Source: Escherichia phage vB_EcoM_3HA11. From it: a DNA stretch of 64,000 bases. Of this stretch, positions 1-64,000 are shown piece after piece. The stretch lies in sequence record MN342150; one strand, 5' to 3'. Each line of letters starts with the position of its first letter. The stretch's first letter is position 1. Under the pieces are notes generated by a model. That model was given only the letters and a program-made list of their open reading frames with translations, ran no database searches and was not told where the DNA came from. A program made the position numbers and the translations under genes.

Positions 1-615
1 GGATATGAACACTTAATGGTGTTTATTGCGATTCAGGGGGCAAAAGAAGGCATCATCAGTTCTGAATATTCTGGAACGATGCGCCTGGCTGATTATGTTG
101 CTCCCGAAGCGTTTATCAAGAAATGTATCGACGCATGGTGCCTTTATGCTATCGGCACGTATCCTACTCCTCCGGCAGGTGAGATACTGTTTACCGTTCC
201 GACCCCAGCCGCTGGCGACACAGACGCGATCTTTGCTGATATGTTGGCCAAAGGTTATCTGGCATATGATAGTGCTCACAATGTCTATGACTTCTCGGCG
301 TTGAATCGTATCTTCGGATACACCATAACATCCGAAGCCAATATTCCCGACTATGGAATTCTGGCATGGGGTATTGACGGTCTCGGCGCAACATATGCGT
401 CTTCTGATGTTGGTCCTGTATTGATTGACACAGGTGTGACAATGGAGCAATACATGTCACAATTCCCTCAGCATAATGTTACCGGAAGCGACATCATTAT
501 TGTCTATCCTGGTTCTAATGCGTTGTCCCGCCTGGTGGACGGCTGGAAGCCTCAGCTGAAGGACATCGTTGCTGGAATCAGATTTCACATCCCTGTCGTC
601 AATCCCACACCTTAA
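1..615 (+). CDS. hypothetical protein, 3' part of a gene that probably begins upstream of the window
   Basis: Frame is open from base 1 (no in-frame stop before the ATG at 16); ends at 615 followed by a hairpin terminator. Confidence 0.4.
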   Translation, partial: GYEHLMVFIAIQGAKEGIISSEYSGTMRLADYVAPEAFIKKCIDAWCLYAIGTYPTPPAGEILFTVPTPAAGDTDAIFADMLAKGYLAYDSAHNVYDFSALNRIFGYTITSEANIPDYGILAWGIDGLGATYASSDVGPVLIDTGVTMEQYMSQFPQHNVTGSDIIIVYPGSNALSRLVDGWKPQLKDIVAGIRFHIPVVNPTP

Positions 616-628
616 ATTATTCAATAAA

Positions 629-650
629 AGGGGCGTTTGCCCCTTTACTT
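629..650 (+). terminator. rho-independent terminator hairpin (GGGGC-GTTT-GCCCC plus T run)
   Basis: GC stem-loop followed by TTT directly after stop of the first ORF. Confidence 0.5.
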
Positions 651-671
651 CTTCAATAACCCACGTATAAT
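644..671 (+). promoter_or_regulatory. T4-early-like promoter (-35 TTTACT, 16 nt spacer, -10 TATAAT)
   Basis: Hexamers with sigma70-like spacing about 50 nt upstream of the ATG at 720; same architecture recurs at 7448, 13899, 33182. Confidence 0.4.
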
Positions 672-719
672 TCTAAACATAAGCAGTACGACACCAACTT
701 GAAAAGCAGGAACTACATT

Positions 720-995
720 ATGAAAATCATCCTCGACGCATATATCCGTTACGGCAGCAAATGTCTCATGGCCAAGGTTTATAACGGCGAAGAATTAGTA
801 CACGCTCAAACTGCTCCTTCTGAACAATTACGTGAAATTATGGCACGTGATTTCCCTGGCGTTGAAATTGTTGAACCCGCCAACCAAGCCGAAGTTGACA
901 AAGAATGGGAACGCGAATGGAGTCCAGCGGCGCTTACCCAGGCTGAAAAGAATTGGTCTAACCGCGAAAACGCCAACCGTCCTTTCCGTCGTTAA
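720..995 (+). CDS. hypothetical small acidic protein
   Basis: ORF track 699..995 begins at TTG; ATG at 720 is preceded by AGGAA at optimal spacing (AGGAACTACATTATG). Confidence 0.5.
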   Translation: MKIILDAYIRYGSKCLMAKVYNGEELVHAQTAPSEQLREIMARDFPGVEIVEPANQAEVDKEWEREWSPAALTQAEKNWSNRENANRPFRR

Positions 996-1073
996 GACCC
1001 TGGGGCATATAACGCCCCTTTCTTTTCGCTAATTAAGGGAAACCGCACCGATTTTATAATCAGGAGAATTACA

Positions 1074-3461
1074 ATGGCCATCCCATCTTTCTTGAACTTT
1101 CTTGAAGAGTCTAAACAATTAGACGAAGCGTTTAACTCATCCCCGTATGAATTGACTTTCGGCAAGAAGAACGCTGGCGACATTTTCTTCACATTTGTTG
1201 ATGAAGACGAAAAAGAATTCCGTATTCAATTCTATACCCCACAAGGTCTAGGCAAGAATGTTCGCCAAGTCTTTATCGGTCAGAAGCGTGGTTCAACCTA
1301 TCCAGACGCAATCGGTCGTTTCAAAAACCCAATGCGTGTCATCGCATCCATGATCGAAGCGACTAAACAATTCATGGCGACACCGCTGGGTAAAACCATT
1401 GATGGGTTTGCGATTAACTTCTCCAAGAAAGCTCTAGAACGCGGAACGACGTTACTCCCAAAAATTATTCGTCAATCTGGTCTGAAGCAGAAACTCAACG
1501 TCATGGATCTGACTTATACCCCAATCCCTGACCGCGCCTTCGTATGGGTTGTGCGTAAAGGCAAGGATCCTGCTCAGGTATTTGATGGTCCGAAAATGAA
1601 AGGTGTCACATGGGATGATCCGGACAAAGTCGGTGACGTTCCTGACCAGGCTGCTCGTGACGCCGCACTACAAGGTGACATGGATGATTTGAGCCAAGCC
1701 GTAAATGCCGATTCTCGCTGGATTCTGACCAAAGCTGATCATACTCAGCCTATGCTTGTCTGGTCTGGTAAAGAACGTGGGCGGACTATTACCGCCAATA
1801 TCGCACCTCACGCGAATGAACCTGGTGTGTATGCTGGTAGTATCATGAACGAGAAACGGATCCGCGCTCAATCCCCAGACGCTATTGTACGCCAACTGGG
1901 ATTACCGCAGATCCCTCTGAATATTCTGAATGATTTCACCAAGCAGTCGTCCATCTTCTGGAAAGAGATGACGGGGGATTCTGGAAAAATAGACATGCAG
2001 ACTCTTCCAAAAACCGGTTCTATGGATGATCTGCGCAACCAGGGTTATATCGCCCGCATCTTGGGCATCGTTGATACATATGCTCCTCAGCAAGTCGGCA
2101 TGTATGCTGGTGAAAAATTGGCTCGGGTTGGTGCTGGCAAATATCGAACTTCTGGCGGGTTGGATATTCAAGTCTATTTTTGGGGGATTGTCAACAGCAA
2201 ACTCTCTGTAGAAGTGGTTTCTGATTTATCTGGCAATGAACAGCTGATGCTGGAAGGCGACGTGAAAAACGCGGCTTTTGAAATCGTCAGTGCGATATCC
2301 CGTGCTGCTGATTCTCAGTTCAACGGTGAAGTGGAATGTCGTGTTGTTCCGATCAACGGTGCCCCATACCCGATTCAAAAGATTTCCCGTTCCCAGGGTT
2401 ATTCTTATGTCGATTGTATTTCGTTTACTTTGAAGATCGCCGATGCATTGTTAAATCGATTTACTCTGGGTAAGGCAGTCAAACTCGATCTGATAAAAGA
2501 GTTCCCTCGAACGACGTTTATTGTTCGTTATGACTGGCGCGGCAAAGATACTCTGATGGTCCAGTCTTCTGATGGGAAGACTATCTTCGGCGAAATCAAC
2601 ACAAATTCCAGTGATAACGCTGTCATCACTGCGAACCTGAAAGCCCCAAGCAATGCGAAGATATTTGGTGAAACCGTTCATGGGTTCTCTGTGGCTTGGG
2701 ACTTCCAGTTCCCTGCGGGTAGCCAGCTGCAAGCCGCACGGTTCGTTACGAACGTGACTTACGACTTCGATCGTAATAAGGCCAACATCACGACCATGCT
2801 GACAGAAAATGGCCGAAATGTAGTCAATAGCCGCGGATATGACATTCAGTTATCTGTCAAGTCTGTGCAAGATGCTTTGAATGAGACTTCACAACGCCTG
2901 AAAGACGCTGCGGCTCAATTGAGCCATCTCAGTTCATCAAACTATAACCCGAACAATCTGTTCCTGAATGATATCACCGTCAGTAAGTTTGGTGCAATTA
3001 TGTTCCAAGACAAAGATCTGGCACAGTCCAGAAACCGCACGGTAGTCATTGATGCTTTGGCTCGGGCGAAAGATCAGGTCGCTGGTGGTAAGAATGCAGG
3101 TGACCTGGCCACCTATGCCGGATCCATTCGTGACAGCGCTCCTAATGGACGAGATCTGGATTGGCAGGTATACACAGCCAGTAATGGTACAGTTCTGAAT
3201 GTTGCTTGGGATATCACTTTCCGTCGCAACACAACCGAAGGCGCATATCGTGAATTCAAAGATCAGATCAACCGTGCCAACCAATACCTGCAAACGGTAT
3301 ACAACGACGCGAAATCTAAAGGCTATAATCCCACCGAGCCAAATCTCATGACTATTGAACGCGCTCGTCAATCCGACGAATGGGCTATGAGTAATGGTGA
3401 TAGTGCATACAGTGAATATGAACAATCGCTGGGTGGTAATCTCCAGATCCGTCTGAAATAA
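1074..3461 (+). CDS. large hypothetical protein (795 aa) with capsid-targeting-sequence-like N-terminus; candidate packaged/injected protein
   Basis: Long ORF with SD AGGAG; N-terminus SFLNFLEES resembles the F-x-x-F-L-x-E pattern of T4 internal-protein targeting peptides. Confidence 0.55.
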   Translation: MAIPSFLNFLEESKQLDEAFNSSPYELTFGKKNAGDIFFTFVDEDEKEFRIQFYTPQGLGKNVRQVFIGQKRGSTYPDAIGRFKNPMRVIASMIEATKQFMATPLGKTIDGFAINFSKKALERGTTLLPKIIRQSGLKQKLNVMDLTYTPIPDRAFVWVVRKGKDPAQVFDGPKMKGVTWDDPDKVGDVPDQAARDAALQGDMDDLSQAVNADSRWILTKADHTQPMLVWSGKERGRTITANIAPHANEPGVYAGSIMNEKRIRAQSPDAIVRQLGLPQIPLNILNDFTKQSSIFWKEMTGDSGKIDMQTLPKTGSMDDLRNQGYIARILGIVDTYAPQQVGMYAGEKLARVGAGKYRTSGGLDIQVYFWGIVNSKLSVEVVSDLSGNEQLMLEGDVKNAAFEIVSAISRAADSQFNGEVECRVVPINGAPYPIQKISRSQGYSYVDCISFTLKIADALLNRFTLGKAVKLDLIKEFPRTTFIVRYDWRGKDTLMVQSSDGKTIFGEINTNSSDNAVITANLKAPSNAKIFGETVHGFSVAWDFQFPAGSQLQAARFVTNVTYDFDRNKANITTMLTENGRNVVNSRGYDIQLSVKSVQDALNETSQRLKDAAAQLSHLSSSNYNPNNLFLNDITVSKFGAIMFQDKDLAQSRNRTVVIDALARAKDQVAGGKNAGDLATYAGSIRDSAPNGRDLDWQVYTASNGTVLNVAWDITFRRNTTEGAYREFKDQINRANQYLQTVYNDAKSKGYNPTEPNLMTIERARQSDEWAMSNGDSAYSEYEQSLGGNLQIRLK

Positions 3462-3508
3462 ACCATAGCCCCTTCGGGGGCTAAATACATCAAAATCCTT
3501 AGGAGATC

Positions 3509-4081
3509 ATGATGAAACCGTTTATCGAATATTTTAAAGAACAAGCCCAGCAGCCGCAAACTCATGGCGGTATACAAGGCAAAAGTGTAACCATCACTAA
3601 ACAAGCCGATGGAACACAATGGTGCTCCGGCGCTACCGTGACCCAGATCACTCCTGACAATCAGGCCGATGTCTATAACCTGGAATTGACTAATGGCAAC
3701 ACCACTAAAGTGAAACTGACGCCGGACCAGGTTCATGCGGTTTCTGTGGGCAAAGATGTTGTTGCCGTTCATGACGGATACGAATTCTTCTTTGGTAAAG
3801 ACGCCAGCAAAGGTCAGGTCACAGAATCCTATGCTCAAGAACTAGCGAATATGGATAAGATGATCGGTAAAGCGCTGGGCGTTGGCAAATCTCGTAAAAG
3901 CGGTCGTACAGAGTTTGAATATTCCGGTATTCCTGGTATTGGAAAACCTGTCGCAATCGACTTCGGCGGCGAAGACGATCCGTATGTGATCGTCACAGTC
4001 GCTGGTAAACAGCATGACATCAGTAAGGGAAAAACCCTAGCTGTGGACATTGCCAAATATATCGGCGTGAAACCTGTCTAA
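3509..4081 (+). CDS. hypothetical protein, weak capsid-targeting-like N-terminus (KPFIEYFKEQA)
   Basis: ORF with SD AGGAG 6 nt upstream; follows a hairpin. Confidence 0.5.
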   Translation: MMKPFIEYFKEQAQQPQTHGGIQGKSVTITKQADGTQWCSGATVTQITPDNQADVYNLELTNGNTTKVKLTPDQVHAVSVGKDVVAVHDGYEFFFGKDASKGQVTESYAQELANMDKMIGKALGVGKSRKSGRTEFEYSGIPGIGKPVAIDFGGEDDPYVIVTVAGKQHDISKGKTLAVDIAKYIGVKPV

Positions 4082-4090
4082 GGAGGTTGT

Positions 4091-4330
4091 ATGAAAGGGT
4101 TCCCGGATTTCCTGAAAGAGGCGAAGGTTGACCATCGCCGCCTTGGACAACAAGGTATGTACGACATCACTGATGTTGGCCGCCCCGAAAAAGGCGAACT
4201 GATCGACTACTATGATCGTAACGGGGACAAACATCAGGGGAAAGTGAAGTCTGTGAACGCACAGAATATCATGACTCTGACAAACACCAGCACTGGTGAA
4301 ACAGTCAAACTGACTCTGATTAAGCCATAA
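4091..4330 (+). CDS. internal head protein-like small protein (N-terminus MKGFPDFLKEAK)
   Basis: SD AAGGAGG; N-terminal 11 residues match the T4 IP capsid-targeting pattern MKTYQEFIAEA. Confidence 0.55.
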   Translation: MKGFPDFLKEAKVDHRRLGQQGMYDITDVGRPEKGELIDYYDRNGDKHQGKVKSVNAQNIMTLTNTSTGETVKLTLIKP

Positions 4331-4360
4331 AAGAAACCCCGCTTCGGCGGGGTTTTTGTT
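4331..4360. terminator. bidirectional rho-independent terminator (ACCCCGC-TTCG-GCGGGGT flanked by A/T runs)
   Basis: Perfect GC stem with UUCG-type loop between convergent genes 4091..4330 (+) and 4359..4964 (-). Confidence 0.6.
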
Positions 4361-4964
4361 ACTTCACGTACATACAGACCTGGACCTTCTTGCCTTTGTC
4401 GTTCTTGACTTCTACTAATTTAGAAGCGCCATTCAGCTTGACGACAGTCCCCTTTTCCTTCCCACCACTTGGCAATTCATATTCAATCTCTTCACCAGGA
4501 GAAGGCATGCCAGCGCTTGGCCCCATAACAGCAGAGATCTTGTAACGTGCCATACCAGGGCGACCACCTTTGAAGGCATACCAGCCACCTTCTTGCATGT
4601 CTTTCCACTGTTTGTTACCGTCAACAACAATGGATGGATTACCGAAACCGGCCTTGATACCCAGCAAGTCAATTGTCTTTCCCGACTTGTTGTATTTTAC
4701 GGCAGTGTCACCATCAAACTTGTCCAGCATCTGAGTACTGGCGAACTGCCCGTCTTTGATACCAGAAGCAGCGATAACGTCCTTGGCGTTTGTCAGGACA
4801 ATCTTGCGCCCGTCTGGGGTTTCGAAAGTCACCTTATCACCAGAAACATCGGCGTGGAGGAACGTACCCGCAACGTCTTCTGTTGATTTACCGATCTTGT
4901 CAGACTTGATATGTGCAGACATCGGCGGCGCGGCTTCGGTCAAAAAGTCTTGAAAAGTTTTCAT
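4359..4964 (-). CDS. internal head protein-like protein (N-terminus MKTFQDFLTEAA)
   Basis: N-terminus nearly identical in pattern to T4 IPI/IPII/IPIII targeting peptide, with an L-x-E site as cleaved by prohead protease. Confidence 0.6.
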   Translation of the reverse strand: MKTFQDFLTEAAPPMSAHIKSDKIGKSTEDVAGTFLHADVSGDKVTFETPDGRKIVLTNAKDVIAASGIKDGQFASTQMLDKFDGDTAVKYNKSGKTIDLLGIKAGFGNPSIVVDGNKQWKDMQEGGWYAFKGGRPGMARYKISAVMGPSAGMPSPGEEIEYELPSGGKEKGTVVKLNGASKLVEVKNDKGKKVQVCMYVK

Positions 4965-5051
4965 TTCGTTCTCCAGTTATATTATTCTATATAGTACCTC
5001 ATAGACCCCATTAACACTAAATACTAGACAGTTCAACAATAGGAAACAATC

Positions 5052-5405
5052 ATGGTAAGCGCGAGTATATTCATCAACCGTGGACTGCTTGCTATAGCCC
5101 ACTCTCATGCCCTCCACTTCGTTACAACTTCCTATGCCAAGCACAAGGCACTCGGGGAGTTCTACGGGGAACTGGAGGACTTGCTGGATACCTTTACAGA
5201 GGCATATATCGGCGCGGGTGGTGTATATGTCCCAGGGTTTGAGAATATTAAACTGTACAACCCAGATCCTATATCGTATGTCAACAGCGTTGTTATCGAC
5301 GTAAACGGAATTTATGGTCAATGTGACAGCCATCTTCAAAATACGCTCGATGAAATCAAAACTTTGTGCTATCAGACCATCTACAAACTGAAGCAATTGT
5401 CTTAA
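5052..5405 (+). CDS. hypothetical protein
   Basis: ORF with SD AGGAAA upstream. Confidence 0.45.
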   Translation: MVSASIFINRGLLAIAHSHALHFVTTSYAKHKALGEFYGELEDLLDTFTEAYIGAGGVYVPGFENIKLYNPDPISYVNSVVIDVNGIYGQCDSHLQNTLDEIKTLCYQTIYKLKQLS

Positions 5406-5467
5406 CTCAATAGAACATCCTTCAGGTTATAATTTGCCCATTCGTCATCAATAGGATACAGATAACA

Positions 5468-6085
5468 ATGGGCAAAATCTTTATACCTTCTCATTCGGAA
5501 GGTTGTCAAATCGCTGCAAAATTTCTACACAAACAAATGAATTGTGGTGCTGTGTTCGTAGAACCAAATTCATTCGATAATCGTGAATCCCCTGACGCCA
5601 TCGGGTTCAGACCTGGGGGTTGTTCTATATTAATGGAAGTGAAAGTTTCTCGTTCTGATTTCCTAACCGATAAAAAGAAACCACACAGAATGGATCCTTC
5701 AACAGGAATGGGGGCATACCGATTTTATGTTTGTCCTGCTGATGTGATCAAAGTTGAAGATCTCCCACCAAAGTGGGGATTATTATATTTCACTCCTCGG
5801 AAATCATTGAAGCCCGTTCACGTTCCGAATATGCAATATTCTTCGTTATCTTCTCCGGAACATTATGCAAAATATTTGTCCACAGCATTAGGCAAAAAGC
5901 GGTCGACAGATATTCCTCCTTACCTGTTAGGATATAAGCAGATGTTGGAAGAATTCGCCCACTTTGAACGAAATCAAGTCGCAGAGCAGAATATTCTATA
6001 TGGTGCATGGAGACAGCTTTGCATAGCTCAAAGTCGCGGTGTAAATTATAATGTGACAGAAGTATTCCAAAGGCCAAATATCTGA
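5468..6085 (+). CDS. PD-(D/E)xK nuclease-fold protein (putative)
   Basis: Motif ESPDAIGF...ILMEVKVSRSDF fits the D...E-x-K catalytic core; stop overlaps start of primase. Confidence 0.45.
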   Translation: MGKIFIPSHSEGCQIAAKFLHKQMNCGAVFVEPNSFDNRESPDAIGFRPGGCSILMEVKVSRSDFLTDKKKPHRMDPSTGMGAYRFYVCPADVIKVEDLPPKWGLLYFTPRKSLKPVHVPNMQYSSLSSPEHYAKYLSTALGKKRSTDIPPYLLGYKQMLEEFAHFERNQVAEQNILYGAWRQLCIAQSRGVNYNVTEVFQRPNI

Positions 6086-7149
6086 TGAAATTCTTAGACG
6101 AACAATACATCAATTTCCTCGCCCCTCGGCTTGACAAGTTCAGCTGGGAACGCGTAGGCGCTGTCGCCAAGTTCCGTTGCCCTCTATGCGGGGACTCTAA
6201 GAAGAGTGCCAACAAACGTCGTGGTCACTTCTTTTATGATCGCGATGAAGATGTGTTTCGTTTTAAGTGTCACAACTGCAACGAGATGAGTGGTTGGTCG
6301 TTTGAGTTTTGGTTGAAGAAGTTTGATGAAAGATTGTACAACGAATATAATCTTGAAAAATTCAGAATCATGGGGGACACCAATTCACGCCCCCTACAAA
6401 AACTCAAGCCATTACAGCGCCTCACCCAAACAGCGCGTATCGGCTCCCAAGTTGCCAAAAGAGATGAAGAGCATCTCGGCAACATGATACGATTAGATTT
6501 ACTTGATCGTGACCATATTGCTCGTCGTTACGTGGAAGGCAGGGGAATGCCGGAGAGCGCGTTATCTCTTTTGTATTACAGCAAGAACTTCCGCAAGGAT
6601 CTTTTGAATTTTGAAACAGACGTTGAAAAACAGAAGAAGATCCCTGAAGATGAACGGTTGGTTATCCCATTCTGGACTCAAGACGGTCGCATGAAGATCG
6701 TTCAGGGGCGCGCATTCGGTGATAACCTTCCTGATAATGTGTTGCGGTACGCCACTGTCAAGCCCAAAAACGAGGATACTAAAATCTATGGGGAAGAGCG
6801 CATCATATGGAATAAGACCAAATTGGTCGTTGAAGGTCCAATTGATAGCCTGTTCCTCCCGAATTGTTTAGCAACTGCGGATGCTGACCTTCTGAGCGCC
6901 AAGGGGGATATCTATATCCCTGACAACCAATATCGAAACAAACAAGTTTGTGATGGTATACAGAAAATGATAGACAGCGGAGTCAAAGTCGTTCTGTTCC
7001 CGCCAGAAATTCCATGGAAGGATATCAACGATATGGTTCGCCCCGACAAGGGAAATATCCCGATACGTGATCTGCTTCAGATCATAGCCAAGAACGTATA
7101 TCAGGGGATGTCGGCGTCCTTACGATTTTCTGACTTGAGGAAGATATGA
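6085..7149 (+). CDS. 61: DNA primase (T4 gp61-like)
   Basis: Zinc-ribbon FRCPLCGDSK plus KIYGEERI, LVVEGPIDSLF and KDINDMVRP blocks matching T4 gp61; 354 aa. Confidence 0.85.
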   Translation: MKFLDEQYINFLAPRLDKFSWERVGAVAKFRCPLCGDSKKSANKRRGHFFYDRDEDVFRFKCHNCNEMSGWSFEFWLKKFDERLYNEYNLEKFRIMGDTNSRPLQKLKPLQRLTQTARIGSQVAKRDEEHLGNMIRLDLLDRDHIARRYVEGRGMPESALSLLYYSKNFRKDLLNFETDVEKQKKIPEDERLVIPFWTQDGRMKIVQGRAFGDNLPDNVLRYATVKPKNEDTKIYGEERIIWNKTKLVVEGPIDSLFLPNCLATADADLLSAKGDIYIPDNQYRNKQVCDGIQKMIDSGVKVVLFPPEIPWKDINDMVRPDKGNIPIRDLLQIIAKNVYQGMSASLRFSDLRKI

Positions 7150-7355
7150 TGGATTTGAAAGAACTGAATAGTATGGACGATGAAGAGATTCTTCGTGGGT
7201 ATATGCAAGCCCGTGAAGGATATGTCCTATCTGGCTTAGAATCTAAGAGTTTCATCCATGGTTGGAGGAACGGAATGGTGGACTTCGGTGGTTGTCCTAT
7301 CACTGAAGAACAAATGAATTTGGCTCGCCAGTATTTGAAAAAGAAGCCGACCTAA
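7146..7355 (+). CDS. hypothetical small protein
   Basis: ATGA-overlapped with primase stop (translational coupling). Confidence 0.45.
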   Translation: MMDLKELNSMDDEEILRGYMQAREGYVLSGLESKSFIHGWRNGMVDFGGCPITEEQMNLARQYLKKKPT

Positions 7356-7367
7356 AACTTTTTAACT

Positions 7368-7398
7368 CAAAAACCTTCTCTCTAGGCCTCATTCTACG
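7368..7398 (+). terminator. rho-independent terminator (AGGCCTC...GAGGCCT plus TTTT)
   Basis: Inverted repeat with T run after the 7146..7355 gene. Confidence 0.5.
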
Positions 7399-7447
7399 AG
7401 GCCTTTTAAAATACTTCAAAAATAATTTAAAAATTTATTGAAAAAGA

Positions 7448-7476
7448 CTTTACTCTTCAATAATCATGCACTATTA
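7448..7476 (+). promoter_or_regulatory. T4-early-like promoter (-35 TTTACT, 17 nt spacer, -10 TATTAT)
   Basis: Same arrangement as the promoter at 644. Confidence 0.35.
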
Positions 7477-7554
7477 TAGTTCACATAGGGCGGTACACAA
7501 CACCCCGCCGAATGAAAAGTGAAACGACCCAACTACATTATGAGGAATTACATC

Positions 7555-8043
7555 ATGGCTACTACCAAAACTCTGATCACCAACGGCACCATCTCTTTTG
7601 AACTGAACACCGAAGTTGCAAAAGTTGAAATGTTCCGCATCGCGCAGGCAGCTGGCTTCACTGGTGGCAAAACTTCCTTCATGAATCTGCTGAACGGCAA
7701 AGTGAAAGCAACCAACGGTTTCACCCTGGTAGAGCAGGTTGTCGTAGACAAAGCCGTGGTTGCCAAGACTGCTGACAAGGTTGGCATGCTGAAAGGCCTG
7801 GGTCATGATATCCACGTCGTTGAAGCCAACACAGAGACCTACGGCACAATCGTAACAGAAAAAGGCCGTGTGCAACTGAACCCTCTTAACAACGGCACCT
7901 TCTCGGTAATGGTCTTCCCTAAAAAGGGCTATGCCAACGACGACATCGTCAAGGCGGCGGGCGGCGAAGCGAAGTCCCAGTATGTCAAGATGGGCAAGCT
8001 GAGCGCCGACGCAGTAGAAACTCTGGTGAACAAACTGGCTTAA
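7555..8043 (+). CDS. hypothetical protein, probably abundant (strong promoter, optimal RBS, strong terminator)
   Basis: ATG at 7555 preceded by GAGGAATTACATC (same initiation cassette as genes at 720 and 13979). Confidence 0.5.
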   Translation: MATTKTLITNGTISFELNTEVAKVEMFRIAQAAGFTGGKTSFMNLLNGKVKATNGFTLVEQVVVDKAVVAKTADKVGMLKGLGHDIHVVEANTETYGTIVTEKGRVQLNPLNNGTFSVMVFPKKGYANDDIVKAAGGEAKSQYVKMGKLSADAVETLVNKLA

Positions 8044-8075
8044 TTGAAAGGGGGAGGTTTCTCCCCTCTTTTTCA
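8044..8075 (+). terminator. rho-independent terminator (GGGGGAGG-TTTC-TCCCCTC plus TTTTT)
   Basis: Strong GC hairpin with T run. Confidence 0.6.
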
Positions 8076-8098
8076 AAGTTTTGGTGGGAGAATGATAC

Positions 8099-8287
8099 AT
8101 GAGTAGAGCAATTATCCAAGCCTCTCCTGGCGCTCTATGGGTTGCCGACCGAATTCCCAACGCGCACTTTCCTCAGTTCCAGGAGGAACTGGAACAAGCA
8201 ATGTTGAAAATATTTGAAAAATATGGGTATGATTCCGAAGTTAGGATTTCCTTCAAAGAAATCATGCCTGTCGTCGTAGTCAGATAA
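8099..8287 (+). CDS. hypothetical small protein
   Basis: ORF only. Confidence 0.35.
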   Translation: MSRAIIQASPGALWVADRIPNAHFPQFQEELEQAMLKIFEKYGYDSEVRISFKEIMPVVVVR

Positions 8288-8356
8288 TCGACACTAAATC
8301 CTCAAGTTCGACTTTCACTTTAAATACCTTCGCATACATTGCGGAGGTATTTTCTT

Positions 8357-9151
8357 ATGGCCATTCTAAAACTTGGCAACCGAGGTTCTGAAGTCAAAGC
8401 GCTTCAACAAAGCCTCAACAAAATCGGTTTCTCCCTTACAGCCGATGGCATATTTGGTAAAGCAACAGAGAATGCTGTCAAATCCGTTCAGGCAGGTGCT
8501 GGATTGGTTATTGATGGTATTGCTGGGCCAAAGACCTTCTATGCTATCCGCAACTCTGGAGACGCTCATCAGGAACATCTGACCGAAGCGGACTTGGTTG
8601 ACGCAGCACGTGAACTTGGTGTTGAGCTGGCCAGTATGAAAGCTGTGAATCAGGTAGAATCCCGTGGCACGGGTTTTACCAAAACCGGCAAGATCAAAAC
8701 TCTGTTTGAGCGCCACATCATGTACAAAAAGGTGACGGCCAAATTCGGACAAGCAAGAGCCAATGCTCTGTACCAACTCTACCCAACATTGGTTAACCCC
8801 AATTCTGGCGGGTATATCGGCGGAGACGCGGAGTTGGAACGCCTTCAGGGTGCAATCGCCCTTGACGAGGACTGCGCTTACGAGAGTGCTTCCTACGGCC
8901 TATTCCAGATCATGGGGTTCAACTGCCAAATCTGTGGATATCCAAATGCCAAAGAGATGTTCACTGATTTCCTGACTGGTGAACGCGCTCATCTTCTGGC
9001 ATTTGTCAAGTTCATCAAGGCTGATGCCAATATGTGGAAAGCCCTGAAGAACAAGAATTGGGCCGAGTTTGCTCGTCGGTACAATGGTCCGGCATATGCG
9101 AAAAACCAGTATGATACTAAACTGGCGGCAGCATACAAGAGTTTCTGTTAA
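8357..9151 (+). CDS. endolysin: peptidoglycan-binding domain plus N-acetylmuramidase-like catalytic domain
   Basis: N-terminal repeat LQQSLNKIGF...DGIFGKATENAV / DGIAGPKTFYAI typical of PG-binding domains; C-terminal ASYGLFQIMGFN muramidase-type block; SD GGAGG before the ATG at 8357. Confidence 0.75.
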   Translation: MAILKLGNRGSEVKALQQSLNKIGFSLTADGIFGKATENAVKSVQAGAGLVIDGIAGPKTFYAIRNSGDAHQEHLTEADLVDAARELGVELASMKAVNQVESRGTGFTKTGKIKTLFERHIMYKKVTAKFGQARANALYQLYPTLVNPNSGGYIGGDAELERLQGAIALDEDCAYESASYGLFQIMGFNCQICGYPNAKEMFTDFLTGERAHLLAFVKFIKADANMWKALKNKNWAEFARRYNGPAYAKNQYDTKLAAAYKSFC

Positions 9152-9180
9152 CAAAAGGCCGGAAACGGCCTTTTTCTTTA
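9152..9180 (+). terminator. rho-independent terminator (GGCCGGAAACGGCC plus TTTTT)
   Basis: Hairpin and T run after endolysin. Confidence 0.6.
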
Positions 9181-9256
9181 TCTAACATACAGGTATGCTG
9201 GGCACGTCGCTTAATTAAAGGTGTCGACAACCCCTGTAGATATAGGAAGGTTCAAC

Positions 9257-10096
9257 ATGCAATCTGCGTCTAAAGTTGTATCCATGAAGCCAGCGAAGAC
9301 AAAATCTGCTCGTAAGAAAGACACCATCCAGAAGGAAGAAGACTGGATGAAGTTTTCCAAAGGCGATTTCAAAATTGCTCCGTTCAATGGCCTCTCAGAA
9401 AATCAGAACCTCGCATATCAATCCGCATTAAACGAACACCTCACTATCGCTATCGGTCCGGCAGGTACAGGCAAATCCTATTGTGGTGCGTCCGCTGCTG
9501 CCAAGCATCTGATTGACAAAACCATCAACAAGATTATCATCACGCGTTCTCCTTTACCGACCGGAACCACAGCGGGGTTCCGGCCTGGTGACACATATGA
9601 AAAGCTGATGCCTTATTTGATGCCGCTCATACAGACATTCAAAAAGGTTCTCAAAACAGATACGGGTTCCGACGGTTTCTTCAACTATCTGTGGGAGAAA
9701 CGGATCATAGAAATTCAAGACCTTGAAACTGTAAAGGGAATGACCTTCGATGATTGTTTTCTGATTATCGAAGAGGCGCAGGAATGCGATATGGAGCAGC
9801 TGAAGAACTTACTGACCCGTGCTTCAGATTCTTCGTACATCTTCGTGAATGGAGATATCAAACAGTCTAACAAGCGACTGCGTGATAGTGCGTTACAGAC
9901 GTATGTGGATTCCTTTAAAGACTTCAACAACAAGCTGGAAACATATTCCTTGCAAATTGACGGTGTAGAAATCGGAGATGAATATCCAGAGTGGGTTCAA
10001 CCATTCAGCATCATCGAATTCGATAAGTCTGATCGTAATGGACGCGGTAACTTCACCCGCCTGATGTTAGAAATTAACGACCTGTACAACATTTAA
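9257..10096 (+). CDS. phoH: PhoH-like ATPase
   Basis: Walker A GPAGTGKS and overall PhoH-family layout; SD GGAAGG before the ATG at 9257. Confidence 0.75.
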   Translation: MQSASKVVSMKPAKTKSARKKDTIQKEEDWMKFSKGDFKIAPFNGLSENQNLAYQSALNEHLTIAIGPAGTGKSYCGASAAAKHLIDKTINKIIITRSPLPTGTTAGFRPGDTYEKLMPYLMPLIQTFKKVLKTDTGSDGFFNYLWEKRIIEIQDLETVKGMTFDDCFLIIEEAQECDMEQLKNLLTRASDSSYIFVNGDIKQSNKRLRDSALQTYVDSFKDFNNKLETYSLQIDGVEIGDEYPEWVQPFSIIEFDKSDRNGRGNFTRLMLEINDLYNI

Positions 10097-10181
10097 ATAC
10101 CACACGAACTTCCCCGTCGCCTTCAATCCATGGAGGCGACGTATAATAACAGCCTGCATTAACACAAACCAAGGAACCGTT

Positions 10182-12464
10182 ATGATTAACATCATTAAAC
10201 GGGACGGATCTTCTGTCCCCTTTGACATTGAAAAACTCCACACTGTTCTTGAACGTGCCTGTGAAGGATTAGAAGGAGTTTCGGTGTCTGAGGTGGAAGC
10301 AGCATCGAAGATTCAGTTCACAGACAATATGAAAACCGAACGCATTCAGGATATTATCATCCAAGCGGCGGCTACATTGATTTCTGTAGAAAAACCCAAC
10401 TACCAATATGTTGCTGCCCGTCTGAAATCGTATGACCTGCGAAAAGTCGTCTATGGGCGATACAAGCCACCTCACTTGCTTGATATATTCGCTAAAAACA
10501 TCAAGCAGGGCGTTTATGATCGTGAATTCCTCGAACTCTATACGAAAGAAGAATTTGAAGAACTGAACACGGTCATCAATCACAAACGCGACAAGAATTT
10601 TACTTGGGCGGCTATGGGCCAGCTCACGCAAAAATATCTTTTGCGCGATCGCTCAGCAGACAGCAAAGTGTATTACGAAACGCCTCAAGTCATGTATATG
10701 GCGATAGCGATGGCTCTGTTCTCTGCATGGGATAAAGAAACCCGCCTGACGATGGTGAAGAAATTTTATGAATACGCCAGTACAGGTAAATTCAGTCTTC
10801 CAACACCCATCATGTCCGGCGTTCGTACCCCAACCCGCCAATTCAGTTCTTGTGTTCTTATCAAAACCGGTGACACTTTGGACTCAATCAATGCTACAGC
10901 CAAAAGTATTGTTGATTATGTATCCAAACGCGCTGGGATCGGATTTGATGTCGGAGCAATTCGCGGCATCGGTAGCCCTATCCGAAAAGGCGAAATGGTG
11001 CACACAGGCCTGGTTCCTTTCATCAAATATCTGACTGGGGCATTAAAGTCTTGCTCTCAAGGCGGTATTCGTGGCGGATCAGCAACTTGCTATATCCCTA
11101 TCTGGCATTATCAATTTGATGATGTTGTGGTCCTGAAGAATAACCGTGGTCTTGAAGAGAACCGTGAACGCCGTATCGACTATGGTATTCAGATCAACCG
11201 CGTCATGTTCGAACGTCTGGTGAACAAACAACCCCTGTATTTGTTCGATCCGAAAGACAACCGCGATATGTACGAAGCGTTTTTCGCAGATGTCGATAAG
11301 TTCCGTACCCTGTACGACAACATGGTCAAAGCTGCTGATGCTGGTTTGGTTCGTGCCAAGAAGATGAATGCGGAAGAAGTATTCCAGATGTTGTTGGATC
11401 AGCGTTCAGATACAGGCCGCATCTACATCGCGTTTGTCGACCACATGAACCAGTACAGTCCATTCAATCTAGACACAATCTATAGTTCTAATCTGTGTCT
11501 GGAGATTGCGCTTCCTACTCGTGAATTCCAACAGTACGACGATGAAGAAGGTCGGATCGCTCTGTGTACTTTGGCCTCTTTTAACCTGACGGCGTTTGAA
11601 GACCCGACAGAAATGGAAGACGTTGCATATGTCTTGGTTTCGGCTTTGGATATGCTGCTGGAATACCAAGATTATCCAGCACGTCAAGCCCGTCTGGCTG
11701 TGGAAGAATATCGTCCTCTGGGTATCGGTGTCGTCAACGTTGCACATTTCTTCGCCAAGAACTTCACGGGGTATGGATCTCCTGTTGGGTTAGAACTCCT
11801 GGACAAGTGGATGGCGCACCTGCATTTCTATCTGGTAAAGGCTTCGAATCGTCTGGCCATGAAGTTTGGGGCATGTAAGAAGGAAACCATTCATCGTTCT
11901 GGTAAGATAACAGCCGACCTTCAACCGTTGCCGCTGGATATCCTCCCCAATGGTAAAAAGCCGGAAGGTATGGCATACGGCCTTGACTGGGACGGTTTGA
12001 AAGACTCTCTGCGTTGCCATGGTATCCGCAATGCTACTCTCTTGGCGATAGCACCAACTGAAAGCTCCTCTCAGGTGCTGAACGCCACGAATGGTATAGA
12101 GCCACCCAAAGGCCTCATCAGTATCAAAGGCAGCAAGGATGGCGTTTACAAGCAGATCGTTCCGGACGTTGAAACCCTTGGTCCTCTATATGACCTGAAA
12201 TGGAATCTGTCTTGTATCGACTATTTGAAAACAGCGGCGGTCGCCCAGCGTTGGGTAGACCAATCCATCAGCGTTAATACACATTATGATCCAGAGAAAT
12301 TCCCAGACGGGAAGATCCCGCGCTCTCTCATGATGCAGGATATTCTGTCTTTCTACATGTGGGGTGGTAAAACTCTGTATTACAACACCAACAAAGACTC
12401 TAAGGAAGATGAAGAGTTGAAACAAATTGAAGATCCGAATCACTGTGACACCTGTGTTGTCTGA
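10182..12464 (+). CDS. nrdA: ribonucleotide reductase class I large subunit
   Basis: 760 aa; N-terminal ATP-cone-like region, conserved RNR core blocks, C-terminal Cys pair (HCDTCVV). Confidence 0.9.
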   Translation: MINIIKRDGSSVPFDIEKLHTVLERACEGLEGVSVSEVEAASKIQFTDNMKTERIQDIIIQAAATLISVEKPNYQYVAARLKSYDLRKVVYGRYKPPHLLDIFAKNIKQGVYDREFLELYTKEEFEELNTVINHKRDKNFTWAAMGQLTQKYLLRDRSADSKVYYETPQVMYMAIAMALFSAWDKETRLTMVKKFYEYASTGKFSLPTPIMSGVRTPTRQFSSCVLIKTGDTLDSINATAKSIVDYVSKRAGIGFDVGAIRGIGSPIRKGEMVHTGLVPFIKYLTGALKSCSQGGIRGGSATCYIPIWHYQFDDVVVLKNNRGLEENRERRIDYGIQINRVMFERLVNKQPLYLFDPKDNRDMYEAFFADVDKFRTLYDNMVKAADAGLVRAKKMNAEEVFQMLLDQRSDTGRIYIAFVDHMNQYSPFNLDTIYSSNLCLEIALPTREFQQYDDEEGRIALCTLASFNLTAFEDPTEMEDVAYVLVSALDMLLEYQDYPARQARLAVEEYRPLGIGVVNVAHFFAKNFTGYGSPVGLELLDKWMAHLHFYLVKASNRLAMKFGACKKETIHRSGKITADLQPLPLDILPNGKKPEGMAYGLDWDGLKDSLRCHGIRNATLLAIAPTESSSQVLNATNGIEPPKGLISIKGSKDGVYKQIVPDVETLGPLYDLKWNLSCIDYLKTAAVAQRWVDQSISVNTHYDPEKFPDGKIPRSLMMQDILSFYMWGGKTLYYNTNKDSKEDEELKQIEDPNHCDTCVV

Positions 12465-12489
12465 TTAGGTCTATACCACACAATCGTTT

Positions 12490-12525
12490 AATATCAGGGG
12501 TGATTCGTCACCCCTTATTCATCAG
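12490..12525 (+). other. stem-loop between nrdA and nrdB (GGGGTGA-TTCG-TCACCCC)
   Basis: Perfect inverted repeat in the 70-nt nrdA-nrdB spacer; possible attenuator or processing site. Confidence 0.35.
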
Positions 12526-12534
12526 GAAAGAAAC

Positions 12535-13638
12535 ATGAACGAACAAAAGCAATTCTCAGTATTCGATCCATCTTCAAATAATACAGGACTGCCATTCTTT
12601 GGCGACCCTGTAAGTATCCAGCGTTATGACAAAGTGGCTTGGCCTTTTGTTCAAAAATGGTATGAAAAAGGCCTCAGCCAATTCTGGCGTCCGGAAGAAG
12701 TGGATGTCACCAAAGACAAAGCGGACTTTGCCACGCTCTCCGCAGCAGAACAACACATCTACTTCAGCAACCTGAAACGCCAAACCATGCTGGACTCTAT
12801 TCAGGGCGCTGCTCCGTTCGAAGCGTTTGGCCCGTGGGCATCAACACCAGAAGCGCAATTTGCTATTCTGGAATGGACGCGCCAAGAAGCCATCCACTCA
12901 CTATCTTACACGCATATCCTTCGTAACACAGTGAATGATCCTGGTATCGTTTTTGACCATGTTCTGGACGTTCAGGAGATCGTAGATTGCGCCGGACAGA
13001 TCAGCGTATACTACGACGACATGGTGCGTTACAGCGGGATGCGTATGGCTGGACGCGCGTTCACCCGTGAAGACATCATGAACGCCAAGCGTGCATTCTG
13101 GCGTGCTCTGTTTGCTGCCAACTCCCTCGAAGGCGTCCGTTTCTATGTTTCATTTGCGTGTTCTTGGGCATTCATGCAATTCCTCAACAAAATGGAAGGC
13201 AATGCCAAGATTATTCGCCAGATCGCTCGTGACGAGCAAGATCACCTCATTCTGACACAGACTTTCCTGAATCGTCTTCCGTTGTTAGACCCTGATTTTG
13301 GTATCATCCGTGAAGAACTGCGTGGCGAAATGACCCAGATGTATGTGGATGTGGTCAACCAAGAGAAAGAGTGGGCGAACTATCTGTTCAAAGACGGATC
13401 CATGCTGGGTCTGAACGCAAATATCTTACACCAAATGGTTGATTGGCTAGCAACACATCGTATGGGCGCGATTGGCCACCCGTACCCTGGGCAAGCCCGT
13501 AAAGACAATCCGGTTCCATGGATAAATGAGTGGCTAGATAATAAAACAATGCAATACGCATTACAGGAAGCGGAAGCCCCTGATTATCTGACTGGTGTCC
13601 TTACTGGATCAGTCTCCGACGGTCTGAAATTTGTTTAA
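12535..13638 (+). CDS. nrdB: ribonucleotide reductase class I small subunit
   Basis: 367 aa; di-iron/tyrosyl-radical family pattern, adjacent to nrdA. Confidence 0.88.
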   Translation: MNEQKQFSVFDPSSNNTGLPFFGDPVSIQRYDKVAWPFVQKWYEKGLSQFWRPEEVDVTKDKADFATLSAAEQHIYFSNLKRQTMLDSIQGAAPFEAFGPWASTPEAQFAILEWTRQEAIHSLSYTHILRNTVNDPGIVFDHVLDVQEIVDCAGQISVYYDDMVRYSGMRMAGRAFTREDIMNAKRAFWRALFAANSLEGVRFYVSFACSWAFMQFLNKMEGNAKIIRQIARDEQDHLILTQTFLNRLPLLDPDFGIIREELRGEMTQMYVDVVNQEKEWANYLFKDGSMLGLNANILHQMVDWLATHRMGAIGHPYPGQARKDNPVPWINEWLDNKTMQYALQEAEAPDYLTGVLTGSVSDGLKFV

Positions 13639-13647
13639 AGGTGAGAA

Positions 13648-13872
13648 ATGATTACGATCTATTCCAAACAAGGTTGTGCGCAGTGTTTACAAGCCGAAAA
13701 CATCTGCCGCATTCGCGGTATTGAACACCAAATTCTGAAGCTAGACAAAGACTACAAGCTGGAAGAATTACAGAAAATCACTGGTAAGCAACGCATGTCT
13801 ATGCCCGTGATTGTTCTGGCTGACCAAACCGTGACCGACGTTACTGGACTCGCCGCAAGTTTGAAACGCTGA
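13648..13872 (+). CDS. nrdC: glutaredoxin/thioredoxin-like redox protein (NrdC/NrdH-like)
   Basis: 74 aa with CAQC active-site motif immediately downstream of nrdB. Confidence 0.7.
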   Translation: MITIYSKQGCAQCLQAENICRIRGIEHQILKLDKDYKLEELQKITGKQRMSMPVIVLADQTVTDVTGLAASLKR

Positions 13873-13902
13873 TCTTTCAAAGCCCCTGATCTAGGGGCTT
13901 TA
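13873..13902 (+). terminator. rho-independent terminator (AGCCCCT...AGGGGCT plus TTT)
   Basis: Hairpin after the glutaredoxin gene. Confidence 0.5.
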
Positions 13903-13927
13903 CTTTTGAAACCTTTCCGCCTATACT
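13899..13927 (+). promoter_or_regulatory. T4-early-like promoter (-35 TTTACT, 17 nt spacer, -10 TATACT)
   Basis: Same architecture as 644 and 7448. Confidence 0.35.
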
Positions 13928-13978
13928 TCCCAGTAATTCATTGGCAAACGCCACAAATTGAATAGCAGGAACTATATC

Positions 13979-14212
13979 ATGACCAACTCTGAAATATATC
14001 ATGCTTCTATGCATTATCACGACCTACGCGCCCGTCCAGGACACGCCAAACAAAAAGCATTCTGGGTGGCAGAACTCAGATTACGCCGTGCTGTCGTTAA
14101 CCACCAAATAATCATGAATCGGAAAAACGACAAATCACCGTTGTTGGCAGATTCTTATCTTGAACTCCGCACAGCCTATGAACAAGCCAAACAGCACGTA
14201 ATAGGAGCATAA
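13979..14212 (+). CDS. hypothetical small basic protein
   Basis: ATG preceded by AGGAACTATATC (shared initiation cassette). Confidence 0.45.
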   Translation: MTNSEIYHASMHYHDLRARPGHAKQKAFWVAELRLRRAVVNHQIIMNRKNDKSPLLADSYLELRTAYEQAKQHVIGA

Positions 14213-14213
14213 T

Positions 14214-14675
14214 ATGTCCAACAAATTACTCACCAACCCCCGCCACAACTTTGGTTATATCCAATTACCAGAAGTGATAGACACGTTGTTTGCTGAAGAC
14301 AAGGAAGAAGTTTGTTGGGCACCAGCGACCCTTATTGAACGCGAAATTTTCAAATCTGAAGTAGACGTGATGTTCCGCATCGGTTCATCCGGAGACCTTC
14401 ATTATTTGGGGAAAGTGACCGAGTTAAAGACCTGCCATGCTCAAAGATTTTTGCGCATTGACACCACTCAATGTGAAGACATTTCATTTAGCATTCTGCG
14501 TGAATATGTTCAGGTCAACCGTCCTGTGTATCAGCACCGTCCTTATTTGACGTCGATGCACATAGACAATTATATTTCCGACATTCATTTACGTGCATCA
14601 ACTATCCATGAAGAAGATTCTGGTATCGCGGTTGATACAGTACTCAATATGATCGTCATTACTTTGGTGCCGTGA
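14214..14675 (+). CDS. hypothetical protein
   Basis: ORF, tightly packed with neighbours. Confidence 0.45.
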   Translation: MSNKLLTNPRHNFGYIQLPEVIDTLFAEDKEEVCWAPATLIEREIFKSEVDVMFRIGSSGDLHYLGKVTELKTCHAQRFLRIDTTQCEDISFSILREYVQVNRPVYQHRPYLTSMHIDNYISDIHLRASTIHEEDSGIAVDTVLNMIVITLVP

Positions 14676-14676
14676 T

Positions 14677-15015
14677 ATGTACAAATTCCCGATATTCGAA
14701 ACAGTGTACTCTGTTCACAAAAAGGAAGGTCCATTATTTGAAAATTTGGATATTCTGTTAAAGGAAAAAGTCCGTATCCCTCTGGTTCTAAAGGGAAAGC
14801 AAATAGGATATAGCCATGACTGCCAAATAATGCGTTCTGAAGGCACCGACGTCTTACGCATCCGTCTAACATTTGTGTTGACGGGGAGACTAGATGGTGT
14901 GGTGGTTAACCTAAAGCCAACCACCATAGTCCACAGAACGGGTGGGAAAATATTATATCGTTTATTAACTCATTTTGAGTTGGTGACAAAATGCTCTGCC
15001 ACGGACGTTCTTTAA
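14677..15015 (+). CDS. hypothetical protein
   Basis: ORF. Confidence 0.4.
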   Translation: MYKFPIFETVYSVHKKEGPLFENLDILLKEKVRIPLVLKGKQIGYSHDCQIMRSEGTDVLRIRLTFVLTGRLDGVVVNLKPTTIVHRTGGKILYRLLTHFELVTKCSATDVL

Positions 15016-15429
15016 TCAATTTGTCCGTTTCAACCATATCGTGTCTGTTATCGGCTCTGGGTTGTTGACCACATAGAACGTGATGGTTACGCCCAGAGAA
15101 TGATAATCGTCAGACAATGACACATCAACTGATTGTATCTCCGCTCTCGGTTCAAATAAAGCAATCGCGTCTTCAACTTTGTTTTTAACATCAACCTGAA
15201 TTGTGGGATTCGTATTTTCCCCCAGCATGGTATACAGCCCAGCCCCGATACTTGGGTATGTCGGCCAATCCCCAACTGTTGTCATCACGATATTTCGTAC
15301 GGATTGCAACACGGCATAGACACCTGTTTTCTTTGTGACATCTTTGGTGACCGGATGCATGCCAAACTTCAGGTCAATGTCCTTGTACTCTTTCATGTTA
15401 ATCCCCTTTGGATATTGCCTCTCCGGCAC
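15016..15429 (-). CDS. 25: baseplate wedge protein (gp25/GPW family)
   Basis: 137 aa, pattern typical of gp25-like lysozyme-fold baseplate proteins; directly downstream of the gp5-like gene. Confidence 0.6.
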   Translation of the reverse strand: MPERQYPKGINMKEYKDIDLKFGMHPVTKDVTKKTGVYAVLQSVRNIVMTTVGDWPTYPSIGAGLYTMLGENTNPTIQVDVKNKVEDAIALFEPRAEIQSVDVSLSDDYHSLGVTITFYVVNNPEPITDTIWLKRTN

Positions 15430-15460
15430 GAGAGGGCATTATCTACCCTCGCCAGTGTAA

Positions 15461-17086
15461 TCATGCGTCTTTACCACCAAAGTTGCCGCCATTATCCTCC
15501 AGTTCCGGTTTTATATCAATTGGACCAGGACCAGAAGTAGATACTGGAGTTGCCCCAGCGCGTGATGCAGCACGACCAGCACCTTCAGCATATTTGATGT
15601 TGCCTTCAATAGTCTGCGCCACCGACAACTTATCACAAACTATTTCACTAGCCAGTATTTTAGGCACTTTTAAAGTATTGGAAACTTCCAACATCTCACA
15701 GATGATACGCATCACGTTTTGCGCTTGAATTTCGGCCAGCTGTGAAAATTTCATCAACGCCGTGCCAGCAACCACATTGGAGTAGTTCGATGAATGTAGA
15801 TGATAGACCTCACCTGTCTTGCGCTGAACTTCAGTCCCACCAATGGTCAGGTTGTGATCACGACCAACATAGTAACGTTTGTCAAACATCGTCAGATCAT
15901 AATGATCTTTGACTGATTTATTGACCACGTCCCCGTCAGGAAGCATCTGCTTATAAGACCCCGAGGAGTGCATCCAATGGAGACGTTCCCCGCCTGGTGT
16001 GTCATCAACCTCCATAATATGCCCCGACCGAGATGCCATGACATTGTTGTAAGGATAACGAGACCCGCCAGCAGAAGGAACCGACACCTCTCCTGTGTTA
16101 TCAATATCTTGAACACGCCCAGAAGGAGGCGGAGTTTCCTGAACTTTTGGTGTACGATCAGGGATTGGCTCAGACCATTTACCATTTTGTTGCGCAGGAG
16201 CCGCCGATGCTGTCGTAGCAGGACCAGGCCAACGATAACCCAACACAGATGAGCGGCTGAAGCGACTCACCTTCACAGAATCTGATTGGTTGCCTCCAAT
16301 ACACCAAACATAATTGGCATCGAATTTCTGCACGAACGCAACGTGTCCGAATGTTGGGTTGTTGCCACGCCGGAATACAACAACAGCGCCGTAACGGGGT
16401 TCTGACAAAGGGGAACCCCATTGCAAATATGAACGAGCCAAAGCCGAGCGCGTTGAAGTGTATCCTGCTTGGATCAACACCCATCCCACAAATGAAGCGC
16501 ACCAGCTGACTTCATCTTCCGAAGCGCCCAAAGATGTTGTCTTGTGATATTCCAAAATCCTTGGGTTATTATTGAATTTGCCAGAATATTCTTTGACACC
16601 TAATTCACCACGAGCCACTGTCATCCATTTCTCGGGATCATAACCGTCCACAGGCGGTTGAGGTTCTGGTTGTGGGTCGTCTTCAATCTTGACAGGAACA
16701 TTTTCAACGGCGTTATATTTCTGTCTTTCTATAGATTGAACAACCTGGCCCAGCGCCAACGGGTTTGTGTCTGAACCATCCGTTGGTGTCGCCGCTGGCC
16801 AAACCCAGGCGATACGAATATTTTGGTATGCTTCATCCAAAGCAAATCCCATAACATCCGACCCGACTGTAATACCCGTTGGAGACCAGCCTAAACCTGC
16901 CGAGGAGGCGTTAGATGCTGGCATGAGCATTTTACCCCAAGGCAATAATTCGGTAGGTAAGAGAGTGGTATCTTCCGTGTGTACACCATAGATGCGCACA
17001 GCGACGCGCCCGTTCTGGTCGGGATCATTCACGTCTTCAACGCGCCCGTAAAACCAACGCATGTTGTCTAACATATTGAAACCCAT
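15461..17086 (-). CDS. 5: baseplate central hub/spike protein (gp5-like) carrying a CHAP/NlpC-P60-type peptidase domain
   Basis: N-terminus FYGRVEDVNDPDQNGRVAVRIYGVH resembles the gp5/VgrG OB-fold; central Cys...His block (CASFVGWVL ... GHVAFV); C-terminal repetitive beta-rich region. Confidence 0.6.
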   Translation of the reverse strand: MGFNMLDNMRWFYGRVEDVNDPDQNGRVAVRIYGVHTEDTTLLPTELLPWGKMLMPASNASSAGLGWSPTGITVGSDVMGFALDEAYQNIRIAWVWPAATPTDGSDTNPLALGQVVQSIERQKYNAVENVPVKIEDDPQPEPQPPVDGYDPEKWMTVARGELGVKEYSGKFNNNPRILEYHKTTSLGASEDEVSWCASFVGWVLIQAGYTSTRSALARSYLQWGSPLSEPRYGAVVVFRRGNNPTFGHVAFVQKFDANYVWCIGGNQSDSVKVSRFSRSSVLGYRWPGPATTASAAPAQQNGKWSEPIPDRTPKVQETPPPSGRVQDIDNTGEVSVPSAGGSRYPYNNVMASRSGHIMEVDDTPGGERLHWMHSSGSYKQMLPDGDVVNKSVKDHYDLTMFDKRYYVGRDHNLTIGGTEVQRKTGEVYHLHSSNYSNVVAGTALMKFSQLAEIQAQNVMRIICEMLEVSNTLKVPKILASEIVCDKLSVAQTIEGNIKYAEGAGRAASRAGATPVSTSGPGPIDIKPELEDNGGNFGGKDA

Positions 17087-17429
17087 TAGTCAATTAGAAT
17101 CATGGGTTATTTATGGCGGGGATTTGAAATCTGTCGAATAGTAATATTATAGGAAGCTCTGCTTCCGTTCAACTTTATTCTTTTCGTTTCTACTCGCTGA
17201 AGCTCGTAACACCGCCTTGACAGGCAGTCCCATTCCAATGCCATGGAGGCATAAAGGCGAGGAAAATACTGTACACCTCAGAACATGCGTAGAAAAGGAT
17301 TATTTTTGCTTCAAAACAAATTCAAACCCCAATTCACACAACACTTACTTCAGCAACAACGGTGTTATAGCAATTTAAGGTTAAATGTTCCTGTCTTAAC
17401 CTATAAAACAGGTAAGCAAAGAAAACCCC

Positions 17430-17457
17430 ACATTACGTGGGGTTGGAAGATTTCTTG
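17430..17457 (-). terminator. rho-independent terminator on minus strand (CCCCACGTAATGTGGGG plus T run)
   Basis: Hairpin downstream of the 17594..18397 gene. Confidence 0.55.
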
Positions 17458-17593
17458 GACAAACGTATCTTTAGTGTCTCTGTTAGCAAATCAAGATGCC
17501 AAGGCATCGACTCGCTTATTTCAAATATGCTATAGCCATGTGCCTTTAATTCGTCACACATCACAAAGTAGGAGAGTAAATCAATTTCAAAAA

Positions 17594-18397
17594 TTAAATG
17601 AAAATTTCAGTGACACTGTTAAATTTGACTTCATGTTCTTTCCCACACGAAGGACATTTAATTTTCGTCGCGTAACGGATACGAGGAATCTTTTTAAAGA
17701 AATCGTCGGATATATCTTGAACAATCTCAGATTCAATATTTTCCCCCACCCATTTAACAAATTCATCTTTGACACGTTGACGTTCTTTAGCAACATCAGG
17801 TGCTATGCCAGGCTCTGCCGGATTCTCTACTTTCCAAACCTGACCATCATCGTCATACAAACAATCAATAAATGTCGCGATCATTTGCTCCACAGATGAT
17901 GCTTCGTTGAGCACTGAGGCGTCCGAGAAGGACGGTTGACGCATCTTGATGTGATAGCCACCAGGGAGGTCAAATGTTTCCCTGAAGCCTTCTGGGGACA
18001 CGCATTTCACTTGGTTGAGGGGGATCGGTAAAACAAGTTCTTGACCACATTCTTTAAGGCCAGAAACTGGTTCTTCACCTTCATTTGTGTCGGATGGAAC
18101 TTTGTTGTTACATTTGTATCGTATCTTCATGACCTCGCCGATAGATATACAGCGCATCTTTAAAAATACTTCTTCAGTAACACCGATTGGCAGTTTACTA
18201 AAGGGAACCCCAGCGTCAACACAACTATCAAACAGTTGCTCCAGCGTCGCTACACGTTCACTCATAGGAGTGTTCGGATCAGCAACCTGAAGTAGCATGG
18301 TCTGTTGCCCAGCTGTGAAAGCGCGGTATTTAATCACCGTCGGCCAGAAATCACTTTTGTGTGTTCTCTCAGTTTTGGGCAATGATGGTAAATTCAT
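17594..18397 (-). CDS. late-expressed hypothetical protein with C-terminal zinc ribbon (CPSCGKEH); possibly baseplate/assembly
   Basis: Start moved to ATG at 18397 (SD GGAGAT); TATAAATA late-promoter motif about 25 nt upstream on the minus strand. Confidence 0.5.
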   Translation of the reverse strand: MNLPSLPKTERTHKSDFWPTVIKYRAFTAGQQTMLLQVADPNTPMSERVATLEQLFDSCVDAGVPFSKLPIGVTEEVFLKMRCISIGEVMKIRYKCNNKVPSDTNEGEEPVSGLKECGQELVLPIPLNQVKCVSPEGFRETFDLPGGYHIKMRQPSFSDASVLNEASSVEQMIATFIDCLYDDDGQVWKVENPAEPGIAPDVAKERQRVKDEFVKWVGENIESEIVQDISDDFFKKIPRIRYATKIKCPSCGKEHEVKFNSVTEIFI

Positions 18398-18424
18398 AAT
18401 GTATCTCCACGGTATATTGTAACC

Positions 18425-18433
18425 ATATTTATA
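18425..18433 (-). promoter_or_regulatory. T4-type late promoter core TATAAATA (minus strand)
   Basis: Exact TATAAATA on minus strand upstream of the ATG at 18397. Confidence 0.45.
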
Positions 18434-18446
18434 ATGAGGACCGAAA

Positions 18447-18971
18447 ATGCACGCGTTCTGTTTCAGTAAAGTTGGAGAACAACTTACCATTAATTATCCG
18501 GATACAAATACGGATTTCTTTGTATTGCTAACGGATTTCGCAAATAAATTGGGGATCAAGAATATCGCCATGACTGTGGACGATATGAAATTTGGTCGTC
18601 TGGGTGTAAAAGATTTATTGAATTACGGATTCAACGTAATCATCGTCGATCAGACATACAGCCCAATTGACGAGGAAGATGTTATTCCAGTTTGGGTTCA
18701 ACGAGACATAAACACTCTGGATAAGCATTATCCCGATTGTGTCATCATTGGCGAATTAATACCATATTTTCATAAACGTCGTCGGCTTGAATCAATTAAA
18801 AGTTATTTTCAAGATAGCGATGACGGATATAAAATGGATGTCCTTACGAGCGGTTGGGTTGTGAAGAATACCACAGGCAATGCCGACCGAATTACTTCCC
18901 GTCTTTATGAATATGTTAAAGAACGGGATTATGAACTGGAGAACAATAATGCCAAACGTAGAACGCGCTGA
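18447..18971 (+). CDS. hypothetical protein
   Basis: ORF with SD GAGGA. Confidence 0.45.
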   Translation: MHAFCFSKVGEQLTINYPDTNTDFFVLLTDFANKLGIKNIAMTVDDMKFGRLGVKDLLNYGFNVIIVDQTYSPIDEEDVIPVWVQRDINTLDKHYPDCVIIGELIPYFHKRRRLESIKSYFQDSDDGYKMDVLTSGWVVKNTTGNADRITSRLYEYVKERDYELENNNAKRRTR

Positions 18972-19434
18972 TATTCAGCAGGTACAAGACGTCATCCTTC
19001 AACGCCTCCGCGCCGTGATCACAAATGAAAAGGGAGAAATTGCGCCAGGGTTTGAAGGCGCATTCGACGGTTTCGTTGCCGATGATCAGGGGAACCCCGT
19101 TGTACAAACGATCGCTGGCATGATTATGCTGAATAGCGAATTTATGGCTGATGGTAAAATCCATTATTCTCCCAATCTCAGTGTTGACGGAGAATCTTTG
19201 GCTTCCGAAGTGGTTGATTTAACGGTTGCCGTTGGTGAGTTGGGTTATGTTTTGATGGTTTGCACCGCGCATTATGTGGACGCCAACGGCCATGTGTCAT
19301 ATGGTGATGAAGCGCGGGGAATCAAACGTCATGTAGATACTGCGGCGGTTCTGCAGCAGATCCGTCAGATGCAAGACAATATGGATTCCAAACCCCGCCT
19401 GATTTTGCCAGATAGTAAAATCGTGACAAGATAA
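18949..19434 (+). CDS. hypothetical protein
   Basis: ATG at 18949 with SD GGAG; overlaps the upstream gene's end. Confidence 0.45.
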   Translation: MPNVERADIQQVQDVILQRLRAVITNEKGEIAPGFEGAFDGFVADDQGNPVVQTIAGMIMLNSEFMADGKIHYSPNLSVDGESLASEVVDLTVAVGELGYVLMVCTAHYVDANGHVSYGDEARGIKRHVDTAAVLQQIRQMQDNMDSKPRLILPDSKIVTR

Positions 19435-19471
19435 TCCGGTCTAAATACCCATAACACAATGAAACTTCGTT

Positions 19472-20083
19472 ATGGGTATTTTTATGAAATTTTGCGGAAT
19501 CGACTATTCTTATGGCTGTCCTGCCATGTGCTTCTGGGATGATAAAGATCCTTTGGATTTTGACCATCTTCATTTCTATGCGCATCATACTGTAGAAAAA
19601 CATTGTCGTCAGGTACGGCATAACATCCTCATTTTACGCCAGCCGAAATATGAATCCCCAGAAGAACGCTTCTACAATATCTCCAAATGGGCCGAAGCTG
19701 TTCTTCTAACCGAGAAGCCTGATTTCATCACCCTTGAGGGGTACGCAATGGGCAACTCGAAGAATTCCAATAACATATGCCAGACTGCTGAAAATACATC
19801 TTTATTGAAGCAAGCAATGCGCCGGAATAATATGGAATTCCAGATCGTCACTCCTTCTTTCGTTAAAAAGCATTTCTGTGGTAAAGGAAACGCCGATAAA
19901 TTGGTAATGATCGATCATTTCGAGAAGCTGTTCAACGTTAAGATGCGTGGTATAATGGACATGTTGGACGTGAAGGATCCAAAGCCTATCGATGATCTTG
20001 TAGACTCATTCGCAAACATGGTGTCTGGACCTTACTTCATAGAAAATTATCCCGATTTCAATAGAGGTGTAAGAAATGATTAA
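19472..20083 (+). CDS. RuvC-like Holliday junction resolvase (putative)
   Basis: N-terminal CGIDYS, central ITLEGY, and GKGNADK...MIDHFEK blocks resemble RuvC-fold acidic catalytic residues. Confidence 0.5.
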   Translation: MGIFMKFCGIDYSYGCPAMCFWDDKDPLDFDHLHFYAHHTVEKHCRQVRHNILILRQPKYESPEERFYNISKWAEAVLLTEKPDFITLEGYAMGNSKNSNNICQTAENTSLLKQAMRRNNMEFQIVTPSFVKKHFCGKGNADKLVMIDHFEKLFNVKMRGIMDMLDVKDPKPIDDLVDSFANMVSGPYFIENYPDFNRGVRND

Positions 20084-20372
20084 TTACTGGCTGTTGGCAG
20101 ACATACTGCTTTTCGCCTTGCTGTTGATAACGGCATTTATTTGGGTTAAGGGATTTCTGACATTCCTACACTCGTTGAGTGCCATGATATCTTTCTATGC
20201 TGTGTCCCCCCATAGTGACGTCAATGTACGAGCGGCAAATCAATCTGACATGTTGGCTGAATACGTCATGATGCGTGATAAAGCATCCAGGATCGTCCTG
20301 TTTTCTACACTGGCGGGGGCGGTTATTATATTCATACAACACGTCTTGGAGGCAACTCATGCCGTTTTATGA
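20076..20372 (+). CDS. small membrane protein (two predicted TM helices)
   Basis: Hydrophobic segments LLADILLFALLLITAFIWV and AGAVIIFI. Confidence 0.45.
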   Translation: MINYWLLADILLFALLLITAFIWVKGFLTFLHSLSAMISFYAVSPHSDVNVRAANQSDMLAEYVMMRDKASRIVLFSTLAGAVIIFIQHVLEATHAVL

Positions 20373-20604
20373 TTATGCCTGTACAGGTTGTGGTAATTCT
20401 TTCAGTACCAGAAGGTCTTGTGCTGAACGCCATACGCCTGAATTAGATCCATGCGCTGAATGTGGCGGTGAAATCAAAATGGTCATTGGAGCACCAAAGA
20501 TCGTATCTGGTGTCCGTGGCCCACAATCCGCACCTGATGGCTTCAAAGACGTATTGCGTCATATTAAGAAGCAGTCTGGTAAGGGGAATACAATCGATGT
20601 CTGA
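20359..20604 (+). CDS. zinc-ribbon protein (FmdB-like CxxC...CxxC)
   Basis: MPFYDYACTGCG...CAECGG motif; SD GGAGG before the ATG at 20359. Confidence 0.5.
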   Translation: MPFYDYACTGCGNSFSTRRSCAERHTPELDPCAECGGEIKMVIGAPKIVSGVRGPQSAPDGFKDVLRHIKKQSGKGNTIDV

Positions 20605-20839
20605 CCAACAAATAGCACAAGTCCTCACACCTGATTCATTCTCAGAATTGGTGTTGATGCGAGCGAGCCAACGCAAGGAATCAATCCTTGAAACAATGGC
20701 CAGTGTTTGTGAAGAGTATGACATCGAAGAAGCAAAGGTCAAAAAATTGATCACGCCCCCTCTTCTGTCAAGGCTAACAGCTGAATGTTCTGATGCTCGG
20801 TTGTTGAAGGGTGAATTGAAATCTAAAAAACTCATTTAA
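20597..20839 (+). CDS. hypothetical small protein
   Basis: ATG at 20597 overlapping the upstream stop. Confidence 0.4.
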   Translation: MSDQQIAQVLTPDSFSELVLMRASQRKESILETMASVCEEYDIEEAKVKKLITPPLLSRLTAECSDARLLKGELKSKKLI

Positions 20840-20848
20840 GGTTGTAAC

Positions 20849-21088
20849 ATGAGCAAAGAGCAAATTTATAAATTGTTGAAGGCGCAAGAGTATCTGCCAG
20901 GTTCTATCCGCTGGCGTCACGGTAGCCTCAATGAACATGCTGATGATATGGATCGCGTTCGTTTCACAACGCCGGAAGGTAAATCCTATGTCATTGAGTA
21001 CCATACATTCTTGGAAGGTCATAAAACCTTCTCGGATGTGTACGACATTATTGAAATAAACCCAGCAAAACAAATGATTGCAGGTTAA
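20849..21088 (+). CDS. hypothetical small protein
   Basis: ORF. Confidence 0.4.
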   Translation: MSKEQIYKLLKAQEYLPGSIRWRHGSLNEHADDMDRVRFTTPEGKSYVIEYHTFLEGHKTFSDVYDIIEINPAKQMIAG

Positions 21089-21184
21089 CTCAATAGCAAA
21101 ACGCAGTATAATTACACCGTCGGAATAATTGACAAATACATTTACAGAATAGCCCGAAGGGGCGGATTATAGAGGAATATTAAA

Positions 21185-22222
21185 ATGGGTAATTTATTTG
21201 ATCGTCTTAAACAATCTCGTGGCCAACAAGCCGAAGCTATGCAACAGCGACTCGCTCAGCAAGGCCAGCGTGTTGGTGGCGGTCGTGACCCACGCATCTG
21301 GAAGTGGACCTGGAATGAAAAGGGTACTTCCGAAAACATCATTCGTTTCCTGCCGATCCCTTTAGTGGACATGAAGGCTCAAGAAGAAGGCACCATCCCT
21401 GAAGATGCTGTGTTAACTCCGTGTGCCATGATCATGAAACACGCATTCCAGGGTGCTGGTGGTTGGTATATCGAAAACTCACCTCAGACTTTCGGTAACG
21501 ATGATCCGGTTCGTGACCACGATCGTCCTCTGTGGGCACAACAGAAAGAAACGAACGATGAAAAACTGAAGACAGTCTTGAAAAAACGTCTGCCGGACAC
21601 CAAATACTACGCCAATATCCTGGTGATCAAAGATGGCAATAATCCGGAAAATAACGGCAAGGTCTTCTTGCTGGAATTCGGTAATGCCGTCAAGAAAATC
21701 CTGGATTCGGCTCAGAATCCTAAGTTCTCAACCGACCCGAAATTCGACCCGTTCGATATGTGGGAAGGTGCGAATCTGATTCTGAACCTGTTTGGTGAAG
21801 AGAAAGAGTTCGGAAACTGGAAAGGCCTGGTTGCCAACTTCACCAACGTGAAGTGGGATAGTCCGGCACCGCTGGGAACCGACGAATACATTGAAGAGAT
21901 CTGGGAAAAAGAGCACAGCTTGTTTGAGTTCTTTAATCCGGCCAACTTCAAATCGTACGAAGATCTGGAAAAACGTTTGCGCAAAGTTCTGTCCATCCCT
22001 GATAATCAGCCTCTGGTTGAAGGTGGTGCTTCTACTATGGCACATGCGCCTACCCAGTCTCAGGAACCCCAGCGCCCGACAGCGCAGGAAAGTCTGAACC
22101 AACAACAATCTCAGCCTTCTAATGCACAGCAATCTGTTCCAGCCAATAATGGTGGTGCGGGTGCCGATGCGAAACAGACGGCTTCCATTGATGAGTTCGA
22201 GCAGTTCCTGAAGCAAGACTAA
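21185..22222 (+). CDS. 32: single-stranded DNA-binding protein (T4 gp32-like)
   Basis: Blocks NIIRFLP, GGWYIENS and DRPLWAQ match T4 gp32; Gln/Ser/acidic C-terminal tail. Confidence 0.85.
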   Translation: MGNLFDRLKQSRGQQAEAMQQRLAQQGQRVGGGRDPRIWKWTWNEKGTSENIIRFLPIPLVDMKAQEEGTIPEDAVLTPCAMIMKHAFQGAGGWYIENSPQTFGNDDPVRDHDRPLWAQQKETNDEKLKTVLKKRLPDTKYYANILVIKDGNNPENNGKVFLLEFGNAVKKILDSAQNPKFSTDPKFDPFDMWEGANLILNLFGEEKEFGNWKGLVANFTNVKWDSPAPLGTDEYIEEIWEKEHSLFEFFNPANFKSYEDLEKRLRKVLSIPDNQPLVEGGASTMAHAPTQSQEPQRPTAQESLNQQQSQPSNAQQSVPANNGGAGADAKQTASIDEFEQFLKQD

Positions 22223-22225
22223 TTT

Positions 22226-22252
22226 CACTAAAGCCCCTTCGGGGGCTTTTTA
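22226..22252. terminator. bidirectional terminator (AGCCCC-TTCG-GGGGCT plus TTTTT)
   Basis: Hairpin between convergent gp32 gene and the minus gene at 22250. Confidence 0.6.
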
Positions 22253-23194
22253 GTTTTTAACGACGTCCTGTAACAATCCGAGTAAACTACTCTTCTCAGA
22301 CGCCGTCAGGTTATCATTGCCTAATATATCCCTCTGGATGCCGATAGAGATCCTTTCGAAGTCTGCCAGGCTGATACCCGCCAAATTATTTACAAGCTGA
22401 TCGAGTTGCTTGTAGGCCAGTAGGGCTTCACCTGTAAAGTTTCCTTCCTTAATCTTTTTATACAGCTGTCCGGCTTTTGACGCTGCGGTTTCCCAATCTC
22501 CGGAAGCAAGAGCATCAGCAATGCCCAAAGGAAGAAAATCGCTGGCGAGGCTGCGCGTTTCATATTCAGTCTCCGATAATACTTTATTGTAAGAGAACGA
22601 TATATTGTACTGGTTAAATTGGTCGGCGGCACTTTTGTCGAGGTCGATGGAACTGAAGTTAATAGGATGAGCCTCAGTCACATAAACGCGATGAACAACC
22701 TGATCTTCCGTATCCATCTGCTCTATACAAATGTCTGTAACGAAGTCTTCATAATAACCCATCTTGGTTGTGTATGGGTCGAATATCAGGTTCTTCCATT
22801 TGTCCATGACCGACTTTTCATAATAATCGTTGGCGAGGAGGAACGACAACTCCAGATCAACGTTCGTCTTGTTATTTGGCATTTTAATGTGGTTGCCGTT
22901 GTTGGTCATGGGAGTAGTGTCAATCCCTGTACCAGGTAAAGATGCGACCATACACATCATTTGTAAGGAACGAGACGTCTGGTTTGTCCCTCCAAAGAAA
23001 GCGTTTACAATACGGGCGCTTTGTTTGAACAGATCCCCAAATGATGAAGATGAAGGATATGCGTTGCCGTCATTGGATAGAGTCGCATTAGAATCGAAAA
23101 TACCAGGCGGCAACGGGATTGTAACACGAAATCTGTTCTTGCGGGAAATCCCCCGCTGAAGCAATTGCGTTAGAAAATTGCGATAGTCTTCCAC
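22250..23194 (-). CDS. late-expressed hypothetical protein (probable virion/structural); start uncertain
   Basis: ORF runs to 23389 but then overlaps the divergent plus gene; a minus-strand TATAAATA lies at about 23229-23236 and GGAG-N8-GTG gives a start at 23194. Alternative starts 23389, 23350 or 22960. Confidence 0.4.
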   Translation of the reverse strand: MEDYRNFLTQLLQRGISRKNRFRVTIPLPPGIFDSNATLSNDGNAYPSSSSFGDLFKQSARIVNAFFGGTNQTSRSLQMMCMVASLPGTGIDTTPMTNNGNHIKMPNNKTNVDLELSFLLANDYYEKSVMDKWKNLIFDPYTTKMGYYEDFVTDICIEQMDTEDQVVHRVYVTEAHPINFSSIDLDKSAADQFNQYNISFSYNKVLSETEYETRSLASDFLPLGIADALASGDWETAASKAGQLYKKIKEGNFTGEALLAYKQLDQLVNNLAGISLADFERISIGIQRDILGNDNLTASEKSSLLGLLQDVVKN

Positions 23195-23228
23195 GATGAG
23201 GACTCCATTTAAATAATATATCTGCTGA

Positions 23229-23236
23229 TATTTATA
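23229..23236 (-). promoter_or_regulatory. T4-type late promoter core TATAAATA (minus strand)
   Basis: Exact TATAAATA on minus strand in the divergent intergenic region. Confidence 0.4.
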
Positions 23237-23248
23237 AGGAGTTGACAA

Positions 23249-23953
23249 ATGGCCAAGAACGCTATGGGTGAAGAAGACCCGTTGTTGCTTCCTGCCGAGA
23301 TGGACGCCCCAGAATTGGTCAAGCGTTACATCCGCAAATATCGTCAACATTTTGGACCAGAAGCGAAACGTAATATCCGTCGGTCTCACGTGTGGTTTAT
23401 GGAACGCGTATCGAAAGATGCCAATTTATCCCCCAACCACATGATGAAGGCGTTTGCTGAAAATAAACGTCCTGTTCAGGGTGTGCGCTATATTGTTGGT
23501 CGCATGTACTATTTCAAATATGATGCGCTGACCAAAGATGAACTCCCGTATTGGGATATGTATCCTCTTGTATTCTTCTTCAATTTTGTGAAGGGTGACG
23601 GGGTAAAATTTGGGGAACGTGGTGTGACCTATCTTTATGGTCTCAACCTTCATTATTTGCCACCAAAGCTCAGATTATTAGTGTTTGAAGATCTTATCAA
23701 GTTGAGGAACGAAAGAGCGTATCGTTCTAAAACTCGTTTGAGACTTACTTGGGATGCCCTGAAACGGTTCGCCAATCACCCTCTATACAACCATTGTGTG
23801 AAACTGTACCGCGCTGATCAATTTCGTTCACAGCTTTATGAGATTGAGCCTCAATACTGGGAAGTTGTTTTGTTTATGCGCACTGCTCGATTCCAGAAAC
23901 AGAGCCAGATGTCTGTTTGGAAAGACGCTCGTCGTAAACACAAAAATGGTTAG
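23249..23953 (+). CDS. hypothetical protein (late region; possibly head completion or DNA-end associated by position only)
   Basis: SD AAGGAG 8 nt before ATG; divergent from a late-promoter gene, an arrangement seen for T4 genes 4 and 53. Confidence 0.5.
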   Translation: MAKNAMGEEDPLLLPAEMDAPELVKRYIRKYRQHFGPEAKRNIRRSHVWFMERVSKDANLSPNHMMKAFAENKRPVQGVRYIVGRMYYFKYDALTKDELPYWDMYPLVFFFNFVKGDGVKFGERGVTYLYGLNLHYLPPKLRLLVFEDLIKLRNERAYRSKTRLRLTWDALKRFANHPLYNHCVKLYRADQFRSQLYEIEPQYWEVVLFMRTARFQKQSQMSVWKDARRKHKNG

Positions 23954-23954
23954 T

Positions 23955-23995
23955 TCTAAAAGCCGTTCTATGGGATAATTCGCGAACGGCTTTCT
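23955..23995 (+). terminator. terminator-like hairpin (AAAGCCGTTC...GAACGGCTTT)
   Basis: 10-bp inverted repeat followed by T-rich sequence. Confidence 0.45.
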
Positions 23996-24015
23996 ATAAA
24001 CATGAGGTTCCATAT

Positions 24016-24747
24016 ATGTCATATCTACACAGAATTTTTGGTATTGAATTCGGTTCCAACAGCGTTCGTTATGACCGCACTCACAAAGACTCCGGCGGCA
24101 AGACTGGTTACGAACTTGGATCTCGTTTGGGGTATACTGAAGAGCGCCGCCTGAGTGAACAAACTCTTTTCACAGCTATGGGTATTGAATTTGAATCCGA
24201 GGCTGCTTTAGATCTGGGGGATGAGGTTCGTTTTGGTAAGCCTGAAGTCTTAGAATTTGTTGAAGACTTCGTGACAGGTTATACCCATGCCGCTAACAAT
24301 CGTCGCGCCGCCAATGATGCTGTTGGTAAATTTCATTTTGCTGTGAAATACCTTGCCGACAAGCGTATTCAAATGGAAGCCGAATTCAGTGAAGAAAACT
24401 TGAAAGCAGTTTTCGGAGAGACTGGCGATTTCCTATTGACAGAAGAATCCGGCACTTCTTCCGCTCGTCATTTCTTTAGTCAACCGTTTATCGTGAAGGG
24501 ATGTAAAATTCTGATTGATGAAGAACATGTTTTTGGTATTCATCCGGATGTTGTATACGATGAAGAGACGTGTCTGATCATTTCCAGATTGTTTAACAGC
24601 CTGGCGTACACTTCATATTCATTGATCGAACGCTGTATGGAAGAAGAGCATCGCCAAGTTGTTGTCAACAAAATTCGCTTACATGTTGAGCAGAATTTTA
24701 ATGGATTCCATTGCGCGTCTGGTGAGATTCCAAACTTCTACATGTAA
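24016..24747 (+). CDS. hypothetical protein
   Basis: ORF with SD GAGG. Confidence 0.5.
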   Translation: MSYLHRIFGIEFGSNSVRYDRTHKDSGGKTGYELGSRLGYTEERRLSEQTLFTAMGIEFESEAALDLGDEVRFGKPEVLEFVEDFVTGYTHAANNRRAANDAVGKFHFAVKYLADKRIQMEAEFSEENLKAVFGETGDFLLTEESGTSSARHFFSQPFIVKGCKILIDEEHVFGIHPDVVYDEETCLIISRLFNSLAYTSYSLIERCMEEEHRQVVVNKIRLHVEQNFNGFHCASGEIPNFYM

Positions 24748-24764
24748 AGATATCAGGGGGCTGT

Positions 24765-25052
24765 ATGAAGAAATATGTTCGTCTGAACACTGTACTTGAA
24801 TCAGTTATAGAATATTTCATAATGCAGCACCTCAGAGCAGAAAATGATCATGTGAGCGATGCTTTGACTTATGACCACAGGATAGTGGTTCATTCCGTCG
24901 AAATAGTGGATGACGAATTGTTGATTGCCAATGTTGAGCATGCTCTCTGGGATGAAGTGTTAGATCAGTATGTTCAACCGAAGTTCACACAGATCGAGTT
25001 ATCTGCCATGTGGCCACCTGAAACAGTTTTCAATATTGATATACAAAGTTAA
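24765..25052 (+). CDS. hypothetical small protein
   Basis: ORF with SD GGGGG. Confidence 0.4.
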   Translation: MKKYVRLNTVLESVIEYFIMQHLRAENDHVSDALTYDHRIVVHSVEIVDDELLIANVEHALWDEVLDQYVQPKFTQIELSAMWPPETVFNIDIQS

Positions 25053-25129
25053 TATTCACGTCAGTCCGCGCTGTTCCAGCGTTCCGTTGTCTAACACAGA
25101 AGTGTTAACCAACTTTTCAATAAAAAGTG

Positions 25130-25158
25130 GTTTACATCTTCTAAAAAGGCAGTATATT
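25130..25158 (+). promoter_or_regulatory. T4-early-like promoter (-35 GTTTAC, 17 nt spacer, -10 TATATT)
   Basis: GTTTAC is the T4 early -35 consensus; located about 70 nt upstream of the gene at 25226. Confidence 0.4.
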
Positions 25159-25225
25159 AATGTTCCAGACGCACAGTTGAACATTAAACTGCCAAAGAAG
25201 GTTACTACACAAAAGGGTTTTTATT

Positions 25226-26185
25226 ATGTCCTATATTCTTCATATCGAGTCCGGCCTGAAATTTGAAATTGATGGTAAAACCGCTGCTGATCTTCAAGCA
25301 GAAATCAAAGGTGCAGACCTTATCATCGGCAACGTCACGTTACGCCGTATGATGGAAGGCGTCCTCCAGTCAGCCAACGGCTTTGAACTCATTGAAGGTC
25401 TGAGCCAGGAAGAGAAAGAAGAGACTCTCGAAGCTCTTGACCGCGCTGAAGCCGAAAAAGTTAAACCGACCGAAGATGCGGGGGTTAAACAGGGCGACGG
25501 TGAATCAAATCCGGTGATTGACGCTGAAGAAACGGTTGGGCAACCTGCCGGTGATCAAAATTCCCAGACCGTCGAAGACGGTTCTCTTGAAGTCAACAAA
25601 GACGGTTCCATTTCCCTGGTAGTTGAAGGCGAAGAAGTTCTTGACGAAGAAGCGCAAGCCCGTGCTGAAGAAGTTCGCCGTCGTATGCTGGGCACAACCG
25701 TTGCTGAAGCAATCGCCGACGTTGAAAATCCGAAGGATGATCAGGCTTTAGCGAACGCGAAGGCGGTTCTGGCCAAGAAATCTTCTGAAATGCGTCCTGC
25801 GTCTTCTACTGAAGAACGCAAGCGTCGTCATAACAAACGTGAAGAAATGGTTGACGCCGCTCGTGCTTCTAACTATGGTCCAATCCTGGCGGCGGTTGAA
25901 GCAGGGGTTACTCCTGAAGTATATTTGAGTTATGTGAACCCTGATATGCGCTGGTTCCAGTTCCCTGTCACTGAATTGGCAGACGAAGCCAATCCGCATG
26001 CCCGCACCAACACCTATGTTGATCTGGCACCTATCGTTTCCGGCGGCTGGGGTTTCAGTCTGTATGTGAATGGTAAGTCATTCACCAAGCGTCAGAAAAT
26101 CAAAGAAACTGACGCTGAATCTCTGGTAAAGGCTATCAACGAATGGTTGCCTCAGGCGTTGGCCGAAGCGAAAGCTGCTGCGTAA
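25226..26185 (+). CDS. hypothetical acidic protein (319 aa)
   Basis: ORF, Glu/Asp-rich central region. Confidence 0.5.
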   Translation: MSYILHIESGLKFEIDGKTAADLQAEIKGADLIIGNVTLRRMMEGVLQSANGFELIEGLSQEEKEETLEALDRAEAEKVKPTEDAGVKQGDGESNPVIDAEETVGQPAGDQNSQTVEDGSLEVNKDGSISLVVEGEEVLDEEAQARAEEVRRRMLGTTVAEAIADVENPKDDQALANAKAVLAKKSSEMRPASSTEERKRRHNKREEMVDAARASNYGPILAAVEAGVTPEVYLSYVNPDMRWFQFPVTELADEANPHARTNTYVDLAPIVSGGWGFSLYVNGKSFTKRQKIKETDAESLVKAINEWLPQALAEAKAAA

Positions 26186-26257
26186 TTTAACTCAGAAGCA
26201 TTCAATAGATGAAGGGGTTGCTATAATAGCAGCTCCTTTTGTTTATTGGAGCATGTC

Positions 26258-26920
26258 ATGTCTTATTCGCTCAAAGGGCTGTTGAAGCGCCCTGTGCATT
26301 TGTTTGTCAAACCACCTGCTGTAGAAGGGGAATATTCGGCACGAGGAGAGTTGTATTACATTAAAGGCTCCAATGGTAGTGGTAAGTCTACTGTGCCCTC
26401 TTATTTGGCGGAGAATGATCCTCAGGCGTATGTCGTAACCCATAACAGTAAGATCATGCTCACGGTTTGTCCATCTTACAATATTGTCTGTGTCGGTAAA
26501 TATGACAAGTCTAAGTCCAAAGGGGTTGATTCTCTGAAGGATACTGAGCAGATGTTGTTCGCGTTGTCTATTTCTGACCAACCAGAATACCTGAAATATG
26601 ATGTGATTTTCGAAGGCATCATTCCGTCTACATTATTGAGTTCTTGGATCCCCCGCCTGACACGCCCACCACGTGAATTGGTCGTCCTCTTTATGGATAC
26701 CCCTCTTGAAACCTGTATTGCCCGTGTTAAATCGCGTAACGGTGGCGCAGACTTCAATGAAAGTCTGGTGGTCGAGAAGTGGGAGCGCGTTCACAACCAT
26801 CGGGGGCGGCATAAAGAGTTGTTCCCTACCGTGTGTGCGGGTATGATGAAGTCTCACGGTCTAACTGTAGACCAAGCTGTAATGGCGTTCCTCCTCCGTG
26901 ACTTTGGGAGCATTGACTAA
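26258..26920 (+). CDS. P-loop kinase (candidate nucleotide or DNA-base kinase)
   Basis: Walker A GSNGSGKST; first gene of a translationally coupled operon; its stop overlaps the start of the hydroxymethylase gene. Confidence 0.55.
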   Translation: MSYSLKGLLKRPVHLFVKPPAVEGEYSARGELYYIKGSNGSGKSTVPSYLAENDPQAYVVTHNSKIMLTVCPSYNIVCVGKYDKSKSKGVDSLKDTEQMLFALSISDQPEYLKYDVIFEGIIPSTLLSSWIPRLTRPPRELVVLFMDTPLETCIARVKSRNGGADFNESLVVEKWERVHNHRGRHKELFPTVCAGMMKSHGLTVDQAVMAFLLRDFGSID

Positions 26921-27966
26921 TGGAAATTAAAGCTATCAATAACAACGACATGCTGAAACAGGCTGTCTTGGCTATCCGTGAATACGGGATTGAATCTGAT
27001 CCTGGCAACGCGGAGATCAACACTGACGGCACCCGCTTTCTTGATGGTGTGACTATCACCGTCAGTGATATCCGTGACCGCTGGTTATCCGTTGAAGGTC
27101 GCAACTCATCGGCCATCGCAGCTATCGGTGAGACTTTCTGGGTGCTGGCTGGGCGCAATGACCTGAAGTTCCTGTCACGTGTCCTGCCCCGCGCTGCCAA
27201 CTTCTCCGACGATGGCCTAACATGGCGAGCCGCTTATGGGCCGCGCCTGTACGCCCATGGTCAGTTACAGAGCGTCATCAACCGTCTCCGCAAAAACATC
27301 AACACCCGTCAGGCGTATCTCACCATCTATGATCCGTCTCTGGACTCTGATGTTGGTCTGGCCAAGCACAACGGCTCAAACGAAGCGAAGACCAAAGACA
27401 TGGTGTGTAACCTGGCTCTGTTATTTGCTGTCGTTGAAGGTCGTCTGAACCTGACGGTCATCAACCGCTCACAAGATGTCCTGTGGGGTATGAGTTCAAT
27501 CAACTTCATTGAGTTCTCTATCCTTCAGGAAGTGATCGCGCAGGTGCTGGATGTAGACGTCGGCCAGTACAAGCTGTTCTCTAACAATCTTCATTACTAC
27601 AACAATGAAGTCAGCCAGAAGCAGCTGGGTAAGATCACGAAGGACACCAAAGTAGAAGCTGGGTTCATCAACTCCATGATTCACTTCACGAACGTGACCA
27701 ACCAGAACCATATCCGCAATCTGTTCACTGGTGTGCTTCATCACTGTGATATCGGTAGCCCGTGGGAAACTGTGGTCGCCCACCTGAAGGAGTACGATGC
27801 TGATCGCGGCCTGATCGTACAGATGGCATACTGCCTGTACTGCAAGCTGAACGACAAGCTCATCAACATGAACCTGATTCAGGATCATGGCCTGAACATT
27901 GCACTCACTCACTCTCCGGTTGACCGCAAGATCGTTGATCCAAAGTTCCTGGAAGGTGCGTTATGA
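26920..27966 (+). CDS. thymidylate synthase-family pyrimidine hydroxymethylase (gp42-like; base specificity uncertain)
   Basis: Blocks GETFWVLAGRND, DMVCNLA (catalytic Cys without the P-C-H of true TS, as in T4 dCMP hydroxymethylase DFMCTNT), NRSQDVLWG and GQYKLFSNNLHYY; 348 aa. Confidence 0.65.
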   Translation: MEIKAINNNDMLKQAVLAIREYGIESDPGNAEINTDGTRFLDGVTITVSDIRDRWLSVEGRNSSAIAAIGETFWVLAGRNDLKFLSRVLPRAANFSDDGLTWRAAYGPRLYAHGQLQSVINRLRKNINTRQAYLTIYDPSLDSDVGLAKHNGSNEAKTKDMVCNLALLFAVVEGRLNLTVINRSQDVLWGMSSINFIEFSILQEVIAQVLDVDVGQYKLFSNNLHYYNNEVSQKQLGKITKDTKVEAGFINSMIHFTNVTNQNHIRNLFTGVLHHCDIGSPWETVVAHLKEYDADRGLIVQMAYCLYCKLNDKLINMNLIQDHGLNIALTHSPVDRKIVDPKFLEGAL

Positions 27967-28532
27967 TGTATCCAAACCTTGAATTCTTTACGGGGCGTAA
28001 GCGCTCCGGCAAGGACTTCTGTTTGGAGTCCCTGATCAGCTACCACCATCTACAGGGAGACAAGGACATTCAACGCCTGTCTTTCTCGGATGAGCTGCGC
28101 CGTGTTGCCAACTACATCTACCCGTGGCTGCCTGAGGAGGTGGAGGATGCTGTGAAGGACGTTTCATTCATACACCCCGATAACCCCAAGGGCTTAACTC
28201 CACGGCAGATCTGGCTTCATCTCGGCAGCGATACGGGCTTGCGTTACGTACAGCCTGATCTGTTCCTGGCGTTCTTCAAGCGCTTCCAGCTTCCTCTGGT
28301 AGAGCAGAACCCTCACGTCCATTATATCGTGAGCGACCTGCGCACCCCCCAGGAATATGAATGGGCGCTGAGTACGAAATGTCCTATCACCCGCATTTCA
28401 AAGGCCGACCGCGCTGGTATCATAGAGGACGATATAGAGGCTTTCATTGATAAGATGGAAGTTGATTATGAATTTGTCAATCCGTTTGAAGGTTGGCAAC
28501 CGTTCGTCAAATTTTATAGGGATCGGAAATGA
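27963..28532 (+). CDS. 1: deoxynucleoside monophosphate kinase (T4 gp1-like)
   Basis: P-loop GRKRSGKDF matches the T4 gp1 GVKRSGKDT pattern; ATGA overlap with the upstream gene. Confidence 0.65.
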   Translation: MMYPNLEFFTGRKRSGKDFCLESLISYHHLQGDKDIQRLSFSDELRRVANYIYPWLPEEVEDAVKDVSFIHPDNPKGLTPRQIWLHLGSDTGLRYVQPDLFLAFFKRFQLPLVEQNPHVHYIVSDLRTPQEYEWALSTKCPITRISKADRAGIIEDDIEAFIDKMEVDYEFVNPFEGWQPFVKFYRDRK

Positions 28533-29077
28533 TCACAACAGAGCATATTAAAAGTCTGCTCGAACTTCAAAAGGCCACCAACGTGGCCTATTTTGGGGAA
28601 GAGTGGAAGAATGTATGGAGTCAGAACGCGATCATCAACTCCATCTATCGCGAGTGGGCGGAGTTCCTTGACGAAACCACCCGCGACTGGAAGGTCTATG
28701 GTAACGACATCGGGTTTCACCATGCGAACGCAGTCTATGAACTGGTGGACGTGGTTCACTTCATGCTGTGTTTCATCCTCGTCGATCGCACCAAAGGAGA
28801 GATTGAAGAAGAAATGGAGAATCTTGGCCGACGGCTCGTCCCAGGGACGAGTTCAGTAGGGCATCGCAATGTTACGTATCGCCTTGGGCAGTTCATGAAC
28901 GATCCTTGCGTCGAGACTCTCATGGTCTTCCTATCGACTGTGTGTTCTTACATGGAGATCGACATTGAGACCTACATGCTGGCACACAAGCGCAAAAACG
29001 ATCGCAATCGGCTGCGTGCTGCTGGCGGCGCGAATTACGATAAGTCCGCAGAAACCCCTCTGACCCTGGAGTTCTAA
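28529..29077 (+). CDS. 56: dCTPase/dUTPase-type all-alpha NTP pyrophosphatase (T4 gp56-like)
   Basis: ELVDVVHFMLCFIL block matches T4 gp56 ELVDIFHFVLNMFV; 182 aa. Confidence 0.65.
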   Translation: MITTEHIKSLLELQKATNVAYFGEEWKNVWSQNAIINSIYREWAEFLDETTRDWKVYGNDIGFHHANAVYELVDVVHFMLCFILVDRTKGEIEEEMENLGRRLVPGTSSVGHRNVTYRLGQFMNDPCVETLMVFLSTVCSYMEIDIETYMLAHKRKNDRNRLRAAGGANYDKSAETPLTLEF

Positions 29078-29607
29078 TGTTTACAGTTGTCGTATCATAT
29101 TATGCGGAACATGCCCCGCAAATGGCAGAGAACTTTGCTGAGTTTATTAAACCTGGCAGACATGTCGTTATCGCGACCAAATTCAACAAAGAACCAGATG
29201 GTGCGGCTACTGTAACGCAACATATTACAACTCCAGAGCCGGAAACCCTTTTCAAACGTATTGAAGATTTTGCTTTTGGCGGGGAAGAAATTCCAGAGTC
29301 ATTACAGCATATCTATTTTGAAGATGCGATATATTATGTTCATGCTATTCCAAAGGATGTTACAACTGAACAAATGATGTATATCCTGAATATCGCATTG
29401 AATGTTTCTTGTGTCAACAGGGCACAGCACAATCGTCTGCGTAATATGTATTTAACAGAACGCGGGGGTTCCGAAATTAACGATGAAAAACTCCCGTCAA
29501 TAATGGCGATTCACGAAGCAATCAATATATTGTCCAAGAAAGTCTTGGGCACCGATTTATTAATTACGATCAACAAGCAAGAGGAAACGAAATGGCCGAT
29601 TCATTGA
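29077..29607 (+). CDS. hypothetical protein (176 aa) within the nucleotide-modification operon
   Basis: ORF coupled to dCTPase (TAATG overlap) and overlapping the uvsX start. Confidence 0.45.
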   Translation: MFTVVVSYYAEHAPQMAENFAEFIKPGRHVVIATKFNKEPDGAATVTQHITTPEPETLFKRIEDFAFGGEEIPESLQHIYFEDAIYYVHAIPKDVTTEQMMYILNIALNVSCVNRAQHNRLRNMYLTERGGSEINDEKLPSIMAIHEAINILSKKVLGTDLLITINKQEETKWPIH

Positions 29608-30677
29608 TGGCTCGCATGCTCAAGACAGCAAAGAAACTGGACCCGAATGCCGAAGTGCTGTCAAAGACCGATGCGCTGAAGCCTGACATTATTTGCAGTA
29701 CGGGTATTCCTATTCTGAATTTGGCCTGGTCCGGTCGTATTGATGGTGGTCTGATATCAGGCATCAAACAGTTGGTGGGGGATTCTCGTACATTCAAAAC
29801 CATGTTTGGGCTGGTAGATGTTAAGGCTTACATGGATAAGTTTCCTGATGCAATTTGTATCTTCGCGGATTCCGAAGGCGGTGCGAATGAAAACTACTGG
29901 ACATCTATGGGTATTGACATGGACCGTGTCTTGTATCTGCCGATTGAAAACGTTGAAAAGACGAAGATCAAGCTGACACAGCTTCTGAATGATGCTCAGA
30001 AAGGTGACAAGATCATCGTATTCATCGACTCAATCAGCCAGTTGCCGTCTACCAAAGAAGTTGATGATGCTATCGCGGGCAAAGACACACAAGATATGAC
30101 TCGCGCTCGCGCTCTCAATAGTTTTTGGCGTGTTATCACTCCGTTGGTCACTGAAAAGAAATTCGTTTTGGTATGGATCAACTCGTACTATGATGAAATC
30201 GGGAACCAATACGCCGAGCCGAACATCAAAGGCGGTAAACAGGGGTTCCTGTCTTCTAACCAATTGTGGTTCATCACGCGTTCTCAAGTAAAAGAAGACA
30301 AAGACCTTTTGGGATGGCAGTTTACAGTCAACATCATGAAAGGTCGCTTTGTCCGTGAAAAATCCAAGTTCCCTGTCACTGTGTTGTATGAAGGCGGTAT
30401 TGACCGTTGGTCCGGTATGTTAGAAATTGCGCGCATGCTGGGGTATGTGGATTTGGTGAGTGGTTCTTGGTATCAACGTACTGCCAAAGGCGGGTTTGAT
30501 CCAGAAAAAGAAAAGAAATATCGTAAGGCAGAGCTGGGGGATGACTTCTGGTATCCGTTGCTGGAAAACCCAGACTTTGTTGACGATGTGAACAACATGT
30601 TCGGTATCTCTCAGAGTTCGGTTATGCCTGCAGATATGCTGGAGCGCCTCGATAATGTCATCAAAACAACCGAGTAA
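29592..30677 (+). CDS. uvsX: recombinase UvsX (RecA family)
   Basis: PDAICIFADSE, IVFIDSISQL, DMTRARALNSFWRVITP and REKSKF blocks match T4 UvsX. Confidence 0.9.
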   Translation: MADSLMARMLKTAKKLDPNAEVLSKTDALKPDIICSTGIPILNLAWSGRIDGGLISGIKQLVGDSRTFKTMFGLVDVKAYMDKFPDAICIFADSEGGANENYWTSMGIDMDRVLYLPIENVEKTKIKLTQLLNDAQKGDKIIVFIDSISQLPSTKEVDDAIAGKDTQDMTRARALNSFWRVITPLVTEKKFVLVWINSYYDEIGNQYAEPNIKGGKQGFLSSNQLWFITRSQVKEDKDLLGWQFTVNIMKGRFVREKSKFPVTVLYEGGIDRWSGMLEIARMLGYVDLVSGSWYQRTAKGGFDPEKEKKYRKAELGDDFWYPLLENPDFVDDVNNMFGISQSSVMPADMLERLDNVIKTTE

Positions 30678-30984
30678 TATTGCAGGGGGAGGAGACTCCC
30701 CCGTTAATTACAAAATCATCGACCCTGGTTCTGATCAGTTAGCTATTATCGAAATAACGGAAGGCAAGTTCCGCGGTGTTCAATTTCGTATAGGAAAAGT
30801 GGGTGTCCATGTAGACAATGGAGAACCTCGGTTATCCTTTACGACGGATATATTGAAGAAACCATGGCGTTTGTTATTTGTTAATTTGAAAGAAAATGAC
30901 TTGTTCACTGTGGTGTCTGGGGATATCTTAGTTGATCTGATACAGCAAAATGCTCAGGATTACAACAAAATTTTGGTGGGGTAG
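30655..30984 (+). CDS. hypothetical protein (109 aa; occupies the position of T4 gene 40)
   Basis: ORF between uvsX and gene 41. Confidence 0.4.
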   Translation: MSSKQPSNIAGGGDSPVNYKIIDPGSDQLAIIEITEGKFRGVQFRIGKVGVHVDNGEPRLSFTTDILKKPWRLLFVNLKENDLFTVVSGDILVDLIQQNAQDYNKILVG

Positions 30985-30990
30985 TTGCCA

Positions 30991-32415
30991 ATGTTACTCG
31001 AATCTGTCGTGCTTTCCCAATTAATCTACAATGAAGAATATCAAAGAAAGATCCAGCCGTATTTGAAAGCCGATTATTTCGATAACGAAGGCGAGAAGAT
31101 TATATTTGGTCTTATAGACCATTACACTTGCGAATATAATGCTCGTCCTTCGGTTGAAGCGCTGTCTATTATGCTGGAAAAGACTTCGCTCAATGAACAC
31201 GTATTTGATCAGGCCATTTCTGCTCTTGAAAATATTAATGACAATACTTTTCATCAGGACTGGTTAGTAAAAGAAACAGAAAGTTGGGCGCGTCAGAAAG
31301 CTGTTCATAACGCAATTAGACAAGCCGTTAACATATACGGCGATGAGAAACGCAAAGATGAGATGAACAACATCCCTACTTTGCTGCAAGAAGCCCTGGC
31401 GATTCAGTTTGATTCATATCTCGGTCACATCTATTGGGAAATGGCTGAGCAACAATACGACCACATGAACTCTAATGAAGCGAAGATCCCTTTCGCCGTA
31501 GAGATATTCAACAAAGCAACTCGTGGTGGTGTTGGCAAGAAGACATTGAACATCGTTACAGGCGCAATCAACGCAGGTAAGACAACAACTCTGATTGATT
31601 TGGCTGCTGGTTATGCCGAGCAGGGGTTGAATGTGTTCGTATTCACCCTCGAAGTGGCCGAGAACGTCTGGCGACACCGCCTTGATGCCCGTATGATGCG
31701 CAGGGACTTCGAGTCCTTAGAGAAGCTCTCACGGCACGAGTATATTGCCACCATACAAAAACTGAGAACCCGTCAAGACGGTTCCATGAAGGGTGATATT
31801 GTTATCAAGGAATATCCTTCGGGCGCGGGGCATACAGGTTTGTATCGTCGTGATATTCTTGATTATGCGACTGTAACAGGAATTACACCCGATGTCATCA
31901 TTATTGACTACTTGGGGGAATCTGCGTCTTCTCGCCTTCCCGCTCACTTGATGCAAAACACCAACGTGTATTATACATCCGTGGCGCGAGAATTCCGTGC
32001 TCTTGGGTTTGAGTTTGATTGCCCTGTTTGGACAGGTATGCAGTTTAACCGTGAAACGCAATCAGCAACTGATGGTAATATCAGTGACTTGGCAGACGCT
32101 ATCGGTATCCCGAAGGTCGCTGACTTTATCATGGCGTTTTATGCCCCAGACGAACTGGCGGCTGTTAAGAAAGCCAGAGCATCAATCTTGAAAAATCGTT
32201 ATGCCAACAAGCAGAAACTCAAATCATTCTTGTTTGGTATGGACCAAGATAAACAGATCTTGTTCGACTTGGACTGGAATGAAGTCAAACGAGACCTGAC
32301 TGATGAAGAAGCCCGTTATGTTGAGAACGTGCATATCAAGCATGACTTGAATAAAACGGGGGACTCAAATGATGTTAAAAAAGCCGAGACCGTCAATAGT
32401 TGGAATTTCGGTTAA
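30991..32415 (+). CDS. 41: replicative DNA helicase (DnaB family, T4 gp41-like)
   Basis: Walker A GAINAGKTT, DnaB-like C-terminal RecA fold; ATG at 30991 (track ORF begins at TTG 30985). Confidence 0.88.
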   Translation: MLLESVVLSQLIYNEEYQRKIQPYLKADYFDNEGEKIIFGLIDHYTCEYNARPSVEALSIMLEKTSLNEHVFDQAISALENINDNTFHQDWLVKETESWARQKAVHNAIRQAVNIYGDEKRKDEMNNIPTLLQEALAIQFDSYLGHIYWEMAEQQYDHMNSNEAKIPFAVEIFNKATRGGVGKKTLNIVTGAINAGKTTTLIDLAAGYAEQGLNVFVFTLEVAENVWRHRLDARMMRRDFESLEKLSRHEYIATIQKLRTRQDGSMKGDIVIKEYPSGAGHTGLYRRDILDYATVTGITPDVIIIDYLGESASSRLPAHLMQNTNVYYTSVAREFRALGFEFDCPVWTGMQFNRETQSATDGNISDLADAIGIPKVADFIMAFYAPDELAAVKKARASILKNRYANKQKLKSFLFGMDQDKQILFDLDWNEVKRDLTDEEARYVENVHIKHDLNKTGDSNDVKKAETVNSWNFG

Positions 32416-32478
32416 CTTCAATAATGGTGGTCATAGGGTATAATCTCTATGATCTGAATATTAACCCAGGAGCACATC

Positions 32479-32811
32479 ATGTCGGATGTTGCATTTATAG
32501 CTGACCTGATTCGGGCGGCACAACAGGTGTGCCAGTCTGGAGAAACCAGTCTCAAACTCACTACAGAGCAGACTCTAGAATTTTATAAGAATCGTCGGCA
32601 TTGGGGTAAGAATGTCAAGATACATTGCGAACCAGGTGAATTGGTTCAGCTTGATCTTCCGTCTTTTCCATTGCCGGTACAGACCAACACTCAGGAATAT
32701 TACAATGTTGAAGGCGTTGATATTATTCCTAAGTTTGGTTTTCACAGTATCGTTTACTTCTTCCTACGCCGTTTGGGAACCAGTATCGGCCCACTCGGTT
32801 CTCGTCATTAA
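32479..32811 (+). CDS. hypothetical protein
   Basis: ORF with SD AGGAG. Confidence 0.4.
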   Translation: MSDVAFIADLIRAAQQVCQSGETSLKLTTEQTLEFYKNRRHWGKNVKIHCEPGELVQLDLPSFPLPVQTNTQEYYNVEGVDIIPKFGFHSIVYFFLRRLGTSIGPLGSRH

Positions 32812-32823
32812 TGAGGATATATT

Positions 32824-33135
32824 ATGTCAGTTGAACAAATTGGTTTTTATCAACTCCCTTCTGATCCGAAACTGCGTCAAAAGATGATGCAGACATTGGA
32901 AAATTGCCGCGCCGCCCAGATCCGTATCAAGTCTGAACAGACATTTGTTACCGAAGCTCTGGCCGAATTGGCAAAAGAAACAGGCATCAAAGCCGTTGAT
33001 CTGCGCAAAGTCGTTACTGACCGCGCTGGCGGAACTTACACCAAGACCATCGAGACCAGCGCCAAATACCAAGATCTCTATGAGTCTCTGTATCCTAATG
33101 CAGCGCCTGATCGCGCAGCCGATCCTCAGCCATAA
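32824..33135 (+). CDS. hypothetical protein
   Basis: ORF with SD GAGGA. Confidence 0.45.
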   Translation: MSVEQIGFYQLPSDPKLRQKMMQTLENCRAAQIRIKSEQTFVTEALAELAKETGIKAVDLRKVVTDRAGGTYTKTIETSAKYQDLYESLYPNAAPDRAADPQP

Positions 33136-33136
33136 A

Positions 33137-33172
33137 TCCCCCAGAAAGCCCAACAAATTGTTGGGCTTTTTA
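33137..33172 (+). terminator. rho-independent terminator (AAGCCCAACAA-ATT-GTTGGGCTT plus TTTT)
   Basis: 11-bp stem with T run. Confidence 0.6.
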
Positions 33173-33181
33173 TTTGAAACC

Positions 33182-33210
33182 TTTACTTCAATAAAACATA
33201 CGGCTATCAT
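33182..33210 (+). promoter_or_regulatory. T4-early-like promoter (-35 TTTACT, 17 nt spacer, -10 TATCAT)
   Basis: Same architecture as 644, 7448 and 13899. Confidence 0.35.
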
Positions 33211-33253
33211 TTAACCTACTTTGAAAAGTTTCACTATATCATGAGAGGCAGAT

Positions 33254-34447
33254 ATGAAAGCCAAGACCTTCAGTATTCCTATCGACAACATTGGTCGTGT
33301 CAAGGAACGTCTGGCCAAACTTGAAAGAACGGCCAAGCGCCTGAATCTCGAGTTCCCTCTTGTCGAATACAGCGAACCATACAAAACCCAGCATCGCGAT
33401 TCTATCACTGGTGAAAAATTCTATCGGTGGTGGCAGGATTGTACACTCACTGGTGAAGGCATCGACCGCCCCGTTTCCTACGGCGGGTGGAGCATTATTG
33501 GACAATTCAATCACCAATATCCAAAAGTCATCTTGAATAAATTAGCAGATGACATCCACCCTAATTTCATTCAAAGATTCGAAGCCGAAAACGTGTCTTG
33601 GTGTGAGCATTGTAATAAATCTGTGCGTCGTCATAACACATATGTTGTTCGTAACGAACAATCCGGCGCTCAAATGTTGGTCGGCAGTAGCTGTATGCAC
33701 CATTACGTTCCTCATCAGAAATCGCTTGATGCCGTGATGTCTTATTATATGTCGATACATGAAATGTTCTCACCTGATGAAGATGACCCTGAAGGCATCT
33801 ATCGAGTGAACGAACCTGATTACGTTGACACTGAAGGTTATTTGCGGAATTGCTTTCAGGTTCTGCTGTCTGGTATGAGTATGAAGAGCGATGATTTTGG
33901 TCGAGTTCTTGGTCATATTTCTAGCGGGACTCGTCCGGAGAAAGGTTCTGACATTGAGATATTCTATAACAAGGCTGTTAAAGCCCGTGAAGATGCTCAA
34001 TCAGAAATGTACCATATGATGCTTTTCATCGCCGCGTTGTCTGAGAACAATGATTTCAACGTTCGCCTGAAACGTATGTGTGAACCTGGATATCACCTCG
34101 TTAAGGACTCCACGACAGTTCGTTGGGGAGCAGCAAAGTATTATGATTATATCCACACCCCCCGCCAAATGCGTTCTGTATCAAATTGGGTGGGGGAAGT
34201 CGGTGAAATGTTAGAAGTGCAAGTCAAATTCGAAGCAAGGATTTTCCTGCATTCATCTGATTATGGTGACACGTATCTGTATACTTTCAAAACCAAAGAA
34301 GGCAATACCATTACATGGAAGACTTCTTATATGGAAACCGAATTCCTGGAAGGTGATATGATCATTCGTGGTCGCGTCAAAGAATTGACCGAATTCAAAG
34401 ATGTTAAACAAACTCAGGTAACAAGGGCAAAACTGAGGAAATTATGA
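33254..34447 (+). CDS. hypothetical protein (397 aa) with Cys/His cluster (CEHC...CMHH)
   Basis: Long ORF, SD GAGAGG; putative zinc site around residues 115-150. Confidence 0.55.
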   Translation: MKAKTFSIPIDNIGRVKERLAKLERTAKRLNLEFPLVEYSEPYKTQHRDSITGEKFYRWWQDCTLTGEGIDRPVSYGGWSIIGQFNHQYPKVILNKLADDIHPNFIQRFEAENVSWCEHCNKSVRRHNTYVVRNEQSGAQMLVGSSCMHHYVPHQKSLDAVMSYYMSIHEMFSPDEDDPEGIYRVNEPDYVDTEGYLRNCFQVLLSGMSMKSDDFGRVLGHISSGTRPEKGSDIEIFYNKAVKAREDAQSEMYHMMLFIAALSENNDFNVRLKRMCEPGYHLVKDSTTVRWGAAKYYDYIHTPRQMRSVSNWVGEVGEMLEVQVKFEARIFLHSSDYGDTYLYTFKTKEGNTITWKTSYMETEFLEGDMIIRGRVKELTEFKDVKQTQVTRAKLRKL

Positions 34448-34560
34448 TTCTTTTACAATTTGTTTTGAAAGCATTTGCATTCGGTCTTATCGCATGCGGA
34501 GTGATCACAGCTATGCTGTTAATCATAGCCCTGATCATCCCCTTTAAGAGGAAACGCTGA
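34444..34560 (+). CDS. micro-ORF encoding a 38-aa hydrophobic peptide (MILLQFVLKAFAFGLIACGVITAMLLIIALIIPFKRKR)
   Basis: ATG overlaps the upstream stop (ATGA) and its stop overlaps the next start (TGATG); not in the supplied track because it is under 60 aa. Confidence 0.3.
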   Translation: MILLQFVLKAFAFGLIACGVITAMLLIIALIIPFKRKR

Positions 34561-34769
34561 TGGAATGTTCATGCGGAGGGCAAGGCACAAGTGCATACTT
34601 GCCATTTAACACCGTCAAGGAAGCCGAAGACGCTGGATATGCCGTGGATAAGGCTCCCTGTGTAATTGCCACCAAGGATTGTCCGTGCTGTAAGAGGCAC
34701 TCTCAGAACGTTTGGTATGCCCCAGAAGCAAAGGGCAAAATTAATTTATTGAATATGATGAGGAAGTAA
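34560..34769 (+). CDS. small Cys-rich protein (CSCGG...CPCCKRH)
   Basis: ORF with 6 Cys in 69 aa. Confidence 0.45.
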   Translation: MECSCGGQGTSAYLPFNTVKEAEDAGYAVDKAPCVIATKDCPCCKRHSQNVWYAPEAKGKINLLNMMRK

Positions 34770-34770
34770 T

Positions 34771-35112
34771 ATGACCACACTCGTAGAAACATTATTCCCA
34801 GGATGCACCCTTGGGCGCGGTGGTAGCGAAGCCAACGGGCTGGCAATTGACGCCGAACCCCAGAACTGCGTTGTTATCGACAAATTCCATGACAATCATT
34901 ATGCTCTGAATGATCGTCGCGATCATTATTTGGTTTCTGTGGGAGAATCTTTGGTTCACCTTCGAATCTGTTCTGCTTTACCAGGATATGGGTATGACGC
35001 ATTTGCTTATATCCATGATGTTTCCAACGGCGCGTTGGGGAAAGAATCCCTGATTGAAAAATTCAAGAGTTGGAAGGAGTCCTTCACCTCTGTCACACCA
35101 CCTAAGAAATAA
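34771..35112 (+). CDS. hypothetical protein
   Basis: ORF. Confidence 0.45.
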   Translation: MTTLVETLFPGCTLGRGGSEANGLAIDAEPQNCVVIDKFHDNHYALNDRRDHYLVSVGESLVHLRICSALPGYGYDAFAYIHDVSNGALGKESLIEKFKSWKESFTSVTPPKK

Positions 35113-35127
35113 TTGAGGAATATATTA

Positions 35128-35736
35128 ATGTCACTGAAAACATTTTTAAACCGCCTGTTCAGCACTGTCGAGGCCAATTTAACTGCAGGTTTGGATAAAC
35201 TCACAGATACCGAGAAGCGTTTGAATCTGGCTGCACGGAAACTATCTGATGAAATCCGGCGTTTAGAAGAAGCCCGTGTAACCAATGTCCACCATGGCGT
35301 TAAGATGAAGAAGACCGCTGATGAAAATCTGGCTGAAGCCATCAAGCGAGAAACCATTTTGAAAGATGCGATCGCTCGTGGAGTAACTCCTACCCGCGCC
35401 GAAGCTTTAATCATACTCCACCGCCGTCGTATTGGTGAAGCCTTGCTGGATAAAGTCAAAGAGATCGAATCTGGCAGCGTGAAATTGAATTCGGCGATTG
35501 TTGAATTGGGTGACAAACTGGACGCTGTTAAGTCTAATCTCGAATTGGTCCGAATTCAGAAAGAATCGAATGATCTTGGGTTAACTTTACCGGAAGACAT
35601 CGATTACGCGGCTGGAATGATTAATGTCGATGTTGATGCTATCCTTCGGGAAGCTGAAATCGCAGATTCCAATTATTCTACCAATAGCCCTTCAGCAACA
35701 GAAGCGGACAATTATCTGGCAAATTTATCAAAATAA
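35128..35736 (+). CDS. PspA/IM30-like coiled-coil protein (putative)
   Basis: N-terminal amphipathic helix MSLKTFLNRLFSTVEANL followed by long heptad-like helices, reminiscent of PspA/Vipp1; ATG at 35128 with SD GAGGAA. Confidence 0.4.
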   Translation: MSLKTFLNRLFSTVEANLTAGLDKLTDTEKRLNLAARKLSDEIRRLEEARVTNVHHGVKMKKTADENLAEAIKRETILKDAIARGVTPTRAEALIILHRRRIGEALLDKVKEIESGSVKLNSAIVELGDKLDAVKSNLELVRIQKESNDLGLTLPEDIDYAAGMINVDVDAILREAEIADSNYSTNSPSATEADNYLANLSK

Positions 35737-35773
35737 TATAGAAGGGGCATGTGCCCCTTCATTTGGGGGATTT

Positions 35774-36346
35774 ATGGTCATTATTGACTCAACAGATATT
35801 TTGATTGCTGTTCTTAGTATGGTTGGGGTCTGTATTCTCGTTATGGGAATCAAAAAATCTTTGGGAAAACAAGTTGTTGAGGCCGTCTCCTCAGATTTAC
35901 AACCAGAAAATACCACGAAAAATGTTAAAGACATAAAACTTATTCTGAGTAGCCGTGTGTCCAAAAGTTTGGTTCCGAGCATAGATGATTTCAACTTACA
36001 CTACAAAGACCCAGACACTACTCCTGAAGAATATTTTCAATATTTCATGAAAGGTTTGGGTTGGCCGTTCATAGAATCGTGTGTATCAAAATCAAATTGT
36101 TTCTATTTGAAAATAGCATGTAAAGGTGAATATCAGGCTGTATGGTTTTGGAATTACGACGACACTTACGATAAACAATTTTTGATATATCTTCACAGGT
36201 TGTTTAAAGAGTATATGAACAACGGCAATGTCCCTGTTCACAAGGTAGAAACTGTAGAATCTATCGTGGATCGTGCTCGAACTCGTAATGGAACGAAACC
36301 AGATTATCTTTCCAAGTATGGATTTGTTTGGAAGGAGGACATATGA
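35774..36346 (+). CDS. membrane-anchored protein (N-terminal TM helix plus about 165-aa soluble domain)
   Basis: TM segment ILIAVLSMVGVCILVMGI right after the ATG at 35774 (SD GGGGGA). Confidence 0.45.
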   Translation: MVIIDSTDILIAVLSMVGVCILVMGIKKSLGKQVVEAVSSDLQPENTTKNVKDIKLILSSRVSKSLVPSIDDFNLHYKDPDTTPEEYFQYFMKGLGWPFIESCVSKSNCFYLKIACKGEYQAVWFWNYDDTYDKQFLIYLHRLFKEYMNNGNVPVHKVETVESIVDRARTRNGTKPDYLSKYGFVWKEDI

Positions 36347-36510
36347 AAGACATTTCATTTTATATTTGGTCTGCAATATTATTTTTCGGGATCTTGATTA
36401 TTCTTTTTCAACCGTTTTGGGCCGAATGGATCAATAATAGAAGAATGCGCAAATATGGAGTGGATGTTCTTCAGATTGTAGATAAGGCTAGAAAAAGACG
36501 CAGCAAATAA
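36343..36510 (+). CDS. small single-TM protein (55 aa)
   Basis: SD GGAGGA; hydrophobic IWSAILFFGILIILF; ATGA overlap with the upstream gene. Confidence 0.4.
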   Translation: MKDISFYIWSAILFFGILIILFQPFWAEWINNRRMRKYGVDVLQIVDKARKRRSK

Positions 36511-36563
36511 ATCTATTGAAGTCTCTGGGGTTATAATAACAAGACGAATAACCCTGGAGACAC

Positions 36564-37991
36564 ATGATGCTTCCTCTCTTAGAAATAATCCAAAATCTTC
36601 GTGATACCAAAGGCACTAATGCTAAGAAAGCCGTGTTGACCGAAGCGTTCAGAACCAATCCGGAACTGGTTGATTTCCTTCAATACGTTTATGATCCAAT
36701 GCGTTCTTATTATCGCACCCAATTCAATCTGAATGCATTCCCTCGTATGCTTTCGCGCGGCGTTGTCGGTAGCTGGGATCAGGTTTATGACGTTCTTGAT
36801 ATGATGTCAGAACGTCGTATTGGCGGGATGAAGGCCGACCAAGAACTGGCAAAAGCCGCAACGAATATTCACTCTGATTATCACACCCTCATCCAGATCA
36901 TTCTCGACCGAGACATTAAAGCGGGGATTGCTGAGAAAGGTATCAACGCAGCATTCAACGCAGCCGGAGGCACAGGTCGCCTGATTAACATCCTCCCATA
37001 TCATCGTTATGGCAACATGACGATTGATTTGTTGAAGACGATGGACTTTAAGCGTGGCGTCTTCAGCCAGCTGAAGTCAGATGGCATGTTCGCCAACATC
37101 ATCTGTCGTTATGGAAGAGACCCAGAGATTCGTTCTCGTTCCGGTTCTCTTATTGCAGGAGGTTCTGTTGATAACCTGTCATTAGTTTTCAAAGACCTGA
37201 TCTACGATGCGGGGATTGGTGAAAGTGTATTCCATGGTGAACTCCTCGTCATTGATCTGAAAACGAATACAGTGTTGCCTCGGGCTATCGGCAATGGTAA
37301 GCTCAACAGTGTCATCCAAACGGGTGAACCCCTGGAAGATCGTTACAAGGTGATCTACCGAGTGTGGGATGTTGTGCCGTATGACAAGTGGTTCGCCGCC
37401 GAGCGCGTGGACACGCCTTACGAGCAGCGCTTCGATATCATACAGCAACTGTTTGATGAAGGCGATGGTCTGGTTCAGGTTCAGGAGACCCGTGTCGTTC
37501 ATTCGTTCGAAGAGGCGGTTGATCATTTCAAGGACGCACTGGCCCGTGGTGAAGAAGGAACGATCTGCAAAGCGGCTGATATGCCATGGGAAGACGGCAC
37601 GTCCTCTGAAGGTCTGAAGCTGAAGATGGAAGTAGAATGTGACCTTGAAATCGTTGGCTTCAATGAGGCCGACAAGAAAGGGAAACACGCCAAGACATTT
37701 GGTTCCCTCCTCTGCAAGACATCCGACGGCCTATTAGTCGTTGGTGTCTCTGGGATCTCAGATGAGCTGAGACTCCGGATGTGGGAAAACCAGGGCGACT
37801 ACATTGGCATGATAGCTGCAGTGCTCTCTAACGGTGTCCAGGATAAAACAGATGACGCCATGAAGTCCTTGTTCCTCCCGCGACTTGTCGAAGTGCGCAC
37901 AGACAAGAAAGTTGCCAACACGCTGGCTGAAGTCTATGCTATCCAGAAAGCGTACATTGAAAACATTCTGGTGTTGTTAGAGGCAGCATAG
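36564..37991 (+). CDS. 30: ATP-dependent DNA ligase (T4 gp30-like)
   Basis: Adenylation motif KSDG (LKSDGMFAN), 475 aa, nucleotidyltransferase plus OB-fold layout. Confidence 0.85.
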   Translation: MMLPLLEIIQNLRDTKGTNAKKAVLTEAFRTNPELVDFLQYVYDPMRSYYRTQFNLNAFPRMLSRGVVGSWDQVYDVLDMMSERRIGGMKADQELAKAATNIHSDYHTLIQIILDRDIKAGIAEKGINAAFNAAGGTGRLINILPYHRYGNMTIDLLKTMDFKRGVFSQLKSDGMFANIICRYGRDPEIRSRSGSLIAGGSVDNLSLVFKDLIYDAGIGESVFHGELLVIDLKTNTVLPRAIGNGKLNSVIQTGEPLEDRYKVIYRVWDVVPYDKWFAAERVDTPYEQRFDIIQQLFDEGDGLVQVQETRVVHSFEEAVDHFKDALARGEEGTICKAADMPWEDGTSSEGLKLKMEVECDLEIVGFNEADKKGKHAKTFGSLLCKTSDGLLVVGVSGISDELRLRMWENQGDYIGMIAAVLSNGVQDKTDDAMKSLFLPRLVEVRTDKKVANTLAEVYAIQKAYIENILVLLEAA

Positions 37992-37992
37992 T

Positions 37993-38020
37993 CACGATTG
38001 AATTAAGGGGGGTATAACCC
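37993..38020 (+). terminator. rho-independent terminator (GGGGGGT-ATAA-CCCCCC plus TTT)
   Basis: Hairpin after ligase. Confidence 0.5.
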
Positions 38021-38076
38021 CCTTTCAATAAATCTATGGCAGTATAATTCCAACAAATCATCACAACGGTATTGTT

Positions 38077-38340
38077 ATGAAACTTGTTGACAAACAACCA
38101 AGAAAGAATAATGACTCATTACATCTCTTAACCATTATGCGGGAGTTGGGAGTTTCTGAATTGCAAATGATGAAGATGATGAATTGTTCTGACGTTGTCT
38201 ATAATTGGACAAACGGTTATCGTCTTATCCCAAAATCATTCCGTCGTTTTATTTTGGCATTGGTGTTTATTCATCGCCAAGGAAAAACAGAAGAGTTTCA
38301 ACGTTTCGTTAAATCAGAGGAGAGATCACGTGGTTGGTAA
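38077..38340 (+). CDS. small helix-turn-helix-like protein (putative regulator)
   Basis: LLTIMRELGVSELQMMKMM resembles an HTH. Confidence 0.4.
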   Translation: MKLVDKQPRKNNDSLHLLTIMRELGVSELQMMKMMNCSDVVYNWTNGYRLIPKSFRRFILALVFIHRQGKTEEFQRFVKSEERSRGW

Positions 38341-38483
38341 AAATCCGCCGTCATATGTCAAAATCGGGATCGCTTTCCGGAACGCCATGCTTTTCATTAA
38401 AGAGAAAGGCTTGATGTCGGAGTTCAATCAGTTCTGTTCTGAACGCCGCAGATTACAGAAACAGAAAAGCAGGGAGAAACGCC

Positions 38484-39146
38484 ATGATAACTGAGTGGGA
38501 GAAAATGCAATATGAACGTGCATTTAACGTTTATTGCATATATATGGCGATCAAGTTGCATTTCACCACCAAAGATTTTGATTATGGTCTGTATGGGCCG
38601 ATGAACAATTACAAGTTTGAAACATTCTATTCTAAACAGGGTGTGGCCAAACAATTTGCCAAACTTGCTCGTCGGTTTGAATCTTCCCAGGGTGAAGTGG
38701 TGGAAAATTATATCATCGCCAACTTTGTTAAATCACCAAAAACATGGGTGACAACATTACTCACCCGTCAGGCTCAAGAAAATTATAATGAATATCGCCG
38801 CCTGTACGATAACTTTTCATATAATTTTCTTGACCATTTTGAACGTTATATGATTCCGGAAATAAAAGAAAGAGGTGTGAACTTTATCCAGTACATCAAA
38901 GGAAATGGGAATGGTCACCCACCGTTGCTGACAGACATTATCATCAAACGTTATCCGATTTGGTTTTTGGTTGGATTGAATAAAGTGGTGGGATTTATTC
39001 ATTTGTATGATACAATACTCAAGGAAGATATTTATTGGAATTCTGAGTCGTTCTTATTGAAAAAGACTAATTCTGTGGTTCCGGATGAAAATACAGAATA
39101 CACGAAAGGAAAACTCCGTGAGCTAATCCTTGCCCACGGAATTTGA
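38484..39146 (+). CDS. 59: helicase loader (T4 gp59-like, putative)
   Basis: N-terminal NVYCIYMAIKLHFTTKDFD resembles T4 gp59 VYKLYLMIKQHMNGKYD; 220 aa. Confidence 0.45.
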   Translation: MITEWEKMQYERAFNVYCIYMAIKLHFTTKDFDYGLYGPMNNYKFETFYSKQGVAKQFAKLARRFESSQGEVVENYIIANFVKSPKTWVTTLLTRQAQENYNEYRRLYDNFSYNFLDHFERYMIPEIKERGVNFIQYIKGNGNGHPPLLTDIIIKRYPIWFLVGLNKVVGFIHLYDTILKEDIYWNSESFLLKKTNSVVPDENTEYTKGKLRELILAHGI

Positions 39147-41087
39147 TTACCAATCCCAAAGAATACGACCTGCGTCAGTACGGTTGGACGGCTCCAGTTG
39201 TGAACTGTTGAAGTTGTTTGTCGTACTGACTTTCTTCGAGTTATCAACATTTTGTTGTACAGGCATTACCACACTGGCTGGCGGGTTGGCGTAGGAAGAT
39301 TTAACTTCCTCAATGTTGTTAGCCGCTCTCCCCTGAACCGGATATGCCCCACCCAGAGTACCTCCCCCGATCCCAGCATATGCATCTTTCAATTGAGAAG
39401 TGCGATCTGTTACGTTCACAGCATCCGAAGAAACCCCAGAAGGCATTGGAGTCAGCGTGCTGATATCTGCATTAGGTTGTGCTGGCGATTGACTGTTCGG
39501 TGGTGCAGAGGCATTCTCAGGAGCCTTATCGTCTTGGCTTATCAGCATAGACTGTCTTGCTTCCGCCATCTTATTCCTGGCTGCTTCACCACCCAACGCA
39601 TCGGGGATAATGCTGACAAACTTATCCACGATATCAAACATCGCATTGGTGATAGCATTCAACATGTTGAAGAAAGGTTTCTTCACATTTTCAGCAAATC
39701 CTTTCTTCATGTCTTCAACGACTTTGTTTGCAGCCGCCATGCCGTCATCTATCAGGCCAGTTATTCCACCCGTTACCCAATCAACCAATTTTATCAATTG
39801 GCCTTGCAAGTTATCTGCAAGTTTACCAGGTATTTCGGTCAGTGATGTACTCTTCCCGATACCCGCAAACAAATCGTTGGTGACCCAATCAACAATCGAG
39901 TTCAACCAACGCACGGGCGCTTCGGTCATTTTCAGCACTTGTTCACGGAACGCCTTTCCAAACCCAGCATTGTTCCATCCGAATATTTCAGCAACCCAAT
40001 CGGCGAGATCCCCGAAACTACCGACCAGCTCTGTTATCCCTGCCTGAACCCGATCAACGATCGATACTTGCGCTTTACCAAGGATTTCTTTAGCATTAAA
40101 GAACCCTTTACCGAATTCAAATACAGATGTTATTAACGCCAGAGGTCCAACTCGAAGCATCTTGGTTGCTGCTTTCAGAGGCGCAAGCAACCCGCCGATC
40201 CCAGCACCAAACCCCATGAATAATTTAATGAAGCCACCAACAAGTTTTAATGGGGACATCAGGAGTTTTAACGCGCCCAGTCCAAGGAGTGCCCCCAGCG
40301 CCGCGCCTAACCCAGAAGATTGACCATCTTGTTTAGGCTCAGACGGAGGGATAGAACCAGCCTCTGGATTGTTCTTGTTTTCCTTACCTTCTTCGCCACG
40401 ACGGAATTTCTCTTCTTCTCTATATTTTTGATCACTTTCATAGATACGTGTCAGAGTATCATTAAGATCTTCGTTCATGTATCCCAATTTGTCATCAATG
40501 CTGTCGAGGCGGGTAACAGTTTCGTTACTGGCATCTTTATTGAAATCTAGCGTGTCCTTATGCGTTTGAAGCATTATGTCAGTCAGGTTTACGATCTTCC
40601 CTCCGACCAACGCCAGCTTATCCTTTAATCCATCAAGGCGTTCAAGACTATCTTCGTTGGCCGCGCCCAATTGATCTGATATCATGTCAAGATATTCAAC
40701 TGACATGTCGTCAACCGGACCATTCGCTGCTTCACCAAATTTTTCGATCTTGGTGGCGATACGCATCAGTTCTTCATTGCCATCCTTTGTTAGACTGACG
40801 GTGTCTTTCATCCAAGTGCTGTAATCCCTTGTGAAAATAGGACTGACGCGGACAAACCCACCAACAATATCATTCACCGATGGGAATTTAATTGGCGGGA
40901 CTTTCTGCTCCTGATTAGACGCCTGGCGTGTCTTCAGAGATTGCAGTTGTTTGTTGACATCGGCGAGCTGTTTATTCGTCTCGGATTGGGCGCGCAATTG
41001 CTTGCGCTCCATCATTTCTTTTTTGATTTTATCCAAAACCTTGACGATGTCTTGCTGCCCTGGTGTCGGTTGATTGTTATCTGCCAT
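39147..41087 (-). CDS. 29: tail tape-measure / baseplate hub protein (T4 gp29-like)
   Basis: 646 aa; N-terminal coiled coil, central Gly/Ala/Leu-rich hydrophobic stretch, last gene of a baseplate operon. Confidence 0.6.
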   Translation of the reverse strand: MADNNQPTPGQQDIVKVLDKIKKEMMERKQLRAQSETNKQLADVNKQLQSLKTRQASNQEQKVPPIKFPSVNDIVGGFVRVSPIFTRDYSTWMKDTVSLTKDGNEELMRIATKIEKFGEAANGPVDDMSVEYLDMISDQLGAANEDSLERLDGLKDKLALVGGKIVNLTDIMLQTHKDTLDFNKDASNETVTRLDSIDDKLGYMNEDLNDTLTRIYESDQKYREEEKFRRGEEGKENKNNPEAGSIPPSEPKQDGQSSGLGAALGALLGLGALKLLMSPLKLVGGFIKLFMGFGAGIGGLLAPLKAATKMLRVGPLALITSVFEFGKGFFNAKEILGKAQVSIVDRVQAGITELVGSFGDLADWVAEIFGWNNAGFGKAFREQVLKMTEAPVRWLNSIVDWVTNDLFAGIGKSTSLTEIPGKLADNLQGQLIKLVDWVTGGITGLIDDGMAAANKVVEDMKKGFAENVKKPFFNMLNAITNAMFDIVDKFVSIIPDALGGEAARNKMAEARQSMLISQDDKAPENASAPPNSQSPAQPNADISTLTPMPSGVSSDAVNVTDRTSQLKDAYAGIGGGTLGGAYPVQGRAANNIEEVKSSYANPPASVVMPVQQNVDNSKKVSTTNNFNSSQLEPSNRTDAGRILWDW

Positions 41088-41097
41088 TTGTCACCTC

Positions 41098-42486
41098 TCA
41101 GACCTTCTGGGCTTGTCCTTTCTCTATTGGCGTCGGAGTTGGTGTAGAAGCCACAGTTTGACCAGTCTGAGGCGGTAAGACCTTCTGGATCATACTATCT
41201 TTGGCAATCTCAGCGACGCATTGATAATCATTTGTCAGGCGTGAAATCTTGTGGCGTATCTTTGTGACGATATAATGGCCTGTTGATAACTTACTTAACT
41301 CGGCAATGTTTTCATTAGATTTCGGGCGGTTCGACAAATCTTCAATATAATAAACCTGCCCAACATTCAGACGGTTATCCCCCACGACCAGCAAACGCAT
41401 AACCGTTGACGCGAGGCTGAATTCTATAACGCGTCGTGCGTAATCTATTTGTTCGGCACCATCCGGTTGCGCTTCAATGTACCTAACGTTCTCACGGTCG
41501 AATTGATCAGAGAACAAAGGGAACGGATCAAGGTGAGCAGTGCTGTCAAACCATTCTGAATAAATGCGTTGGGTCGCTGTCGTGGATTTTGTACTAAAGT
41601 CATACACGCGCTCGTTCACTGCCAAGATATCCCGATAATTCGCCATGTACTGATCACGCGCCAGTTTCTTTTCAGCCTTGATGATCGTCCGCATAAAACG
41701 TTCGGAGTTGAAGTTATTGTCTTGCATCAACGGGGCATCTTGAGGATCACGGAAGAATTTCTTTTCCGCGCTTGCCTCTTGTTTCTCTTCGGCAGTCATG
41801 GACTGATTGCCCTGGTTGAACAATGTCGTCATGCTCTTGAAGTGATAGCCTGTGAAGTCTTCATAGAAAACAAATGGCATAAACAATTCGTCGTATGCGC
41901 GGCTGGCCATATAATCGATGGAACGAAGTACAGGCCAAAGAGGAGTTGCGAATCGTTCTTGCACGCCATACGACGGATCTATGTCTTCAAATTTGGTTCG
42001 AGAATTTAACTGCTCAAAAATCTTGGCCGCCATTTCTGAATAAGAACCGTTCAGACCGATAGACTTACGCAGCATGCTGTCACGGTACGCATCTGTTGTC
42101 ACCAAGTGCAGCCAAAATGCTTTTTTAGATGATGAATTGGATTCATCCGCAACTCTACCCACCCGACTCACGCGCAATGAGAGAGTAGTGTAATCAGAAG
42201 CCGCTGGTGATTTGAATGACACCACTACTTCTTCACCGCCAAGTATCGGCATTGTGTCCAATATATCCCAACCTTCTTTTATCAAGATATTGGCTGTCAG
42301 TGAAGGAGAAGCATTACCTTCCAAACCAAGATCTTGGTAGACGTTGAATTCTTGAAATAAAGAAGACAGGTCATATGGTCTTGGCGTACCACCTTCTGGA
42401 GTATGTGGTAGGATCGCCATATACTTCAAATCAAATGTGGTGGACGGTGTTAAAATACCGTCTTGAGATTCTTTATTTTCGATCAT
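41098..42486 (-). CDS. baseplate hub protein (gp27-like, putative)
   Basis: 462 aa, immediately upstream of the tape-measure gene in the same operon. Confidence 0.45.
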   Translation of the reverse strand: MIENKESQDGILTPSTTFDLKYMAILPHTPEGGTPRPYDLSSLFQEFNVYQDLGLEGNASPSLTANILIKEGWDILDTMPILGGEEVVVSFKSPAASDYTTLSLRVSRVGRVADESNSSSKKAFWLHLVTTDAYRDSMLRKSIGLNGSYSEMAAKIFEQLNSRTKFEDIDPSYGVQERFATPLWPVLRSIDYMASRAYDELFMPFVFYEDFTGYHFKSMTTLFNQGNQSMTAEEKQEASAEKKFFRDPQDAPLMQDNNFNSERFMRTIIKAEKKLARDQYMANYRDILAVNERVYDFSTKSTTATQRIYSEWFDSTAHLDPFPLFSDQFDRENVRYIEAQPDGAEQIDYARRVIEFSLASTVMRLLVVGDNRLNVGQVYYIEDLSNRPKSNENIAELSKLSTGHYIVTKIRHKISRLTNDYQCVAEIAKDSMIQKVLPPQTGQTVASTPTPTPIEKGQAQKV

Positions 42487-43040
42487 TTGGTCAGCTCCTG
42501 TTCCAGCTGATTAACAAAGGAAGAAACATAATCTGGATCGAGCACTTGGATGTTACGTTTGGCTTCGTTTTTGTTTATTGCATCATCGTGATATGTAATG
42601 CCAGTCAGCCCGTAATTCGCGATGATTGTCGCGTCGTCCATAGCGCCAAGGCCATATGCCAAACGGATAGCGCGGGGATCTGTTTCATTCCCAAATTCGT
42701 CAACGTAGTATTTTACGTCCCACATCCCATCGAGTCCATAACGAGCAGTTAGCTCTTCAATGATTCTGCGTTCTGGTTTTGGCCAGTCTTCTGTGATATC
42801 CATGATACCATTGATAAGACATGGTATCCAGAACAACTCGAAGGAACCATAGACCCGTTCCGCAAAAGACCTTGGGGTTTCCCCATCAAAAACAGTATAA
42901 GGCAGGAGAAGCCCTTCTATGTCCCGAATTTTCTTAACAACCATAACCCGTCGTGTCAAGTTTTGCAACAGGACTTGGTCATTTTCTTTGACACCAATTA
43001 GTTGATGCCATACGAGTGGAAATTTCTCAAAATATTTCAT
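42483..43040 (-). CDS. baseplate-associated protein (putative)
   Basis: 185 aa, coupled within the hub operon. Confidence 0.4.
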   Translation of the reverse strand: MKYFEKFPLVWHQLIGVKENDQVLLQNLTRRVMVVKKIRDIEGLLLPYTVFDGETPRSFAERVYGSFELFWIPCLINGIMDITEDWPKPERRIIEELTARYGLDGMWDVKYYVDEFGNETDPRAIRLAYGLGAMDDATIIANYGLTGITYHDDAINKNEAKRNIQVLDPDYVSSFVNQLEQELTK

Positions 43041-43052
43041 GGCATCTTCCCC

Positions 43053-44021
43053 TTAGAAGCTGTCGCCTTCGGTATCAAAGCGGCCTTTGTGCAACGGTTC
43101 CAGTTCGATAAATGTCATATCAATCTGGGTTGACACGATGCTGTCATCTTTGTGGACAGCATATGAAGAATCCGGCGTCTCGTTGACAAACATGTTTGAC
43201 AAAACACAAGTCGATATCCGATGCAACCATTTGTTGCGTTCCCCCTGCACCATGAACGTGATGTCAAATGTGGAAGGGTGTAGATAGAATGCACTGGAAT
43301 TCTTGTTGTATTTGTATTCGGGGTACATATGCATCTTGAACAGACGAATGATTTCCCTCACCATTTTCGCCTCTTTTTGCGATCTTGGAGTGAATTTGAA
43401 TGTGAACGGGATTTCTCGGTTGCGCACCCCTTGGAAAATCATTTCCACATACGGGTTGGTCATCGTACCTGTAAACAATTCTAATGTATCATGAGCATTA
43501 ATTGTCGGCAAGAAAGGAATTGCTTCCGAAGCAGATTGGATGGCCTTTGTCGCCGCAAATCTCCCCATTTCTTTCCCAACATTCAAAGCATCCCCAAGTT
43601 TGAATTGACTCATATCTTGGGCGGCGCGTGATAAGAATTGGGCACCCATACCTGCTAATCCCAACTCGGAGCCGTTCCAGCCAACGCCATAGTTGGTTGT
43701 AATGGATTCGGGCATACACAACACGATTGATTCGTTAGAGCGGACGTGACGCGCCCAAGCATATTTGCTAATAGAACCCGATTTAGAACCATAAACCACA
43801 GGAGTCTTACCCAATGGATTTTGTATCGGATTTTCGACGGTTTGGGTTGTGGTGTCCCCATATGAAGAACCGGATATTCGGTTGATGTTGAATAGAACAT
43901 AATGGCCGAGGGTTTTACCCCCTGTTATGTCTAATGGATAGACCAATTGCTTCTGAGACTTGGCCAAGCCTTTTGTGTTCAGAACTTTGATCTTATCGAT
44001 GGTCGACTTGAAATTCGCCAT
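43053..44021 (-). CDS. baseplate/tail-tube junction protein (gp48/gp54-like, putative)
   Basis: 322 aa, first gene of the hub operon. Confidence 0.45.
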   Translation of the reverse strand: MANFKSTIDKIKVLNTKGLAKSQKQLVYPLDITGGKTLGHYVLFNINRISGSSYGDTTTQTVENPIQNPLGKTPVVYGSKSGSISKYAWARHVRSNESIVLCMPESITTNYGVGWNGSELGLAGMGAQFLSRAAQDMSQFKLGDALNVGKEMGRFAATKAIQSASEAIPFLPTINAHDTLELFTGTMTNPYVEMIFQGVRNREIPFTFKFTPRSQKEAKMVREIIRLFKMHMYPEYKYNKNSSAFYLHPSTFDITFMVQGERNKWLHRISTCVLSNMFVNETPDSSYAVHKDDSIVSTQIDMTFIELEPLHKGRFDTEGDSF

Positions 44022-44074
44022 GGTCTGAAGCCCTTTAATTAGAATAGAGTGATGACACTATTTAGGACTAGAAT

Positions 44075-44695
44075 ATGGCTATGTATTTGCAGGGGAAGTA
44101 TGTTCCCGTAAATCCCAAGAAATATAAAGGCGACGTGAACAAAATAGTATTTCGTTCTTCGCTAGAACTTGTCGCCTTTAAATTTTGTGATATGAATCCT
44201 GCTATCGTCTATTGGTCTTCAGAAGAAACTGTAATCCCTTACATATCTCCGGTTGATGGTCGCGCCCATCGTTATTTCATGGATTTGAAGGTTTGGACTC
44301 GTCGGCAGGATTCCGATGAATTACAAATTACTCTTATTGAAATAAAACCCAAAGACCAGATTAAAGAACCTCGCAAAACTAAAACGATGAAGGAATCAAC
44401 ATTCAATAATTCAATGCGCACTTGGTTGGTAAATCAGGCAAAGTGGACAGCAACTAAAGAACATTGCGCGAAGGTAGGTTGGAAATTCATTATCTGGACA
44501 GAAGAACATTTGGTGCCAGGTGAAGACCCAGAAGTTAAAAAACAATTTGCTCTTCGTTCTAAGAAAAAGCGCGAAGTCGAAATGGAAGATCGACGCCGCG
44601 CTCAAAGGATTAATGCGTTGAAAGAGCAAATGAAGAAGGAAACTGCTAATAAACAACCAACGCAATTGAAAGATGATGGTTTGTTATTACCCTGA
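44075..44695 (+). CDS. PD-(D/E)xK-like protein (possibly head-completion-type nuclease fold) with basic C-terminal tail
   Basis: YFMDLKV ... LIEIKPK resembles the D...E-x-K core. Confidence 0.4.
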   Translation: MAMYLQGKYVPVNPKKYKGDVNKIVFRSSLELVAFKFCDMNPAIVYWSSEETVIPYISPVDGRAHRYFMDLKVWTRRQDSDELQITLIEIKPKDQIKEPRKTKTMKESTFNNSMRTWLVNQAKWTATKEHCAKVGWKFIIWTEEHLVPGEDPEVKKQFALRSKKKREVEMEDRRRAQRINALKEQMKKETANKQPTQLKDDGLLLP

Positions 44696-44905
44696 TTTCC
44701 TTGGATGTCCAGGGGCAAAGCAAGTTTGTTTGTCCCTGCATATCATCCACCCATCAGCACGGGCTTGTCTAGCACAGTCTCCCCAAGATTCACCAGCATA
44801 AGACTTCATCCCACATCTGGGGTGATGCTCTTGCCAAGCCCAATCACAAGATTTGCATTCCACACATTCACAATACAAATCTATCGTGTATCCTGCGGTA
44901 ATCAT
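44687..44905 (-). CDS. small Cys-rich protein
   Basis: 9 Cys in 72 aa (CECVECKSC, CRDKQTC). Confidence 0.35.
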   Translation of the reverse strand: MITAGYTIDLYCECVECKSCDWAWQEHHPRCGMKSYAGESWGDCARQARADGWMICRDKQTCFAPGHPRKSG

Positions 44906-45313
44906 TTAATCCGCCAGGCGTTCGTAAATTTTTTGACGGAACTCATTCCCTTTTGCACAACCTGTGGCCAGCAAACGAGTACCGCCTGTCCCGATGACAC
45001 TGATAGTTGAAAATCTTAAAATACGGCCTGTAATGGACTGATCCACTTTGATGGTCTCAACTTTACCCAGGCGAAGTTCATCAGCATCACGGCGGATAAA
45101 TCCTCGTTTTACGATAACCCGTTTGTTGGTGACTGCGAATTCCGTGGTCATCACATTCAAGATAGTTGGGATCAGGAATAACAAACTGAAACCAAATGTT
45201 GGAATAATCGTTAAAGCGACGAGAACATAAATCCAGAATCCACTCCACCAAGTCGGACGAGTGAATGCAACCACATATTCATTTTCGCTCAGCATACGAT
45301 CGACGTAACGCAT
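44906..45313 (-). CDS. membrane protein with bacterial PH-like domain (YdbT/DUF304-like)
   Basis: Two N-terminal TM helices followed by a PH-like beta region. Confidence 0.45.
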   Translation of the reverse strand: MRYVDRMLSENEYVVAFTRPTWWSGFWIYVLVALTIIPTFGFSLLFLIPTILNVMTTEFAVTNKRVIVKRGFIRRDADELRLGKVETIKVDQSITGRILRFSTISVIGTGGTRLLATGCAKGNEFRQKIYERLAD

Positions 45314-45314
45314 T

Positions 45315-45836
45315 TTAATTCCTTACTTTGTCAGGATTAGATAATATTTGTTCGTATCCGACTTCTCCTTGATAGTCGAAAACATGCTGAAGAATCGCCA
45401 TATCGTCTACCATCCGATAAACTTCAATTCCAGCGTTCATCAATTTTTTGATTCCATCCATAATACGATATGGCTCACGATAATATACTTTATCGATTTT
45501 ACCGCTATCTATTATCTTTTGAGTGCAATTAGGGCAAGGACTATGTGTCACAAACATAACCAACCCTGTGAAATCATCTGCATTTTCGGGGATACGCATT
45601 AGAGCATTTTCCTCCGCATGAACAACACACGGGTTTGTAACAATTTGCCCGTGTTGCTCCATCTCACAAACATTCGGCATGCCAGGAGGCGTTCCGTTCC
45701 ATCCGATAGCCACAGGCTGATCAGTTTCAGGGTTTACGATAACACAACCGACTTGCAGACGCCGAGCATAACTGGTTACACCATATGCTGCAGCTGATCG
45801 CATATGAGCAAACATCATACGTGGTTTGATAGCCAT
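45315..45836 (-). CDS. cd: dCMP deaminase
   Basis: Zinc-binding motifs VHAEENA and SPCPNC. Confidence 0.8.
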   Translation of the reverse strand: MAIKPRMMFAHMRSAAAYGVTSYARRLQVGCVIVNPETDQPVAIGWNGTPPGMPNVCEMEQHGQIVTNPCVVHAEENALMRIPENADDFTGLVMFVTHSPCPNCTQKIIDSGKIDKVYYREPYRIMDGIKKLMNAGIEVYRMVDDMAILQHVFDYQGEVGYEQILSNPDKVRN

Positions 45837-46153
45837 TATTTTATCAGAGCCTTTTCAAGTAAAAAGATCATGTCATCCTGGTCGGCGCGGCCAAAGATCT
45901 GACCGAGGGACACCATGGAATGAACCTCTTTGACAATCAGGTCTTTGCCTGTTACACCGCTGTTGTCCAATTCGAGAATTGTAGACATGCGCTCAACCAT
46001 ATGAGGTGGATGATTGATATAACGTTGAAGATACTTTTCACGCAACGCAATTTTTTCGATAAGATCTGACATTTCTGCATTCTCTTCTGAATACAGACGT
46101 TCTTTAGATTTCAGTTCTTCGAGGCGTTCGTACATTTCTTTTAATGAAATCAT
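45836..46153 (-). CDS. hypothetical protein
   Basis: ATG at 46153 with SD GGGAGAG. Confidence 0.4.
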   Translation of the reverse strand: MISLKEMYERLEELKSKERLYSEENAEMSDLIEKIALREKYLQRYINHPPHMVERMSTILELDNSGVTGKDLIVKEVHSMVSLGQIFGRADQDDMIFLLEKALIK

Positions 46154-46215
46154 GTTTATCTCTCCCAATAAATTAAGGGGAAGTATACCTTCCCCTTCTT
46201 CAATAAAATAAATTA

Positions 46216-46566
46216 TTATTCAGTACAAGCTCGACCAAGTTCAGTCAGGCGGTAGAATGTTACTTCTGATTTCGGCCAATGCTTATACTCTTCAGAGTCA
46301 TCATGAACCATTGTAAACGCAGGTTCGATCAGACCTTTAGATAATAATGATTGCCCTGAACGTGTATCCCACGGATCACCTTTTACAGAACGAAACCCAC
46401 CAGCAATCGGAGGGGTATGGAATGTCCATACTGTCTTGCCCTTTTCATTCGTCCAAGACTTCGGATTGAAATACCAATGACAAAGGCGTCTGGCTTCACC
46501 CTTTTCAAAATTTAACATTCCTAAAAGGACGCAGAGTTGATGTCCTGTGATTCTTGGCTTTTTCAT
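46216..46566 (-). CDS. hypothetical protein
   Basis: ORF. Confidence 0.4.
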   Translation of the reverse strand: MKKPRITGHQLCVLLGMLNFEKGEARRLCHWYFNPKSWTNEKGKTVWTFHTPPIAGGFRSVKGDPWDTRSGQSLLSKGLIEPAFTMVHDDSEEYKHWPKSEVTFYRLTELGRACTE

Positions 46567-46895
46567 AAGATCCCCAAGTCAGTAAGGTAACGATAAGACA
46601 GGACTACAGATAGAAATCCAATTAACGCCCAAGACGACAGAATAGGCTTGCAATTTAGCGTAGTCTTTCCATTGGGTATGTTGGGACTTCCAGTAATAAC
46701 AACCGAATCCGTTTCAGCTCTCAGTGTCATGACAGAACCCATGAGAATGATTGGGCGCACATAATATCCTTCATTATTGCGCTTTACGATACATGGTGAA
46801 GAAAATCGCAGGAACGGATCACCGCTTTTATAACCGAATAACTCGACCTTTTCTATTTCTTCGGGTACTTTCTGACCAGGAAAGAATATTTTCAT
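46563..46895 (-). CDS. hypothetical protein
   Basis: ORF, ATGA overlaps with neighbours. Confidence 0.4.
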
Positions 46896-47470
46896 AATGC
46901 AATTCCTAAATTTGTGTATAACAACTCAGCCAGGGTGACAGGACGCTTGAATTGTTCCCAACTGCAGTTCAGGTATTCGCGCTCTTCGCGAATATTTTCG
47001 TGAAGATGGCCATGGATATTATACGCCCAACGGTCTAATTGATAAGGAACATGTGTTGTCAACACACGGCCAACAGGCGTGTCACGTTCGTACATAGCGC
47101 CGAAGGAGCTAATCCAGCCGTCCATATACAAAGACAACAGCATCTTAAAGCTGTCGTGGTTGCCCTGTGCCACCCTGATGATAAAGTTCGGACGCCAGTC
47201 ATCGGGGACGGGGCGTCGCTTAAACTCATCAATGTTTCGCTTGGCACCCTCCCGCATCAGGCGAATGAACCCTTCAGCCCCGATGAAGCATATATCACCA
47301 GCCAGTTCAAGGACGTCCCGAGACTTCAGCCCCTGGAAGATCGTGTCGATAACCGCAGCGTCATGCGCTTCCTGTGTATCAAATCCACGCGGTTTAAAGA
47401 CCTTCTTATGCCCAAGGTGAGTGTCACCAAGGTACTTTACGATTCCCGCCATTATGGTTTCCTCAGCCAT
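46892..47470 (-). CDS. calcineurin-like metallophosphoesterase
   Basis: Motifs GDTHLG, GNHD and GHLH. Confidence 0.6.
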
Positions 47471-47793
47471 TCTAAAATTGGTACGTTCACAAACCCTTTG
47501 TGCCAGCGGTGTGGGTTGTGGCCTCTGTTATGATCTAGTAAGCACGTATCGGGAGGAACACTGAAGTGAATGCCTTCGATGTCATAATAATTCCCATCAA
47601 TCAGGGTGTATACATGACCTTCAATCTGGCTATAATGGATCTCTGCTTGGGGATACACATGCTTCAGAACCAGAGCAACCTGATAGCACTTTCCGTTCTT
47701 CCCGATATACTCGACATCGACCTGTTGTGGGAACACGTCTTTGATAAGATTTATCAATCTCGTGATATCATTTACAACAACCGAACGTTTCAT
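47452..47793 (-). CDS. hypothetical protein
   Basis: ORF. Confidence 0.4.
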
Positions 47794-47795
47794 CT

Positions 47796-48458
47796 CTATG
47801 ATAACTCATGGCGGTGTCGAACACACGCAGGGCAATTACAATTCTTTTTCAAAATTGGCATTTCACACCATGTCATTAAGTCATGTATTGGGGACATGTG
47901 ATGATAGAACCAAGATTTCTTGAGACTAATCAATGGATATAAAATTTCAATAGGTCTTTCCCCGTCTCTGGTCATCATGTTGTACCCTTCAATGACTTTA
48001 TTAAAAGCGGGTATCCAGTGTATTGCGTCATCGCCGTTAACATATGCCAATATATACGTGGACGGCAAGCCCCTGCCTTTAAATTGCGTGTTTAATAACC
48101 ATATCGGGGCTTGTGCTAAACAAGCGCGAAAACCACCGTCAGGGACGTTGATGCCACTGATAGGTTCTTGATGATGTGTCCAACGATACATAAGAAGTGG
48201 GGCATTTTTATTAATCCAGTTGTGAATTTTATTCCTCGCCCAATTTTCGCGTTTAGATTTGCATTTATTATTTTCGAGGTGGCAATACACAGTATGAACT
48301 GAATATCCTTTCGATAACAACCAAATCAACATGTATGTGCTATCCACCCCACCAGACCAGAACAACGTCACTTCTTGATTATTCTCCGGCAATGGAGCAT
48401 CCCCTTGAAGAACACGGTATACAAAATCACAATCAGATATTGAGACAACAATTTCCAT
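47796..48458 (-). CDS. queC: QueC-like PP-loop ATPase (7-cyano-7-deazaguanine synthase family, putative)
   Basis: PP-loop SGGVDST near the N-terminus and a C-terminal Cys cluster C-x8-C-N-C-P-A-C as in QueC zinc sites; 220 aa. Confidence 0.55.
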   Translation of the reverse strand: MEIVVSISDCDFVYRVLQGDAPLPENNQEVTLFWSGGVDSTYMLIWLLSKGYSVHTVYCHLENNKCKSKRENWARNKIHNWINKNAPLLMYRWTHHQEPISGINVPDGGFRACLAQAPIWLLNTQFKGRGLPSTYILAYVNGDDAIHWIPAFNKVIEGYNMMTRDGERPIEILYPLISLKKSWFYHHMSPIHDLMTWCEMPILKKNCNCPACVRHRHELS

Positions 48459-48534
48459 TAAAATATTCCTCTTAAAGAATCATTTGTTGTGCGCCATAAA
48501 GATATGATGGTGCAATGATAATACATTATACAAA

Positions 48535-48560
48535 TAGAAAAGCCCCTTTCGGGGCTTATT
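48535..48560 (-). terminator. rho-independent terminator on minus strand (AGCCCCGAAAGGGGCT plus T run)
   Basis: Hairpin just downstream of the 48556..48846 gene. Confidence 0.5.
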
Positions 48561-48846
48561 TGTCTTCAGATTCATACAAACGCCAATTGCCGATGCTAAA
48601 CCATTCCCCTACATTATTTGAATATCTGGTTGTTCGGACTCCTCCGACTTCATACGCCCATTTGAAGAATTTCCATTTGGACGATAAAGAAGGACATTCG
48701 CTTCCGGATTTCAGAGAACACGCTGTGAGCCAACGCGTAATACTGAGAGCCTGAAAAATCGGATGGATAAATGAAGAATACAATATCCAAAGCGTTATGA
48801 CAACAAAAATAATGGTCGTGATCACCCCGACAATTTGAAAGAACAT
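48556..48846 (-). CDS. small membrane protein (N-terminal TM helix)
   Basis: SD GGAGG before ATG; hydrophobic IVGVITTIIFVVITLWILY. Confidence 0.4.
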   Translation of the reverse strand: MFFQIVGVITTIIFVVITLWILYSSFIHPIFQALSITRWLTACSLKSGSECPSLSSKWKFFKWAYEVGGVRTTRYSNNVGEWFSIGNWRLYESEDK

Positions 48847-48922
48847 TTAAGAACCTCCAAAATATTGAACACTGACTATGAAGAAAACCATGATTGTAAA
48901 CAACCATGAAACAAGGAAAGAT

Positions 48923-49555
48923 TCATCCTTCCACCTTCAGTCCCATCAGGTCTTCCATGGTTTTCTGAATGCGTAACCAATCAAGCGCCGCATCATAACG
49001 AGGATCATGATAGACCATACCTTCCAGTTCCCACGCCTTGATACCAGCATATCGATCTTGCTGCCCAACACCCTTCAGCCAGCTTACGATGTCAAATGTG
49101 TGGTGATAGTCCCAAGGTTCGTTGGAATCTTGCTTACACGTCACCTCAATGATGTGCTGAGCCTTGCGTAGGTCAAACAGATTCCTATCACACCAGTCAA
49201 CCGAGCGTGGGTCGATCCCAAGGCGATGGCACCCCTTGCGAATTTCATCGGCCAATTCGAAAATAGAAATATCCTTGTCGGTCGGATATAGACTGATAGC
49301 TCGGGCGGCGTCGCACGGGTTGCGTTTACCTGTACCCAGCCACCATTCCACAGTACCCTGGTCTTTCACACGGCCAAGTTCAATCTGTTCTTTGACATTC
49401 AGTTTGATAAATGTCGTGCGCTCTTCAACAAGCTGCTGAAGAGTATAACGCTTTGTCAGGTCGGCGATAGTCTGTGCCCAAGACAACATGACAGCATCAT
49501 CCCAACGACCGAGAGTTTCGCTATCAGCGACGGCCAAGAAATTAGATTTATACAT
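48923..49555 (-). CDS. dexA: DnaQ-like 3'-5' exonuclease (T4 DexA-like)
   Basis: Exo I motif VADSETLG (compare T4 DexA IDFETMG) and a C-terminal H..D motif. Confidence 0.55.
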   Translation of the reverse strand: MYKSNFLAVADSETLGRWDDAVMLSWAQTIADLTKRYTLQQLVEERTTFIKLNVKEQIELGRVKDQGTVEWWLGTGKRNPCDAARAISLYPTDKDISIFELADEIRKGCHRLGIDPRSVDWCDRNLFDLRKAQHIIEVTCKQDSNEPWDYHHTFDIVSWLKGVGQQDRYAGIKAWELEGMVYHDPRYDAALDWLRIQKTMEDLMGLKVEG

Positions 49556-49892
49556 CAGTTTCCCCTGCTTTCTCTAAAAGGAGTTTCAAAGGATATGTCC
49601 CACAAGCGGTGGCATACTCGACTTTGAAATATGAATTATCGTTCATGGCGAAATTTCGATGTGGGAAATATTCCCCGTCATCCAACCCGCCTAATCCCCC
49701 GCCGACGCGATATTGTTTCAACTCAACTTCGCCGCCATAACGGAGTTGGGCATATAGGCCGATAGGAGCGCGAACGTAATTCTCCAGCCATACCCAATTT
49801 CCATCGTGTAAACGTGTAGGGATAAATGCAAAACGCACCTTGGGATGAAGAACGGCTTTGGCGAGCATCTCTTCTGTTATTTCACGTTTCAT
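49548..49892 (-). CDS. hypothetical protein
   Basis: ORF. Confidence 0.4.
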   Translation of the reverse strand: MKREITEEMLAKAVLHPKVRFAFIPTRLHDGNWVWLENYVRAPIGLYAQLRYGGEVELKQYRVGGGLGGLDDGEYFPHRNFAMNDNSYFKVEYATACGTYPLKLLLEKAGETDV

Positions 49893-50509
49893 CCAATACC
49901 TTCCTCTTCGATAATATCTTCTTCACTAGCGACGACAGAGATTCCGTAGTCTACCATCTGGGAAAGTTCTTGTAAATCTTGTTCAAACCCGTCACCCTGT
50001 CGGATATAAAAGACGGGTACGACACGACGCCTGGTATCTTCGAAGATAGTCTCCGCGATTTTATTAATCTGGCTCACTACATGAAACAGTTTCAAACCAC
50101 CGATACCACAGCCGATGGCGGGTAAACCGACATAGACTGTTTCGTCGGTTTTTGCCTCAATGATATCGTGAACTTGTTCAAACATAATCTGAACTGAACT
50201 GATAATGGAAGGCATGCGTGCGTTAGGACCAGGATAGAACTGAGTGTACAAATTGAATCCCCAGACACCCGTGTCATGATCAAACGCATAGGACATGTTC
50301 CCCAAACGTTGTTCCGGACCACGTTCATCTAATTGGTCGGCTCGGTAAATTTCTGGGAAATCCAATCGAACATGGTTGGCGATACCTGCGCCCATCACAG
50401 ACCAACAATTTGCGCCATGAGCAAAGGCATTGATGAGATTGAAACTCGTGGCAGCTTTCAGTAAATCGCCGTTTGTGATAACATATGTGGTCATGCGTAA
50501 CGTCTCCAT
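49889..50509 (-). CDS. macro-domain protein (putative ADP-ribose binding/hydrolase)
   Basis: NAFAHGAN...MGAGIA and LPAIGCGIGG resemble the macro-domain NAAN...GGGV and PAI(S/G)TG signatures. Confidence 0.5.
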   Translation of the reverse strand: METLRMTTYVITNGDLLKAATSFNLINAFAHGANCWSVMGAGIANHVRLDFPEIYRADQLDERGPEQRLGNMSYAFDHDTGVWGFNLYTQFYPGPNARMPSIISSVQIMFEQVHDIIEAKTDETVYVGLPAIGCGIGGLKLFHVVSQINKIAETIFEDTRRRVVPVFYIRQGDGFEQDLQELSQMVDYGISVVASEEDIIEEEGIG

Positions 50510-50727
50510 TGTATAATTTCGTTGTTGACACAGCTAACCTGGATGATACACATATTCTGGCGATGGTCAGTGAGTGTCATAATAAAACTGTCTGGTTGTG
50601 ACATGACACGATTAACAGATATCCCGCGCGACATCAAACGAACACAGATTTCTTGATACAAACGTTGCATGTATCCTGAAACAGAAGCCGATTCATACAC
50701 ACGTTCAAATTCATATAAGTCGTTCAT
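50491..50727 (-). CDS. hypothetical small protein
   Basis: ORF. Confidence 0.35.
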   Translation of the reverse strand: MNDLYEFERVYESASVSGYMQRLYQEICVRLMSRGISVNRVMSQPDSFIMTLTDHRQNMCIIQVSCVNNEIIQWRRYA

Positions 50728-50948
50728 TTGTTCAGACCATTAATAGCATTTTCAGAGATGTATTCGACAAATTGATTGTCAGCCGCCATTTTTAAAAGTT
50801 CAAATAATTCCGTTCCGACGGTACTCCCGAACATTCCTTCCAATACGCCTTGGACATCTTCATCTATTTCTTCGATGATGAGTCCATAAGATTTCAGGCG
50901 GCGCGAAATAGCACGGAACTGGGCGATATCACCAATTTCATTTGCCAT
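50724..50948 (-). CDS. hypothetical small acidic protein
   Basis: ORF. Confidence 0.4.
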   Translation of the reverse strand: MANEIGDIAQFRAISRRLKSYGLIIEEIDEDVQGVLEGMFGSTVGTELFELLKMAADNQFVEYISENAINGLNK

Positions 50949-50996
50949 GTTATTGTCTCATTATGGGATTAGGCGGCAATTATACCGCCAATTTAT

Positions 50997-51410
50997 TCAA
51001 TAGAGGTCTTCGGAAAAGAGTTCACGGAAAGGAGTGTTCTTCAAACGAACTTGATTAGTTTGTCCGGCTTCACGGGCGACCACAGCGGCCTCTTCACGGG
51101 ACATCCATTGCCCATAGTTATCAATAAAACCTTGTTCACGAGTGTGAGTGGTTTCGATAATACCTGCTTCTTTCAATCGTTTGAGTTGCGCGTTCATCAA
51201 TTTGTCGTGATGTCGAGCGCTTACAACGATCACATCACCATATTTGTTGGCAGCAGCCACAACACGCCGATCAAACTTGGTTGGGTCAGGTATATCACGA
51301 GCATACAAGGCGATGTGAGTGTCGTCCACGTCCCCTTTCACTTCAGAGTATAACTGACACCCATTAGGAGATCCAGTAGGTAAAGAACGAAAATATCCAA
51401 GTAATTTCAT
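50997..51410 (-). CDS. hypothetical protein
   Basis: ORF. Confidence 0.4.
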   Translation of the reverse strand: MKLLGYFRSLPTGSPNGCQLYSEVKGDVDDTHIALYARDIPDPTKFDRRVVAAANKYGDVIVVSARHHDKLMNAQLKRLKEAGIIETTHTREQGFIDNYGQWMSREEAAVVAREAGQTNQVRLKNTPFRELFSEDLY

Positions 51411-51413
51411 AAT

Positions 51414-51725
51414 CTAATCTATCCATATTTCAGGTTCAGGAATATCGACCATCTCCACGGTTTGATTCTTTAATTCGTGGAAACAATCTCCAAGGAATTG
51501 TAATTTACCATCTGTCAAAAATAAATGGCAACGGCTATTTGGATCAGAATGATTCACCAACAGACTAGGAGTGAAAGTCGGTGATTCGAGATCGTGATTC
51601 CATTGCCATATTGGGCCAGGCATTTGCCCTGAAATGCGATAAGGATGAAGCATATTACAACCAGGACAATGAAAATATATGGAACCACCCATTGACAATA
51701 ATTTTGAAGTCAGCAACTTTGACAT
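51414..51725 (-). CDS. hypothetical Cys/His-containing protein
   Basis: ATG at 51725 with SD GGAGG; CPGC...H motif. Confidence 0.4.
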   Translation of the reverse strand: MSKLLTSKLLSMGGSIYFHCPGCNMLHPYRISGQMPGPIWQWNHDLESPTFTPSLLVNHSDPNSRCHLFLTDGKLQFLGDCFHELKNQTVEMVDIPEPEIWID

Positions 51726-51726
51726 A

Positions 51727-52005
51727 TTACGCCTCCACTTCTTCATCAGGAAAATAAGGGCGTAAATCCCCAATTAATTTAGGGAAGAGGGCAAACCCGA
51801 ACAGATTAAAAGAACGCATGGTCCCAACCATACCAACATCATCCAATTCGGTAACGTCAGAAAGGGCACACAACGGTATCCACACGTCTTCTTGTCCTTC
51901 GTAATTTACGAAGGCAACTTCCTCTTTGATGAATCGAGGACACAGAATATCAAACAGCCAATAGACGTATGCCAGCAATGAGAGACTGCGGAAATATACA
52001 AACAT
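51727..52005 (-). CDS. hypothetical protein
   Basis: ATG at 52005 with SD GAGGGG, downstream of a hairpin that follows gp52. Confidence 0.35.
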   Translation of the reverse strand: MFVYFRSLSLLAYVYWLFDILCPRFIKEEVAFVNYEGQEDVWIPLCALSDVTELDDVGMVGTMRSFNLFGFALFPKLIGDLRPYFPDEEVEA

Positions 52006-52047
52006 GGTGAACCCCTCACAGGTTTGGAGGGAATTCACCCTCCAGAT

Positions 52048-53379
52048 TTATAGGCTTAATACCTTTTCAAGATCATCTAAATCATCATTGTAGAGATCAA
52101 TGTCTTGTTTGTTATTTAATTCTTCTCTTTGTTCTTCCAGATTCTTTATCTGATTCAACAATCGTTCACGTGCGTCTAACGTGATTGATGATAAAGACAT
52201 CTTGAATAATTCATCAAGATCACCATCAAAATCCGGATAATCCGTTTGAAACAACGCTTTCAGTTCTGTAATGCTGCGACGCATATCCGTAACCACAGCC
52301 CAACTGATGAATAATGCACGGTTGTTCAGGCGATGAATTTTATCAGTCATCTCCTTTAACAGGTATTGACGACGGTCTTCATAACGGATCAAACGATAGT
52401 TGAAGAAGGAAAGCAGCATCTCCTTCCACCCAGAATAACGTCGGATGACACCATCTTCATCCCATGCCGTCCAGACGGGTTTGTTCGCAGAGTACAGTTT
52501 GAACATCTGCTCGATTTGTGCATCATCCAGCTTAGACAATTCACCACGTTTGAACACGACAGTAATGTCCCAGCCGTCTTCGGTCGTGTCATTGGCGTAT
52601 TCAGTGAGCAAACCCGCCTTATACAACGGCAACAGAACTTTGGTCTCATACGATTTAGCGAACCAACCAATTGGGACCTCGGTGATGTGAAGGGTTGTAG
52701 CATTGATGCGTTTGAAGATGCCGCGACTGTATGCTCTTCCTTCCTCAGTATAGCCTGTCTCTCCTTTATATCCATTCCAGTACGGTTTTAAGTCCGTAGG
52801 GTCTTCGCCACGGAGAAGTGCTCTCAGAGCGCCGAGGACTGATTTAACGCAATGGCATGGGGTGTCCGTTGAGTACCCAGATCCGATACCATTAATTCCG
52901 TTCACCAAGAACATGGGAATAACAGGCAAAAAGAACTTTGGTTCCAATTGTTCTTCACCCAAGTAGTTGTAATCCAAAATCCCCTCATCTTCCTTACGGA
53001 ATATTTTACGGATAACATCGGATACAGAAACAGAGATGTAACGAGCAGACGATGCATCACGTCCCATGATAGAACCAAATTGACCATCACGGTCAAAGTA
53101 TGGAATATTGTTCGTACCAGGAAACGCCTGAGCCATGTTCACAATCGTATTGCCCATGTTCTCACCACCGGACTTGTAGTTGGTACGAGCGGCGGCGAAC
53201 ATACCCAGACGATCAACAATCTCTTCCTTGCCATATTCTAATGCAGTGAAAAGAATTTTGCGCTGACTTGGTTTCAAACTGTCAATCAACTGAGGTATTT
53301 GACGGATGCTGTTGAACACAGAAAATGCCTTGTGATCATTATTGACATAATCCGTGACATTGATACTTTGAGCGACCAT
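52048..53379 (-). CDS. 52: DNA topoisomerase II medium subunit (GyrA-like, T4 gp52)
   Basis: Blocks IDSLKPSQR, IPYFDRDGQFGS and HITEVP match T4 gp52; ATG at 53379 (SD GAGGGAG) one base after the gp39 stop. Confidence 0.88.
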   Translation of the reverse strand: MVAQSINVTDYVNNDHKAFSVFNSIRQIPQLIDSLKPSQRKILFTALEYGKEEIVDRLGMFAAARTNYKSGGENMGNTIVNMAQAFPGTNNIPYFDRDGQFGSIMGRDASSARYISVSVSDVIRKIFRKEDEGILDYNYLGEEQLEPKFFLPVIPMFLVNGINGIGSGYSTDTPCHCVKSVLGALRALLRGEDPTDLKPYWNGYKGETGYTEEGRAYSRGIFKRINATTLHITEVPIGWFAKSYETKVLLPLYKAGLLTEYANDTTEDGWDITVVFKRGELSKLDDAQIEQMFKLYSANKPVWTAWDEDGVIRRYSGWKEMLLSFFNYRLIRYEDRRQYLLKEMTDKIHRLNNRALFISWAVVTDMRRSITELKALFQTDYPDFDGDLDELFKMSLSSITLDARERLLNQIKNLEEQREELNNKQDIDLYNDDLDDLEKVLSL

Positions 53380-53380
53380 C

Positions 53381-55291
53381 TTATTCTCCCTCTGTTTCAA
53401 ACAAACAAACATCACTAAACCAGGTTTTGCGGTAATCGGAGGCCTCATCACCGAAGCCGTTCTTCAGTGATTCTTTGTAGTTGTCATCCAACGTGACCGT
53501 CGTAGTATACGCATCCAGATTGTTTAGAATACGTTTGAAGTCTTCAGTGCTGTTACCACCAAGACCTTTCAGATATTTCTTCTTCGTAATCTTCTTGGCG
53601 TCAGGGGTTTTTAAAAATTCTTCATATTCCGTATTGCTCATAAACTCATACATCGTTTTACCACACCAAATACGCATGTATGGTGTGCGCAGGAGTTTCA
53701 GCCTACCCTGACGGACGTACTCCGGCCAATATGTGCAATACAGGGTAATCAACAAACCACGGATGTGAATGCCATCATCGTCCGCATCGGTGGCTACAAC
53801 AGTCTGTGGATAGCGGGTGATATCAATCGGCTGACCTGGGACTGCGCCTCCATGAATCGTGCAAAGATTCTTGAACTCCTCATTATTCATTACCTTTGAT
53901 CGCGGATTGTTTAAACAATTGATGAATTTACCACGCAAAGGGAATAATCCGATCTTTTTAGTATCACGGGCGTTCAGGATAGGATTGGACGCGCTGTCAC
54001 CTTCAGTCAATAACAGAGAGCACCCACTGCGATCACCACGGGCGGTCGCCGGATAATACTTCTCTATCTCACGATAATCCCGTTTGCTAATATCCTTCTT
54101 GGCCTTTTCAAATTCAGCATCATCTTGGTCGTTACGCAAGGCGGCCAATTCTTTGCTCAGGCCAGCTGTGACAAACTCCAGAGCCTTCCGGATTAGTTTA
54201 TCGCTGGGTTTATAGGTCGTACCAAACTGACTAACAGGAGTCGTCATGCGCTCCTTGGTTTGGCTATCAAAGCGTGGATTGTTGATATCCGCCGAGATGA
54301 AAAGCATCATATGGTTTTTAATCATAGAAGGCTTCAGATCAGTCTTAAACTTTTTCACCAATTGTGGGCGAATCGCATTCACGATCTGGTCAGCAACGTA
54401 ATCCACATGAGGACCACCGATATGGGTGGCAATGCTGTTCACATATGATGCATGAATAAACGCCCCCTGCGAAGGAGCAACAGCGACAGACCACTCCTCT
54501 GTTTCATCAACAGAAGAACCTTGGCAAAAGTAATCCACAAAATGGCCAAAGCGGTCGATACGGATTTGTTTCCCGTTCAGAATGACTTTCAGGCGCGGGT
54601 TACAAGCAGCCACTTCAAATGCTCGGCGATAGATCATCAACAAGTTATTTTGATCAAGACCTTTGACACCCAGACGCGCATAATCAGGTATCCATGCGAT
54701 AGACGTCCCAGGGGCATTCAAATTACTGATCACCGGATTAGAACGTTTGCTCAAATTGTCTTCAAATGTTTGAGTGTAAGACTTCTTCCCGTCATTTGTC
54801 GTGACACGGAACCATTTTGAAAATACGTTGACCAGTGAAGCCCCTTCACCGTTCTGACCACCTGATTTTTTGTTATTGTATTCTTCATCGTCGTCGTTGA
54901 AGTTGCTACCCGCATAGAGGGAGCCAAATAACATTTCAGGGAGCCATTCTTTGGTCTCCCCGTGTTTAACAACCGGAATACCCCCATTGTCAGCCACGAT
55001 GATCTGACCATTCATAGGAGAAACGGTAATGGTGATTTCTGTGAGGCTTTTACCTTCTGGCGTTTTGCTATGATCTACAGAGTTGGTGATAATTTCATCA
55101 AACTGTTTAATCAATGCAGGAGAATATTCAAAATTATCCTTGAATATAACTTGATCTTTTATTGGATCATATATCCAAGTTGTTCCAACGGATGAACGGA
55201 TACTGCCCAGATGACGCTCTGGGCGAAGAAGGATATGCTCTATGTGAGTGAGCTTTTTGTATTTTCGTTCAATATCAATCATATTAGACAT
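53381..55291 (-). CDS. 39: DNA topoisomerase II large subunit (GyrB-like ATPase plus Toprim, T4 gp39 with gp60 portion fused)
   Basis: GHKL block LIKQFDEIITNSVD, RFDSQTKERMTTP and Toprim LLLTEGDSA match T4 gp39; 636 aa. Confidence 0.9.
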   Translation of the reverse strand: MSNMIDIERKYKKLTHIEHILLRPERHLGSIRSSVGTTWIYDPIKDQVIFKDNFEYSPALIKQFDEIITNSVDHSKTPEGKSLTEITITVSPMNGQIIVADNGGIPVVKHGETKEWLPEMLFGSLYAGSNFNDDDEEYNNKKSGGQNGEGASLVNVFSKWFRVTTNDGKKSYTQTFEDNLSKRSNPVISNLNAPGTSIAWIPDYARLGVKGLDQNNLLMIYRRAFEVAACNPRLKVILNGKQIRIDRFGHFVDYFCQGSSVDETEEWSVAVAPSQGAFIHASYVNSIATHIGGPHVDYVADQIVNAIRPQLVKKFKTDLKPSMIKNHMMLFISADINNPRFDSQTKERMTTPVSQFGTTYKPSDKLIRKALEFVTAGLSKELAALRNDQDDAEFEKAKKDISKRDYREIEKYYPATARGDRSGCSLLLTEGDSASNPILNARDTKKIGLFPLRGKFINCLNNPRSKVMNNEEFKNLCTIHGGAVPGQPIDITRYPQTVVATDADDDGIHIRGLLITLYCTYWPEYVRQGRLKLLRTPYMRIWCGKTMYEFMSNTEYEEFLKTPDAKKITKKKYLKGLGGNSTEDFKRILNNLDAYTTTVTLDDNYKESLKNGFGDEASDYRKTWFSDVCLFETEGE

Positions 55292-55338
55292 CGGCCTATC
55301 CCGTCAATGGTAAACACAAGATTATGTATGGGGTCGGC

Positions 55339-55917
55339 TTATAGACCAAATTTACCGCGCCATTTCTGTACTTTGTGTTCAATGGCATGCTCAACTTTGA
55401 CTATGGTGCTTTTTAGATTATGGTTGTGATCACAAGCCAGTTTGGCAGTGTGTCGGATGACACCATTTACCAAATCGGCCAGATTATCATCTGTTCTTTG
55501 TGGTTGGTTGAGTAATCTGGTAATGCGACCTTTGTAGTGGTTGATCATCGCTAGTTGCTCGTCCAAACTATCAACCCCACCACAGAACCAATAATCTTCT
55601 AAGGTGTGTTGTGTGAGGTCACTTGTACAGTTGGCCCGAGACAGAGAGAACACGATCGAATCAAATATCTCGTCTTTGTTCATAGAGCCGTATTGTTGAA
55701 TATGCTGATATTCACAAACATACAACAAGTCCAGTGCTGAAATAATAACGTCTGCCACTTCACCATTCAGAGGTTCTGAAGCAGAAATCTCATATAACAC
55801 GTCAGACAATTCGCAAGTTTCTTCAACAAGTTTACAGAACACAAATACAGATGGGCGATTCGGTTCTTTCTGGCTGAGTTCATAAGATGTTTCTAAGATG
55901 CGACGAATAAATTTCAT
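55339..55917 (-). CDS. MazG-like all-alpha nucleotide pyrophosphohydrolase (putative)
   Basis: Acidic helix motifs LVEETCELSDV ... EVADVIISALDL. Confidence 0.5.
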   Translation of the reverse strand: MKFIRRILETSYELSQKEPNRPSVFVFCKLVEETCELSDVLYEISASEPLNGEVADVIISALDLLYVCEYQHIQQYGSMNKDEIFDSIVFSLSRANCTSDLTQHTLEDYWFCGGVDSLDEQLAMINHYKGRITRLLNQPQRTDDNLADLVNGVIRHTAKLACDHNHNLKSTIVKVEHAIEHKVQKWRGKFGL

Positions 55918-56399
55918 TTCAAATATCCTTCTAAGCGAAAGCGGTTGATATGTTGTATGATAAAGTCCATAGAGTTTTGAAAACTATATTTCCCCTGATG
56001 CTCATATGCATGAATAAGGGGAAGTCGGCTGTGAGCCAATTGGAATCGCAGTCTTGGTGGCATAGACAACAACTTGGCTGATGTCGCCGCGATAATACGA
56101 GAACGCAATATGGGGGAATCCGAATCAACGAGAGGGATTTGCGTTTTACCCAAATCCAATCCATACTTCTTGGCTTCATAACCACTCAGATGCCGAAGAG
56201 CATCATCGCGATATTTTATCCAGTACCAATAACCCTCGATAGAATCGAAGTGTCCGTCCAGGGTTTCAATCGGATGATGGGTAAAATGCGATAGGAATTT
56301 TCCCAGATCAGTCCGGCTTTGGCTGTATATGTTGTAATGATTGACACCCTCAGTTATAGGCGTCATCGCTTTCTTTGAAACATTCAGTAATATAAGCAT
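55914..56399 (-). CDS. NADAR (YbiA/DUF1768)-like protein, putative ADP-ribose-processing enzyme
   Basis: LGKFLSHF...PI...DGHFDSIEGYWYW resembles the NADAR G-x-F-S-N-F ... E-H-Y-F core; start uncertain (TTG 56414 or ATG 56399). Confidence 0.45.
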   Translation of the reverse strand: MLILLNVSKKAMTPITEGVNHYNIYSQSRTDLGKFLSHFTHHPIETLDGHFDSIEGYWYWIKYRDDALRHLSGYEAKKYGLDLGKTQIPLVDSDSPILRSRIIAATSAKLLSMPPRLRFQLAHSRLPLIHAYEHQGKYSFQNSMDFIIQHINRFRLEGYLK

Positions 56400-56439
56400 G
56401 ATATAGAGTCTCAAATCAAAATTGCTGTGTGTAATCAGG

Positions 56440-56631
56440 TCAAATCTTTTTATATGCTTTCAGGGTACAGATAATAGAGACGCCGCCAAACAGAACGAGC
56501 AATATGAATCGTTCCATCCTGAAATCAGGAAGGGAAAGCAGTCCCACAAGGCTGTCTAAAGCAATCATGAACGTTACTCCAGTCAGCATGCCTAACTTAA
56601 AGGAGTTGGAACCTCTTTTGCAACGTAGCAT
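56440..56631 (-). CDS. small membrane protein
   Basis: Two hydrophobic segments in 63 aa. Confidence 0.3.
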   Translation of the reverse strand: MLRCKRGSNSFKLGMLTGVTFMIALDSLVGLLSLPDFRMERFILLVLFGGVSIICTLKAYKKI

Positions 56632-56678
56632 AAATCACCTCCGATTCAAATGGGGAGTTTCCTCCCCATACAAATTAT

Positions 56679-57182
56679 CTAGCCCAGAAACACTACTAAA
56701 GTCAAATTTGTAAAGCAGCTGCGATTATCTTTTAACATTTGATGGGCAGCGGAAAGGCGCTTAGCATCATGCAGAGTATCTGAAAACACGATGATATTGG
56801 CCTTGTCGATTTTGGTTCCCATAAAATTGGCCATGGTCGACGTTTTCTCTTTTCGATCAAATTTTTCATACTGCTCCCCTGTGGTTACATTTTTCGATTG
56901 AGTGAAAAACGTATCACGTTCACGAGCAGTGTGAAATACACCGAATACGTCGATTTCATTTTCAATTTGGAATTTTTCAGAAAGGAGTTTCTTTAACGCC
57001 GCAGTGTGACCAGTCTGGCGAAGCATTCGATAGTAGAGCATGCTCCCACTGTCTGCGGGATCAAGGTCGTGACGAATCCGACGATCTTTTTGAATTTCAT
57101 ACACATCTAGAACCAATTGTTGTAGCATTTCAATATGCGCATTAAGGGATACTTCTACTTTTCGTTTAACTAAAGATTTCAT
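56679..57182 (-). CDS. hypothetical protein
   Basis: ORF. Confidence 0.4.
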   Translation of the reverse strand: MKSLVKRKVEVSLNAHIEMLQQLVLDVYEIQKDRRIRHDLDPADSGSMLYYRMLRQTGHTAALKKLLSEKFQIENEIDVFGVFHTARERDTFFTQSKNVTTGEQYEKFDRKEKTSTMANFMGTKIDKANIIVFSDTLHDAKRLSAAHQMLKDNRSCFTNLTLVVFLG

Positions 57183-57242
57183 TGTTGTAGCCTCGAATTT
57201 ACGTTCCGCTCATGGGGAACATAAAAATTATACCCTTAGACA

Positions 57243-57270
57243 CAACAATGAAAAAGAGGCCGAAGCCTCT
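57243..57270 (-). terminator. rho-independent terminator on minus strand (GAGGC-TTCG-GCCTC plus T run)
   Basis: Hairpin after the gene at 57271. Confidence 0.5.
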
Positions 57271-57492
57271 TTAATCGTCATATTTGCCTGTCCTGAAATT
57301 CCATTTCCTGGCCTTGGATAGGTCAAGATCTTTGAATATATTACCGAAGATCTTTTTAAACCCTGACTCTTCTTCAAGATCTTTCGGTCTCTTGACAGGT
57401 TCTTGAACCATACCGCCTTCGGGTTTCCCCACATCAGCGGTAGTGGTGGCCGGAGCAGAAGAGTCTTCGAGGTAATCCTGGAAGCTCTTCAT
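57271..57492 (-). CDS. small internal-protein-like protein (N-terminus MKSFQDYLEDS)
   Basis: Capsid-targeting-like N-terminus; directly downstream of the Hoc-like gene. Confidence 0.5.
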   Translation of the reverse strand: MKSFQDYLEDSSAPATTTADVGKPEGGMVQEPVKRPKDLEEESGFKKIFGNIFKDLDLSKARKWNFRTGKYDD

Positions 57493-57495
57493 AAA

Positions 57496-58305
57496 TTACA
57501 CCACAGCCAGTTCACAACGGGCGGAAGTTACAGAATGGCCGTCCGCGTCTTCTACAACACACCAGTACTCACCCTCAGAAGCAGCGGTGACAGCGTGGTT
57601 GACCAGAGACGCAGTCGCTGCTGTTGGGTTAACACCAGCATCAATCACCACACCTTCGCCGCCAGGGGTGTCAGAGTAATACCACACATAAGAGTACGGC
57701 GCGGTGCCGCCAGCAGCAACGATAGTGAATGTCGCATCAGCGCCGTCGGCCACGTCCTGAGAAGCAGCCAGATCGGTTGTCAACGACAACAGTCCTGCGA
57801 TGGTAATGACGGTAGAATCGGTGTGATTTCCTTCTACAGTAACACCATAAACTGTAACAGAACCAGACTGAAGCAGTTTGAATTTACCACCGCCGATATG
57901 GATCGCCTTCGCCAGGTCGCCAGAATACCAGTTCACTCCTTGATATGTTGCGTTCACAGGAGCAACAGTGGCCAGCAATTCAACGATTTGGCCTATTTCC
58001 CCGCTGGCAGTAGCCGGAGTAATGGTCAGACCCGTGGTCAGAACAGCAGTCGGATCATGGATTTCATAAGAAACCTGGAAACCTACTGGCTTGGTCGGAT
58101 CAACTTTGGTGACACCGTCCGCTTGCAGATTGCTTTTGGTCAGCAATGCATCAAGACCTTTACATTCGGTCAGGATCTCATCAGGATCTTGATTTAGGCT
58201 GGTTTTTTGCCAACCCTTTGCAACACCCGTCACGACATGATTGCGTTCGGTTTCCGGTTTGTTGCGGACAACTTCCGGCGCGACTAATACTGTGATTGTT
58301 GGCAT
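57496..58305 (-). CDS. Ig-like domain capsid decoration protein (Hoc-like)
   Basis: Ala/Thr/Val/Gly-rich beta repeats with C-terminal I-set-like signature GEYWCVVEDADGHSVTSARCELAV; ATG at 58305 with SD GGAGGA. Confidence 0.5.
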   Translation of the reverse strand: MPTITVLVAPEVVRNKPETERNHVVTGVAKGWQKTSLNQDPDEILTECKGLDALLTKSNLQADGVTKVDPTKPVGFQVSYEIHDPTAVLTTGLTITPATASGEIGQIVELLATVAPVNATYQGVNWYSGDLAKAIHIGGGKFKLLQSGSVTVYGVTVEGNHTDSTVITIAGLLSLTTDLAASQDVADGADATFTIVAAGGTAPYSYVWYYSDTPGGEGVVIDAGVNPTAATASLVNHAVTAASEGEYWCVVEDADGHSVTSARCELAVV

Positions 58306-58676
58306 GGTTTCCTCCACTCATCCAAATCGTTGTTCAGAGCCATCATCAGCTCGTTATCTGGTTCGTATGAACCGGAACATAAATCATCTCTCCAAACTCC
58401 TAACGTCAACAGTGCTGCCTTTAGACGAGGATGTTGGTTCTTATCCGTTTTCAACACCAGCATTCGACACACAGCTTCAGTTTCGAAAGTATTGAAAAGA
58501 ATAATCAATTGATTGATAAGCACACGAGGACTTTTCCCTGGCACAAATCTCTTCAATGATTGATTAATTAGCGAAATTCGCTGAATGTCTACCATCAAAT
58601 CATCCCGTGAGACACCAGCAGTGATATAGTGTCTCAGGGCATATTCCATCAAATTGCTTTCGTCAACGATAGCCAT
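58284..58676 (-). CDS. hypothetical protein
   Basis: ORF. Confidence 0.4.
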   Translation of the reverse strand: MAIVDESNLMEYALRHYITAGVSRDDLMVDIQRISLINQSLKRFVPGKSPRVLINQLIILFNTFETEAVCRMLVLKTDKNQHPRLKAALLTLGVWRDDLCSGSYEPDNELMMALNNDLDEWRKPCQQSQY

Positions 58677-58708
58677 ATTGAATTATAATCAGCAGTTATA
58701 CACTGGGA

Positions 58709-59122
58709 TTATTTAATCTGGAGTTTTTCAGTCAATTGAGCAATAATTTCATTCCGGTCGGTAGAAACAATTCCCAAAGGTTCGGCCAATGTTTTAAGAT
58801 CATTGATGTCAAGCAAGAGAAGGACTTCAACCGTAATATCGGTGGATACCACAGTGCCTGGTTTCATAGGCTTACCGAACTTGTCTAACCCATATCGACG
58901 TAAAGTACCCGCCAGCCCCGTAAGTTCCTCCAGAAGCTCCTTCGTGCCGTCTTTGTATTCACAGACCCAACCGTAGTCACCAGCATAAACTACGCCACCG
59001 TCGCCCCCCTGAGGGATGTTATCCACCACACGCTGGAGATAACTTGGAAGTTTGTTTTCTTCCTGGGCGGTGATTTCCTGGGAAGTTTGGGTATTTTCAA
59101 TTTTCTTTGGTGTCTTCGCCAT
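58709..59122 (-). CDS. hypothetical protein
   Basis: ATG at 59122 with SD GGAGAA. Confidence 0.4.
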   Translation of the reverse strand: MAKTPKKIENTQTSQEITAQEENKLPSYLQRVVDNIPQGGDGGVVYAGDYGWVCEYKDGTKELLEELTGLAGTLRRYGLDKFGKPMKPGTVVSTDITVEVLLLLDINDLKTLAEPLGIVSTDRNEIIAQLTEKLQIK

Positions 59123-59396
59123 GATCAGTTCTCCTATAGACTGTAATGTATTTACCACAGCAATTGCAGCAATAAACGTGCATGGAATATCCGTCGTCAT
59201 TGAAATCACACCCACCACAACGACAGAACAATTTCACAAACTGGTCACCACTGACTTCTCTTGGAGGAAAATTCTTAAACGAGTATTCTCTGAGTTCACC
59301 CTCAAATTGGAATGAATCAACAAGGAACTTTGTTTTTCGGCGCAGTGATCCAAATGCCTGTTGCTCATACACGAAGTAAACATCTCTGGTTTCCAT
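59097..59396 (-). CDS. small Cys-rich protein (CRCGGC ... CCNCCGK)
   Basis: 8 Cys in 99 aa. Confidence 0.4.
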   Translation of the reverse strand: METRDVYFVYEQQAFGSLRRKTKFLVDSFQFEGELREYSFKNFPPREVSGDQFVKLFCRCGGCDFNDDGYSMHVYCCNCCGKYITVYRRTDHGEDTKEN

Positions 59397-59407
59397 ATTA
59401 ACCTCAA

Positions 59408-59438
59408 AGAAAAGGAGGCCGAAGCCTCCTCTTTTATG
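59408..59438. terminator. terminator hairpin (GGAGGC-CGAA-GCCTCC flanked by A and T runs)
   Basis: Perfect stem between rIIB and the downstream small genes. Confidence 0.55.
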
Positions 59439-59449
59439 TCAGTTCGCGG

Positions 59450-61033
59450 TTACTTGTACAGACCGTCAACGTCAATAGATTTATGTTGGCGGTTGTATTC
59501 CGTGGTATAGTCATCCATCACGAGATATTCACAGCAACGGATTTTACTAGAACCGTAATCATCAGTGATAGACACGATGTCTTTCGGGTTCAGTTTACAA
59601 CGCACAACCCGCTGGCCCAGGCTACCGAAACATTGTTTCAGATACGCCAGAGAACAAACGTGAAGACCATAGGAGCACAGGTCTTTGTTGTTATCGTTCA
59701 CGAATGAGCGAGCCATCCGGACGATAGTGCCAGGTGCGTTGCTGACTTTACCTGTGCGCTTATCCATATAATTTCCGCGAACGGATTTGTATAGAATAAT
59801 GTCGCCGTCTTCATGAATCTCAATGTCTGAGTATGCCATGAATTCATAGATCCGACCAGACTGAACCAGCGCGGCGCTCGGGTTTTGGAACATCTTGTCA
59901 AGGAAACGGCCCAAGCGTTCCAAGTTCGGATAATCGCCTTTTAATGCCAAAGCCAAAATGCGTTTGGCAACGGAAGTTCCGGTGATATCATAGCCACCCC
60001 AGCGAACACGGTTGTCTGAAAGATCAACCATGCCTGTAGTGAATTGTTTGATGGCTTCACGCGGTTTCATCAGAGTGTAAGCTGTTTTGACGTCACGATT
60101 TTTAATCGCTTCAACAATACGGTCATACGCCTGGTGGCTCGTTGTGATCGTTTCCGGTTTACCATCGACCACAATCACGATACTTTCCGGCAAAATCATG
60201 ATCTGGTGTTCGTTCAGGAACACAGACAGTTCTTTTTCATTAAATGAATTCTGAGTTTGCTTGTCGCCTGTTTCTTCAACAACTGCAACCGTCTTGACCA
60301 CGAATAATACGGATGACAATGCCAGACGAAGTGTACGGCCTAAAATTGCATCAAAGTAACCCACGCGCCGACGGGCATCAAGGGAACCGCGCATCGGATA
60401 TGTTTCACCGTCATGCTGTACGCTGATTTCCACACCATCATTGACTTTAACCACGCCATCAACCAATGCAGTAGCCAGTTCTGCTAACGGCGAAATATTT
60501 TCTTCATTGAAGCGGCTTGACCGAGTTTCTAACGGTTTCAGTTCTTCGCTTCTGAAAAGTTTGGCCTGAATAGCAGCAGAGCTATCATAACGCATACAGA
60601 TAAACACTGTTTGGTTTTCCAGGAAACGGCCAACATACCATTCTTCGCCTTCAGAATCGACAGACACCGAACCTTCCAGAACTTCATAGGTGTCGGGGAT
60701 TTTGCCTTCTTCAGTCAATTCTTTAATTGGCGAAATCACGACCACGTTATTAGATTCTTTGATGATACGAACCATCAGGGCGCGGGCAATTGTTTTGGCA
60801 CTGACACCATAAATTGATGCCAGAGAAGAATTGCTTTCACCTTTGCTGCTCTTGGTTTGTATTTCTTGAATCTGTTCTGTGGTCAGAGACTTAATCGAAG
60901 CCGGATCCACTCCCAGTTCTTTATCCGACACGCGTTGTATCATTGAGCGCGGTACGCCCAATTCACTGGCTATTGAACTTTGACTTCTGTTCTCATTCAA
61001 CAGCTTGAGAATACGTTTTTCTATAGCATTCAT
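59450..61033 (-). CDS. rIIB: rIIB-like protein (membrane-associated rII protein B)
   Basis: N-terminal HTH-like region plus C-terminal block CSYGLHVCS...RVVRCKLNPKDIVSI matching T4 rIIB; 527 aa, directly downstream of rIIA. Confidence 0.8.
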   Translation of the reverse strand: MNAIEKRILKLLNENRSQSSIASELGVPRSMIQRVSDKELGVDPASIKSLTTEQIQEIQTKSSKGESNSSLASIYGVSAKTIARALMVRIIKESNNVVVISPIKELTEEGKIPDTYEVLEGSVSVDSEGEEWYVGRFLENQTVFICMRYDSSAAIQAKLFRSEELKPLETRSSRFNEENISPLAELATALVDGVVKVNDGVEISVQHDGETYPMRGSLDARRRVGYFDAILGRTLRLALSSVLFVVKTVAVVEETGDKQTQNSFNEKELSVFLNEHQIMILPESIVIVVDGKPETITTSHQAYDRIVEAIKNRDVKTAYTLMKPREAIKQFTTGMVDLSDNRVRWGGYDITGTSVAKRILALALKGDYPNLERLGRFLDKMFQNPSAALVQSGRIYEFMAYSDIEIHEDGDIILYKSVRGNYMDKRTGKVSNAPGTIVRMARSFVNDNNKDLCSYGLHVCSLAYLKQCFGSLGQRVVRCKLNPKDIVSITDDYGSSKIRCCEYLVMDDYTTEYNRQHKSIDVDGLYK

Positions 61034-61065
61034 CTTGTAGTTCTCACTGTGGGGTAATGGGGCTA

Positions 61066-63807
61066 TTATGCCCCGAGAATACGTTTTGAAATAGCCTTCA
61101 CAAATCTAGTGGCATCTTCAATCGCATTATGCGCCGTTGGCTGATATTTTGACATCATGAATTTCACCAAACGATGACATTCAACTCGGTATCGGTTTTT
61201 GGCCTTTTGCTTTTGAGATATAGTGCTAGTGACCTTTATCTCATCAAATCCTTCAGTAGTTAATTTTTCATTCAATAAATCAACAACTTGAGTTAACTGG
61301 TTACAGGCGCGGAAAAATCTCGTAGTTGAGAAAGGCATTTCTATACGATAATGTAATTCCTCAACAGCCTTGCGGAAATAACCGTACCCCGATCCAGACG
61401 GGTTTCGTTTGGCCAGCATACGAACAACCTTCCATTCTTCTTCAGTGATTTGTTGTTTCGCATAACCGATGATTGCTTTTGCCCTGTGTTGATGATGAGC
61501 ATAGCCATCCGTAACTTCTCCATGGGAATCAATCAACAGCTTGGCACCATAATCAATGCGATGAGACATGATGTTTATGCCCTTGCGAAGTTTCAGGAGT
61601 TTCTTAGATTCAAGCGCCTGAAATTCATCTTTATAATGCTCAAGCAACATATCAAACACTGCGTCAATGGGGATGAATACTTCTGGGAATTTCTTCATCA
61701 TCGGAACAGATTTACGACGCGCAAGAACGATTGTTGGATGCGCTCCCAGCAAATCAAACATGTTTTCGTTTCCATTCTCGCCGAACTTCGTTCTTTCCAT
61801 CGCTTCACGCAAATGTCCAGCCGTGGATTGTCGTAAGGTATTACCATGAATTTTATGGATACCTTCTCGGCCAGATACTTCGATGTATACGATCTTTTTG
61901 CCTGAATCAATAATATCTGAAACGGTTTTTCCATCCAATTCATAAACGCTGTCGAAGTTAAATGAATTGTAATGGAAACTAAACATCCCAGGATCTTTTT
62001 CAACGGTCGGGCGAACATATTCCATTTCATGCATGAAATAAACTTCATCCGGATTGAATAAATCGCCAAAAACCTCGATCAGTTTATCGGCAAAGACCAG
62101 GTAGTCCGGTGTTGTTTCTTGTACACCGATCCATGATTCAAAATAAGACTTCAATTCCTCATGGTTGGTGAATGATTCTTTATGTGCCGCCAGCTGATTC
62201 CGATTACTGAAATAATTTTCATTCGGTTTGACGACGATAACGACATTGAAGTTATTGCGTGCTGTTTGTATCTTCAGGTTTCGAGCACGATTCGAGTTAT
62301 CAATAATAACAGCAATTTTTGATTTAGATTTCAACCAATTTCCGACAGAGTTCACATAAATGCTGTCGTGTACTACACCGTCGTCGTGTACTTCAATTTC
62401 GTAAGGACTACCAATAGACCGGAAAGGTGCATCCACAGAGTAATCGCGCACGACGTCCGGCGCTCCGATATAACGGAACGTGCCTTTGTAGAAACGGTTA
62501 TCTGCAGGAAATTCTCGCTCCACTAATTTACGGAAACCACTACCGAACATATCGGTCAATTGAGCCTTCTTCATATAAAGCATAAGAGGACCCATAGATT
62601 CGGCCTGGCGAAGTTCATACATCTTCGCCTGCATAATATTGTCAGCCACATATTTGAACACTCGGTTCAGGCTTTCACGGGTGAACTCGTCATATGACAA
62701 GTCTTCACGTGATGGAGGAACATTCAATTCTCCAAGTTCAAAGAATGTATAGGAACTCGGGAATTTCTCCAGCACCGAACGTATTTCAGAATCCAATTGC
62801 TCAAGATCTATCGGATAAGAAACCCCGCCCATAACGGCATAGTGGGTATTATCAGAATCAGACTTCGGCTGAATATACGTGTTGCCCACACGGTTTTCAA
62901 AATTGATGTCCTGCCAGCGGAAAGAATAACTGGCATTTTCAACCTTCGGGCGCATTGATGGGCGCATAACTCGACCCAGACGGACCAGTTCTTGTTCAAA
63001 TGCGGTAAATCGCTGATTCTTTACAGGCACTTTAACAGTCAGACCATTGAACTCATCAGTGTCTTCTGGTTTCGGATCACGGGTATCCAAATCCTTGGTG
63101 ATCAGGTCCACAGTAGGAATCCTGTCCGCATTCAGATACATAAGGAAGCGATACAGTTTACCTTCATAACGACTTTCTACAGTAAATGAGTCCGACACTG
63201 CAAATGGGGATTTAGAACCCAGACCAAACGCGCCGATCTGCCCGTCGTCGTCCTCTTTGGTGCTATGGAAGAGTGTGGTGTACAAACCAGGTCCACGGAT
63301 GATCTCGCCATCCTCAGCGCGGAATACCAACACCCCATTGTAATAACCAGGCGTCCCAATAACAGCAGTGCTGTCAGGGATCTCATCTTCCTTTACAACA
63401 ATGTTGCCTTCGACAAGCACTTCATCTTCCCGCGCTGCGATAGGTTCCCCGATAATCATTTCTAACGGAAGGCCAATCCCATAATCCTTGATTTCCAACC
63501 ATGGTTCCATAACATCAGGTAAATGGACCACAACGGGCGTCCCTTTGGGAGCAAGATGCTTGCTGTATCTTTGGGGCATAGGGGTAAGAGGGGCATAATG
63601 GGACGGCAACCAACGCTGTTGGCGATCGCGCATATTATGCGAGTCTATACCGTTACATAACGTCTCACGCAAAGATGCGGCCTCTTTATATTTGTAGAGA
63701 CTTGAGAACAATGTTTCAAATAATTTATCCGTCATCTTGACATTAAATGTCTGTCCGACGATAGTGGAAGAAGAGCGCACGAAATGCTCAGACTTGCGCA
63801 TTTTCAT
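61066..63807 (-). CDS. rIIA: rIIA-like protein (GHKL ATPase-fold rII protein A)
   Basis: N-terminal LFSSLYKYKEAASLRETLCNGIDSH matches T4 rIIA [25 protein letters not shown]; 913 aa. Confidence 0.82.
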   Translation of the reverse strand: MKMRKSEHFVRSSSTIVGQTFNVKMTDKLFETLFSSLYKYKEAASLRETLCNGIDSHNMRDRQQRWLPSHYAPLTPMPQRYSKHLAPKGTPVVVHLPDVMEPWLEIKDYGIGLPLEMIIGEPIAAREDEVLVEGNIVVKEDEIPDSTAVIGTPGYYNGVLVFRAEDGEIIRGPGLYTTLFHSTKEDDDGQIGAFGLGSKSPFAVSDSFTVESRYEGKLYRFLMYLNADRIPTVDLITKDLDTRDPKPEDTDEFNGLTVKVPVKNQRFTAFEQELVRLGRVMRPSMRPKVENASYSFRWQDINFENRVGNTYIQPKSDSDNTHYAVMGGVSYPIDLEQLDSEIRSVLEKFPSSYTFFELGELNVPPSREDLSYDEFTRESLNRVFKYVADNIMQAKMYELRQAESMGPLMLYMKKAQLTDMFGSGFRKLVEREFPADNRFYKGTFRYIGAPDVVRDYSVDAPFRSIGSPYEIEVHDDGVVHDSIYVNSVGNWLKSKSKIAVIIDNSNRARNLKIQTARNNFNVVIVVKPNENYFSNRNQLAAHKESFTNHEELKSYFESWIGVQETTPDYLVFADKLIEVFGDLFNPDEVYFMHEMEYVRPTVEKDPGMFSFHYNSFNFDSVYELDGKTVSDIIDSGKKIVYIEVSGREGIHKIHGNTLRQSTAGHLREAMERTKFGENGNENMFDLLGAHPTIVLARRKSVPMMKKFPEVFIPIDAVFDMLLEHYKDEFQALESKKLLKLRKGINIMSHRIDYGAKLLIDSHGEVTDGYAHHQHRAKAIIGYAKQQITEEEWKVVRMLAKRNPSGSGYGYFRKAVEELHYRIEMPFSTTRFFRACNQLTQVVDLLNEKLTTEGFDEIKVTSTISQKQKAKNRYRVECHRLVKFMMSKYQPTAHNAIEDATRFVKAISKRILGA

Positions 63808-63875
63808 AGTATAGAATTCCTATTCAGTTTCAAAGGGAAACACATTATTGGGTAATGGGTATGATACTGGTGGGA

Positions 63876-63904
63876 GACTCAATAGAAAAAGCCTCCAAAA
63901 GGAG
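63876..63904 (-). terminator. rho-independent terminator on minus strand (GCCTCC-TTTT-GGAGGC plus T run)
   Basis: Hairpin between a truncated upstream gene and rIIA. Confidence 0.5.
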
Positions 63905-63916
63905 GCTTAATCAGGT

Positions 63917-64000
63917 TTAACTCTGGTCTACATTTACAACGGCAGCGTTAAAGTTGAATGTCGGATGGGTAGCGCCTGGCTCTAACGTTTCTTCCAGATA
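63917..64000 (-). CDS. 3' end of a minus-strand gene that starts beyond the window
   Basis: Open frame from the window edge ending at a TAA near 63917 (translation ...VVNVDQS). Confidence 0.25.
   Translation of the reverse strand, partial: YLEETLEPGATHPTFNFNAAVVNVDQS

Follow-up and report, generated by a model that had tools for sequence, protein, structure and literature searches.

Copies of a dispersed hairpin–promoter–leader unit in a Vi01-like phage probably form a PeSL-type cassette for early expression and gene swapping

The window analysed here, 64,000 nucleotides of Escherichia phage vB_EcoM_3HA11 (record MN342150), carries four plus-strand sites at which a stable hairpin, a TTTACT / 16–17 nt / TATAAT-like promoter, and the 12-mer ACTAYATYATGA occur together (Table 1). 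The whole unit of ~100 nt, from the hairpin to the ATG, is a dispersed repeat. The copies probably represent a regulatory cassette of the same kind as the PeSL (promoter-early stem-loop) of T4-like phages, mediating early expression and gene swaps. As judged from sequence, this kind of cassette, already known from T4-like phages, is newly seen in the Ackermannviridae. The window phage is a Vi01-like Kuttervirus of that family. Its closest reference is Salmonella phage SJ2, with ~98% identity in a comparison of the first 20 kb of the window, and 278 phage records, mainly from Salmonella, Klebsiella, Escherichia, and Dickeya hosts, match the same 20 kb. As the reference for counts in upstream regions and at start sites, we use the rebuilt complete genome of SJ2 with its 197 annotated genes.

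Table 1 Features of the cassette copies in the window
Feature	Coordinates	Strand	Remarks
Site 1, AT-rich palindrome TTATTCAATAA, upstream of the hairpin	617..627		
Site 1, terminator-like hairpin (AAAGGGGC GTTT GCCCCTTT)	627..646	+	-13.6 kcal/mol; T tail overlaps the -35 hexamer
Site 1, putative early-type promoter	644..671	+	TTTACT (644-649), 16 nt, TATAAT (666-671); 10/12 consensus matches
Site 1, leader, 48 nt from the -10 hexamer to the ATG	672..719	+	Predicted unstructured, folding z = +0.57
Site 1, 12-mer ACTACATTATGA, overlapping the start codon	712..723	+	Left junction of gene replacements
Site 1, variable-slot gene, 91 aa	720..995	+	PHROG 5704, no assigned function
Site 1, downstream terminator hairpin (putative)	1002..1018	+	Right junction of the slot; SJ2 homology resumes in 3' arm
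Site 2, terminator-like hairpin	7384..7404	+	-12.1 kcal/mol; followed by a 44-nt AT-rich stretch
Site 2, putative promoter	7449..7477	+	TTTACT, 17 nt, TATTAT; cassette profile match 7427-7561, E = 1.6e-4
Site 2, hairpin within the leader (GGGCGG...CCGCC)	7488..7509	+	Kept across genera, with stem and loop variants
Site 2, 12-mer copy, not the start codon	7532..7543	+	Forms, as first unit, a 15-nt tandem duplication with 7546-7560
Site 2, initiation region AGGAATTACATCATG	7543..7557	+	Start of the 162-aa gene 7555-8043 (PHROG 3764)
Site 3, terminator-like hairpin	13879..13901	+	-14.7 kcal/mol
Site 3, putative promoter	13899..13927	+	TTTACT, 17 nt, TATACT; hexamers invariant in 19 distinct sequences
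Site 3, initiation block TTGAATAGCAGGAACTATATCATGA	13958..13982	+	ATG 13979 starts the 77-aa gene 13979-14212 (PHROG 5206)
Weak fifth cassette copy (TTCAATAA ... GTTTACATCTTCTAAAAAGGCAGTATATT)	25111..25201	+	Profile E = 0.04, marginal
Site 4, terminator-like hairpin	33146..33168	+	-14.0 kcal/mol
Site 4, putative promoter	33182..33210	+	TTTACT, 17 nt, TATCAT; TTCAATAA in the spacer
Site 4, TTGAAA and 12-mer ACTATATCATGA	33221..33244	+	5' of the real RBS and ATG 33254; not the start codon

A sequence-only reading had claimed that three unrelated small genes, starting at 720, 7555, and 13979, each follow a hairpin, a TTTACT promoter, and a nearly identical RBS-to-ATG segment, and that a similar promoter precedes the gene at 33254. 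All of these elements lie where that reading placed them, and the three genes indeed belong to different PHROGs. The 12-mer belongs to the shared initiation region at 712 and 13971. At 7532 and 33233, however, it immediately precedes the real RBS and ATG; site 2 therefore carries two copies, and site 4 a leader motif in addition to the promoter. Nor is the similarity confined to the RBS–ATG segment, as had been supposed. It extends over the whole span from the -35 hexamer to the ATG, which is of constant length, and an alignment of four copies has a mean column identity of 69%.

The motif search proposed with that reading finds four exact copies of the ACTAYATYATGA core in the window (712, 7532, 13971, and 33233), compared with 0.05 expected. 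AGGAAYTAYATYATG occurs exactly three times (708-722, 7543-7557, and 13967-13981), always on the plus strand and always ending in an annotated start codon, and its expected count in dinucleotide-preserving shuffles is 0.00. A chance origin is rejected by the motif shuffles and by a column-shuffle test on the 197 SJ2 start sites.

A hairpin (-12.1 to -14.7 kcal/mol) with a T run behind it stands before each of the four promoters. Three of the TTTACT-type sites are listed by a generic promoter scan, and all four are found by pattern search. The region 5' of the -35 hexamer is AT-rich, with TTATTCAATAA at site 1, a 44-nt A/T stretch at 7405-7448 at site 2, and a weaker stretch at site 3. Inside the promoter spacer of site 1, TTCTTCAATAA (649-659) forms a second near-copy of the palindrome. 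The word TTCAATAA is half of an 11-bp palindrome, TTATTSAATAA, which occurs nine times in the window with at most one mismatch, compared with 2.2 expected. The leader of site 1 contains TTGAAA (699-704) and the RBS AGGA (708-711). Leader length is 48-51 nt in four paralogous copies, and the same distance separates the -10 hexamer from the ATG in SJ2 ORFs 32, 49, 136, and 177. The leaders fold no better than shuffles (z -0.6 to +1.0) and Rfam gives no match in the window, which rejects a conserved RNA structure or known RNA family. No dyad-symmetric DNA operator is visible inside the initiation block.

A profile made from the sequences of the four aligned copies recovers site 2 and weaker copies, all on the plus strand. 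The window holds four clear copies and a weak one, and SJ2 holds 8-9, with the same promoter type in front of ORFs 7, 12, 32, 40, 49, 71, 136, and 177. The 84-nt promoter and leader segment is found at 763 places in 276 phage records, with 2-4 BLAST-detectable copies per genome, and the host-genus breakdown of these records is about the same as that of the 278 records matching the first 20 kb of the window. Thus the combination of terminator, T4-early-type promoter, initiation region, and unrelated small genes that had been read from the letters holds across the phage family. The promoter hexamers of sites 2, 3, and 4 are invariant across genera, and the site 1 promoter is kept in 15 of the 15 genomes compared.

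Gene swaps can be followed at site 1, where the window carries the 91-aa gene and SJ2 an unrelated 122-aa gene. The two phages are identical up to AGGAACTA; homology breaks off inside AGGAACTA/YATYATG and is found again from the 3' arm of the next terminator onward. In the 15 genomes, one cassette stands before six BLAST-unrelated proteins of 91-125 aa from five PHROG families; the replacements of the PHROG 5704 gene belong to PHROGs 13016, 9866, 31745, and 6516. The 122-aa gene is found behind three different leader variants in these genomes, a mosaic pattern. In one clade, the -10 hexamer and early leader of site 1 share 21 identical nt with the cassette of another locus, that of SJ2 ORF177. 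The stem of the site 1 hairpin is constant in the relatives and its loop varies (GTTT, AAAA, GAAA, or TTTT).

The window and SJ2 differ by 11 indels. A cassette junction is found in one of them (site 1) and the others lie at ordinary gene boundaries, so a blanket association between indels and the motif is rejected. The SJ2 record lacks a 6.8-kb block of the window (23470-30291), which looks like a thymidine hypermodification cluster together with uvsX; its genes are for a 5-hmdU DNA kinase (PF18748, E = 1.6e-111), a thymidylate-synthase-like enzyme, a dUTPase, a phage ACT-like domain protein, and a UvsX/RecA homologue. Because SJ2 DNA homology picks up again inside uvsX, the gap is a deletion or an assembly gap. 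The window also has an extra 722-nt segment at 4330-5049, with a 201-aa ORF on the minus strand, and an extra 1.4-kb segment at 35095-36506, with a 240-aa ORF; neither ORF has a Pfam match.

Site 3 shows gain and loss of whole genes. Eleven genomes have the 77-aa gene; in the 10 that lack it, the ATG of the cassette directly adjoins the next gene. In L039, an extra 121-aa gene is bracketed by two tandem cassettes, and L035 carries a degraded, promoter-less half-cassette with a 67-aa gene. In L037 (~3870-4500), a gene for a 203-aa HNH homing-endonuclease-like protein is inserted at the -35 hexamer, directly after TTTACTTT, which is repeated at the far end of the insert. When 19 distinct versions of site 3 are compared, hardly any change is seen in the two hexamers and in A-TTGAA-AGCRGGWACTAYAYCATG, whereas divergence affects the promoter spacer, the coding sequence, and the early leader, which also has a 12-nt indel. 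The hairpin stem changes in a compensatory manner among relatives (T-A to C-G, G.T to C-G), and pairing is kept. A second near-copy of the motif, AATATATCATG, lies out of frame at 13993-14003, 14 nt inside the 77-aa gene.

These features closely resemble those of PeSLs. By definition, a PeSL has a sigma-70-like early promoter with a stem-loop immediately before it, an AT-rich region, and an RBS and start codon at the 3' end (PMC4122927). The PeSLs of RB49/phi1, T4/PST, and KVP40/nt-1 (PMC2839356, PMC4122927) have the same order of parts as the units described here, and likewise occur as several dispersed copies per genome. In particular, the promoter consensus of the T4/PST pair, TTTACW-N17-TAYWAT (PMC4122927), is nearly the same as ours. 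PeSLs adjoin variable small genes and have been proposed to mediate their exchange, including by excised mini-circles (PMC4122927). In accordance, the copies in our phages adjoin small variable genes, and two arrangements known from PeSLs recur, a gene flanked by tandem copies (L039) and a degraded half-copy (L035); the arrangement in L039 would be the substrate required for mini-circle excision. Hairpin, promoter, AT-rich region, RBS and ATG, multiple copies, and adjacency to indels are thus all present at the sequence level. The differences are that the host phage family is the Ackermannviridae and not the T4-like phages, that the leader length is fixed at 48-51 nt from the -10 hexamer to the ATG, that the end block TTGAAA-N3-AGGAACTAYATYATGA is much stricter than the RBS and ATG of a PeSL, that the 12-mer also occurs detached from a start codon, and that the left recombination junction lies at the ATG and not at the promoter or stem-loop. 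The promoters also share the TTTAC-type -35 hexamer (not TTGACA), the AT-rich upstream region, and the strong -10 hexamer of T4 early promoters, as the account of Liebig and Ruger (1989) is relayed in PMC3184105, and have in addition a conserved TTCAATAA in or upstream of the spacer.

Each copy of the proposed cassette consists of an AT-rich stretch, a GC-rich hairpin, a promoter, a ~42-nt unstructured leader, and the fixed initiation block, in this order. The hairpin would terminate the upstream transcript, and host sigma-70 would read the T4-early-type promoter (TTTACT, 16-17 nt, TATAMT, often with TTCAATAA in the spacer), so that the cassette may insulate the downstream gene and drive its strong expression early in infection. 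Because the copies are alike, they could act as patches of homology through which small accessory genes would be swapped, inserted, and lost, with the ATG and 12-mer as the left junction and the hairpin as the right one. If so, the near-identity of the RBS–ATG segments is mainly inherited with the cassette, and its uniformity would be maintained by recombination and by selection for a good early-gene start site. Anatomy, copy number, conservation, and the junctions of the gene swaps are shown by the sequences, and from these we infer promoter and terminator activity, expression timing, and recombination as the cause of the swaps. Our search of the Ackermannviridae and Kuttervirus literature for PeSLs, transcription start sites, and transcriptomes found nothing relevant, and the promoters and terminators are accordingly judged by consensus and conservation.

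The initiation block could instead be an optimal ribosome-binding context that was reached independently in each gene under selection for translation efficiency and has no regulatory or recombinational meaning. In agreement with this, the leaders are unstructured, and the 197 SJ2 starts as a whole have a similarly shaped but weak consensus (GGA at -11 to -9, T at -6, A at -5, A at -3, T at -2, C at -1, and A at +4). However, 17 of the 197 genes match ACTAYATY at at least seven of the eight spacer positions, compared with 3.2 expected with independent columns, indicating a distinct class and not the tail of one distribution. The motif is found in five of the eight SJ2 genes behind a TTTACT-type promoter, compared with 12 of the 189 others (Fisher p = 1.3e-4), but in none of the 33 late structural genes (17 of the 164 other genes have it), although these comprise the most highly expressed late genes, including that of the major capsid protein. 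In addition, the promoter and the 5' part of the leader are included in the similarity, and the 12-mer is conserved even away from a start codon. We therefore regard independent optimisation as improbable, and favour inheritance of the block with the cassette.

Most members of the class have TTGAAA at 20-23 nt before the motif's ATG. The distance from TTGAAA (GTGAAA at site 2) to (T/C)AT(C/T)AT is 10-12 nt at sites 1-4 and at SJ2 ORFs 9, 136, 137, 177, and 184, and the arrangement TTGAAA, 10-12 nt, TATCAT/CATTAT could in principle be a second promoter with the geometry of a T4 middle promoter (a box at about -30 and a -10 hexamer) that overlaps the start codon. Such a promoter would let later transcripts skip the small early gene. 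Its transcript, however, would start after the ATG, and at sites 2 and 4 would have a leader of only 4-6 nt without an RBS. The invariant GA after the putative -10 hexamer is left unexplained, and a MotA or AsiA homologue has not been reported in the Vi01-like group, a phage of which lacks homologues of Alt, ModA, MotA, and AsiA (PMC3184105). Moreover, for six of the eight occurrences of the bipartite pattern in SJ2, an annotated start follows at 1 nt or at 14-16 nt, indicating that the motif is tied to translation starts. We consider a second promoter very improbable, and keep to the reading of the block as the initiation end of the cassette.

Several words are over-represented upstream of SJ2 genes. 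TTCAATAA (18 observed, 1.3 expected) likely lies in or near the early promoter, GTATAAT (9 observed, 0.7 expected) is likely the -10 hexamer, CTATATC (10 observed, 1.0 expected) is likely the leader motif, and CTAAATA (16 observed, 0.7 expected) likely belongs to a late-type promoter. The 12-mer itself is rejected as a late promoter, since the late-type word CTAAATA(C/T) is distinct from CTATATC, and the latter is fixed at -8. The late-promoter-like (C/T)TAAATA(C/T) precedes structural genes by 19-42 nt, except for one outlier at 78 nt (window 3481, 5017, 8320, 10093, and 19441, plus strand; SJ2 ORFs 147-171), and is often followed by a leader hairpin (ACCCC...GGGGTAT) that has the RBS within its 3' arm. 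The late promoter of the Vi01-like group was not identified in the 2011 CBA120 paper (PMC3184105). A second promoter-like arrangement, TTCAATAA, 11-14 nt, TATAAT/TATTAT, is found at window 32417-32445 and 38000-38050 and at SJ2 ORFs 15, 118, 124, and 132; in several of the SJ2 copies, a GC-rich hairpin carries the -10-like hexamer in its loop, e.g., GGGGGA-TATAAT-TCCCCC.

Like most of the indel junctions, the downstream genes of sites 2 and 4 speak against the cassette reading, since they are conserved and not variable. At these sites the 12-mer is kept at a distance from the start codon. The leader of site 2, with its detached copy in the form CAACTACATWATGAGGA, is kept in clades with 77-84% primase identity. 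At site 4, a clade with 67% identity of the downstream protein still has CTAnATYATGAG, whereas the neighbouring bases differ. Depending on site and clade, the detached ATG opens an in-frame extension, a 27-codon overlapping ORF, MRI-stop, or MR-stop; at site 2 in the clade with 84% primase identity, its ORF has three codons only. A conserved upstream ORF at these two sites is therefore rejected; neither its frame nor its length is conserved, and it lacks an RBS. Common descent alone does not explain the upkeep of the detached 12-mers. The distance from the site 2 promoter to the end of the primase gene is 115 nt in two genomes and ~300 nt in others. The 15-nt tandem duplication AACTACATTATGAGG / AATTACATCATGGCT at window 7531-7560, which places a second start-region motif before the real one, looks like a scar of recombination or slippage.

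The detached copies bear on the suggestion of the sequence-only reading that the reused leader reflects a shared translational control or an operator for an RNA-binding regulator such as RegA. In this case, the 12-mer ACUAYAUYAUGA, together with UUGAAA ~9 nt upstream, would be an RNA operator at which a RegA-type or other RNA-binding protein shuts off early accessory genes by occluding the ribosome-binding region. UUGAAA-N9-ACUAYAUYAUGA would then be a dedicated operator, Ackermannviridae-wide, for a divergent RegA homologue or another phage RNA-binding protein. On this account, a protein bound to the 12-mer would reach over the adjacent RBS even where the 12-mer is not the start codon, which would explain its upkeep there. 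In accordance, the 12-mer is conserved 5' of the RBS at sites 2 and 4 and upstream of gp45, in none of which it is a start codon. It is A+U-rich, unstructured, and located at the AUG or just 5' of the RBS, and the operators of T4 RegA have been described alike (PMC3014915); site 1 of the window carries ACAUUAUGAAA, to be compared with the T4 gene 44 operator AAAUUAUGAUU (PMC3014915). The operators of T4 and RB69 are also short and located on early mRNAs, but lack a strict consensus (PMC3014915), in contrast to the near-exact 12-mer. The absence of the motif from late structural genes agrees with such an operator as well.

A RegA homologue is also encoded in close relatives of our phage. SJ2 ORF191 is a full-length member of the RegA family (PF01818, E = 6e-35, positions 1-121 of 122; T4 RegA 1REG, E = 5e-27), and directly follows the gp45/44/62 homologues, as regA does in T4. 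Its RNA-binding residues T18, R21, and W81 are kept, and K14 and F106 are changed to G and H, respectively, which could give a different specificity. ORF191 lies at 146458-146922 of the SJ2 record (L008 10658-11122), outside the window, and has a 23-residue N-terminal extension.

Against a RegA operator, the 12-mer is missing from the homologues of the classic T4 targets, regA itself included. These homologues match one to five of the eight spacer positions (gp44 two, gp62 five, regA two, and dexA one), the rIIA, rIIB, and uvsY homologues match six, and gp45 has only the detached upstream copy. The RegA regulon (44, 45, 62, regA, rIIA, rIIB, and dexA) need not be conserved between families. 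In addition, the regA homologue is encoded outside the window, the breakpoints of the site 1 gene replacements fall exactly within the motif, and a repeated cassette would lead one to expect the pattern just as well. Motif reuse has a simpler account in the common descent and recombination of that cassette. The suggestion of a RegA operator thus gains from the homologue in the closest relative and from the A+U-rich, unstructured site, and loses by the classic targets; given the lack of the motif in gp44, gp62, dexA, and regA homologues, we rate it as unlikely. If true, UUGAAA-N9-ACUAYAUYAUGA would define a post-transcriptional shut-off regulon of early accessory genes, and for the question of RegA-type recognition, the nearly exact 12-mer would be a cleaner candidate operator than any in T4.

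Our preferred reading, a PeSL-type cassette, bears on how early genes are expressed and exchanged in this family. Early promoters could not be recognised in the Vi01-like genome paper (PMC3184105), another paper on a Vi01-like genome lists eight sigma-70-like sites only (PMC3121705), and the LIMEstone paper lists predicted T4-like promoters but does not describe the cassette. The cassette would provide a family-wide consensus for early promoters and leaders, testable by transcript mapping. It also marks slots that exchange small early genes of no assigned function. Slots of this kind are the usual home of host-takeover and anti-defence genes, and the motif may therefore serve as a cheap locator of such genes in the 276 sequenced relatives. 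Modular shuffling of the PeSL type would thereby extend from the T4-like phages to a second, distantly related family of myoviruses.

Follow-up and report, generated by a model that had tools for sequence, protein, structure and literature searches.

Head-internal proteins of T4 and other phages

The Alt protein of phage T4 is an RNA polymerase ADP-ribosyltransferase that is packaged in the head and injected. According to the GenBank annotation X15811, Alt loses 6 residues by cleavage. The T4 internal proteins (IPs) IPII and IPIII start with MKTYQEFIAEA, which we used as the reference for register. Mutagenesis in T4 has established that targeting is driven by residues 4 and 7 of this peptide and processing by residues 8 and 10, and an Asp at position 10 blocks processing while targeting is kept (PMC9026906). 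Outside T4, the MuF-fused or 'polyvalent' head-packaged effectors (PMC5512222, PMC9503650) combine a conserved head-incorporation module with interchangeable effector domains, ART among others, for delivery along with the DNA. In phiKZ and SPN3US, where the ejection proteins are served by a gp21-like protease, many head-internal proteins have N-terminal propeptides that are cut after a Glu-containing motif. The proteins described below would share these features with both groups. However, the module proposed here is the N-terminal domain of Alt and not MuF, and the route would be targeting to the scaffold core with protease release in T4-type heads; the phiKZ and SPN3US propeptides are long and lack an IP-type decapeptide, the architecture there is that of an inner body, and the protein families are others.

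Five genes share a T4-like N-terminus

The window, which is the whole stretch of DNA analysed, covers 64 kb of the genome of a ViI-like Kuttervirus (Ackermannviridae), and its proteome amounts to 20,274 residues. An initial annotation had pointed to five genes in it with T4-like N-termini. All five open reading frames and their N-termini were verified in the ORF list and in the window, and the fifth gene, for which no strand had been given, lies on the minus strand (a slash marks the predicted cleavage):

1074..3461, plus strand: 795-aa protein; leader with a sequence, SFLNFLEE, resembling a capsid-targeting sequence (CTS) and two L-x-E sites (E12, E18), Alt-type N-domain at aa ~14-180, variable C-terminal body at aa ~215-795
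1074..1127, plus strand: predicted propeptide of the 795-aa protein, MAIPSFLNFLEESKQLDE, with cleavage predicted after E18 and possibly after E12 too
3509..4081, plus strand: 190-aa protein (189 aa if the start is at 3512); N-terminus MKPFIEYFKE/Q, predicted mature form 19 kDa
4091..4330, plus strand: 79-aa protein; N-terminus MKGFPDFLKE/A, predicted mature form 7.7 kDa, pI 9.1, body a small Tudor/SH3-like barrel
4359..4964, minus strand: 201-aa accessory protein; N-terminus MKTFQDFLTE/A, predicted mature form 20.3 kDa, pI 9.1
57271..57492, minus strand: 73-aa acidic protein of the core genome, probably disordered; starts MKSFQDYLED, with Asp at position 10 and L-E-E at residues 39-41

The consensus start of the five proteins is M-K-x-F-x-[D/E]-[F/Y]-[L/F]-x-E. 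Its core, [FY].[DE][FY][LIF].[ED], occurs 5 times in the window proteome, four of these at residue 4-5 of the protein. When every ATG, GTG and TTG on both strands was scanned with the pattern ^M(M)K.[FY].[DE][FY][LIFM].[ED], followed by a minimum of 25 aa, the only matches were the 190-, 79-, 201- and 73-aa genes; a looser pattern added the 795-aa gene, and the other start codons of the window gave zero matches. In the relative Sajous1, a scan over about 150 kb in all frames and from any Met returned the orthologues gp82, gp214, gp215 and gp216 together with three irrelevant matches, and nothing more. The shared tag is far above chance expectation.

Aligned in register with IPII and IPIII, the 201-aa protein (MKTFQDFLTEA) is closest to the T4 sequence, and the 79-aa (MKGFPDFLKEA), 190-aa (MKPFIEYFKEQ, counted from the second Met) and 73-aa (MKSFQDYLEDS, Asp at position 10) proteins follow without shift; in the 795-aa protein (..SFLNFLEE) the register is shifted by +2. 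The targeting determinants F4 and F/Y7 are found in the 201-, 79-, 190- (from Met2) and 73-aa proteins and are kept in all orthologues examined. Their equivalents in the 795-aa protein are F6 and F9, both invariant in 30 homologues, in which E12 is nearly so. At positions 8-10, where the protease site L/I-x-E is expected, the 201- and 79-aa proteins read L-x-E-A, the 190-aa protein F-x-E-Q and the 73-aa protein L-E-D/S, and the 795-aa leader has L-E-E12 and L-D-E18.

An alignment of the 201-aa family has M1, K2, F4, L8, E10 and A11 invariant, F or Y at 7, and positions 3, 5 and 9 free, and is followed by a linker with indels. The positions defined in T4 are likewise conserved across orthologues of the other tagged genes from Klebsiella, Dickeya, Serratia and Agtrevirus phages; orthologues of the 190-aa protein, for example, start with MKTFLEFFTEQ (Klebsiella phage T765) and MKPFIQYFNEQ (Dickeya). 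Because the conserved tag residues are encoded by synonymous codons that differ from gene to gene, the constraint acts on the peptide and not on the DNA. The same tag also heads mutually unrelated bodies, including that of an unannotated 59-aa ORF (MKTFQDFLKES) that occupies the slot of the 79-aa gene in T765. The proposal that these N-termini are variants of the T4 internal-protein targeting peptide is supported by a match at the experimentally defined positions 4, 7, 8 and 10 (PMC9026906).

The small tagged proteins

The 190-, 79- and 201-aa proteins, small and mostly basic, are probably loosely related paralogues that share a Tudor/SH3-like barrel, and their locus is variable, as is that of the T4 IP genes. 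The 201-aa gene was found in only 14 of about 270 Ackermannviridae records and is absent in Guerrero and Sajous1; an AF2 model of its product (pLDDT 87) has a flexible N-terminal peptide. Family and fold scans of the bodies of the tagged proteins gave no family, fold, anti-restriction or defence-related match, and the folds suggest no function.

The 73-aa gene lies directly downstream of a Hoc-like Ig-domain gene and is conserved in 279 records, with orthologues that start MKGFQDFLED (LIMEstone1 ORF007) and MKTFKDFLES (Serratia 2050H1). This protein, conserved in all relatives, is more likely to be a core component that is left uncleaved, or is cleaved in another way, than an effector.

The resemblance to the T4 IPs lies in the decapeptide pattern (positions 4 and 7 aromatic, 8 aliphatic, 10 Glu), in the small size and mostly basic character of the mature forms predicted here (about 8 and 20 kDa), and in the grouping of the genes in a variable locus. 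It extends to the protease, scaffold and capsid families of the genome and to presence in virions (three orthologues). In contrast, the mature parts have no sequence similarity to those of T4, the phage belongs to the Ackermannviridae, with an isometric head and another DNA modification, Phe replaces Tyr at position 4, and one family has Phe at 8 and one Asp/Ser at 10.

The 795-aa protein carries an Alt-type N-terminal domain

The initial annotation had placed the 795-aa protein as a weaker case of the tag, and homology of its N-domain now ties it to T4 Alt, which is proven to reside inside the head and to be injected. Using hhalign, the first ~180 residues aligned with the Alt N-terminal domain over ~165 columns (family columns 12-178 against Alt residues 2-182) with a probability of 95-96% and E values of 1e-9 to 2e-8, and reversed, shuffled and unrelated controls reached at most 1.1% probability. 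Alt proteins were also retrieved by Foldseek on BFVD; AF2 modelled the Alt-like N-domain with low confidence (pLDDT 35-64). In the hhalign alignment LDE18/AFNS of the leader falls on the Alt cleavage site, MELITE6/LFDED.

The family with this N-domain contains at least 92 clusters of proteins of 279-1681 aa, with the domain always at the extreme N-terminus and differing C-terminal parts. Six distant members have the ART domain that T4 Alt also carries (PF03496), and the toxin-type cargo among the Alt-N relatives includes ART, an anthrax-LF-like domain and zeta toxin. In the Aeromonas relative phiA8-29 the gene adjoins DNA ligase, as T4 alt does.

The 795-aa protein itself had no Pfam match, to PF03496 or any other family, and no ART-like PDB match by Foldseek, and is therefore an Alt-N-domain protein rather than an Alt orthologue. 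No known family (Pfam) and no solved fold (Foldseek against PDB) matched its C-terminal 580 residues, and family, profile and fold searches with the protein gave no similarity to any tail protein family. It is like Alt in the homologous N-terminal domain of ~170 residues, in the short leader that ends in [L/I]-x-E immediately ahead of this domain, and in being large (795 versus 682 aa) and abundant in the virion. It is unlike Alt in lacking the ADP-ribosyltransferase domain, in its longer leader (18 versus 6 residues) with an IP-type CTS-like motif, and in a C-terminal part that is mosaic among relatives, even close ones. The 795-aa protein belongs to an Alt N-domain family that probably joins a conserved head-packaging module to exchangeable C-terminal cargo, here not ART.

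Head-assembly genes and transcription signals

For the protease, scaffold and capsid genes, which the window does not include, we used the ~97% identical relative Sajous1. Its head set comprises gp155 (Peptidase_S77, E 1e-27), gp156 (T4_CASP, E 9e-45) and gp157 (Gp23, E 2e-122). The phage family thus has a T4-type head set of gp21-type protease, gp22-type scaffold and gp23 capsid protein, which supports the initial annotation. In this relative L-x-E sites are found at the end of the major capsid protein propeptide (NLGE51) and at the scaffold N-terminus, and the prohead core protein gp154, MEITDIATFADFLAS, has a similar F-x-D-F-L motif.

Promoter-like elements and a terminator were located around the tagged genes:

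1029..1036, plus strand: variant late-promoter-like element CTAATTAA, upstream of the 795-aa gene and just past a terminator hairpin at 1002-1027
3481..3488, plus strand: late-promoter-like -10 element CTAAATAC, upstream of the 190-aa gene
4330..4357, no strand: GC-rich hairpin flanked by A-runs and T-runs, a bidirectional terminator read from the sequence, between the convergent 79-aa and 201-aa genes

In Sajous1 the motif CTAAATAC recurs ahead of the scaffold, portal and gp153 genes, and the portal gene has CTAATTAC at the same relative position as CTAATTAA. In the LIMEstone1 annotation, TAAATA elements upstream of ORF078 and ORF080 are given as putative late promoters.

Orthologues in virions

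The 795-, 190- and 79-aa orthologues are already known from purified virions of relatives, where they are abundant. Mass spectrometry of Sajous1 virions gave 196 spectra for gp214 (795-aa orthologue), 32 for gp215 (190-aa) and 20 for gp216 (79-aa), counts over whole virions that cannot tell head interior from head surface or tail (PMC10892097). In LIMEstone1, ORF080 (190-aa orthologue) and ORF081+082 (795-aa orthologue) are 'confirmed structural' (PMC3296691), and in Vi01 the orthologues Vi01_094c (795-aa) and Vi01_093c (190-aa) are annotated as 'phage associated protein'. The 73-aa orthologue was undetected in the Sajous1 and LIMEstone1 virion proteomes.

Two further genes of the cluster give context:

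16..615, plus strand: DUF7270 protein (Pfam E 2e-115), start beyond the window edge, no CTS
5052..5405, plus strand: 117-aa Dps/ferritin-like protein (DUF5856), Pfam and PHROG matches, no CTS-like N-terminus

Orthologues of both are in virions of relatives, the first as Vi01_096c ('phage associated protein') and LIMEstone1 ORF085 ('confirmed structural') and the second as Sajous1 gp217 (10 spectra), Vi01_092c and LIMEstone1 ORF078. Since these virion proteins are untagged, membership in the cluster does not by itself imply CTS-dependent packaging.

A model for the tagged proteins and its alternatives

The products of the five genes are most probably internal proteins of the head of a ViI-like myovirus, which would be targeted to the prohead core and trimmed after L-x-E. 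The promoter-like motifs and the Hoc-like gene neighbour suggest that the proteins are made late in infection, along with the head genes. As for IPIII, the N-terminal decapeptide would bind the gp22-type scaffolding core and so enter the prohead, with the aromatics at 4 and 7 being decisive. The gp21-type serine protease (Peptidase_S77) would then cut after the position-10 Glu of L/F-x-E, or after E18 in the 795-aa protein, and the mature 7.7-, 19-, 20- and 87-kDa proteins would be freed inside the head. For the 795-, 190- and 79-aa orthologues the published mass spectrometry shows that they remain in the virion, and the proteins probably exit with the DNA at infection. A link of the tagged proteins to the DNA modification would be only an analogy with T4 IPI.

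Some observations count against this model. In the 190-aa family position 8 is Phe, not Leu or Ile, and the 73-aa protein lacks Glu at position 10 and went undetected in two proteomes. The 795-aa orthologue gave 196 spectra, and an 87-kDa internal protein, if very abundant, would fill much of the head volume.

The same targeting and cleavage could also serve proteins that stay in the head as parts of assembly or DNA packing, that is scaffold-core accessories, DNA counter-ions or factors of head size and stability, and not injected effectors. T4 IPIII mutants have slower head assembly and polyheads (PMC9026906), the 190- and 73-aa genes are core genes across the family, the 79-, 201- and 795-aa proteins are mildly basic in their mature forms, the similar motif occurs in gp154, a genuine prohead core protein, and fold searches of the bodies gave no enzymatic match. 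However, the dispensable and patchily distributed 201- and 79-aa genes and the mosaic C-terminal part of the 795-aa protein show a pattern typical of conflict genes rather than of structural ones, and the Alt-N relatives carry toxin-type cargo (ART, anthrax-LF-like, zeta toxin). We regard a purely structural role as rather unlikely.

A very different role has been proposed for Sajous1 gp214-217, namely that they are associated with the tail and belong to an operon for entry by iron piracy, a 'ferrojan horse' (PMC10892097). All four proteins are in CsCl-purified virions, and Pfam and PHROG back a Dps/ferritin-like fold for the 117-aa neighbour; among the authors' Phyre2 matches only ferritin (96.7) and BiMOP (63) were above 60% confidence (PMC10892097). 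On the other hand, the authors did not find TonB/FeoB dependence (PMC10892097, Table 8), and the 'helicase' call for the 79-aa protein, whose fold is a Tudor/SH3-like barrel, had 27% confidence. The 795-aa protein matched no tail protein family in the family, profile and fold searches and has an N-domain homologous to that of the head-internal Alt, and the shared N-terminal tag is left unexplained, so that this role appears highly improbable. We give equally little credence to the idea that the shared N-terminus has no targeting role and is a remnant of paralogue ancestry or a chance resemblance to T4. There is weak paralogy among the 190-, 79- and 201-aa proteins outside the tag, but conservation of the tag far exceeds that of the bodies and is confined to the functional positions defined in T4, with turnover of synonymous codons. 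The tag also heads unrelated bodies (the 73-aa protein, the T765 59-aa ORF and the 795-aa leader), and no further start codon of the window gave a match.

Implications

What is new is the Alt-N homology of the 795-aa protein, which, as judged from profile comparison, would extend the known cargo class by an Alt-N cargo family. More tentatively, and with the odds in our opinion somewhat against it, the Alt N-domain may be a general portable module of T4-type capsids for loading proteins into the head and injecting them, similar to MuF, at the head of a polymorphic family whose cargo would comprise many uncharacterised folds besides the ART, zeta-toxin and lethal-factor-like domains. In Ackermannviridae this module would have been joined to the IP-type decapeptide, and with the small CTS proteins it would form a hypervariable arsenal of injected counter-defence effectors. 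If this is true, the 11-residue tag could load engineered cargo into therapeutic Kuttervirus phages.

Candidate capsid-targeting N-termini in the window

The initial annotation described five genes whose products begin with variants of the T4 capsid-targeting sequence (CTS; MKTYQEFIAEA in T4). All five open reading frames are present with the N-termini described, the last of them on the minus strand. Searches of Pfam and PHROGs with the five proteins returned no informative family.

Tagged genes and their neighbours (coordinates, strand, product)
16-615, +, DUF7270 protein; flanks the cluster; virion protein in relatives; no CTS-like N-terminus
1074-3461, +, 795-aa protein
3509-4081, +, 190-aa protein (189 aa from the second Met)
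4091-4330, +, 79-aa protein
4359-4964, -, 201-aa protein
5052-5405, +, Dps/ferritin-like protein (DUF5856); flanks cluster; virion protein in Sajous1, Vi01 and LIMEstone1; no CTS-like N-terminus
57271-57492, -, 73-aa protein
57496-58317, -, 273-aa Ig-like-domain protein (Ig_3, Big_2); upstream of the 73-aa gene, 3-base gap

In the likely proteome of the window (20,274 residues) the core pattern [FY].[DE][FY][LIF].[ED] has five matches, four of which lie at residue 4-5 of a protein. When every ATG, GTG and TTG on both strands of the window was scanned with a strict N-terminal pattern, only the 190-, 79-, 201- and 73-aa genes were recovered; a looser pattern recovered the 795-aa gene as well. 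The same kind of scan of the relative Sajous1 (~150 kb, all frames, any Met) gave only the four orthologues and three irrelevant matches. MKTYQEFIAEA is the start of both T4 internal proteins IPII and IPIII, and three of our proteins are in exact register with it: MKTFQDFLTEA (201 aa), MKGFPDFLKEA (79 aa) and MKPFIEYFKEQ (190 aa, from the second Met). The 73-aa protein starts MKSFQDYLEDS, with Asp at position 10, and in the 795-aa protein the motif is offset by two residues from the T4 register.

According to a review of work by L. W. Black (PMC9026906), ten N-terminal residues of IPIII are sufficient for head incorporation: residues 4 and 7 serve targeting and residues 8 and 10 processing, and a protein with Asp at position 10 is still targeted but no longer processed. 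In an alignment of the 201-aa family (seven sequences, identity down to 60%), M1, K2, F4, L8, E10 and A11 never change and position 7 is always aromatic (F or Y). Positions 3, 5 and 9 are free to vary, and beyond the tag comes a linker with indels. Orthologues of the other genes in Klebsiella, Dickeya, Serratia and Agtrevirus phages have the same pattern. Register with IPII and IPIII, together with conservation at the positions defined in T4, supports reading these N-termini as T4-type targeting sequences. We also considered whether the shared start could stem from a motif acting at the nucleotide level, such as a translational operator or a recombination site. This was rejected, since different synonymous codons are used at the conserved residues, so that it is the peptide that is constrained.

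The tag is carried by mutually unrelated bodies, including the 73-aa protein and an open reading frame of 59 aa in Klebsiella phage T765. The latter (ON399185, 7348-7527, +) is unannotated, has a GTG start, begins MKTFQDFLKES and occupies the slot of the 79-aa gene, to whose product its body is unrelated. The IP genes of T4-like phages likewise combine a constant tag and changing cargo in a plastic locus (PMC9026906). Our literature search on CTS or internal proteins in Ackermannviridae or Vi01 found nothing relevant.

Source genome and head machinery

The window is part of the genome of a ViI-like Salmonella myovirus (Kuttervirus, Ackermannviridae). Phage SJ2 matches its first 8 kb at 97.8% identity, 270 related records were found in all, and phage S117 matches the segment of the 201-aa gene at 97%. 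Because the window contains DNA-metabolism and baseplate genes and the head-morphogenesis module lies outside it, we read this module from the close relative Sajous1 (MW021757). There, gp155 is a Peptidase_S77 protease of the T4 gp21 family, gp156 is a T4_CASP (gp22) scaffold with the N-terminus MKPELQNLFE|G, and gp157 is a Gp23 capsid protein whose Pfam match begins at residue 62, past a propeptide ending NLGE51|S. The small core protein gp154 has F-A-D-F-L close to its N-terminus.

Only 14 of the ~270 records contain the 201-aa gene, and Vi01 has no 79-aa gene. In SKML-39 (6056-6976) the 190-aa homologue is 306 aa long, its C-terminus extended by a Lys/Ala-rich stretch of 117 residues. Another variable slot (699-995, +) lies upstream of the 795-aa gene. 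The window and Vi01 have a 91/98-aa gene there, Sajous1 and Guerrero an unrelated one of 129 aa, and phiD3 two, of 111 and 75 aa; none of the genes in this slot in these five phages has the tag.

With 2 matches against 1.9 expected, the window shows no enrichment of the T4 late promoter TATAAATA. The elements CTAAATAC or CTAATTAA are found upstream of the 190- and 795-aa genes and, in Sajous1, of those for the scaffold, portal and gp153; in the LIMEstone1 annotation, TAAATA elements upstream of ORF078 and ORF080 are putative late promoters. From these motifs, CTAAATA-like elements seem to be used by this phage family in place of the T4 late promoter. A hairpin, CCCCCTAAATACAGGGGG, with a late-promoter-like TAAATA in its loop, lies upstream of the Dps-like gene in Sajous1 (47600-47647), LIMEstone1 (6515-6535) and T765 (~7530-7560). 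In the window, with the 201-aa gene inserted, this hairpin is absent and CTAAATAC at 5017 has no stem.

The 795-aa protein carries an Alt-type N-domain

Among relatives of the 795-aa protein the first ~190 residues are near-invariant and the remainder is mosaic (coverage 37-100%, lengths 531-983 aa). A word-indexed search with the N-domain gave five matches only, and an exhaustive phmmer search with residues 1-200 was needed to find 92 clusters (50% identity), in proteins of 279-1681 aa and always at the extreme N-terminus. At their N-termini a short leader precedes the shared motif [L/I]-x-E-[A/S]-F-[N/D]-S-x-P-Y. PF03496, the ADP-ribosyltransferase (ART) domain of T4 Alt, was found in 6 of the 36 members scanned in a second batch, mostly the most distant ones, and one family member has an anthrax-lethal-factor-like domain.

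Single-sequence comparisons with T4 Alt gave little: E was 0.58 by direct BLASTP of the 795-aa protein, a six-sequence N-domain HMM left Alt unscored, a 91-sequence HMM scored it marginally (9.7 bits), and hhalign against the single Alt sequence gave P ~0.01. The homology became clear only when eight T4-like Alt N-domains were used as a profile. Against these, the 91-sequence profile gave an hhalign probability of 95-96% (E 1e-9 to 2e-8), with 162-182 columns aligned collinearly (family 12-178, Alt 2-182). Controls (reversed, column-shuffled or unrelated) stayed at or below 1.1%. Independently, a Foldseek search of the AF2 model against BFVD retrieved Alt proteins and a zeta-toxin protein of Agrobacterium phage Atu_ph07. 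Alt loses six residues by cleavage (MELITE|LFDED; GenBank X15811), and this site aligns with LDE18|AFNS in the 795-aa protein. The AF2 model of the C-terminal 580 residues of the 795-aa protein is reasonable (pLDDT 70-90), with no counterpart among solved structures. Foldseek of the 795-aa model against PDB gave nothing below 1e-3, only weak GNAT-like and PUR-repeat-like fragments, and a PDB sequence search with the 795-aa protein had no match. We therefore rejected an Alt orthologue as its identity: the profile homology and a C-terminal body with no ART domain make it an Alt-N-domain protein with non-ART cargo.

Several other loci were seen along the way. Vibrio phage K469 (OZ195916, 4140-10468) has tandem Alt-N-domain genes of 837 and 749 aa, and the annotation of the first is probably 30 codons too long. 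The 206-aa gene that follows starts MASFKLIFEA, whose first five residues are also those of the 749-aa protein (MASFKQLVES). In Aeromonas phage phiA8-29 (4868-9334) a single small ORF separates the Alt-N-domain gene from the DNA ligase gene upstream of it, the neighbourhood that alt and gene 30 have in T4; the Alt-N-domain protein probably starts 21 codons downstream of the annotated start, at an internal MGRSFKALLES. A 29-residue stretch of a 112-aa T4 ORF, probably cd.1, matches the Alt-N HMM (TGAVFIDKKNRFKDGQNIISSVIKSITK, E 0.001-0.004, 199-sequence database), which may be chance or a domain fragment.

Presence in virions and proposed packaging

The tagged proteins had been expected in purified virions. 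This holds from published proteomics for three of the five. By size and synteny, gp214, gp215 and gp216 of Sajous1 are the 795-, 189- and 79-aa orthologues, and they gave 196, 32 and 20 spectra in CsCl-purified virions, gp214 being one of the five best-represented virion proteins (PMC10892097). LIMEstone1 ORF080 (189 aa) and ORF081+082 (a split 795-aa homologue) are confirmed structural proteins (PMC3296691), and Vi01 094c and 093c are annotated as 'phage associated protein'. The 73-aa orthologues (Sajous1 gp82, LIMEstone1 ORF007) were undetected in virion proteomes where the Hoc-like protein encoded just upstream was detected. That neighbour, the 273-aa Ig-like protein of the window, corresponds to the Hoc-like decoration protein of LIMEstone1 (ORF006) and is labelled 'putative tail fiber protein' in Sajous1 (gp83, 43 spectra). 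Just upstream of the window's start on the genome map, Sajous1 'RegB' (gp211, 42532-43149) has 31 virion spectra and a signal-peptide-like N-terminus, MTMTTLKAMALSVTFTIASGSVHAS, which is unexpected in an RNA endonuclease and in a virion protein alike; the phiD3 gene model (129 aa) has no such start.

The Sajous1 authors read gp214-217 as a tail operon for iron piracy, the 'ferrojan horse' (PMC10892097). The reading was built on low-confidence Phyre2 hits, and they found no TonB or FeoB dependence (PMC10892097). We regard it as not supported. We think it likely instead that all five are internal head proteins targeted to the prohead core and released inside the head by the S77 protease. By analogy with T4, the tag would bring them to the core, presumably by binding the scaffold, and the protease would free them within the head, from which they would be ejected. 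Cleavage would leave mature N-termini AKVDHR... (79 aa), AAPPMSAHIK (201 aa), QAQQPQTHGGIQGK (190 aa) and AFNSAPYELTFGK or SKQLDEAFNSAPYELTFGK (795 aa); uncleaved forms would instead give the peptides AIPSFLNFLEESK, GFPDFLK and PFIEYFK. For the patchy 201- and 79-aa genes and the mosaic 795-aa C-terminus, the putative effector or anti-restriction role suggested in the initial annotation is plausible, while the conserved 190- and 73-aa proteins may act in assembly instead.

Packaged effectors on a conserved head module are already known from MuF and polyvalent proteins (PMC5512222, PMC9503650), and the parts of the literature accessible to us describe no equivalent role of the Alt N-domain.

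ViI-like phages (Kuttervirus, Taipeivirus, Limestonevirus) are in wide use for biocontrol and therapy, yet over half of their genes lack an assigned function. Reading these proteins as T4-type head cargo would give the virion proteomics a new interpretation in place of 'tail completion protein' and 'ferrojan horse operon', and yields a short list of candidate first-strike proteins that would enter the cell ahead of any phage gene expression. Among them, the patchy 201-aa gene and the mosaic 795-aa C-terminus are candidate determinants of host range or anti-defence. The 11-residue tag could load foreign proteins into ViI-like phages, as is already practised with T4. The Alt N-domain would be a separable packaging module common to many proteins with different cargo, and the concept of the polymorphic packaged effector would thereby extend to T4-type heads.

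What the first reader, a model, noticed from the sequence alone, without database searches (positions are those of the whole stretch)
15461..17086. gp5-like central spike carries a CHAP/NlpC-P60-type peptidase instead of the T4 lysozyme domain
The N-terminal OB-fold and C-terminal beta-rich region are gp5-like, but the central enzymatic domain has a Cys...His cysteine-peptidase signature (CASFVGW...GHVAFV). The cell-wall-piercing enzyme would then cleave peptide cross-links rather than glycan strands, a hint about the host wall.
Basis: partly seen in the sequence, partly recalled or inferred. Interest (0 to 1): 0.4.

Follow-up and report, generated by a model that had tools for sequence, protein, structure and literature searches.

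The report
Phage tail spike with cysteine peptidase
This is the tail-tip spike gene of a Vi01-like Salmonella/E. coli phage. It carries a cell-wall cysteine peptidase where phage T4 carries a lysozyme, a real feature that was already published for this phage group in 2011 and says nothing special about the host wall.

Summary
ORF 15461..17086 (-), 541 aa, has three parts: a T4 gp5 N-terminal OB domain, a central CHAP / TIGR02594 (NlpC/P60-superfamily) domain, and a C-terminal segment homologous to the start of the T4 gp5 needle. No lysozyme domain is detected.

The window is a Kuttervirus (Ackermannviridae) genome. The protein is 99.8% identical to Salmonella phage Vi01 gp5.

Kutter et al. 2011 (PMC3184105) described exactly this for phage CBA120: a CHAP/TIGR02594 domain, flanked by gp5 regions, in place of the lysozyme. 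The finding is therefore already known.

- "Peptidase instead of lysozyme" is supported.
- "Cleaves cross-links" is unproven. The fold neighbours mostly cut inside the stem peptide (gamma-D-Glu-mDAP).
- "A hint about the host wall" is not supported. The hosts are the same enterobacteria that T4 infects with a lysozyme.

One small new point: in Delftia phage phiW-14 and Sinorhizobium phage phiM9 the OB+CHAP unit is a separate gene. In phiW-14 the break falls where T4 gp5 is cleaved.

The parts
15461..17086 (-). gp5-type baseplate central spike gene (541 aa from M1; 537 aa if translation starts at M5, nt 17074)
   Evidence: ORF list. PHROG 430, E = 1.5e-157. [quoted passage not shown] Marshall annotates the shorter start.
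16793..17071 (-). N-terminal OB-fold domain (aa 6-98), expected to dock on the gp27-like hub
   Evidence: Pfam Gp5_OB at 40.2 bits. T4 gp5 chains align at aa 7-87, E about 2e-11. The model shows five strands at aa 10-96.
16640..16792 (-). Linker 1 (aa 99-149), with a short helix and a Pro/Glu-rich stretch (EDDPQPEPQPPVDGYDPEK)
   Evidence: Low pLDDT and a helix at aa 109-124. Mean identity 63% among relatives.
16223..16639 (-). Central CHAP / TIGR02594 (NlpC/P60-superfamily) cysteine peptidase domain (aa 150-288)
16499..16501 (-). Codon of Cys196, the predicted catalytic nucleophile (WCASF)
   Evidence: Conserved in 17/17 spike homologues and 68/69 TIGR02594 proteins. It aligns with the matching Cys (conventionally the catalytic nucleophile) of CwlO and CTn1-Orf17.
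16343..16345 (-). Codon of His248, the predicted catalytic base (GHVAF)
   Evidence: Conserved in 17/17 and 69/69 sequences. It aligns with the matching His (conventionally the catalytic base) of CwlO and CTn1-Orf17.
16289..16291 (-). Codon of Asn266 (GGNQS), the predicted third polar residue of the triad
   Evidence: Conserved in 17/17 and 69/69 sequences. Its role is inferred from its position after the next strand of the model; the geometry was not measured.
16067..16222 (-). Linker 2 (aa 289-340), Pro/Ala/Thr-rich; candidate processing or hinge region
   Evidence: T4 gp5 cleavage site S351/A352 aligns with S294/A295. The phiW-14 gene boundary between OB+CHAP and the needle falls here. Low conservation.
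15779..16066 (-). gp5C-like segment (aa 341-436), homologous to the start of the T4 gp5 C-terminal needle
   Evidence: Aligns with T4 gp5 residues 384-477, E about 7e-15. 44% identical to the same region of phiW-14 gp083.
15464..15778 (-). C-terminal remainder (aa 437-541); presumed distal needle and tip, no detectable homology to T4
   Evidence: No Pfam hit. Monomer model is unreliable here. 58% mean identity among relatives.
17108..17115 (-). CATAAATA, a T4-late-promoter-like motif 21 nt upstream of the first ATG
   Evidence: ATAAATA occurs only 4 times in the window, all on the minus strand. Three of them lie 20-35 nt upstream of baseplate or tail genes. Its function is inferred.
15016..15429 (-). 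Downstream gene: gp25-like baseplate wedge / sheath initiator, probably co-transcribed
   Evidence: Pfam GPW_gp25 at 37.2 bits. PHROG 261.
17594..18490 (-). Upstream gene: gp26-like baseplate hub protein (probable start at 18397)
   Evidence: Pfam T4_baseplate, E = 1.9e-51. Marshall annotation gives 804 nt. TATAAATA plus GGAG lie before the internal ATG.

Best explanation
The gene encodes the central spike of the contractile tail of a Vi01-like (Kuttervirus) phage, the counterpart of T4 gp5. By analogy with T4, three copies form a trimer. The N-terminal OB domains sit on the gp27-like hub at the end of the tail tube. The C-terminal part forms the needle that is driven through the outer membrane when the sheath contracts.

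The middle domain is an active papain-like cysteine peptidase of the NlpC/P60 superfamily (TIGR02594 subfamily, also matched by Pfam CHAP), with a Cys196-His248-Asn266 triad. It takes the place of the T4 lysozyme. Once in the periplasm it opens a local hole in the peptidoglycan by hydrolysing a peptide or amide bond of the stem peptides. The most likely bond is gamma-D-Glu-meso-DAP. The tube can then reach the inner membrane.

Shown here: the domain architecture, the conserved triad, the fold, the baseplate gene context and, from published proteomics, presence in virions. Inferred: trimeric assembly, catalytic activity, bond specificity, and release of an OB+peptidase unit from the needle.
For: Architecture:
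- Gp5_OB and CHAP are both above the Pfam cut-offs; TIGR02594 scores 133 bits.
- T4 gp5 chains match both flanks but not the middle.

Active site:
- C196, H248 and N266 are conserved in 17/17 spike homologues and in 68, 69 and 69 of 69 diverse TIGR02594 proteins.
- The Cys and His align with the matching Cys and His of the CwlO and CTn1-Orf17 sequences.

Fold:
- The domain model has pLDDT 92.

Constraint: the peptidase domain is the most conserved segment across 13 full-length relatives, at 84% against 58-77% elsewhere.

Context:
- The gene lies between gp26-like and gp25-like baseplate genes.
- The homologue was detected in purified virions of Sajous1 and LIMEstone1, and in ViI as cited by Kutter 2011.

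The same reading was published for CBA120.
Against: - No enzymatic assay exists for this protein or for any TIGR02594 member in the literature searched.
- The triad geometry was not measured on the model.
- The distal 105 residues have no recognisable needle repeats, and the monomer model is poor there.
- No PAAR (gp5.4-like) tip protein was found in the window by tblastn. A weak search of this kind does not exclude one.
Confidence: 0.8

Rival explanations
1. The domain is an N-acetylmuramoyl-L-alanine amidase. It would strip whole stem peptides from the glycan rather than cut within or between peptides.
Confidence: 0.15
2. The domain is a DD-endopeptidase that cuts the D-Ala-mDAP cross-bridge itself.
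Against: Most of the top neighbours (LytE, CwlO, the T. thermophilus D,L-endopeptidase, the gamma-D-glutamyl-L-diamino acid endopeptidases) are named DL-endopeptidases. No specificity-determining residue was identified here.
Confidence: 0.15
3. The peptidase domain is an inactive structural remnant, and wall penetration is purely mechanical.
For: No direct activity data exist. Needle-only spikes without an enzyme are known in other contractile systems (general knowledge).
Against: The Cys-His-Asn triad is conserved across about 40-100% identity. The domain is the most conserved part of the protein.
Confidence: 0.03
4. The swap from lysozyme to peptidase is an adaptation to a peculiarity of the host cell wall.
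For: None found here beyond the fact of the swap.
Against: Hosts of phages with a near-identical protein are Salmonella, E. coli O157, Klebsiella, Dickeya and Serratia, ordinary enterobacteria that lysozyme-bearing T4 relatives also infect. The phage's own endolysin is a muramidase that cuts the glycan of the same wall. gp5-OB spikes carry many alternative enzymes.
Confidence: 0.05

Closest known systems
[quoted passage not shown] 2011, Virol J 8:430 (PMC3184105)
   Same: It is the same protein. It is 99.8% identical to Vi01 gp5, and a 537-aa form is 99% identical. The paper reports a CHAP / TIGR02594 / NlpC-P60 region at aa 150-282, flanked by the two regions that flank the lysozyme in T4 gp5.
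   Different: Nothing material. This work adds the conserved triad, a confident fold model with its structural neighbours, and the split-gene relatives.
Bacteriophage T4 gp5 (PDB 1K28, 1WTH, 5IV5)
   Same: The N-terminal OB domain and the first part of the C-terminal needle are homologous. The neighbouring genes are baseplate genes. The linker after the enzyme aligns with the T4 maturation cleavage site.
   Different: The central enzyme is a cysteine peptidase, not a GH24 lysozyme. It is not a paralogue of the phage's endolysin, which here is a PF11860 muramidase. No Gp5_C octapeptide repeats were detected. No adjacent gp5.4 PAAR gene was found.
NlpC/P60 (MEROPS C40) peptidoglycan DL-endopeptidases: C. 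difficile Acd24020, B. subtilis LytE and CwlO, E. coli MepS
   Different: Sequence identity is only 17-24%. The third residue is Asn in a GGNQ motif. The domain is embedded in a virion spike rather than in a secreted autolysin. It falls in the separate TIGR02594 subfamily, for which no biochemistry was found.
Cysteine-peptidase-bearing hubs and spikes of other contractile or tail machines: diffocin hub-hydrolase CD1368 (8V3W), Staphylococcus phage 812 hub C51 domain (9EUF/9EUM), phage Andhra gp10 tail-tip lysin (8EJ5)
   Different: Those machines attack Gram-positive walls and are not gp5 homologues. Here the peptidase sits in a T4-type OB...needle scaffold in a phage of Gram-negative bacteria.
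Split relatives: Delftia phage phiW-14 (ORF at L006:1970-2956, plus gp083) and Sinorhizobium phage phiM9 gp124
   Same: They have the same OB+CHAP unit. The phiW-14 unit is 36% identical, E = 2e-48, with Pfam Gp5_OB and CHAP. phiW-14 gp083 carries the gp5C-like segment and is followed by gp25.
   Different: The OB+peptidase unit and the needle are separate genes. The phiW-14 needle gene carries an additional GH19-like domain (24.4 bits, just under the cut-off).

Membership tests
T4 gp5-type baseplate central spike | N-terminal gp5 OB-fold domain | tested here: met
   Pfam PF06714 at 40.2 bits against a cut-off of 25. T4 gp5 chains align at aa 7-87, E about 2e-11.
T4 gp5-type baseplate central spike | Central GH24 (T4-type) lysozyme domain | tested here: not met
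   There is no Phage_lysozyme hit. The BLASTP alignment to T4 gp5 has no real similarity between aa ~100 and 340. The position is occupied by CHAP/TIGR02594.
T4 gp5-type baseplate central spike | C-terminal trimeric beta-helical needle (gp5C) | tested here: inconclusive
   aa 341-436 are homologous to T4 gp5 384-477, E about 7e-15. There is no Gp5_C or Gp5_trimer_C Pfam hit. The monomer model is unreliable. A trimer could not be modelled.
T4 gp5-type baseplate central spike | Encoded among baseplate genes and present in virions | tested here: met
   The gene is flanked by gp25-like and gp26-like genes. Homologues were detected by mass spectrometry in Sajous1 and LIMEstone1 virions (literature).
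T4 gp5-type baseplate central spike | Maturation cleavage between the enzyme and the needle (T4 S351/A352) | not testable with these tools
   The T4 site aligns with S294/A295 in a low-complexity linker, but the Ser-Ala pair is not conserved among relatives. This needs protein chemistry on virions.
CHAP domain (Pfam PF05257) / NlpC-P60 superfamily (papain-like clan CA) | Profile match above the curated threshold | tested here: met
   CHAP scores 40.7 bits against a cut-off of 26, aa 191-266.
CHAP domain (Pfam PF05257) / NlpC-P60 superfamily (papain-like clan CA) | Invariant catalytic Cys and His in that order, plus a third polar residue | tested here: met
   C196 is conserved in 68/69, H248 in 69/69 and N266 in 69/69 sequences. 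The Cys and His align with the matching Cys and His of CwlO and CTn1-Orf17. The role of the third residue is inferred.
CHAP domain (Pfam PF05257) / NlpC-P60 superfamily (papain-like clan CA) | Papain-like alpha+beta fold | tested here: met
CHAP domain (Pfam PF05257) / NlpC-P60 superfamily (papain-like clan CA) | Peptidoglycan amidase or endopeptidase activity | not testable with these tools
   This requires a zymogram or muropeptide analysis. No published assay was found for the TIGR02594 subfamily.
NCBIfam TIGR02594 | Full-length match above the trusted cut-off | tested here: met
   133 bits against a cut-off of 70.55, covering model positions 2-132 of 132.

The most novel reading that the evidence does not exclude
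The OB+peptidase half may be a separable functional unit, equivalent to T4 gp5*. It is encoded as its own gene in phiW-14 and phiM9 and is fused to the needle in Ackermannviridae. Kuttervirus gp5 would then be processed, or hinged, in linker aa 289-340, so that the three peptidase domains are unmasked only after the needle is shed in the periplasm. In addition, the uncharacterised TIGR02594 subfamily could have a bond specificity not seen in classical NlpC/P60 enzymes.
Probability: 0.3. Interest if true: 0.3.

Novelty: already known. Interest (0 to 1): 0.15.

Why it matters
The finding illustrates that the enzyme carried on a contractile-tail spike is an exchangeable module. The scaffold (OB domain plus needle) is conserved, and lysozyme, lytic transglycosylase, metallopeptidase or cysteine peptidase domains are slotted in. 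For Vi01-like phages this has been in the literature since 2011, so the finding adds no new biology.

Its practical value is modest:
- The TIGR02594 peptidase has never been assayed, and it is a candidate virion-derived enzyme active on Gram-negative peptidoglycan.
- Many database records still call it a 'lysozyme', or transfer the gp5 name to unrelated endolysins.

Tried and rejected
- A full-length AlphaFold monomer gave mean pLDDT 49.7. It was usable only for the OB and peptidase cores, so it was not used for fold searching. The domain was re-modelled alone with a 69-sequence alignment.
- A single-sequence search of solved structures with the domain gave nothing significant. A profile search gave only weak NlpC/P60 hits, E = 0.015-0.3. 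Fold comparison was needed.
- tblastn of T4 gp5.4 (PAAR) against the window gave no hit better than E = 1.6, which is uninformative.
- tblastn of the three gp5 segments against the window found no paralogues.
- Rfam on the whole window found no matches, so the ORF-free 508 bp upstream of the gene holds no known RNA family.
- Pickard et al. 2010 (ViI virion proteomics, PMC2953684) is not held. Whether the virion protein is cleaved could not be checked.
- The literature search found no cryo-EM structure of an Ackermannviridae baseplate and no biochemistry for TIGR02594.
- I considered that Vibrio phage ICP1 also has a CHAP-type gp5, as its annotation states, and rejected it. That protein is PG_binding_1+CHAP, 238 aa, with no OB domain.

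Full report
**What is there**

The window carries an uninterrupted minus-strand ORF at exactly the stated coordinates, 15461..17086, 541 aa.

Profile searches give three independent, significant assignments:
- Pfam Gp5_OB at aa 39-98 (40.2 bits, cut-off 25).
- Pfam CHAP at aa 191-266 (40.7 bits, cut-off 26).
- NCBIfam TIGR02594 across aa 154-286 (133 bits, cut-off 70.55).

[quoted passage not shown] Solved T4 gp5 chains align with aa 7-87 and aa 341-436 but not with the middle. No lysozyme or other glycosidase family is detected.

**Where the window comes from**

The protein is 100% identical to that of Salmonella phage UTK0005. It is 99.8% identical to that of Vi01 and of many other Kuttervirus (Ackermannviridae) phages of Salmonella and E. 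coli O157. Fifteen kilobases around it are 98.5-98.9% identical to those genomes.

In phage Marshall the gene is annotated from the second ATG (537 aa). It lies between a gp26-like hub gene and a gp25-like wedge gene, as it does in the window.

**Anatomy**

From the alignments and models I divide the protein as follows:

| Segment | Residues | Notes |
|---|---|---|
| OB domain | 6-98 | gp5-like |
| Linker 1 | 99-149 | proline/glutamate-rich |
| Peptidase domain | 150-288 | CHAP / TIGR02594 |
| Linker 2 | 289-340 | Pro/Ala/Thr-rich |
| gp5C-like segment | 341-436 | homologous to T4 gp5 384-477 |
| C-terminal remainder | 437-541 | no detectable relatives outside the family |

These boundaries rest.

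The full-length monomer model was poor (mean pLDDT 49.7), as expected for a protein that is an intertwined trimer in T4. The peptidase domain modelled alone with 69 homologues gave pLDDT 92.1.

**Is the peptidase real and active?**

Across 17 spike-type homologues, C196, H248 and N266 are invariant. Across 69 diverse TIGR02594 proteins they are conserved in 68, 69 and 69 sequences.

A profile of the family aligns the Cys and His with the matching Cys and His of B. subtilis CwlO and the C. difficile CTn1-Orf17 hydrolase.

Classical CHAP domains score lower (LysGH15 at 10.5, PlyC at 8.8, the phage 812 hub C51 domain at 8.2). Foldseek agrees.

The peptidase domain is also the best-conserved segment across 13 full-length relatives: 84% mean identity, against 72% for the OB domain, 77% and 58% for the needle parts, and 58-63% for the linkers and tail. 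All of this argues for an active Cys-His-Asn enzyme under purifying selection. None of it identifies the scissile bond.

**Mechanism**

By homology with T4 gp5 (established knowledge of the T4 baseplate), the protein should form the trimeric central spike. The OB domains would sit on the gp27-like hub, and the needle would be driven through the outer membrane on sheath contraction. The three enzyme domains would then locally open the peptidoglycan.

Virion association is supported by published proteomics of close relatives. Sajous1 'tail associated lysozyme' gave 20 spectra. The LIMEstone1 gp5 homologue was detected. ViI was also positive, as cited.

Given the fold neighbours, the most likely chemistry is cleavage within the stem peptide (gamma-D-Glu-meso-DAP). 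An amidase or a DD-endopeptidase activity remains possible. So 'peptide bonds rather than glycan strands' is well supported, and 'cross-links' specifically is not.

**The host-wall inference**

- The hosts of phages with this protein are ordinary enterobacteria, which T4-type phages enter with a lysozyme.
- The same phage lyses the same wall at the end of infection with a glycan-cleaving enzyme, PG_binding_1 plus PF11860 N-acetylmuramidase, at 8357..9151 (+).
- gp5-OB proteins in public data carry SLT+CHAP, Peptidase_M15_4, Peptidase_M15_3, M15_3+Phage_lysozyme2 or T4-type lysozyme in the same position.

The enzyme is an exchangeable module, not a readout of wall chemistry.

**Prior knowledge**

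Kutter et al. 2011 (PMC3184105) wrote about the CBA120 orthologue. [quoted passage not shown] Some GenBank records already call it 'cell wall-associated hydrolase' or 'TIGR02594 family protein'. The finding is therefore already known. No structure of an Ackermannviridae baseplate and no biochemistry of TIGR02594 were found in the held literature.

**What this analysis adds**

The TIGR02594 module occurs in 509 phage records, but the gp5 name has spread with it by annotation transfer.
- True relatives exist in split form. Sinorhizobium phage phiM9 gp124 is OB+CHAP only, 290 aa.
- In Delftia phage phiW-14, an ORF with no annotated feature in the record (L006:1970-2956, 328 aa) is OB+CHAP. It is 36% identical to aa 12-287 of the window protein, E = 2e-48.
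- The next phiW-14 gene, gp083, carries a GH19-like region plus the gp5C-like segment (44% identity to aa 307-396). gp25 follows it.

The phiW-14 gene boundary corresponds to linker 2 of the window protein. The T4 maturation cleavage site (S351/A352) aligns with S294/A295 in the same linker. This suggests, but does not show, that OB+peptidase is a gp5*-like unit that separates from the needle. The Ser-Ala pair itself is not conserved among relatives.

**Verdict**

The core interpretation is correct but previously published. The bond specificity is overstated, and the host-wall inference is unsupported. Interest is low.

Noticed in passing
window 17108-17115 (-), 18425-18432 (-), 23228-23235 (-), 39029-39035 (-): ATAAATA occurs only 4 times in 64 kb (10.6 expected), always on the minus strand. 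Three copies (CATAAATA, TATAAATA, TATAAATA) lie 20-35 nt upstream of the gp5, gp26-like and tail-tube-like genes. This resembles the T4 late promoter TATAAATA, which Kutter 2011 said had not yet been identified for ViI-like phages.
   Followed up: partly
window 17087-17593: There is a 508-bp stretch without a plausible ORF between the gp26-like gene and gp5, also unannotated in phage Marshall. It holds a strong terminator-like hairpin at 17424-17444 (-) just after the gp26-like gene, and no Rfam match. About 300 bp remain unexplained.
   Followed up: partly
window 17072-17086 (-): The start codon of gp5 is ambiguous. M1 gives 541 aa (the Vi01 annotation). M5 gives 537 aa (Marshall, CBA120, and most metagenomic homologues, which begin MLDN...). 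Neither ATG has a clear Shine-Dalgarno sequence.
   Followed up: partly
window 8357-9151 (+): The phage endolysin is PG_binding_1 plus PF11860 N-acetylmuramidase, unrelated to the spike enzyme. In T4, by contrast, the spike lysozyme is related to the lysis lysozyme (as stated in Kutter 2011). Kutter 2011 also reported that no lysin had yet been found in CBA120.
   Followed up: yes
L006 (Delftia phage phiW-14, NC_013697) 1970-2956 and 2956-4722: An ORF with no annotated feature in the record (328 aa) encodes Gp5_OB+CHAP. It abuts gp083, annotated 'endolysin', which is in fact GH19-like plus a gp5C-like needle and is followed by gp25. This is a split gp5 with two different wall enzymes.
   Followed up: yes
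L004 (Vibrio phage ICP1_2001_A, HQ641353) 2252-2968: [quoted passage not shown] It is probably an endolysin that was mis-named by transfer from Ackermannviridae gp5.
   Followed up: yes
alignment A1, columns ~760-841 (homologues P0014, P0016, P0017, P0019, P0021, P0022): The gp5 homologues of Serratia and Erwinia-type Ackermannviridae have a C-terminal extension of about 70 aa that is absent from the window protein. It ends in a conserved S[DN]G..WE motif. phiW-14 gp083 ends similarly (NNAGTWEES). Its function is unknown.
   Followed up: no
window 17594-18490 (-): The mechanical ORF of the gp26-like hub gene is 298 aa. The TATAAATA motif and a GGAG precede an internal ATG at 18397, which gives the 267-aa product annotated in Marshall.
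   Followed up: partly

Follow-up and report, generated by a model that had tools for sequence, protein, structure and literature searches.

The DNA analysed here, referred to below as the window, is a stretch of 64,000 nucleotides from Escherichia phage vB_EcoM_3HA11 (sequence record MN342150). Its bases 15000-25000 are 98.7-99.2% identical to those of Vi01-like phages of Salmonella and E. coli (Kuttervirus, Ackermannviridae), and Salmonella phage Vi01 itself is 98.7% identical to the window over the compared region. Mapping of the Vi01 proteins onto the window places it at approximately 1.1-65.1 kb of the Vi01 genome, in reverse complement. Judged by this sequence relationship, the window belongs to a ViI-like phage of the genus Kuttervirus, family Ackermannviridae.

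Two baseplate genes, gp26 and gp54, are each a lone leftward virion gene within a long rightward block of DNA-metabolism genes (Table 1). The gp26-like product matches the Pfam family PF12322 (T4_baseplate, E = 1.5e-51) and is 100% identical to its Vi01 counterpart; searched against Pfam, the gp54-like product returned a weak gp19 match that lies below the curated cut-off. A first-pass annotation of the window had claimed that exact TATAAATA cores lie on the minus strand in two short divergent spacers. Both are present: the window contains two exact copies of this octamer, both on the minus strand, at 18426-18433 (one base off the 18425-18433 originally given) and at 23229-23236, the former in the spacer between gp26 and gene 074 (18398-18446, 49 bp) and the latter in the spacer between gp54 and gp2 (23195-23248, 54 bp).

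Table 1. Genes, predicted promoter boxes and hairpins discussed in the text, in window coordinates.
Feature	Position	Strand	Remarks
CTAAATAC, predicted late promoter of gene 093	3481-3488	+	20 nt upstream of 3509
CTAAATAC, predicted late promoter of gene 092	5017-5024	+	27 nt upstream of 5052
TTAAATA box 8320-8326 in 5' arm of hairpin	8322-8334 paired with 8340-8352	+	
ATAAATA box, gp5 (baseplate hub and tail lysozyme)	17108-17114	-	21 nt upstream of ATG 17086
Terminator-like hairpin and T-run downstream of gp26	17424-17444	-	scored as minus-strand terminator
gp26-like baseplate hub gene	17594-18397	-	only leftward gene at its junction; Vi01_075 annotation
TTCATA-N14-TATATT	18393-18418	+	28 nt upstream of ATG 18447 of gene 074
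TATAAATA box, predicted late promoter of gp26	18426-18433	-	ends 28 nt upstream of ATG 18397
Shine-Dalgarno GAGGA 18436-18440 and ATG 18447 of gene 074	18436-18449	+	
CTAAATAC box, RuvC-like resolvase gene	19441-19448	+	within hairpin arm
13-bp hairpin, RuvC-like resolvase leader	19443-19455 paired with 19469-19481	+	CTAAATAC box in 5' arm
gp33-like late-transcription co-activator gene	20597-20839	+	Pfam PF16805, E = 4.6e-19
GC-rich hairpin between convergent gp32 and gp54	22230-22249		scored as terminator on plus strand only
gp54-like baseplate tail-tube gene (tail-tube initiator)	22250-23194	-	lone leftward; annotation of Vi01_066 and its orthologs
TTTAAATA box, predicted late promoter of gp2 (DNA end protector)	23208-23215	+	ends 33 nt upstream of ATG 23249
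TATAAATA box, predicted late promoter of gp54	23229-23236	-	ends 34 nt upstream of GTG 23194
Shine-Dalgarno AAGGAG 23236-23241 and ATG 23249 of gp2	23236-23251	+	
Palindromic TAATTA	44036-44041		promoter position for gp4
Divergent spacer between gp48 and gp4	44036-44065		CTAAATA 44059-44065 (-), predicted to serve gp48; AGGA of gp4 at 44064-44067
TTAAATA box, gene 005 (Ig-domain structural gene 006 next)	58710-58716	-	33 nt upstream

The two spacers differ in what faces the octamer. In the gp26 spacer, the element TTCATA-N14-TATATT is probably a pre-late promoter for gene 074 and the genes that follow it. It belongs to the Ackermannviridae motif class TTCAAT-N14-TATAAT, of which 5/5 exact copies and 7/11 relaxed matches in Vi01 lie 28-44 nt upstream of gene starts, and its N14 spacing and TATAYT are kept across genera. 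In the gp54 spacer, TTTAAATA and the gp54 box face each other across a gap of 13 nt. The resulting inverted repeat (TAAATA-N13-TATTTA) was considered as the site of a dimeric regulator and set aside, since the repeat is missing from the gp26 spacer and there is no evident candidate for a protein that would bind it. Downstream, the hairpin at 17444-17424 appears to close a compact gp26 late transcription unit, and the hairpin between gp32 and gp54 likely terminates both of these genes.

The gene order itself calls for promoters at these places. Upstream of gp54, leftward genes resume at a distance of 16 kb; for gp26, the nearest is gp54 itself, 3.9 kb away, and gp54 is followed by a hairpin that the scan called a terminator for the plus strand alone. 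As neither gene has a co-oriented neighbor immediately upstream, gp26 and gp54 each need a promoter in or near their own spacer. The same need was raised in the paper on phage CBA120, in which the promoters were said to be unidentified, as was the late recognition sequence of ViI-like phages. A consensus scan predicted no sigma-70-type promoter in either spacer, and the DNA upstream of both boxes consists of the neighbor's Shine-Dalgarno sequence and coding region, which vary between genera and contain no -35 element. A sigma-70 -10 candidate on the plus strand of the gp26 spacer, TATAAT at 18430-18435, was rejected as unconserved: it reads TATAAT, TATAAC, TATAGT, TATACA or TATACG among the phages compared, with loss of the key last T.

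The raw number of octamers carries no signal. Two copies of TATAAATA were found in the window against 1.88 expected, and 54/100 shuffles had at least two; the related octamer CTAAATAC was likewise in no significant excess (3 against 1.08 expected, with at least three copies in 9/100 shuffles). As 8-mer counts against shuffles are uninformative in 64 kb, they were replaced by a position test with control hexamers of the same composition. A motif was scored as being in promoter position when it ended 15-55 nt upstream of a same-strand start codon, which a random site in the window would do with a chance of approximately 3%; the controls were the 14 other permutations of the hexamer TAAATA, pooled, and the test covered the whole annotated Vi01 genome. 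The two TATAAATA boxes end 28 nt (gp26) and 34 nt (gp54) upstream of same-strand start codons, so that their placement, unlike their raw count, is significant.

The genome-wide count relative to gene starts that the first-pass annotation had proposed was made on Vi01, where TAAATA is in promoter position at 29/58 sites (50%), against 104 of the 1659 control sites (6.3%; binomial P = 6e-20). All four exact copies of TATAAATA in Vi01 are in promoter position and precede gp54, gp26, gene 143 and gene 200. The sites in promoter position lie 21-49 nt upstream of the start genome-wide, and 15/29 precede genes annotated as structural; among the Vi01 genes behind the motif are gp22, gp18, gp14, gp6, gp5, gp48, gp2 and three of the four tailspike-region genes. 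The window gives the same picture, 11/18 TAAATA cores being so placed, as opposed to 7% of the control permutations. The core is also depleted approximately two-fold in the window (18 copies against 34.3 ± 6.4 expected), just seven copies falling outside promoter position, as would be expected if selection acts against stray late promoters.

The base that precedes the core is not free, and its distribution bears on a further claim. The first-pass annotation had pointed to a related motif before the genes at 3509, 5052 and 19472; this is CTAAATAC, present at 3481, 5017 and 19441, 20-27 nt upstream of the ATGs. It had also suggested that this motif may be a late-promoter variant, which is supported but understated, since CTAAATA is the majority form in Vi01, with 16/23 copies in promoter position. 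ATAAATA follows with 8/17 and TTAAATA with 4/9, and a single one of the nine GTAAATA sites is so placed. Expressed over the 29 promoter-position sites, the base before TAAATA is C at 16, A at 8 and T at 4, and the base two before it is essentially free. Among all single-base changes to the core, an excess in promoter position is seen at core position 4 alone, with TAAGTA (4/14) and TAATTA (6/32), which precede gp23, gp19, gp20 and gp4. CTAAATA is thus the dominant late-promoter form in the Ackermannviridae and not a minor variant, and the predicted family consensus is (C>A>T)TAA(A/t/g)TA. An exact core is absent at some late genes, gp23 having CTAAGTA and gp3 and gp25 having none, so the model needs either tolerated variants or read-through from an upstream gene.

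Conservation was followed in nine phages by aligning both spacers with the orthologous region of eight other phages: CBA120; IME250 and Trex_ER12 (Taipeivirus-like); fGh-Ecl02 and P46FS4 (Agtrevirus-like); RC-2014 (Limestonevirus); 3M (Miltonvirus); and Bue1 (Nezavisimistyvirus). The set spans at least six genera (Kuttervirus, Taipeivirus, Agtrevirus, Limestonevirus, Miltonvirus and Nezavisimistyvirus). The octamer of the gp26 spacer is exactly TATAAATA in 7/9 phages and TATAATTA in the two Agtrevirus-like phages; that of the gp54 spacer is exactly TATAAATA in 8/9 and TATAAGTA in RC-2014. These are the sole substitutions, and both alter core position 4, the position that tolerates variants in Vi01. 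The 4-6 bases downstream of the octamers vary between genera, so that the conservation is specific to the octamers themselves. The TTAAATA core of the gp2 box is invariant in 9/9 phages, and the gp2 box keeps a distance of 13 nt from the gp54 box in eight of them and of 14 nt in the ninth, although the sequence in between diverges. Some of the octamer conservation may stem from the opposite strand, on which the same bases form an A/U-rich stretch just 5' of the neighbor's Shine-Dalgarno sequence.

The phage group also possesses the factors that a T4-type late promoter would require. Besides the gp33-like co-activator gene of the window, Vi01 carries, outside the window, a gp55 homolog (phrog_234 in PHROGs, E = 1e-53) and an annotated gp45 sliding clamp. 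The gp55 homolog had no match in Pfam or among PDB sequences; it is diverged and, at 256 aa, longer than that of T4. The late-promoter identity proposed in the first-pass annotation is in agreement with the strand of the boxes, their distance to the start codons, their baseplate targets, their conservation and the factor genes. Both TATAAATA boxes are therefore, with good probability, T4-type late promoters of the gp55 type that would serve the baseplate genes gp26 and gp54. From the directly observed sequence, position and conservation of the boxes, and from the factor genes, we infer that late transcripts would be initiated at them.

The proximity of the boxes to Shine-Dalgarno sequences of opposite-strand genes had been described as an overlap. 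This holds at 23229-23236, which abuts AAGGAG and has one base in common with it; at 18426-18433 the box lies 2 nt before GAGGA and is adjacent to it, without overlap. The further proposal, that the overlap would tie together the expression of the two divergent genes, does not find support in that form. The proximity is explained by geometry, as a box needs 21-49 nt to its own start and the spacers measure just 49-54 bp, and gp2 has its own facing box. The spacer between gp48 and gp4 repeats the pattern, with a CTAAATA box that overlaps the AGGA Shine-Dalgarno sequence of gp4. The shared timing of gp54 and gp2 would come from a common promoter class and not from the overlap of a box.

The same proximity gives some ground for placing the role of the boxes on the plus strand, where TATTTATA could act as an A/U-rich enhancer of translation, as a repressor site (e.g., for RegA) or as a sigma-70 -10 box, gp26 and gp54 being transcribed by other means. 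Each box lies right beside a Shine-Dalgarno sequence, that of gp2 or that of gene 074, the plus strand of the window reads TTTATAAT at 18428-18435, and a RegA homolog is annotated in Vi01. However, the same core, equally oriented and equally spaced, occurs before approximately 27 other genes that have no divergent neighbor, a -10 box so placed would start an RNA a few nucleotides before the ATG, downstream of the Shine-Dalgarno sequence, and gp26 and gp54 would be left promoterless. A purely plus-strand role is for these reasons improbable. Promoter and plus-strand roles are compatible with each other, as the RNA copy of the box could also aid the translation of the neighbor.

Two other boxes of the window lie in strong hairpins. 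At 19441, just 2 nt separate the 3' arm from the conserved start codon of the RuvC-like resolvase gene (ATG 19484); the leader folds with -15.3 kcal/mol (z = -5.1), a value that shrinks to -2.8 kcal/mol if the RNA begins at the predicted late start 19453. This hairpin is kept in 9/9 phages, with compensatory changes at 3/12 pairs. At 8320, the 3' arm carries the GGAGG (8343-8347) of gene 086, which starts at 8357 and codes for a peptidoglycan-binding or endolysin-like product; its fold (-18.0 kcal/mol, z = -6.4) is lost on truncation at 8332. In Vi01, the same design is found before three tailspike-region genes and before genes 142, 183 and 200. T-runs follow the stems at 19441 and 8320, and a terminator role is also possible for them. 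The design is absent from the TATAAATA boxes, the leaders of which fold like shuffles (z = -0.5 and +0.7). In comparisons with shuffled sequences, no significant RNA structure was found in the leader of the gp26 box, nor in those of the gp54 and gp2 boxes; hairpin gating of the TATAAATA boxes and of the gp2 box was discarded on this ground. The lack of a hairpin at the TATAAATA boxes fits divergent junctions, where no sense read-through arrives.

These hairpins raise the question of whether the enrichment of TAAATA reflects nothing other than the A-tract of terminators (AAATA-stem-loop-stem-TATTT), in which case the published motif CTAAATAcCcc would be half a terminator. At approximately one third of the Vi01 sites, the core is indeed paired within a strong hairpin, with a T-run leading up to the next start codon (the leaders of RuvC, 086, 142, 183 and 200, and those of three tailspike-region genes), and the window contributes the cases at 8320 and 19441. 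Against this, most sites lack a hairpin, among them both TATAAATA boxes and the sites of gp22, gp18, gene 169, gp5, gp48 and gp2; the motif is strand-specific relative to the downstream gene; and the hairpins have long loops, with 8-15 nt in those of the RuvC leaders. The hairpin is better seen as an addition to a promoter, a design shared by the T4 genes e, soc, 49 and I-TevI (PMC3014915), and there is little likelihood that terminators account for the motif. The "cCcc" tail of CTAAATAcCcc is probably hairpin stem and not part of promoter recognition.

That the boxes are functionless chance octamers, as a window count of 2 equal to the shuffle expectation of 1.88 and the general A/T-richness of intergenic DNA would allow, is most improbable and already close to refuted by the position test and by conservation, considering that promoter position is occupied by 50-61% of TAAATA copies against 6-7% for hexamers of the same composition, that 4/4 exact octamers of Vi01 are so placed, that the octamers are kept over at least six genera while the adjoining bases vary, and that TAAATA is depleted elsewhere.

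Taken as T4-type late promoters, the boxes would function as follows. In the late phase, the core of the host RNA polymerase would take up the gp55-like sigma factor and, aided by the gp33-like co-activator and the gp45 clamp, would read TAAATA with C, A or T in front of it and without a -35 element, and start approximately 6 nt downstream. From the box at 18426-18433, transcription would proceed leftward through gp26 and end at the hairpin 17444-17424; from that at 23229-23236, it would proceed leftward through gp54 and end at the hairpin 22249-22230. The same signal, mostly as CTAAATA, is present before the other late units of the window and would drive them: gp5, gp48-gp53 and the tail genes, gp2, 005-006, 092, 093, the endolysin-like 086 and the RuvC-like resolvase gene. 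By T4 geometry, from which we infer the exact start positions, the late start of gp26 would lie at approximately 18420, that of gp2 at approximately 23221 (rightward) and that of gp54 at approximately 23223 (leftward). The promoter of gene 074 would start at approximately 18425 and thereby cross the late start of gp26. In these 49-54 bp spacers, the predicted starts of face-to-face promoters would cross by 3-7 nt, and on one DNA molecule a polymerase at one promoter would be expected to occlude the opposite one.

Facing boxes with crossing predicted starts imply that coupling, if there is any, would consist of mutual exclusion on one template and not of joint activation. The partner in the gp26 spacer differs from that in the gp54 spacer and looks like another promoter class (TTCATA-N14-TATATT). 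It is possible, although on balance doubtful, that the compact divergent spacers are conserved promoter-exclusion modules, a reading that includes gp54/gp2 exclusion, a gp26/074 switch and a distinct octamer subclass. If it were true, gp54 and gp2 would be initiated one gene per template at a time, and the pair could set the ratio of baseplate to head protein. In the 49-bp spacer between gp26 and 074, where the pre-late and late promoters overlap, the passage from early to late transcription would exchange one transcribed strand for the other, and could feed back on the supply of gp33, the gene of which lies within the 074 operon. The T at -13 and the A at -12 are kept at both TATAAATA sites, and position -12 of the RuvC site drifts between C, G and A; the conserved full octamer could, if this reading holds, mark a functionally distinct subclass of late promoters.

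Late promoters have been predicted before in this group of phages, and the present finding, while correct, is in essence a prediction already on record: for phage AG3, the ortholog of the 23229 box was published in 2011. According to the AG3 paper, a search for TATAAATA with one mismatch yielded three putative late promoters (PMC3121705). The entry "tctttgccatttgtcaactcctataaata" in Table S2B is the ortholog of window 23229-23236, minus strand, and was named Porf072 and placed upstream of gp2 (PMC3121705). This entry contains the reverse complement of the gp2 start ("gccat"), so that the box is directed to gp54 and away from gp2, and the target gene of the published putative promoter Porf072 is corrected accordingly. 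The ortholog of the gp5 box (window 17108-17114) is listed for AG3 as Porf084, and the gp26 box is not one of the three late promoters given in the text and in the table excerpt (PMC3121705). The LIMEstone paper reported 33 late promoters, by similarity to T4, and CTAAATAcCcc and TTCAAT[N14]TATAAT have been cited as motifs of ViI-like phages (PMC7283392). The three CTAAATAC sites and the site at 18393-18418 fall in these two published motif classes. Both motifs reportedly stem from the 2012 proposal of the genus "Viunalikevirus." The three CTAAATAC sites fit the CTAAATA heptamer, with a CCC continuation at 19441 only; both TATAAATA boxes are followed by T and are not CTAAATAcCcc, though the TAAATA core is common to both.

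The value of the result is mainly one of annotation. Promoters of Ackermannviridae are not annotated; a literature search found no transcriptome or start-site map for any phage of the family, and a family review of 2024 does not mention promoters or transcription. Members of Kuttervirus and of the Ackermannviridae in general, among them phages of Salmonella, E. coli O157, Klebsiella and Dickeya, are widely used in biocontrol, detection and engineering. A rule by which C, A or T followed by TAA(A/t/g)TA lies 21-49 nt before a start covers nearly all late units in the window and could guide reporter insertion and genome reduction. The biology is as expected for a T4-related phage and holds no surprise for the specialist.

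Among known systems, the hairpin-embedded boxes have their closest parallel in the T4 genes e, soc, 49 and I-TevI, in which early read-through RNA hides the ribosome-binding site and late RNA starts inside the hairpin and is translated (PMC3014915). The leaders at 19441 and 8320 resemble these genes in having the box in the 5' arm, the 3' arm over the Shine-Dalgarno region and co-oriented genes upstream, and RNA starting 6 nt after the box is predicted to lose the structure. The types of gene are also parallel, as T4 gene 49 likewise codes for a Holliday-junction resolvase and T4 gene e for a lysozyme; the genes are, however, non-homologous (a RuvC fold against endonuclease VII), and the T-runs after the hairpins of the phage studied here could terminate transcription. 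The T4 late promoter itself, TATAAATA, spans -13 to -6, and its T at -13 is poorly conserved in other T4-like phages (PMC1524935). Both sites described here share with T4 the identical octamer, the lack of a -35 element, a place upstream of virion genes and homologs of gp33, gp55 and gp45; unlike in T4, the exact octamer is a minority form in the ViI-like family (four sites in Vi01), in which C is preferred before TAAATA. The late promoters of Aeromonas phage Aeh1 read CTAAATA from -12 (Nolan et al., 2006; PMC1524935). The heptamer with its C at -12 and its location before T4 late-gene orthologs are common to both systems, and the gp55 of Aeh1 is also diverged; Aeh1 is, however, a member of another family of T4-like phages, and C, A and T forms coexist in the phages considered here.

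Two leaders in the window combine a predicted late-promoter box and the ribosome-binding region in the opposite arms of one hairpin. At the gene for a RuvC-like resolvase, the predicted T4-type late box CTAAATAC occupies the 5′ arm, the opposite arm lies right next to the start codon, and the folding energy in the window is -15.3 kcal/mol (z = -5.1). Comparison of the window with the orthologous regions of eight relatives revealed that this hairpin is conserved, with compensatory changes between genera. A run of T residues 3′ of the stem means that a terminator role is also allowed. The leader of gene 086, which codes for a peptidoglycan-binding or endolysin-like protein, is of the same design and folds at -18.0 kcal/mol (z = -6.4) in the window sequence, and this hairpin is lost from an RNA beginning at 8332.

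The start of the RuvC-like gene used in Vi01, ATGGGT at 19472, lies within the hairpin stem. The ATGAAAT at 19484 is kept in 9/9 phages, and the annotations of CBA120, P46FS4, 3M and Bue1 begin the gene there, which makes 19484 rather than 19472 the probable true start.

Coordinates of the features discussed (window positions unless Vi01 is stated)
Feature	Position	Strand	Basis
CTAAATAC box in 5′ arm of 13-bp hairpin	19441-19486	+	sequence and RNA folding
TTAAATA box in hairpin 5′ arm, GGAGG Shine-Dalgarno in 3′ arm	8320-8357	+	RNA folding
TTCAAT-N14-TATAAT class	10122-10147, 18393-18418, 57227-57252		
TTCAAT-N14-TATAAT class, Vi01	26244, 29980, 133994, 148125		
ORF in segment without Vi01 counterpart	4091-4330	+	
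ORF (201 aa) in segment without Vi01 counterpart	4359-4964	-	
Terminator-like hairpin, gp26-gp5 gap	17444-17424	-	

Among published putative late promoters, Porf072 of the ViI-like phage AG3 was assigned to gp2 (PMC3121705, Table S2B). It is the ortholog of window 23229-23236, and its sequence reads along the reverse strand where gp2 starts; it therefore points to the gp54 homolog, and its target gene appears to have been mis-assigned in the AG3 listing.

Compared with Vi01, the window carries an additional segment (4091-4964, ~0.9 kb) that separates gene 093 from gene 092 and may be an inserted mobile gene, e.g., a homing endonuclease. When Vi01 proteins were mapped onto the window, the thyA, dUTPase and uvsX homologs (26920-30677) reached just 62-75% identity whereas the flanking genes exceeded 93%, which suggests a mosaic or recombinant segment of the nucleotide-metabolism cluster. 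The ~500 bp between gp26 and gp5 (17087-17593) contain no annotated gene in Vi01; relatives have small ORFs annotated there.

A further motif class, TTCAAT-N14-TATAAT, sits 28-44 nt upstream of non-structural genes in the window and Vi01. A standard sigma-70 -35/-10 pair needs a longer spacer than these 14 nt, so the upstream hexamer may be an activator box instead of a -35 element. Such a box would be the counterpart of the T4 MotA box; no MotA or AsiA homologs have been reported for the ViI-like family (CBA120 paper). The RuvC-leader hairpin matches a T4 arrangement, that of gene 49 and gene e, in which the hairpin sequestering the ribosome-binding site contains a late promoter.
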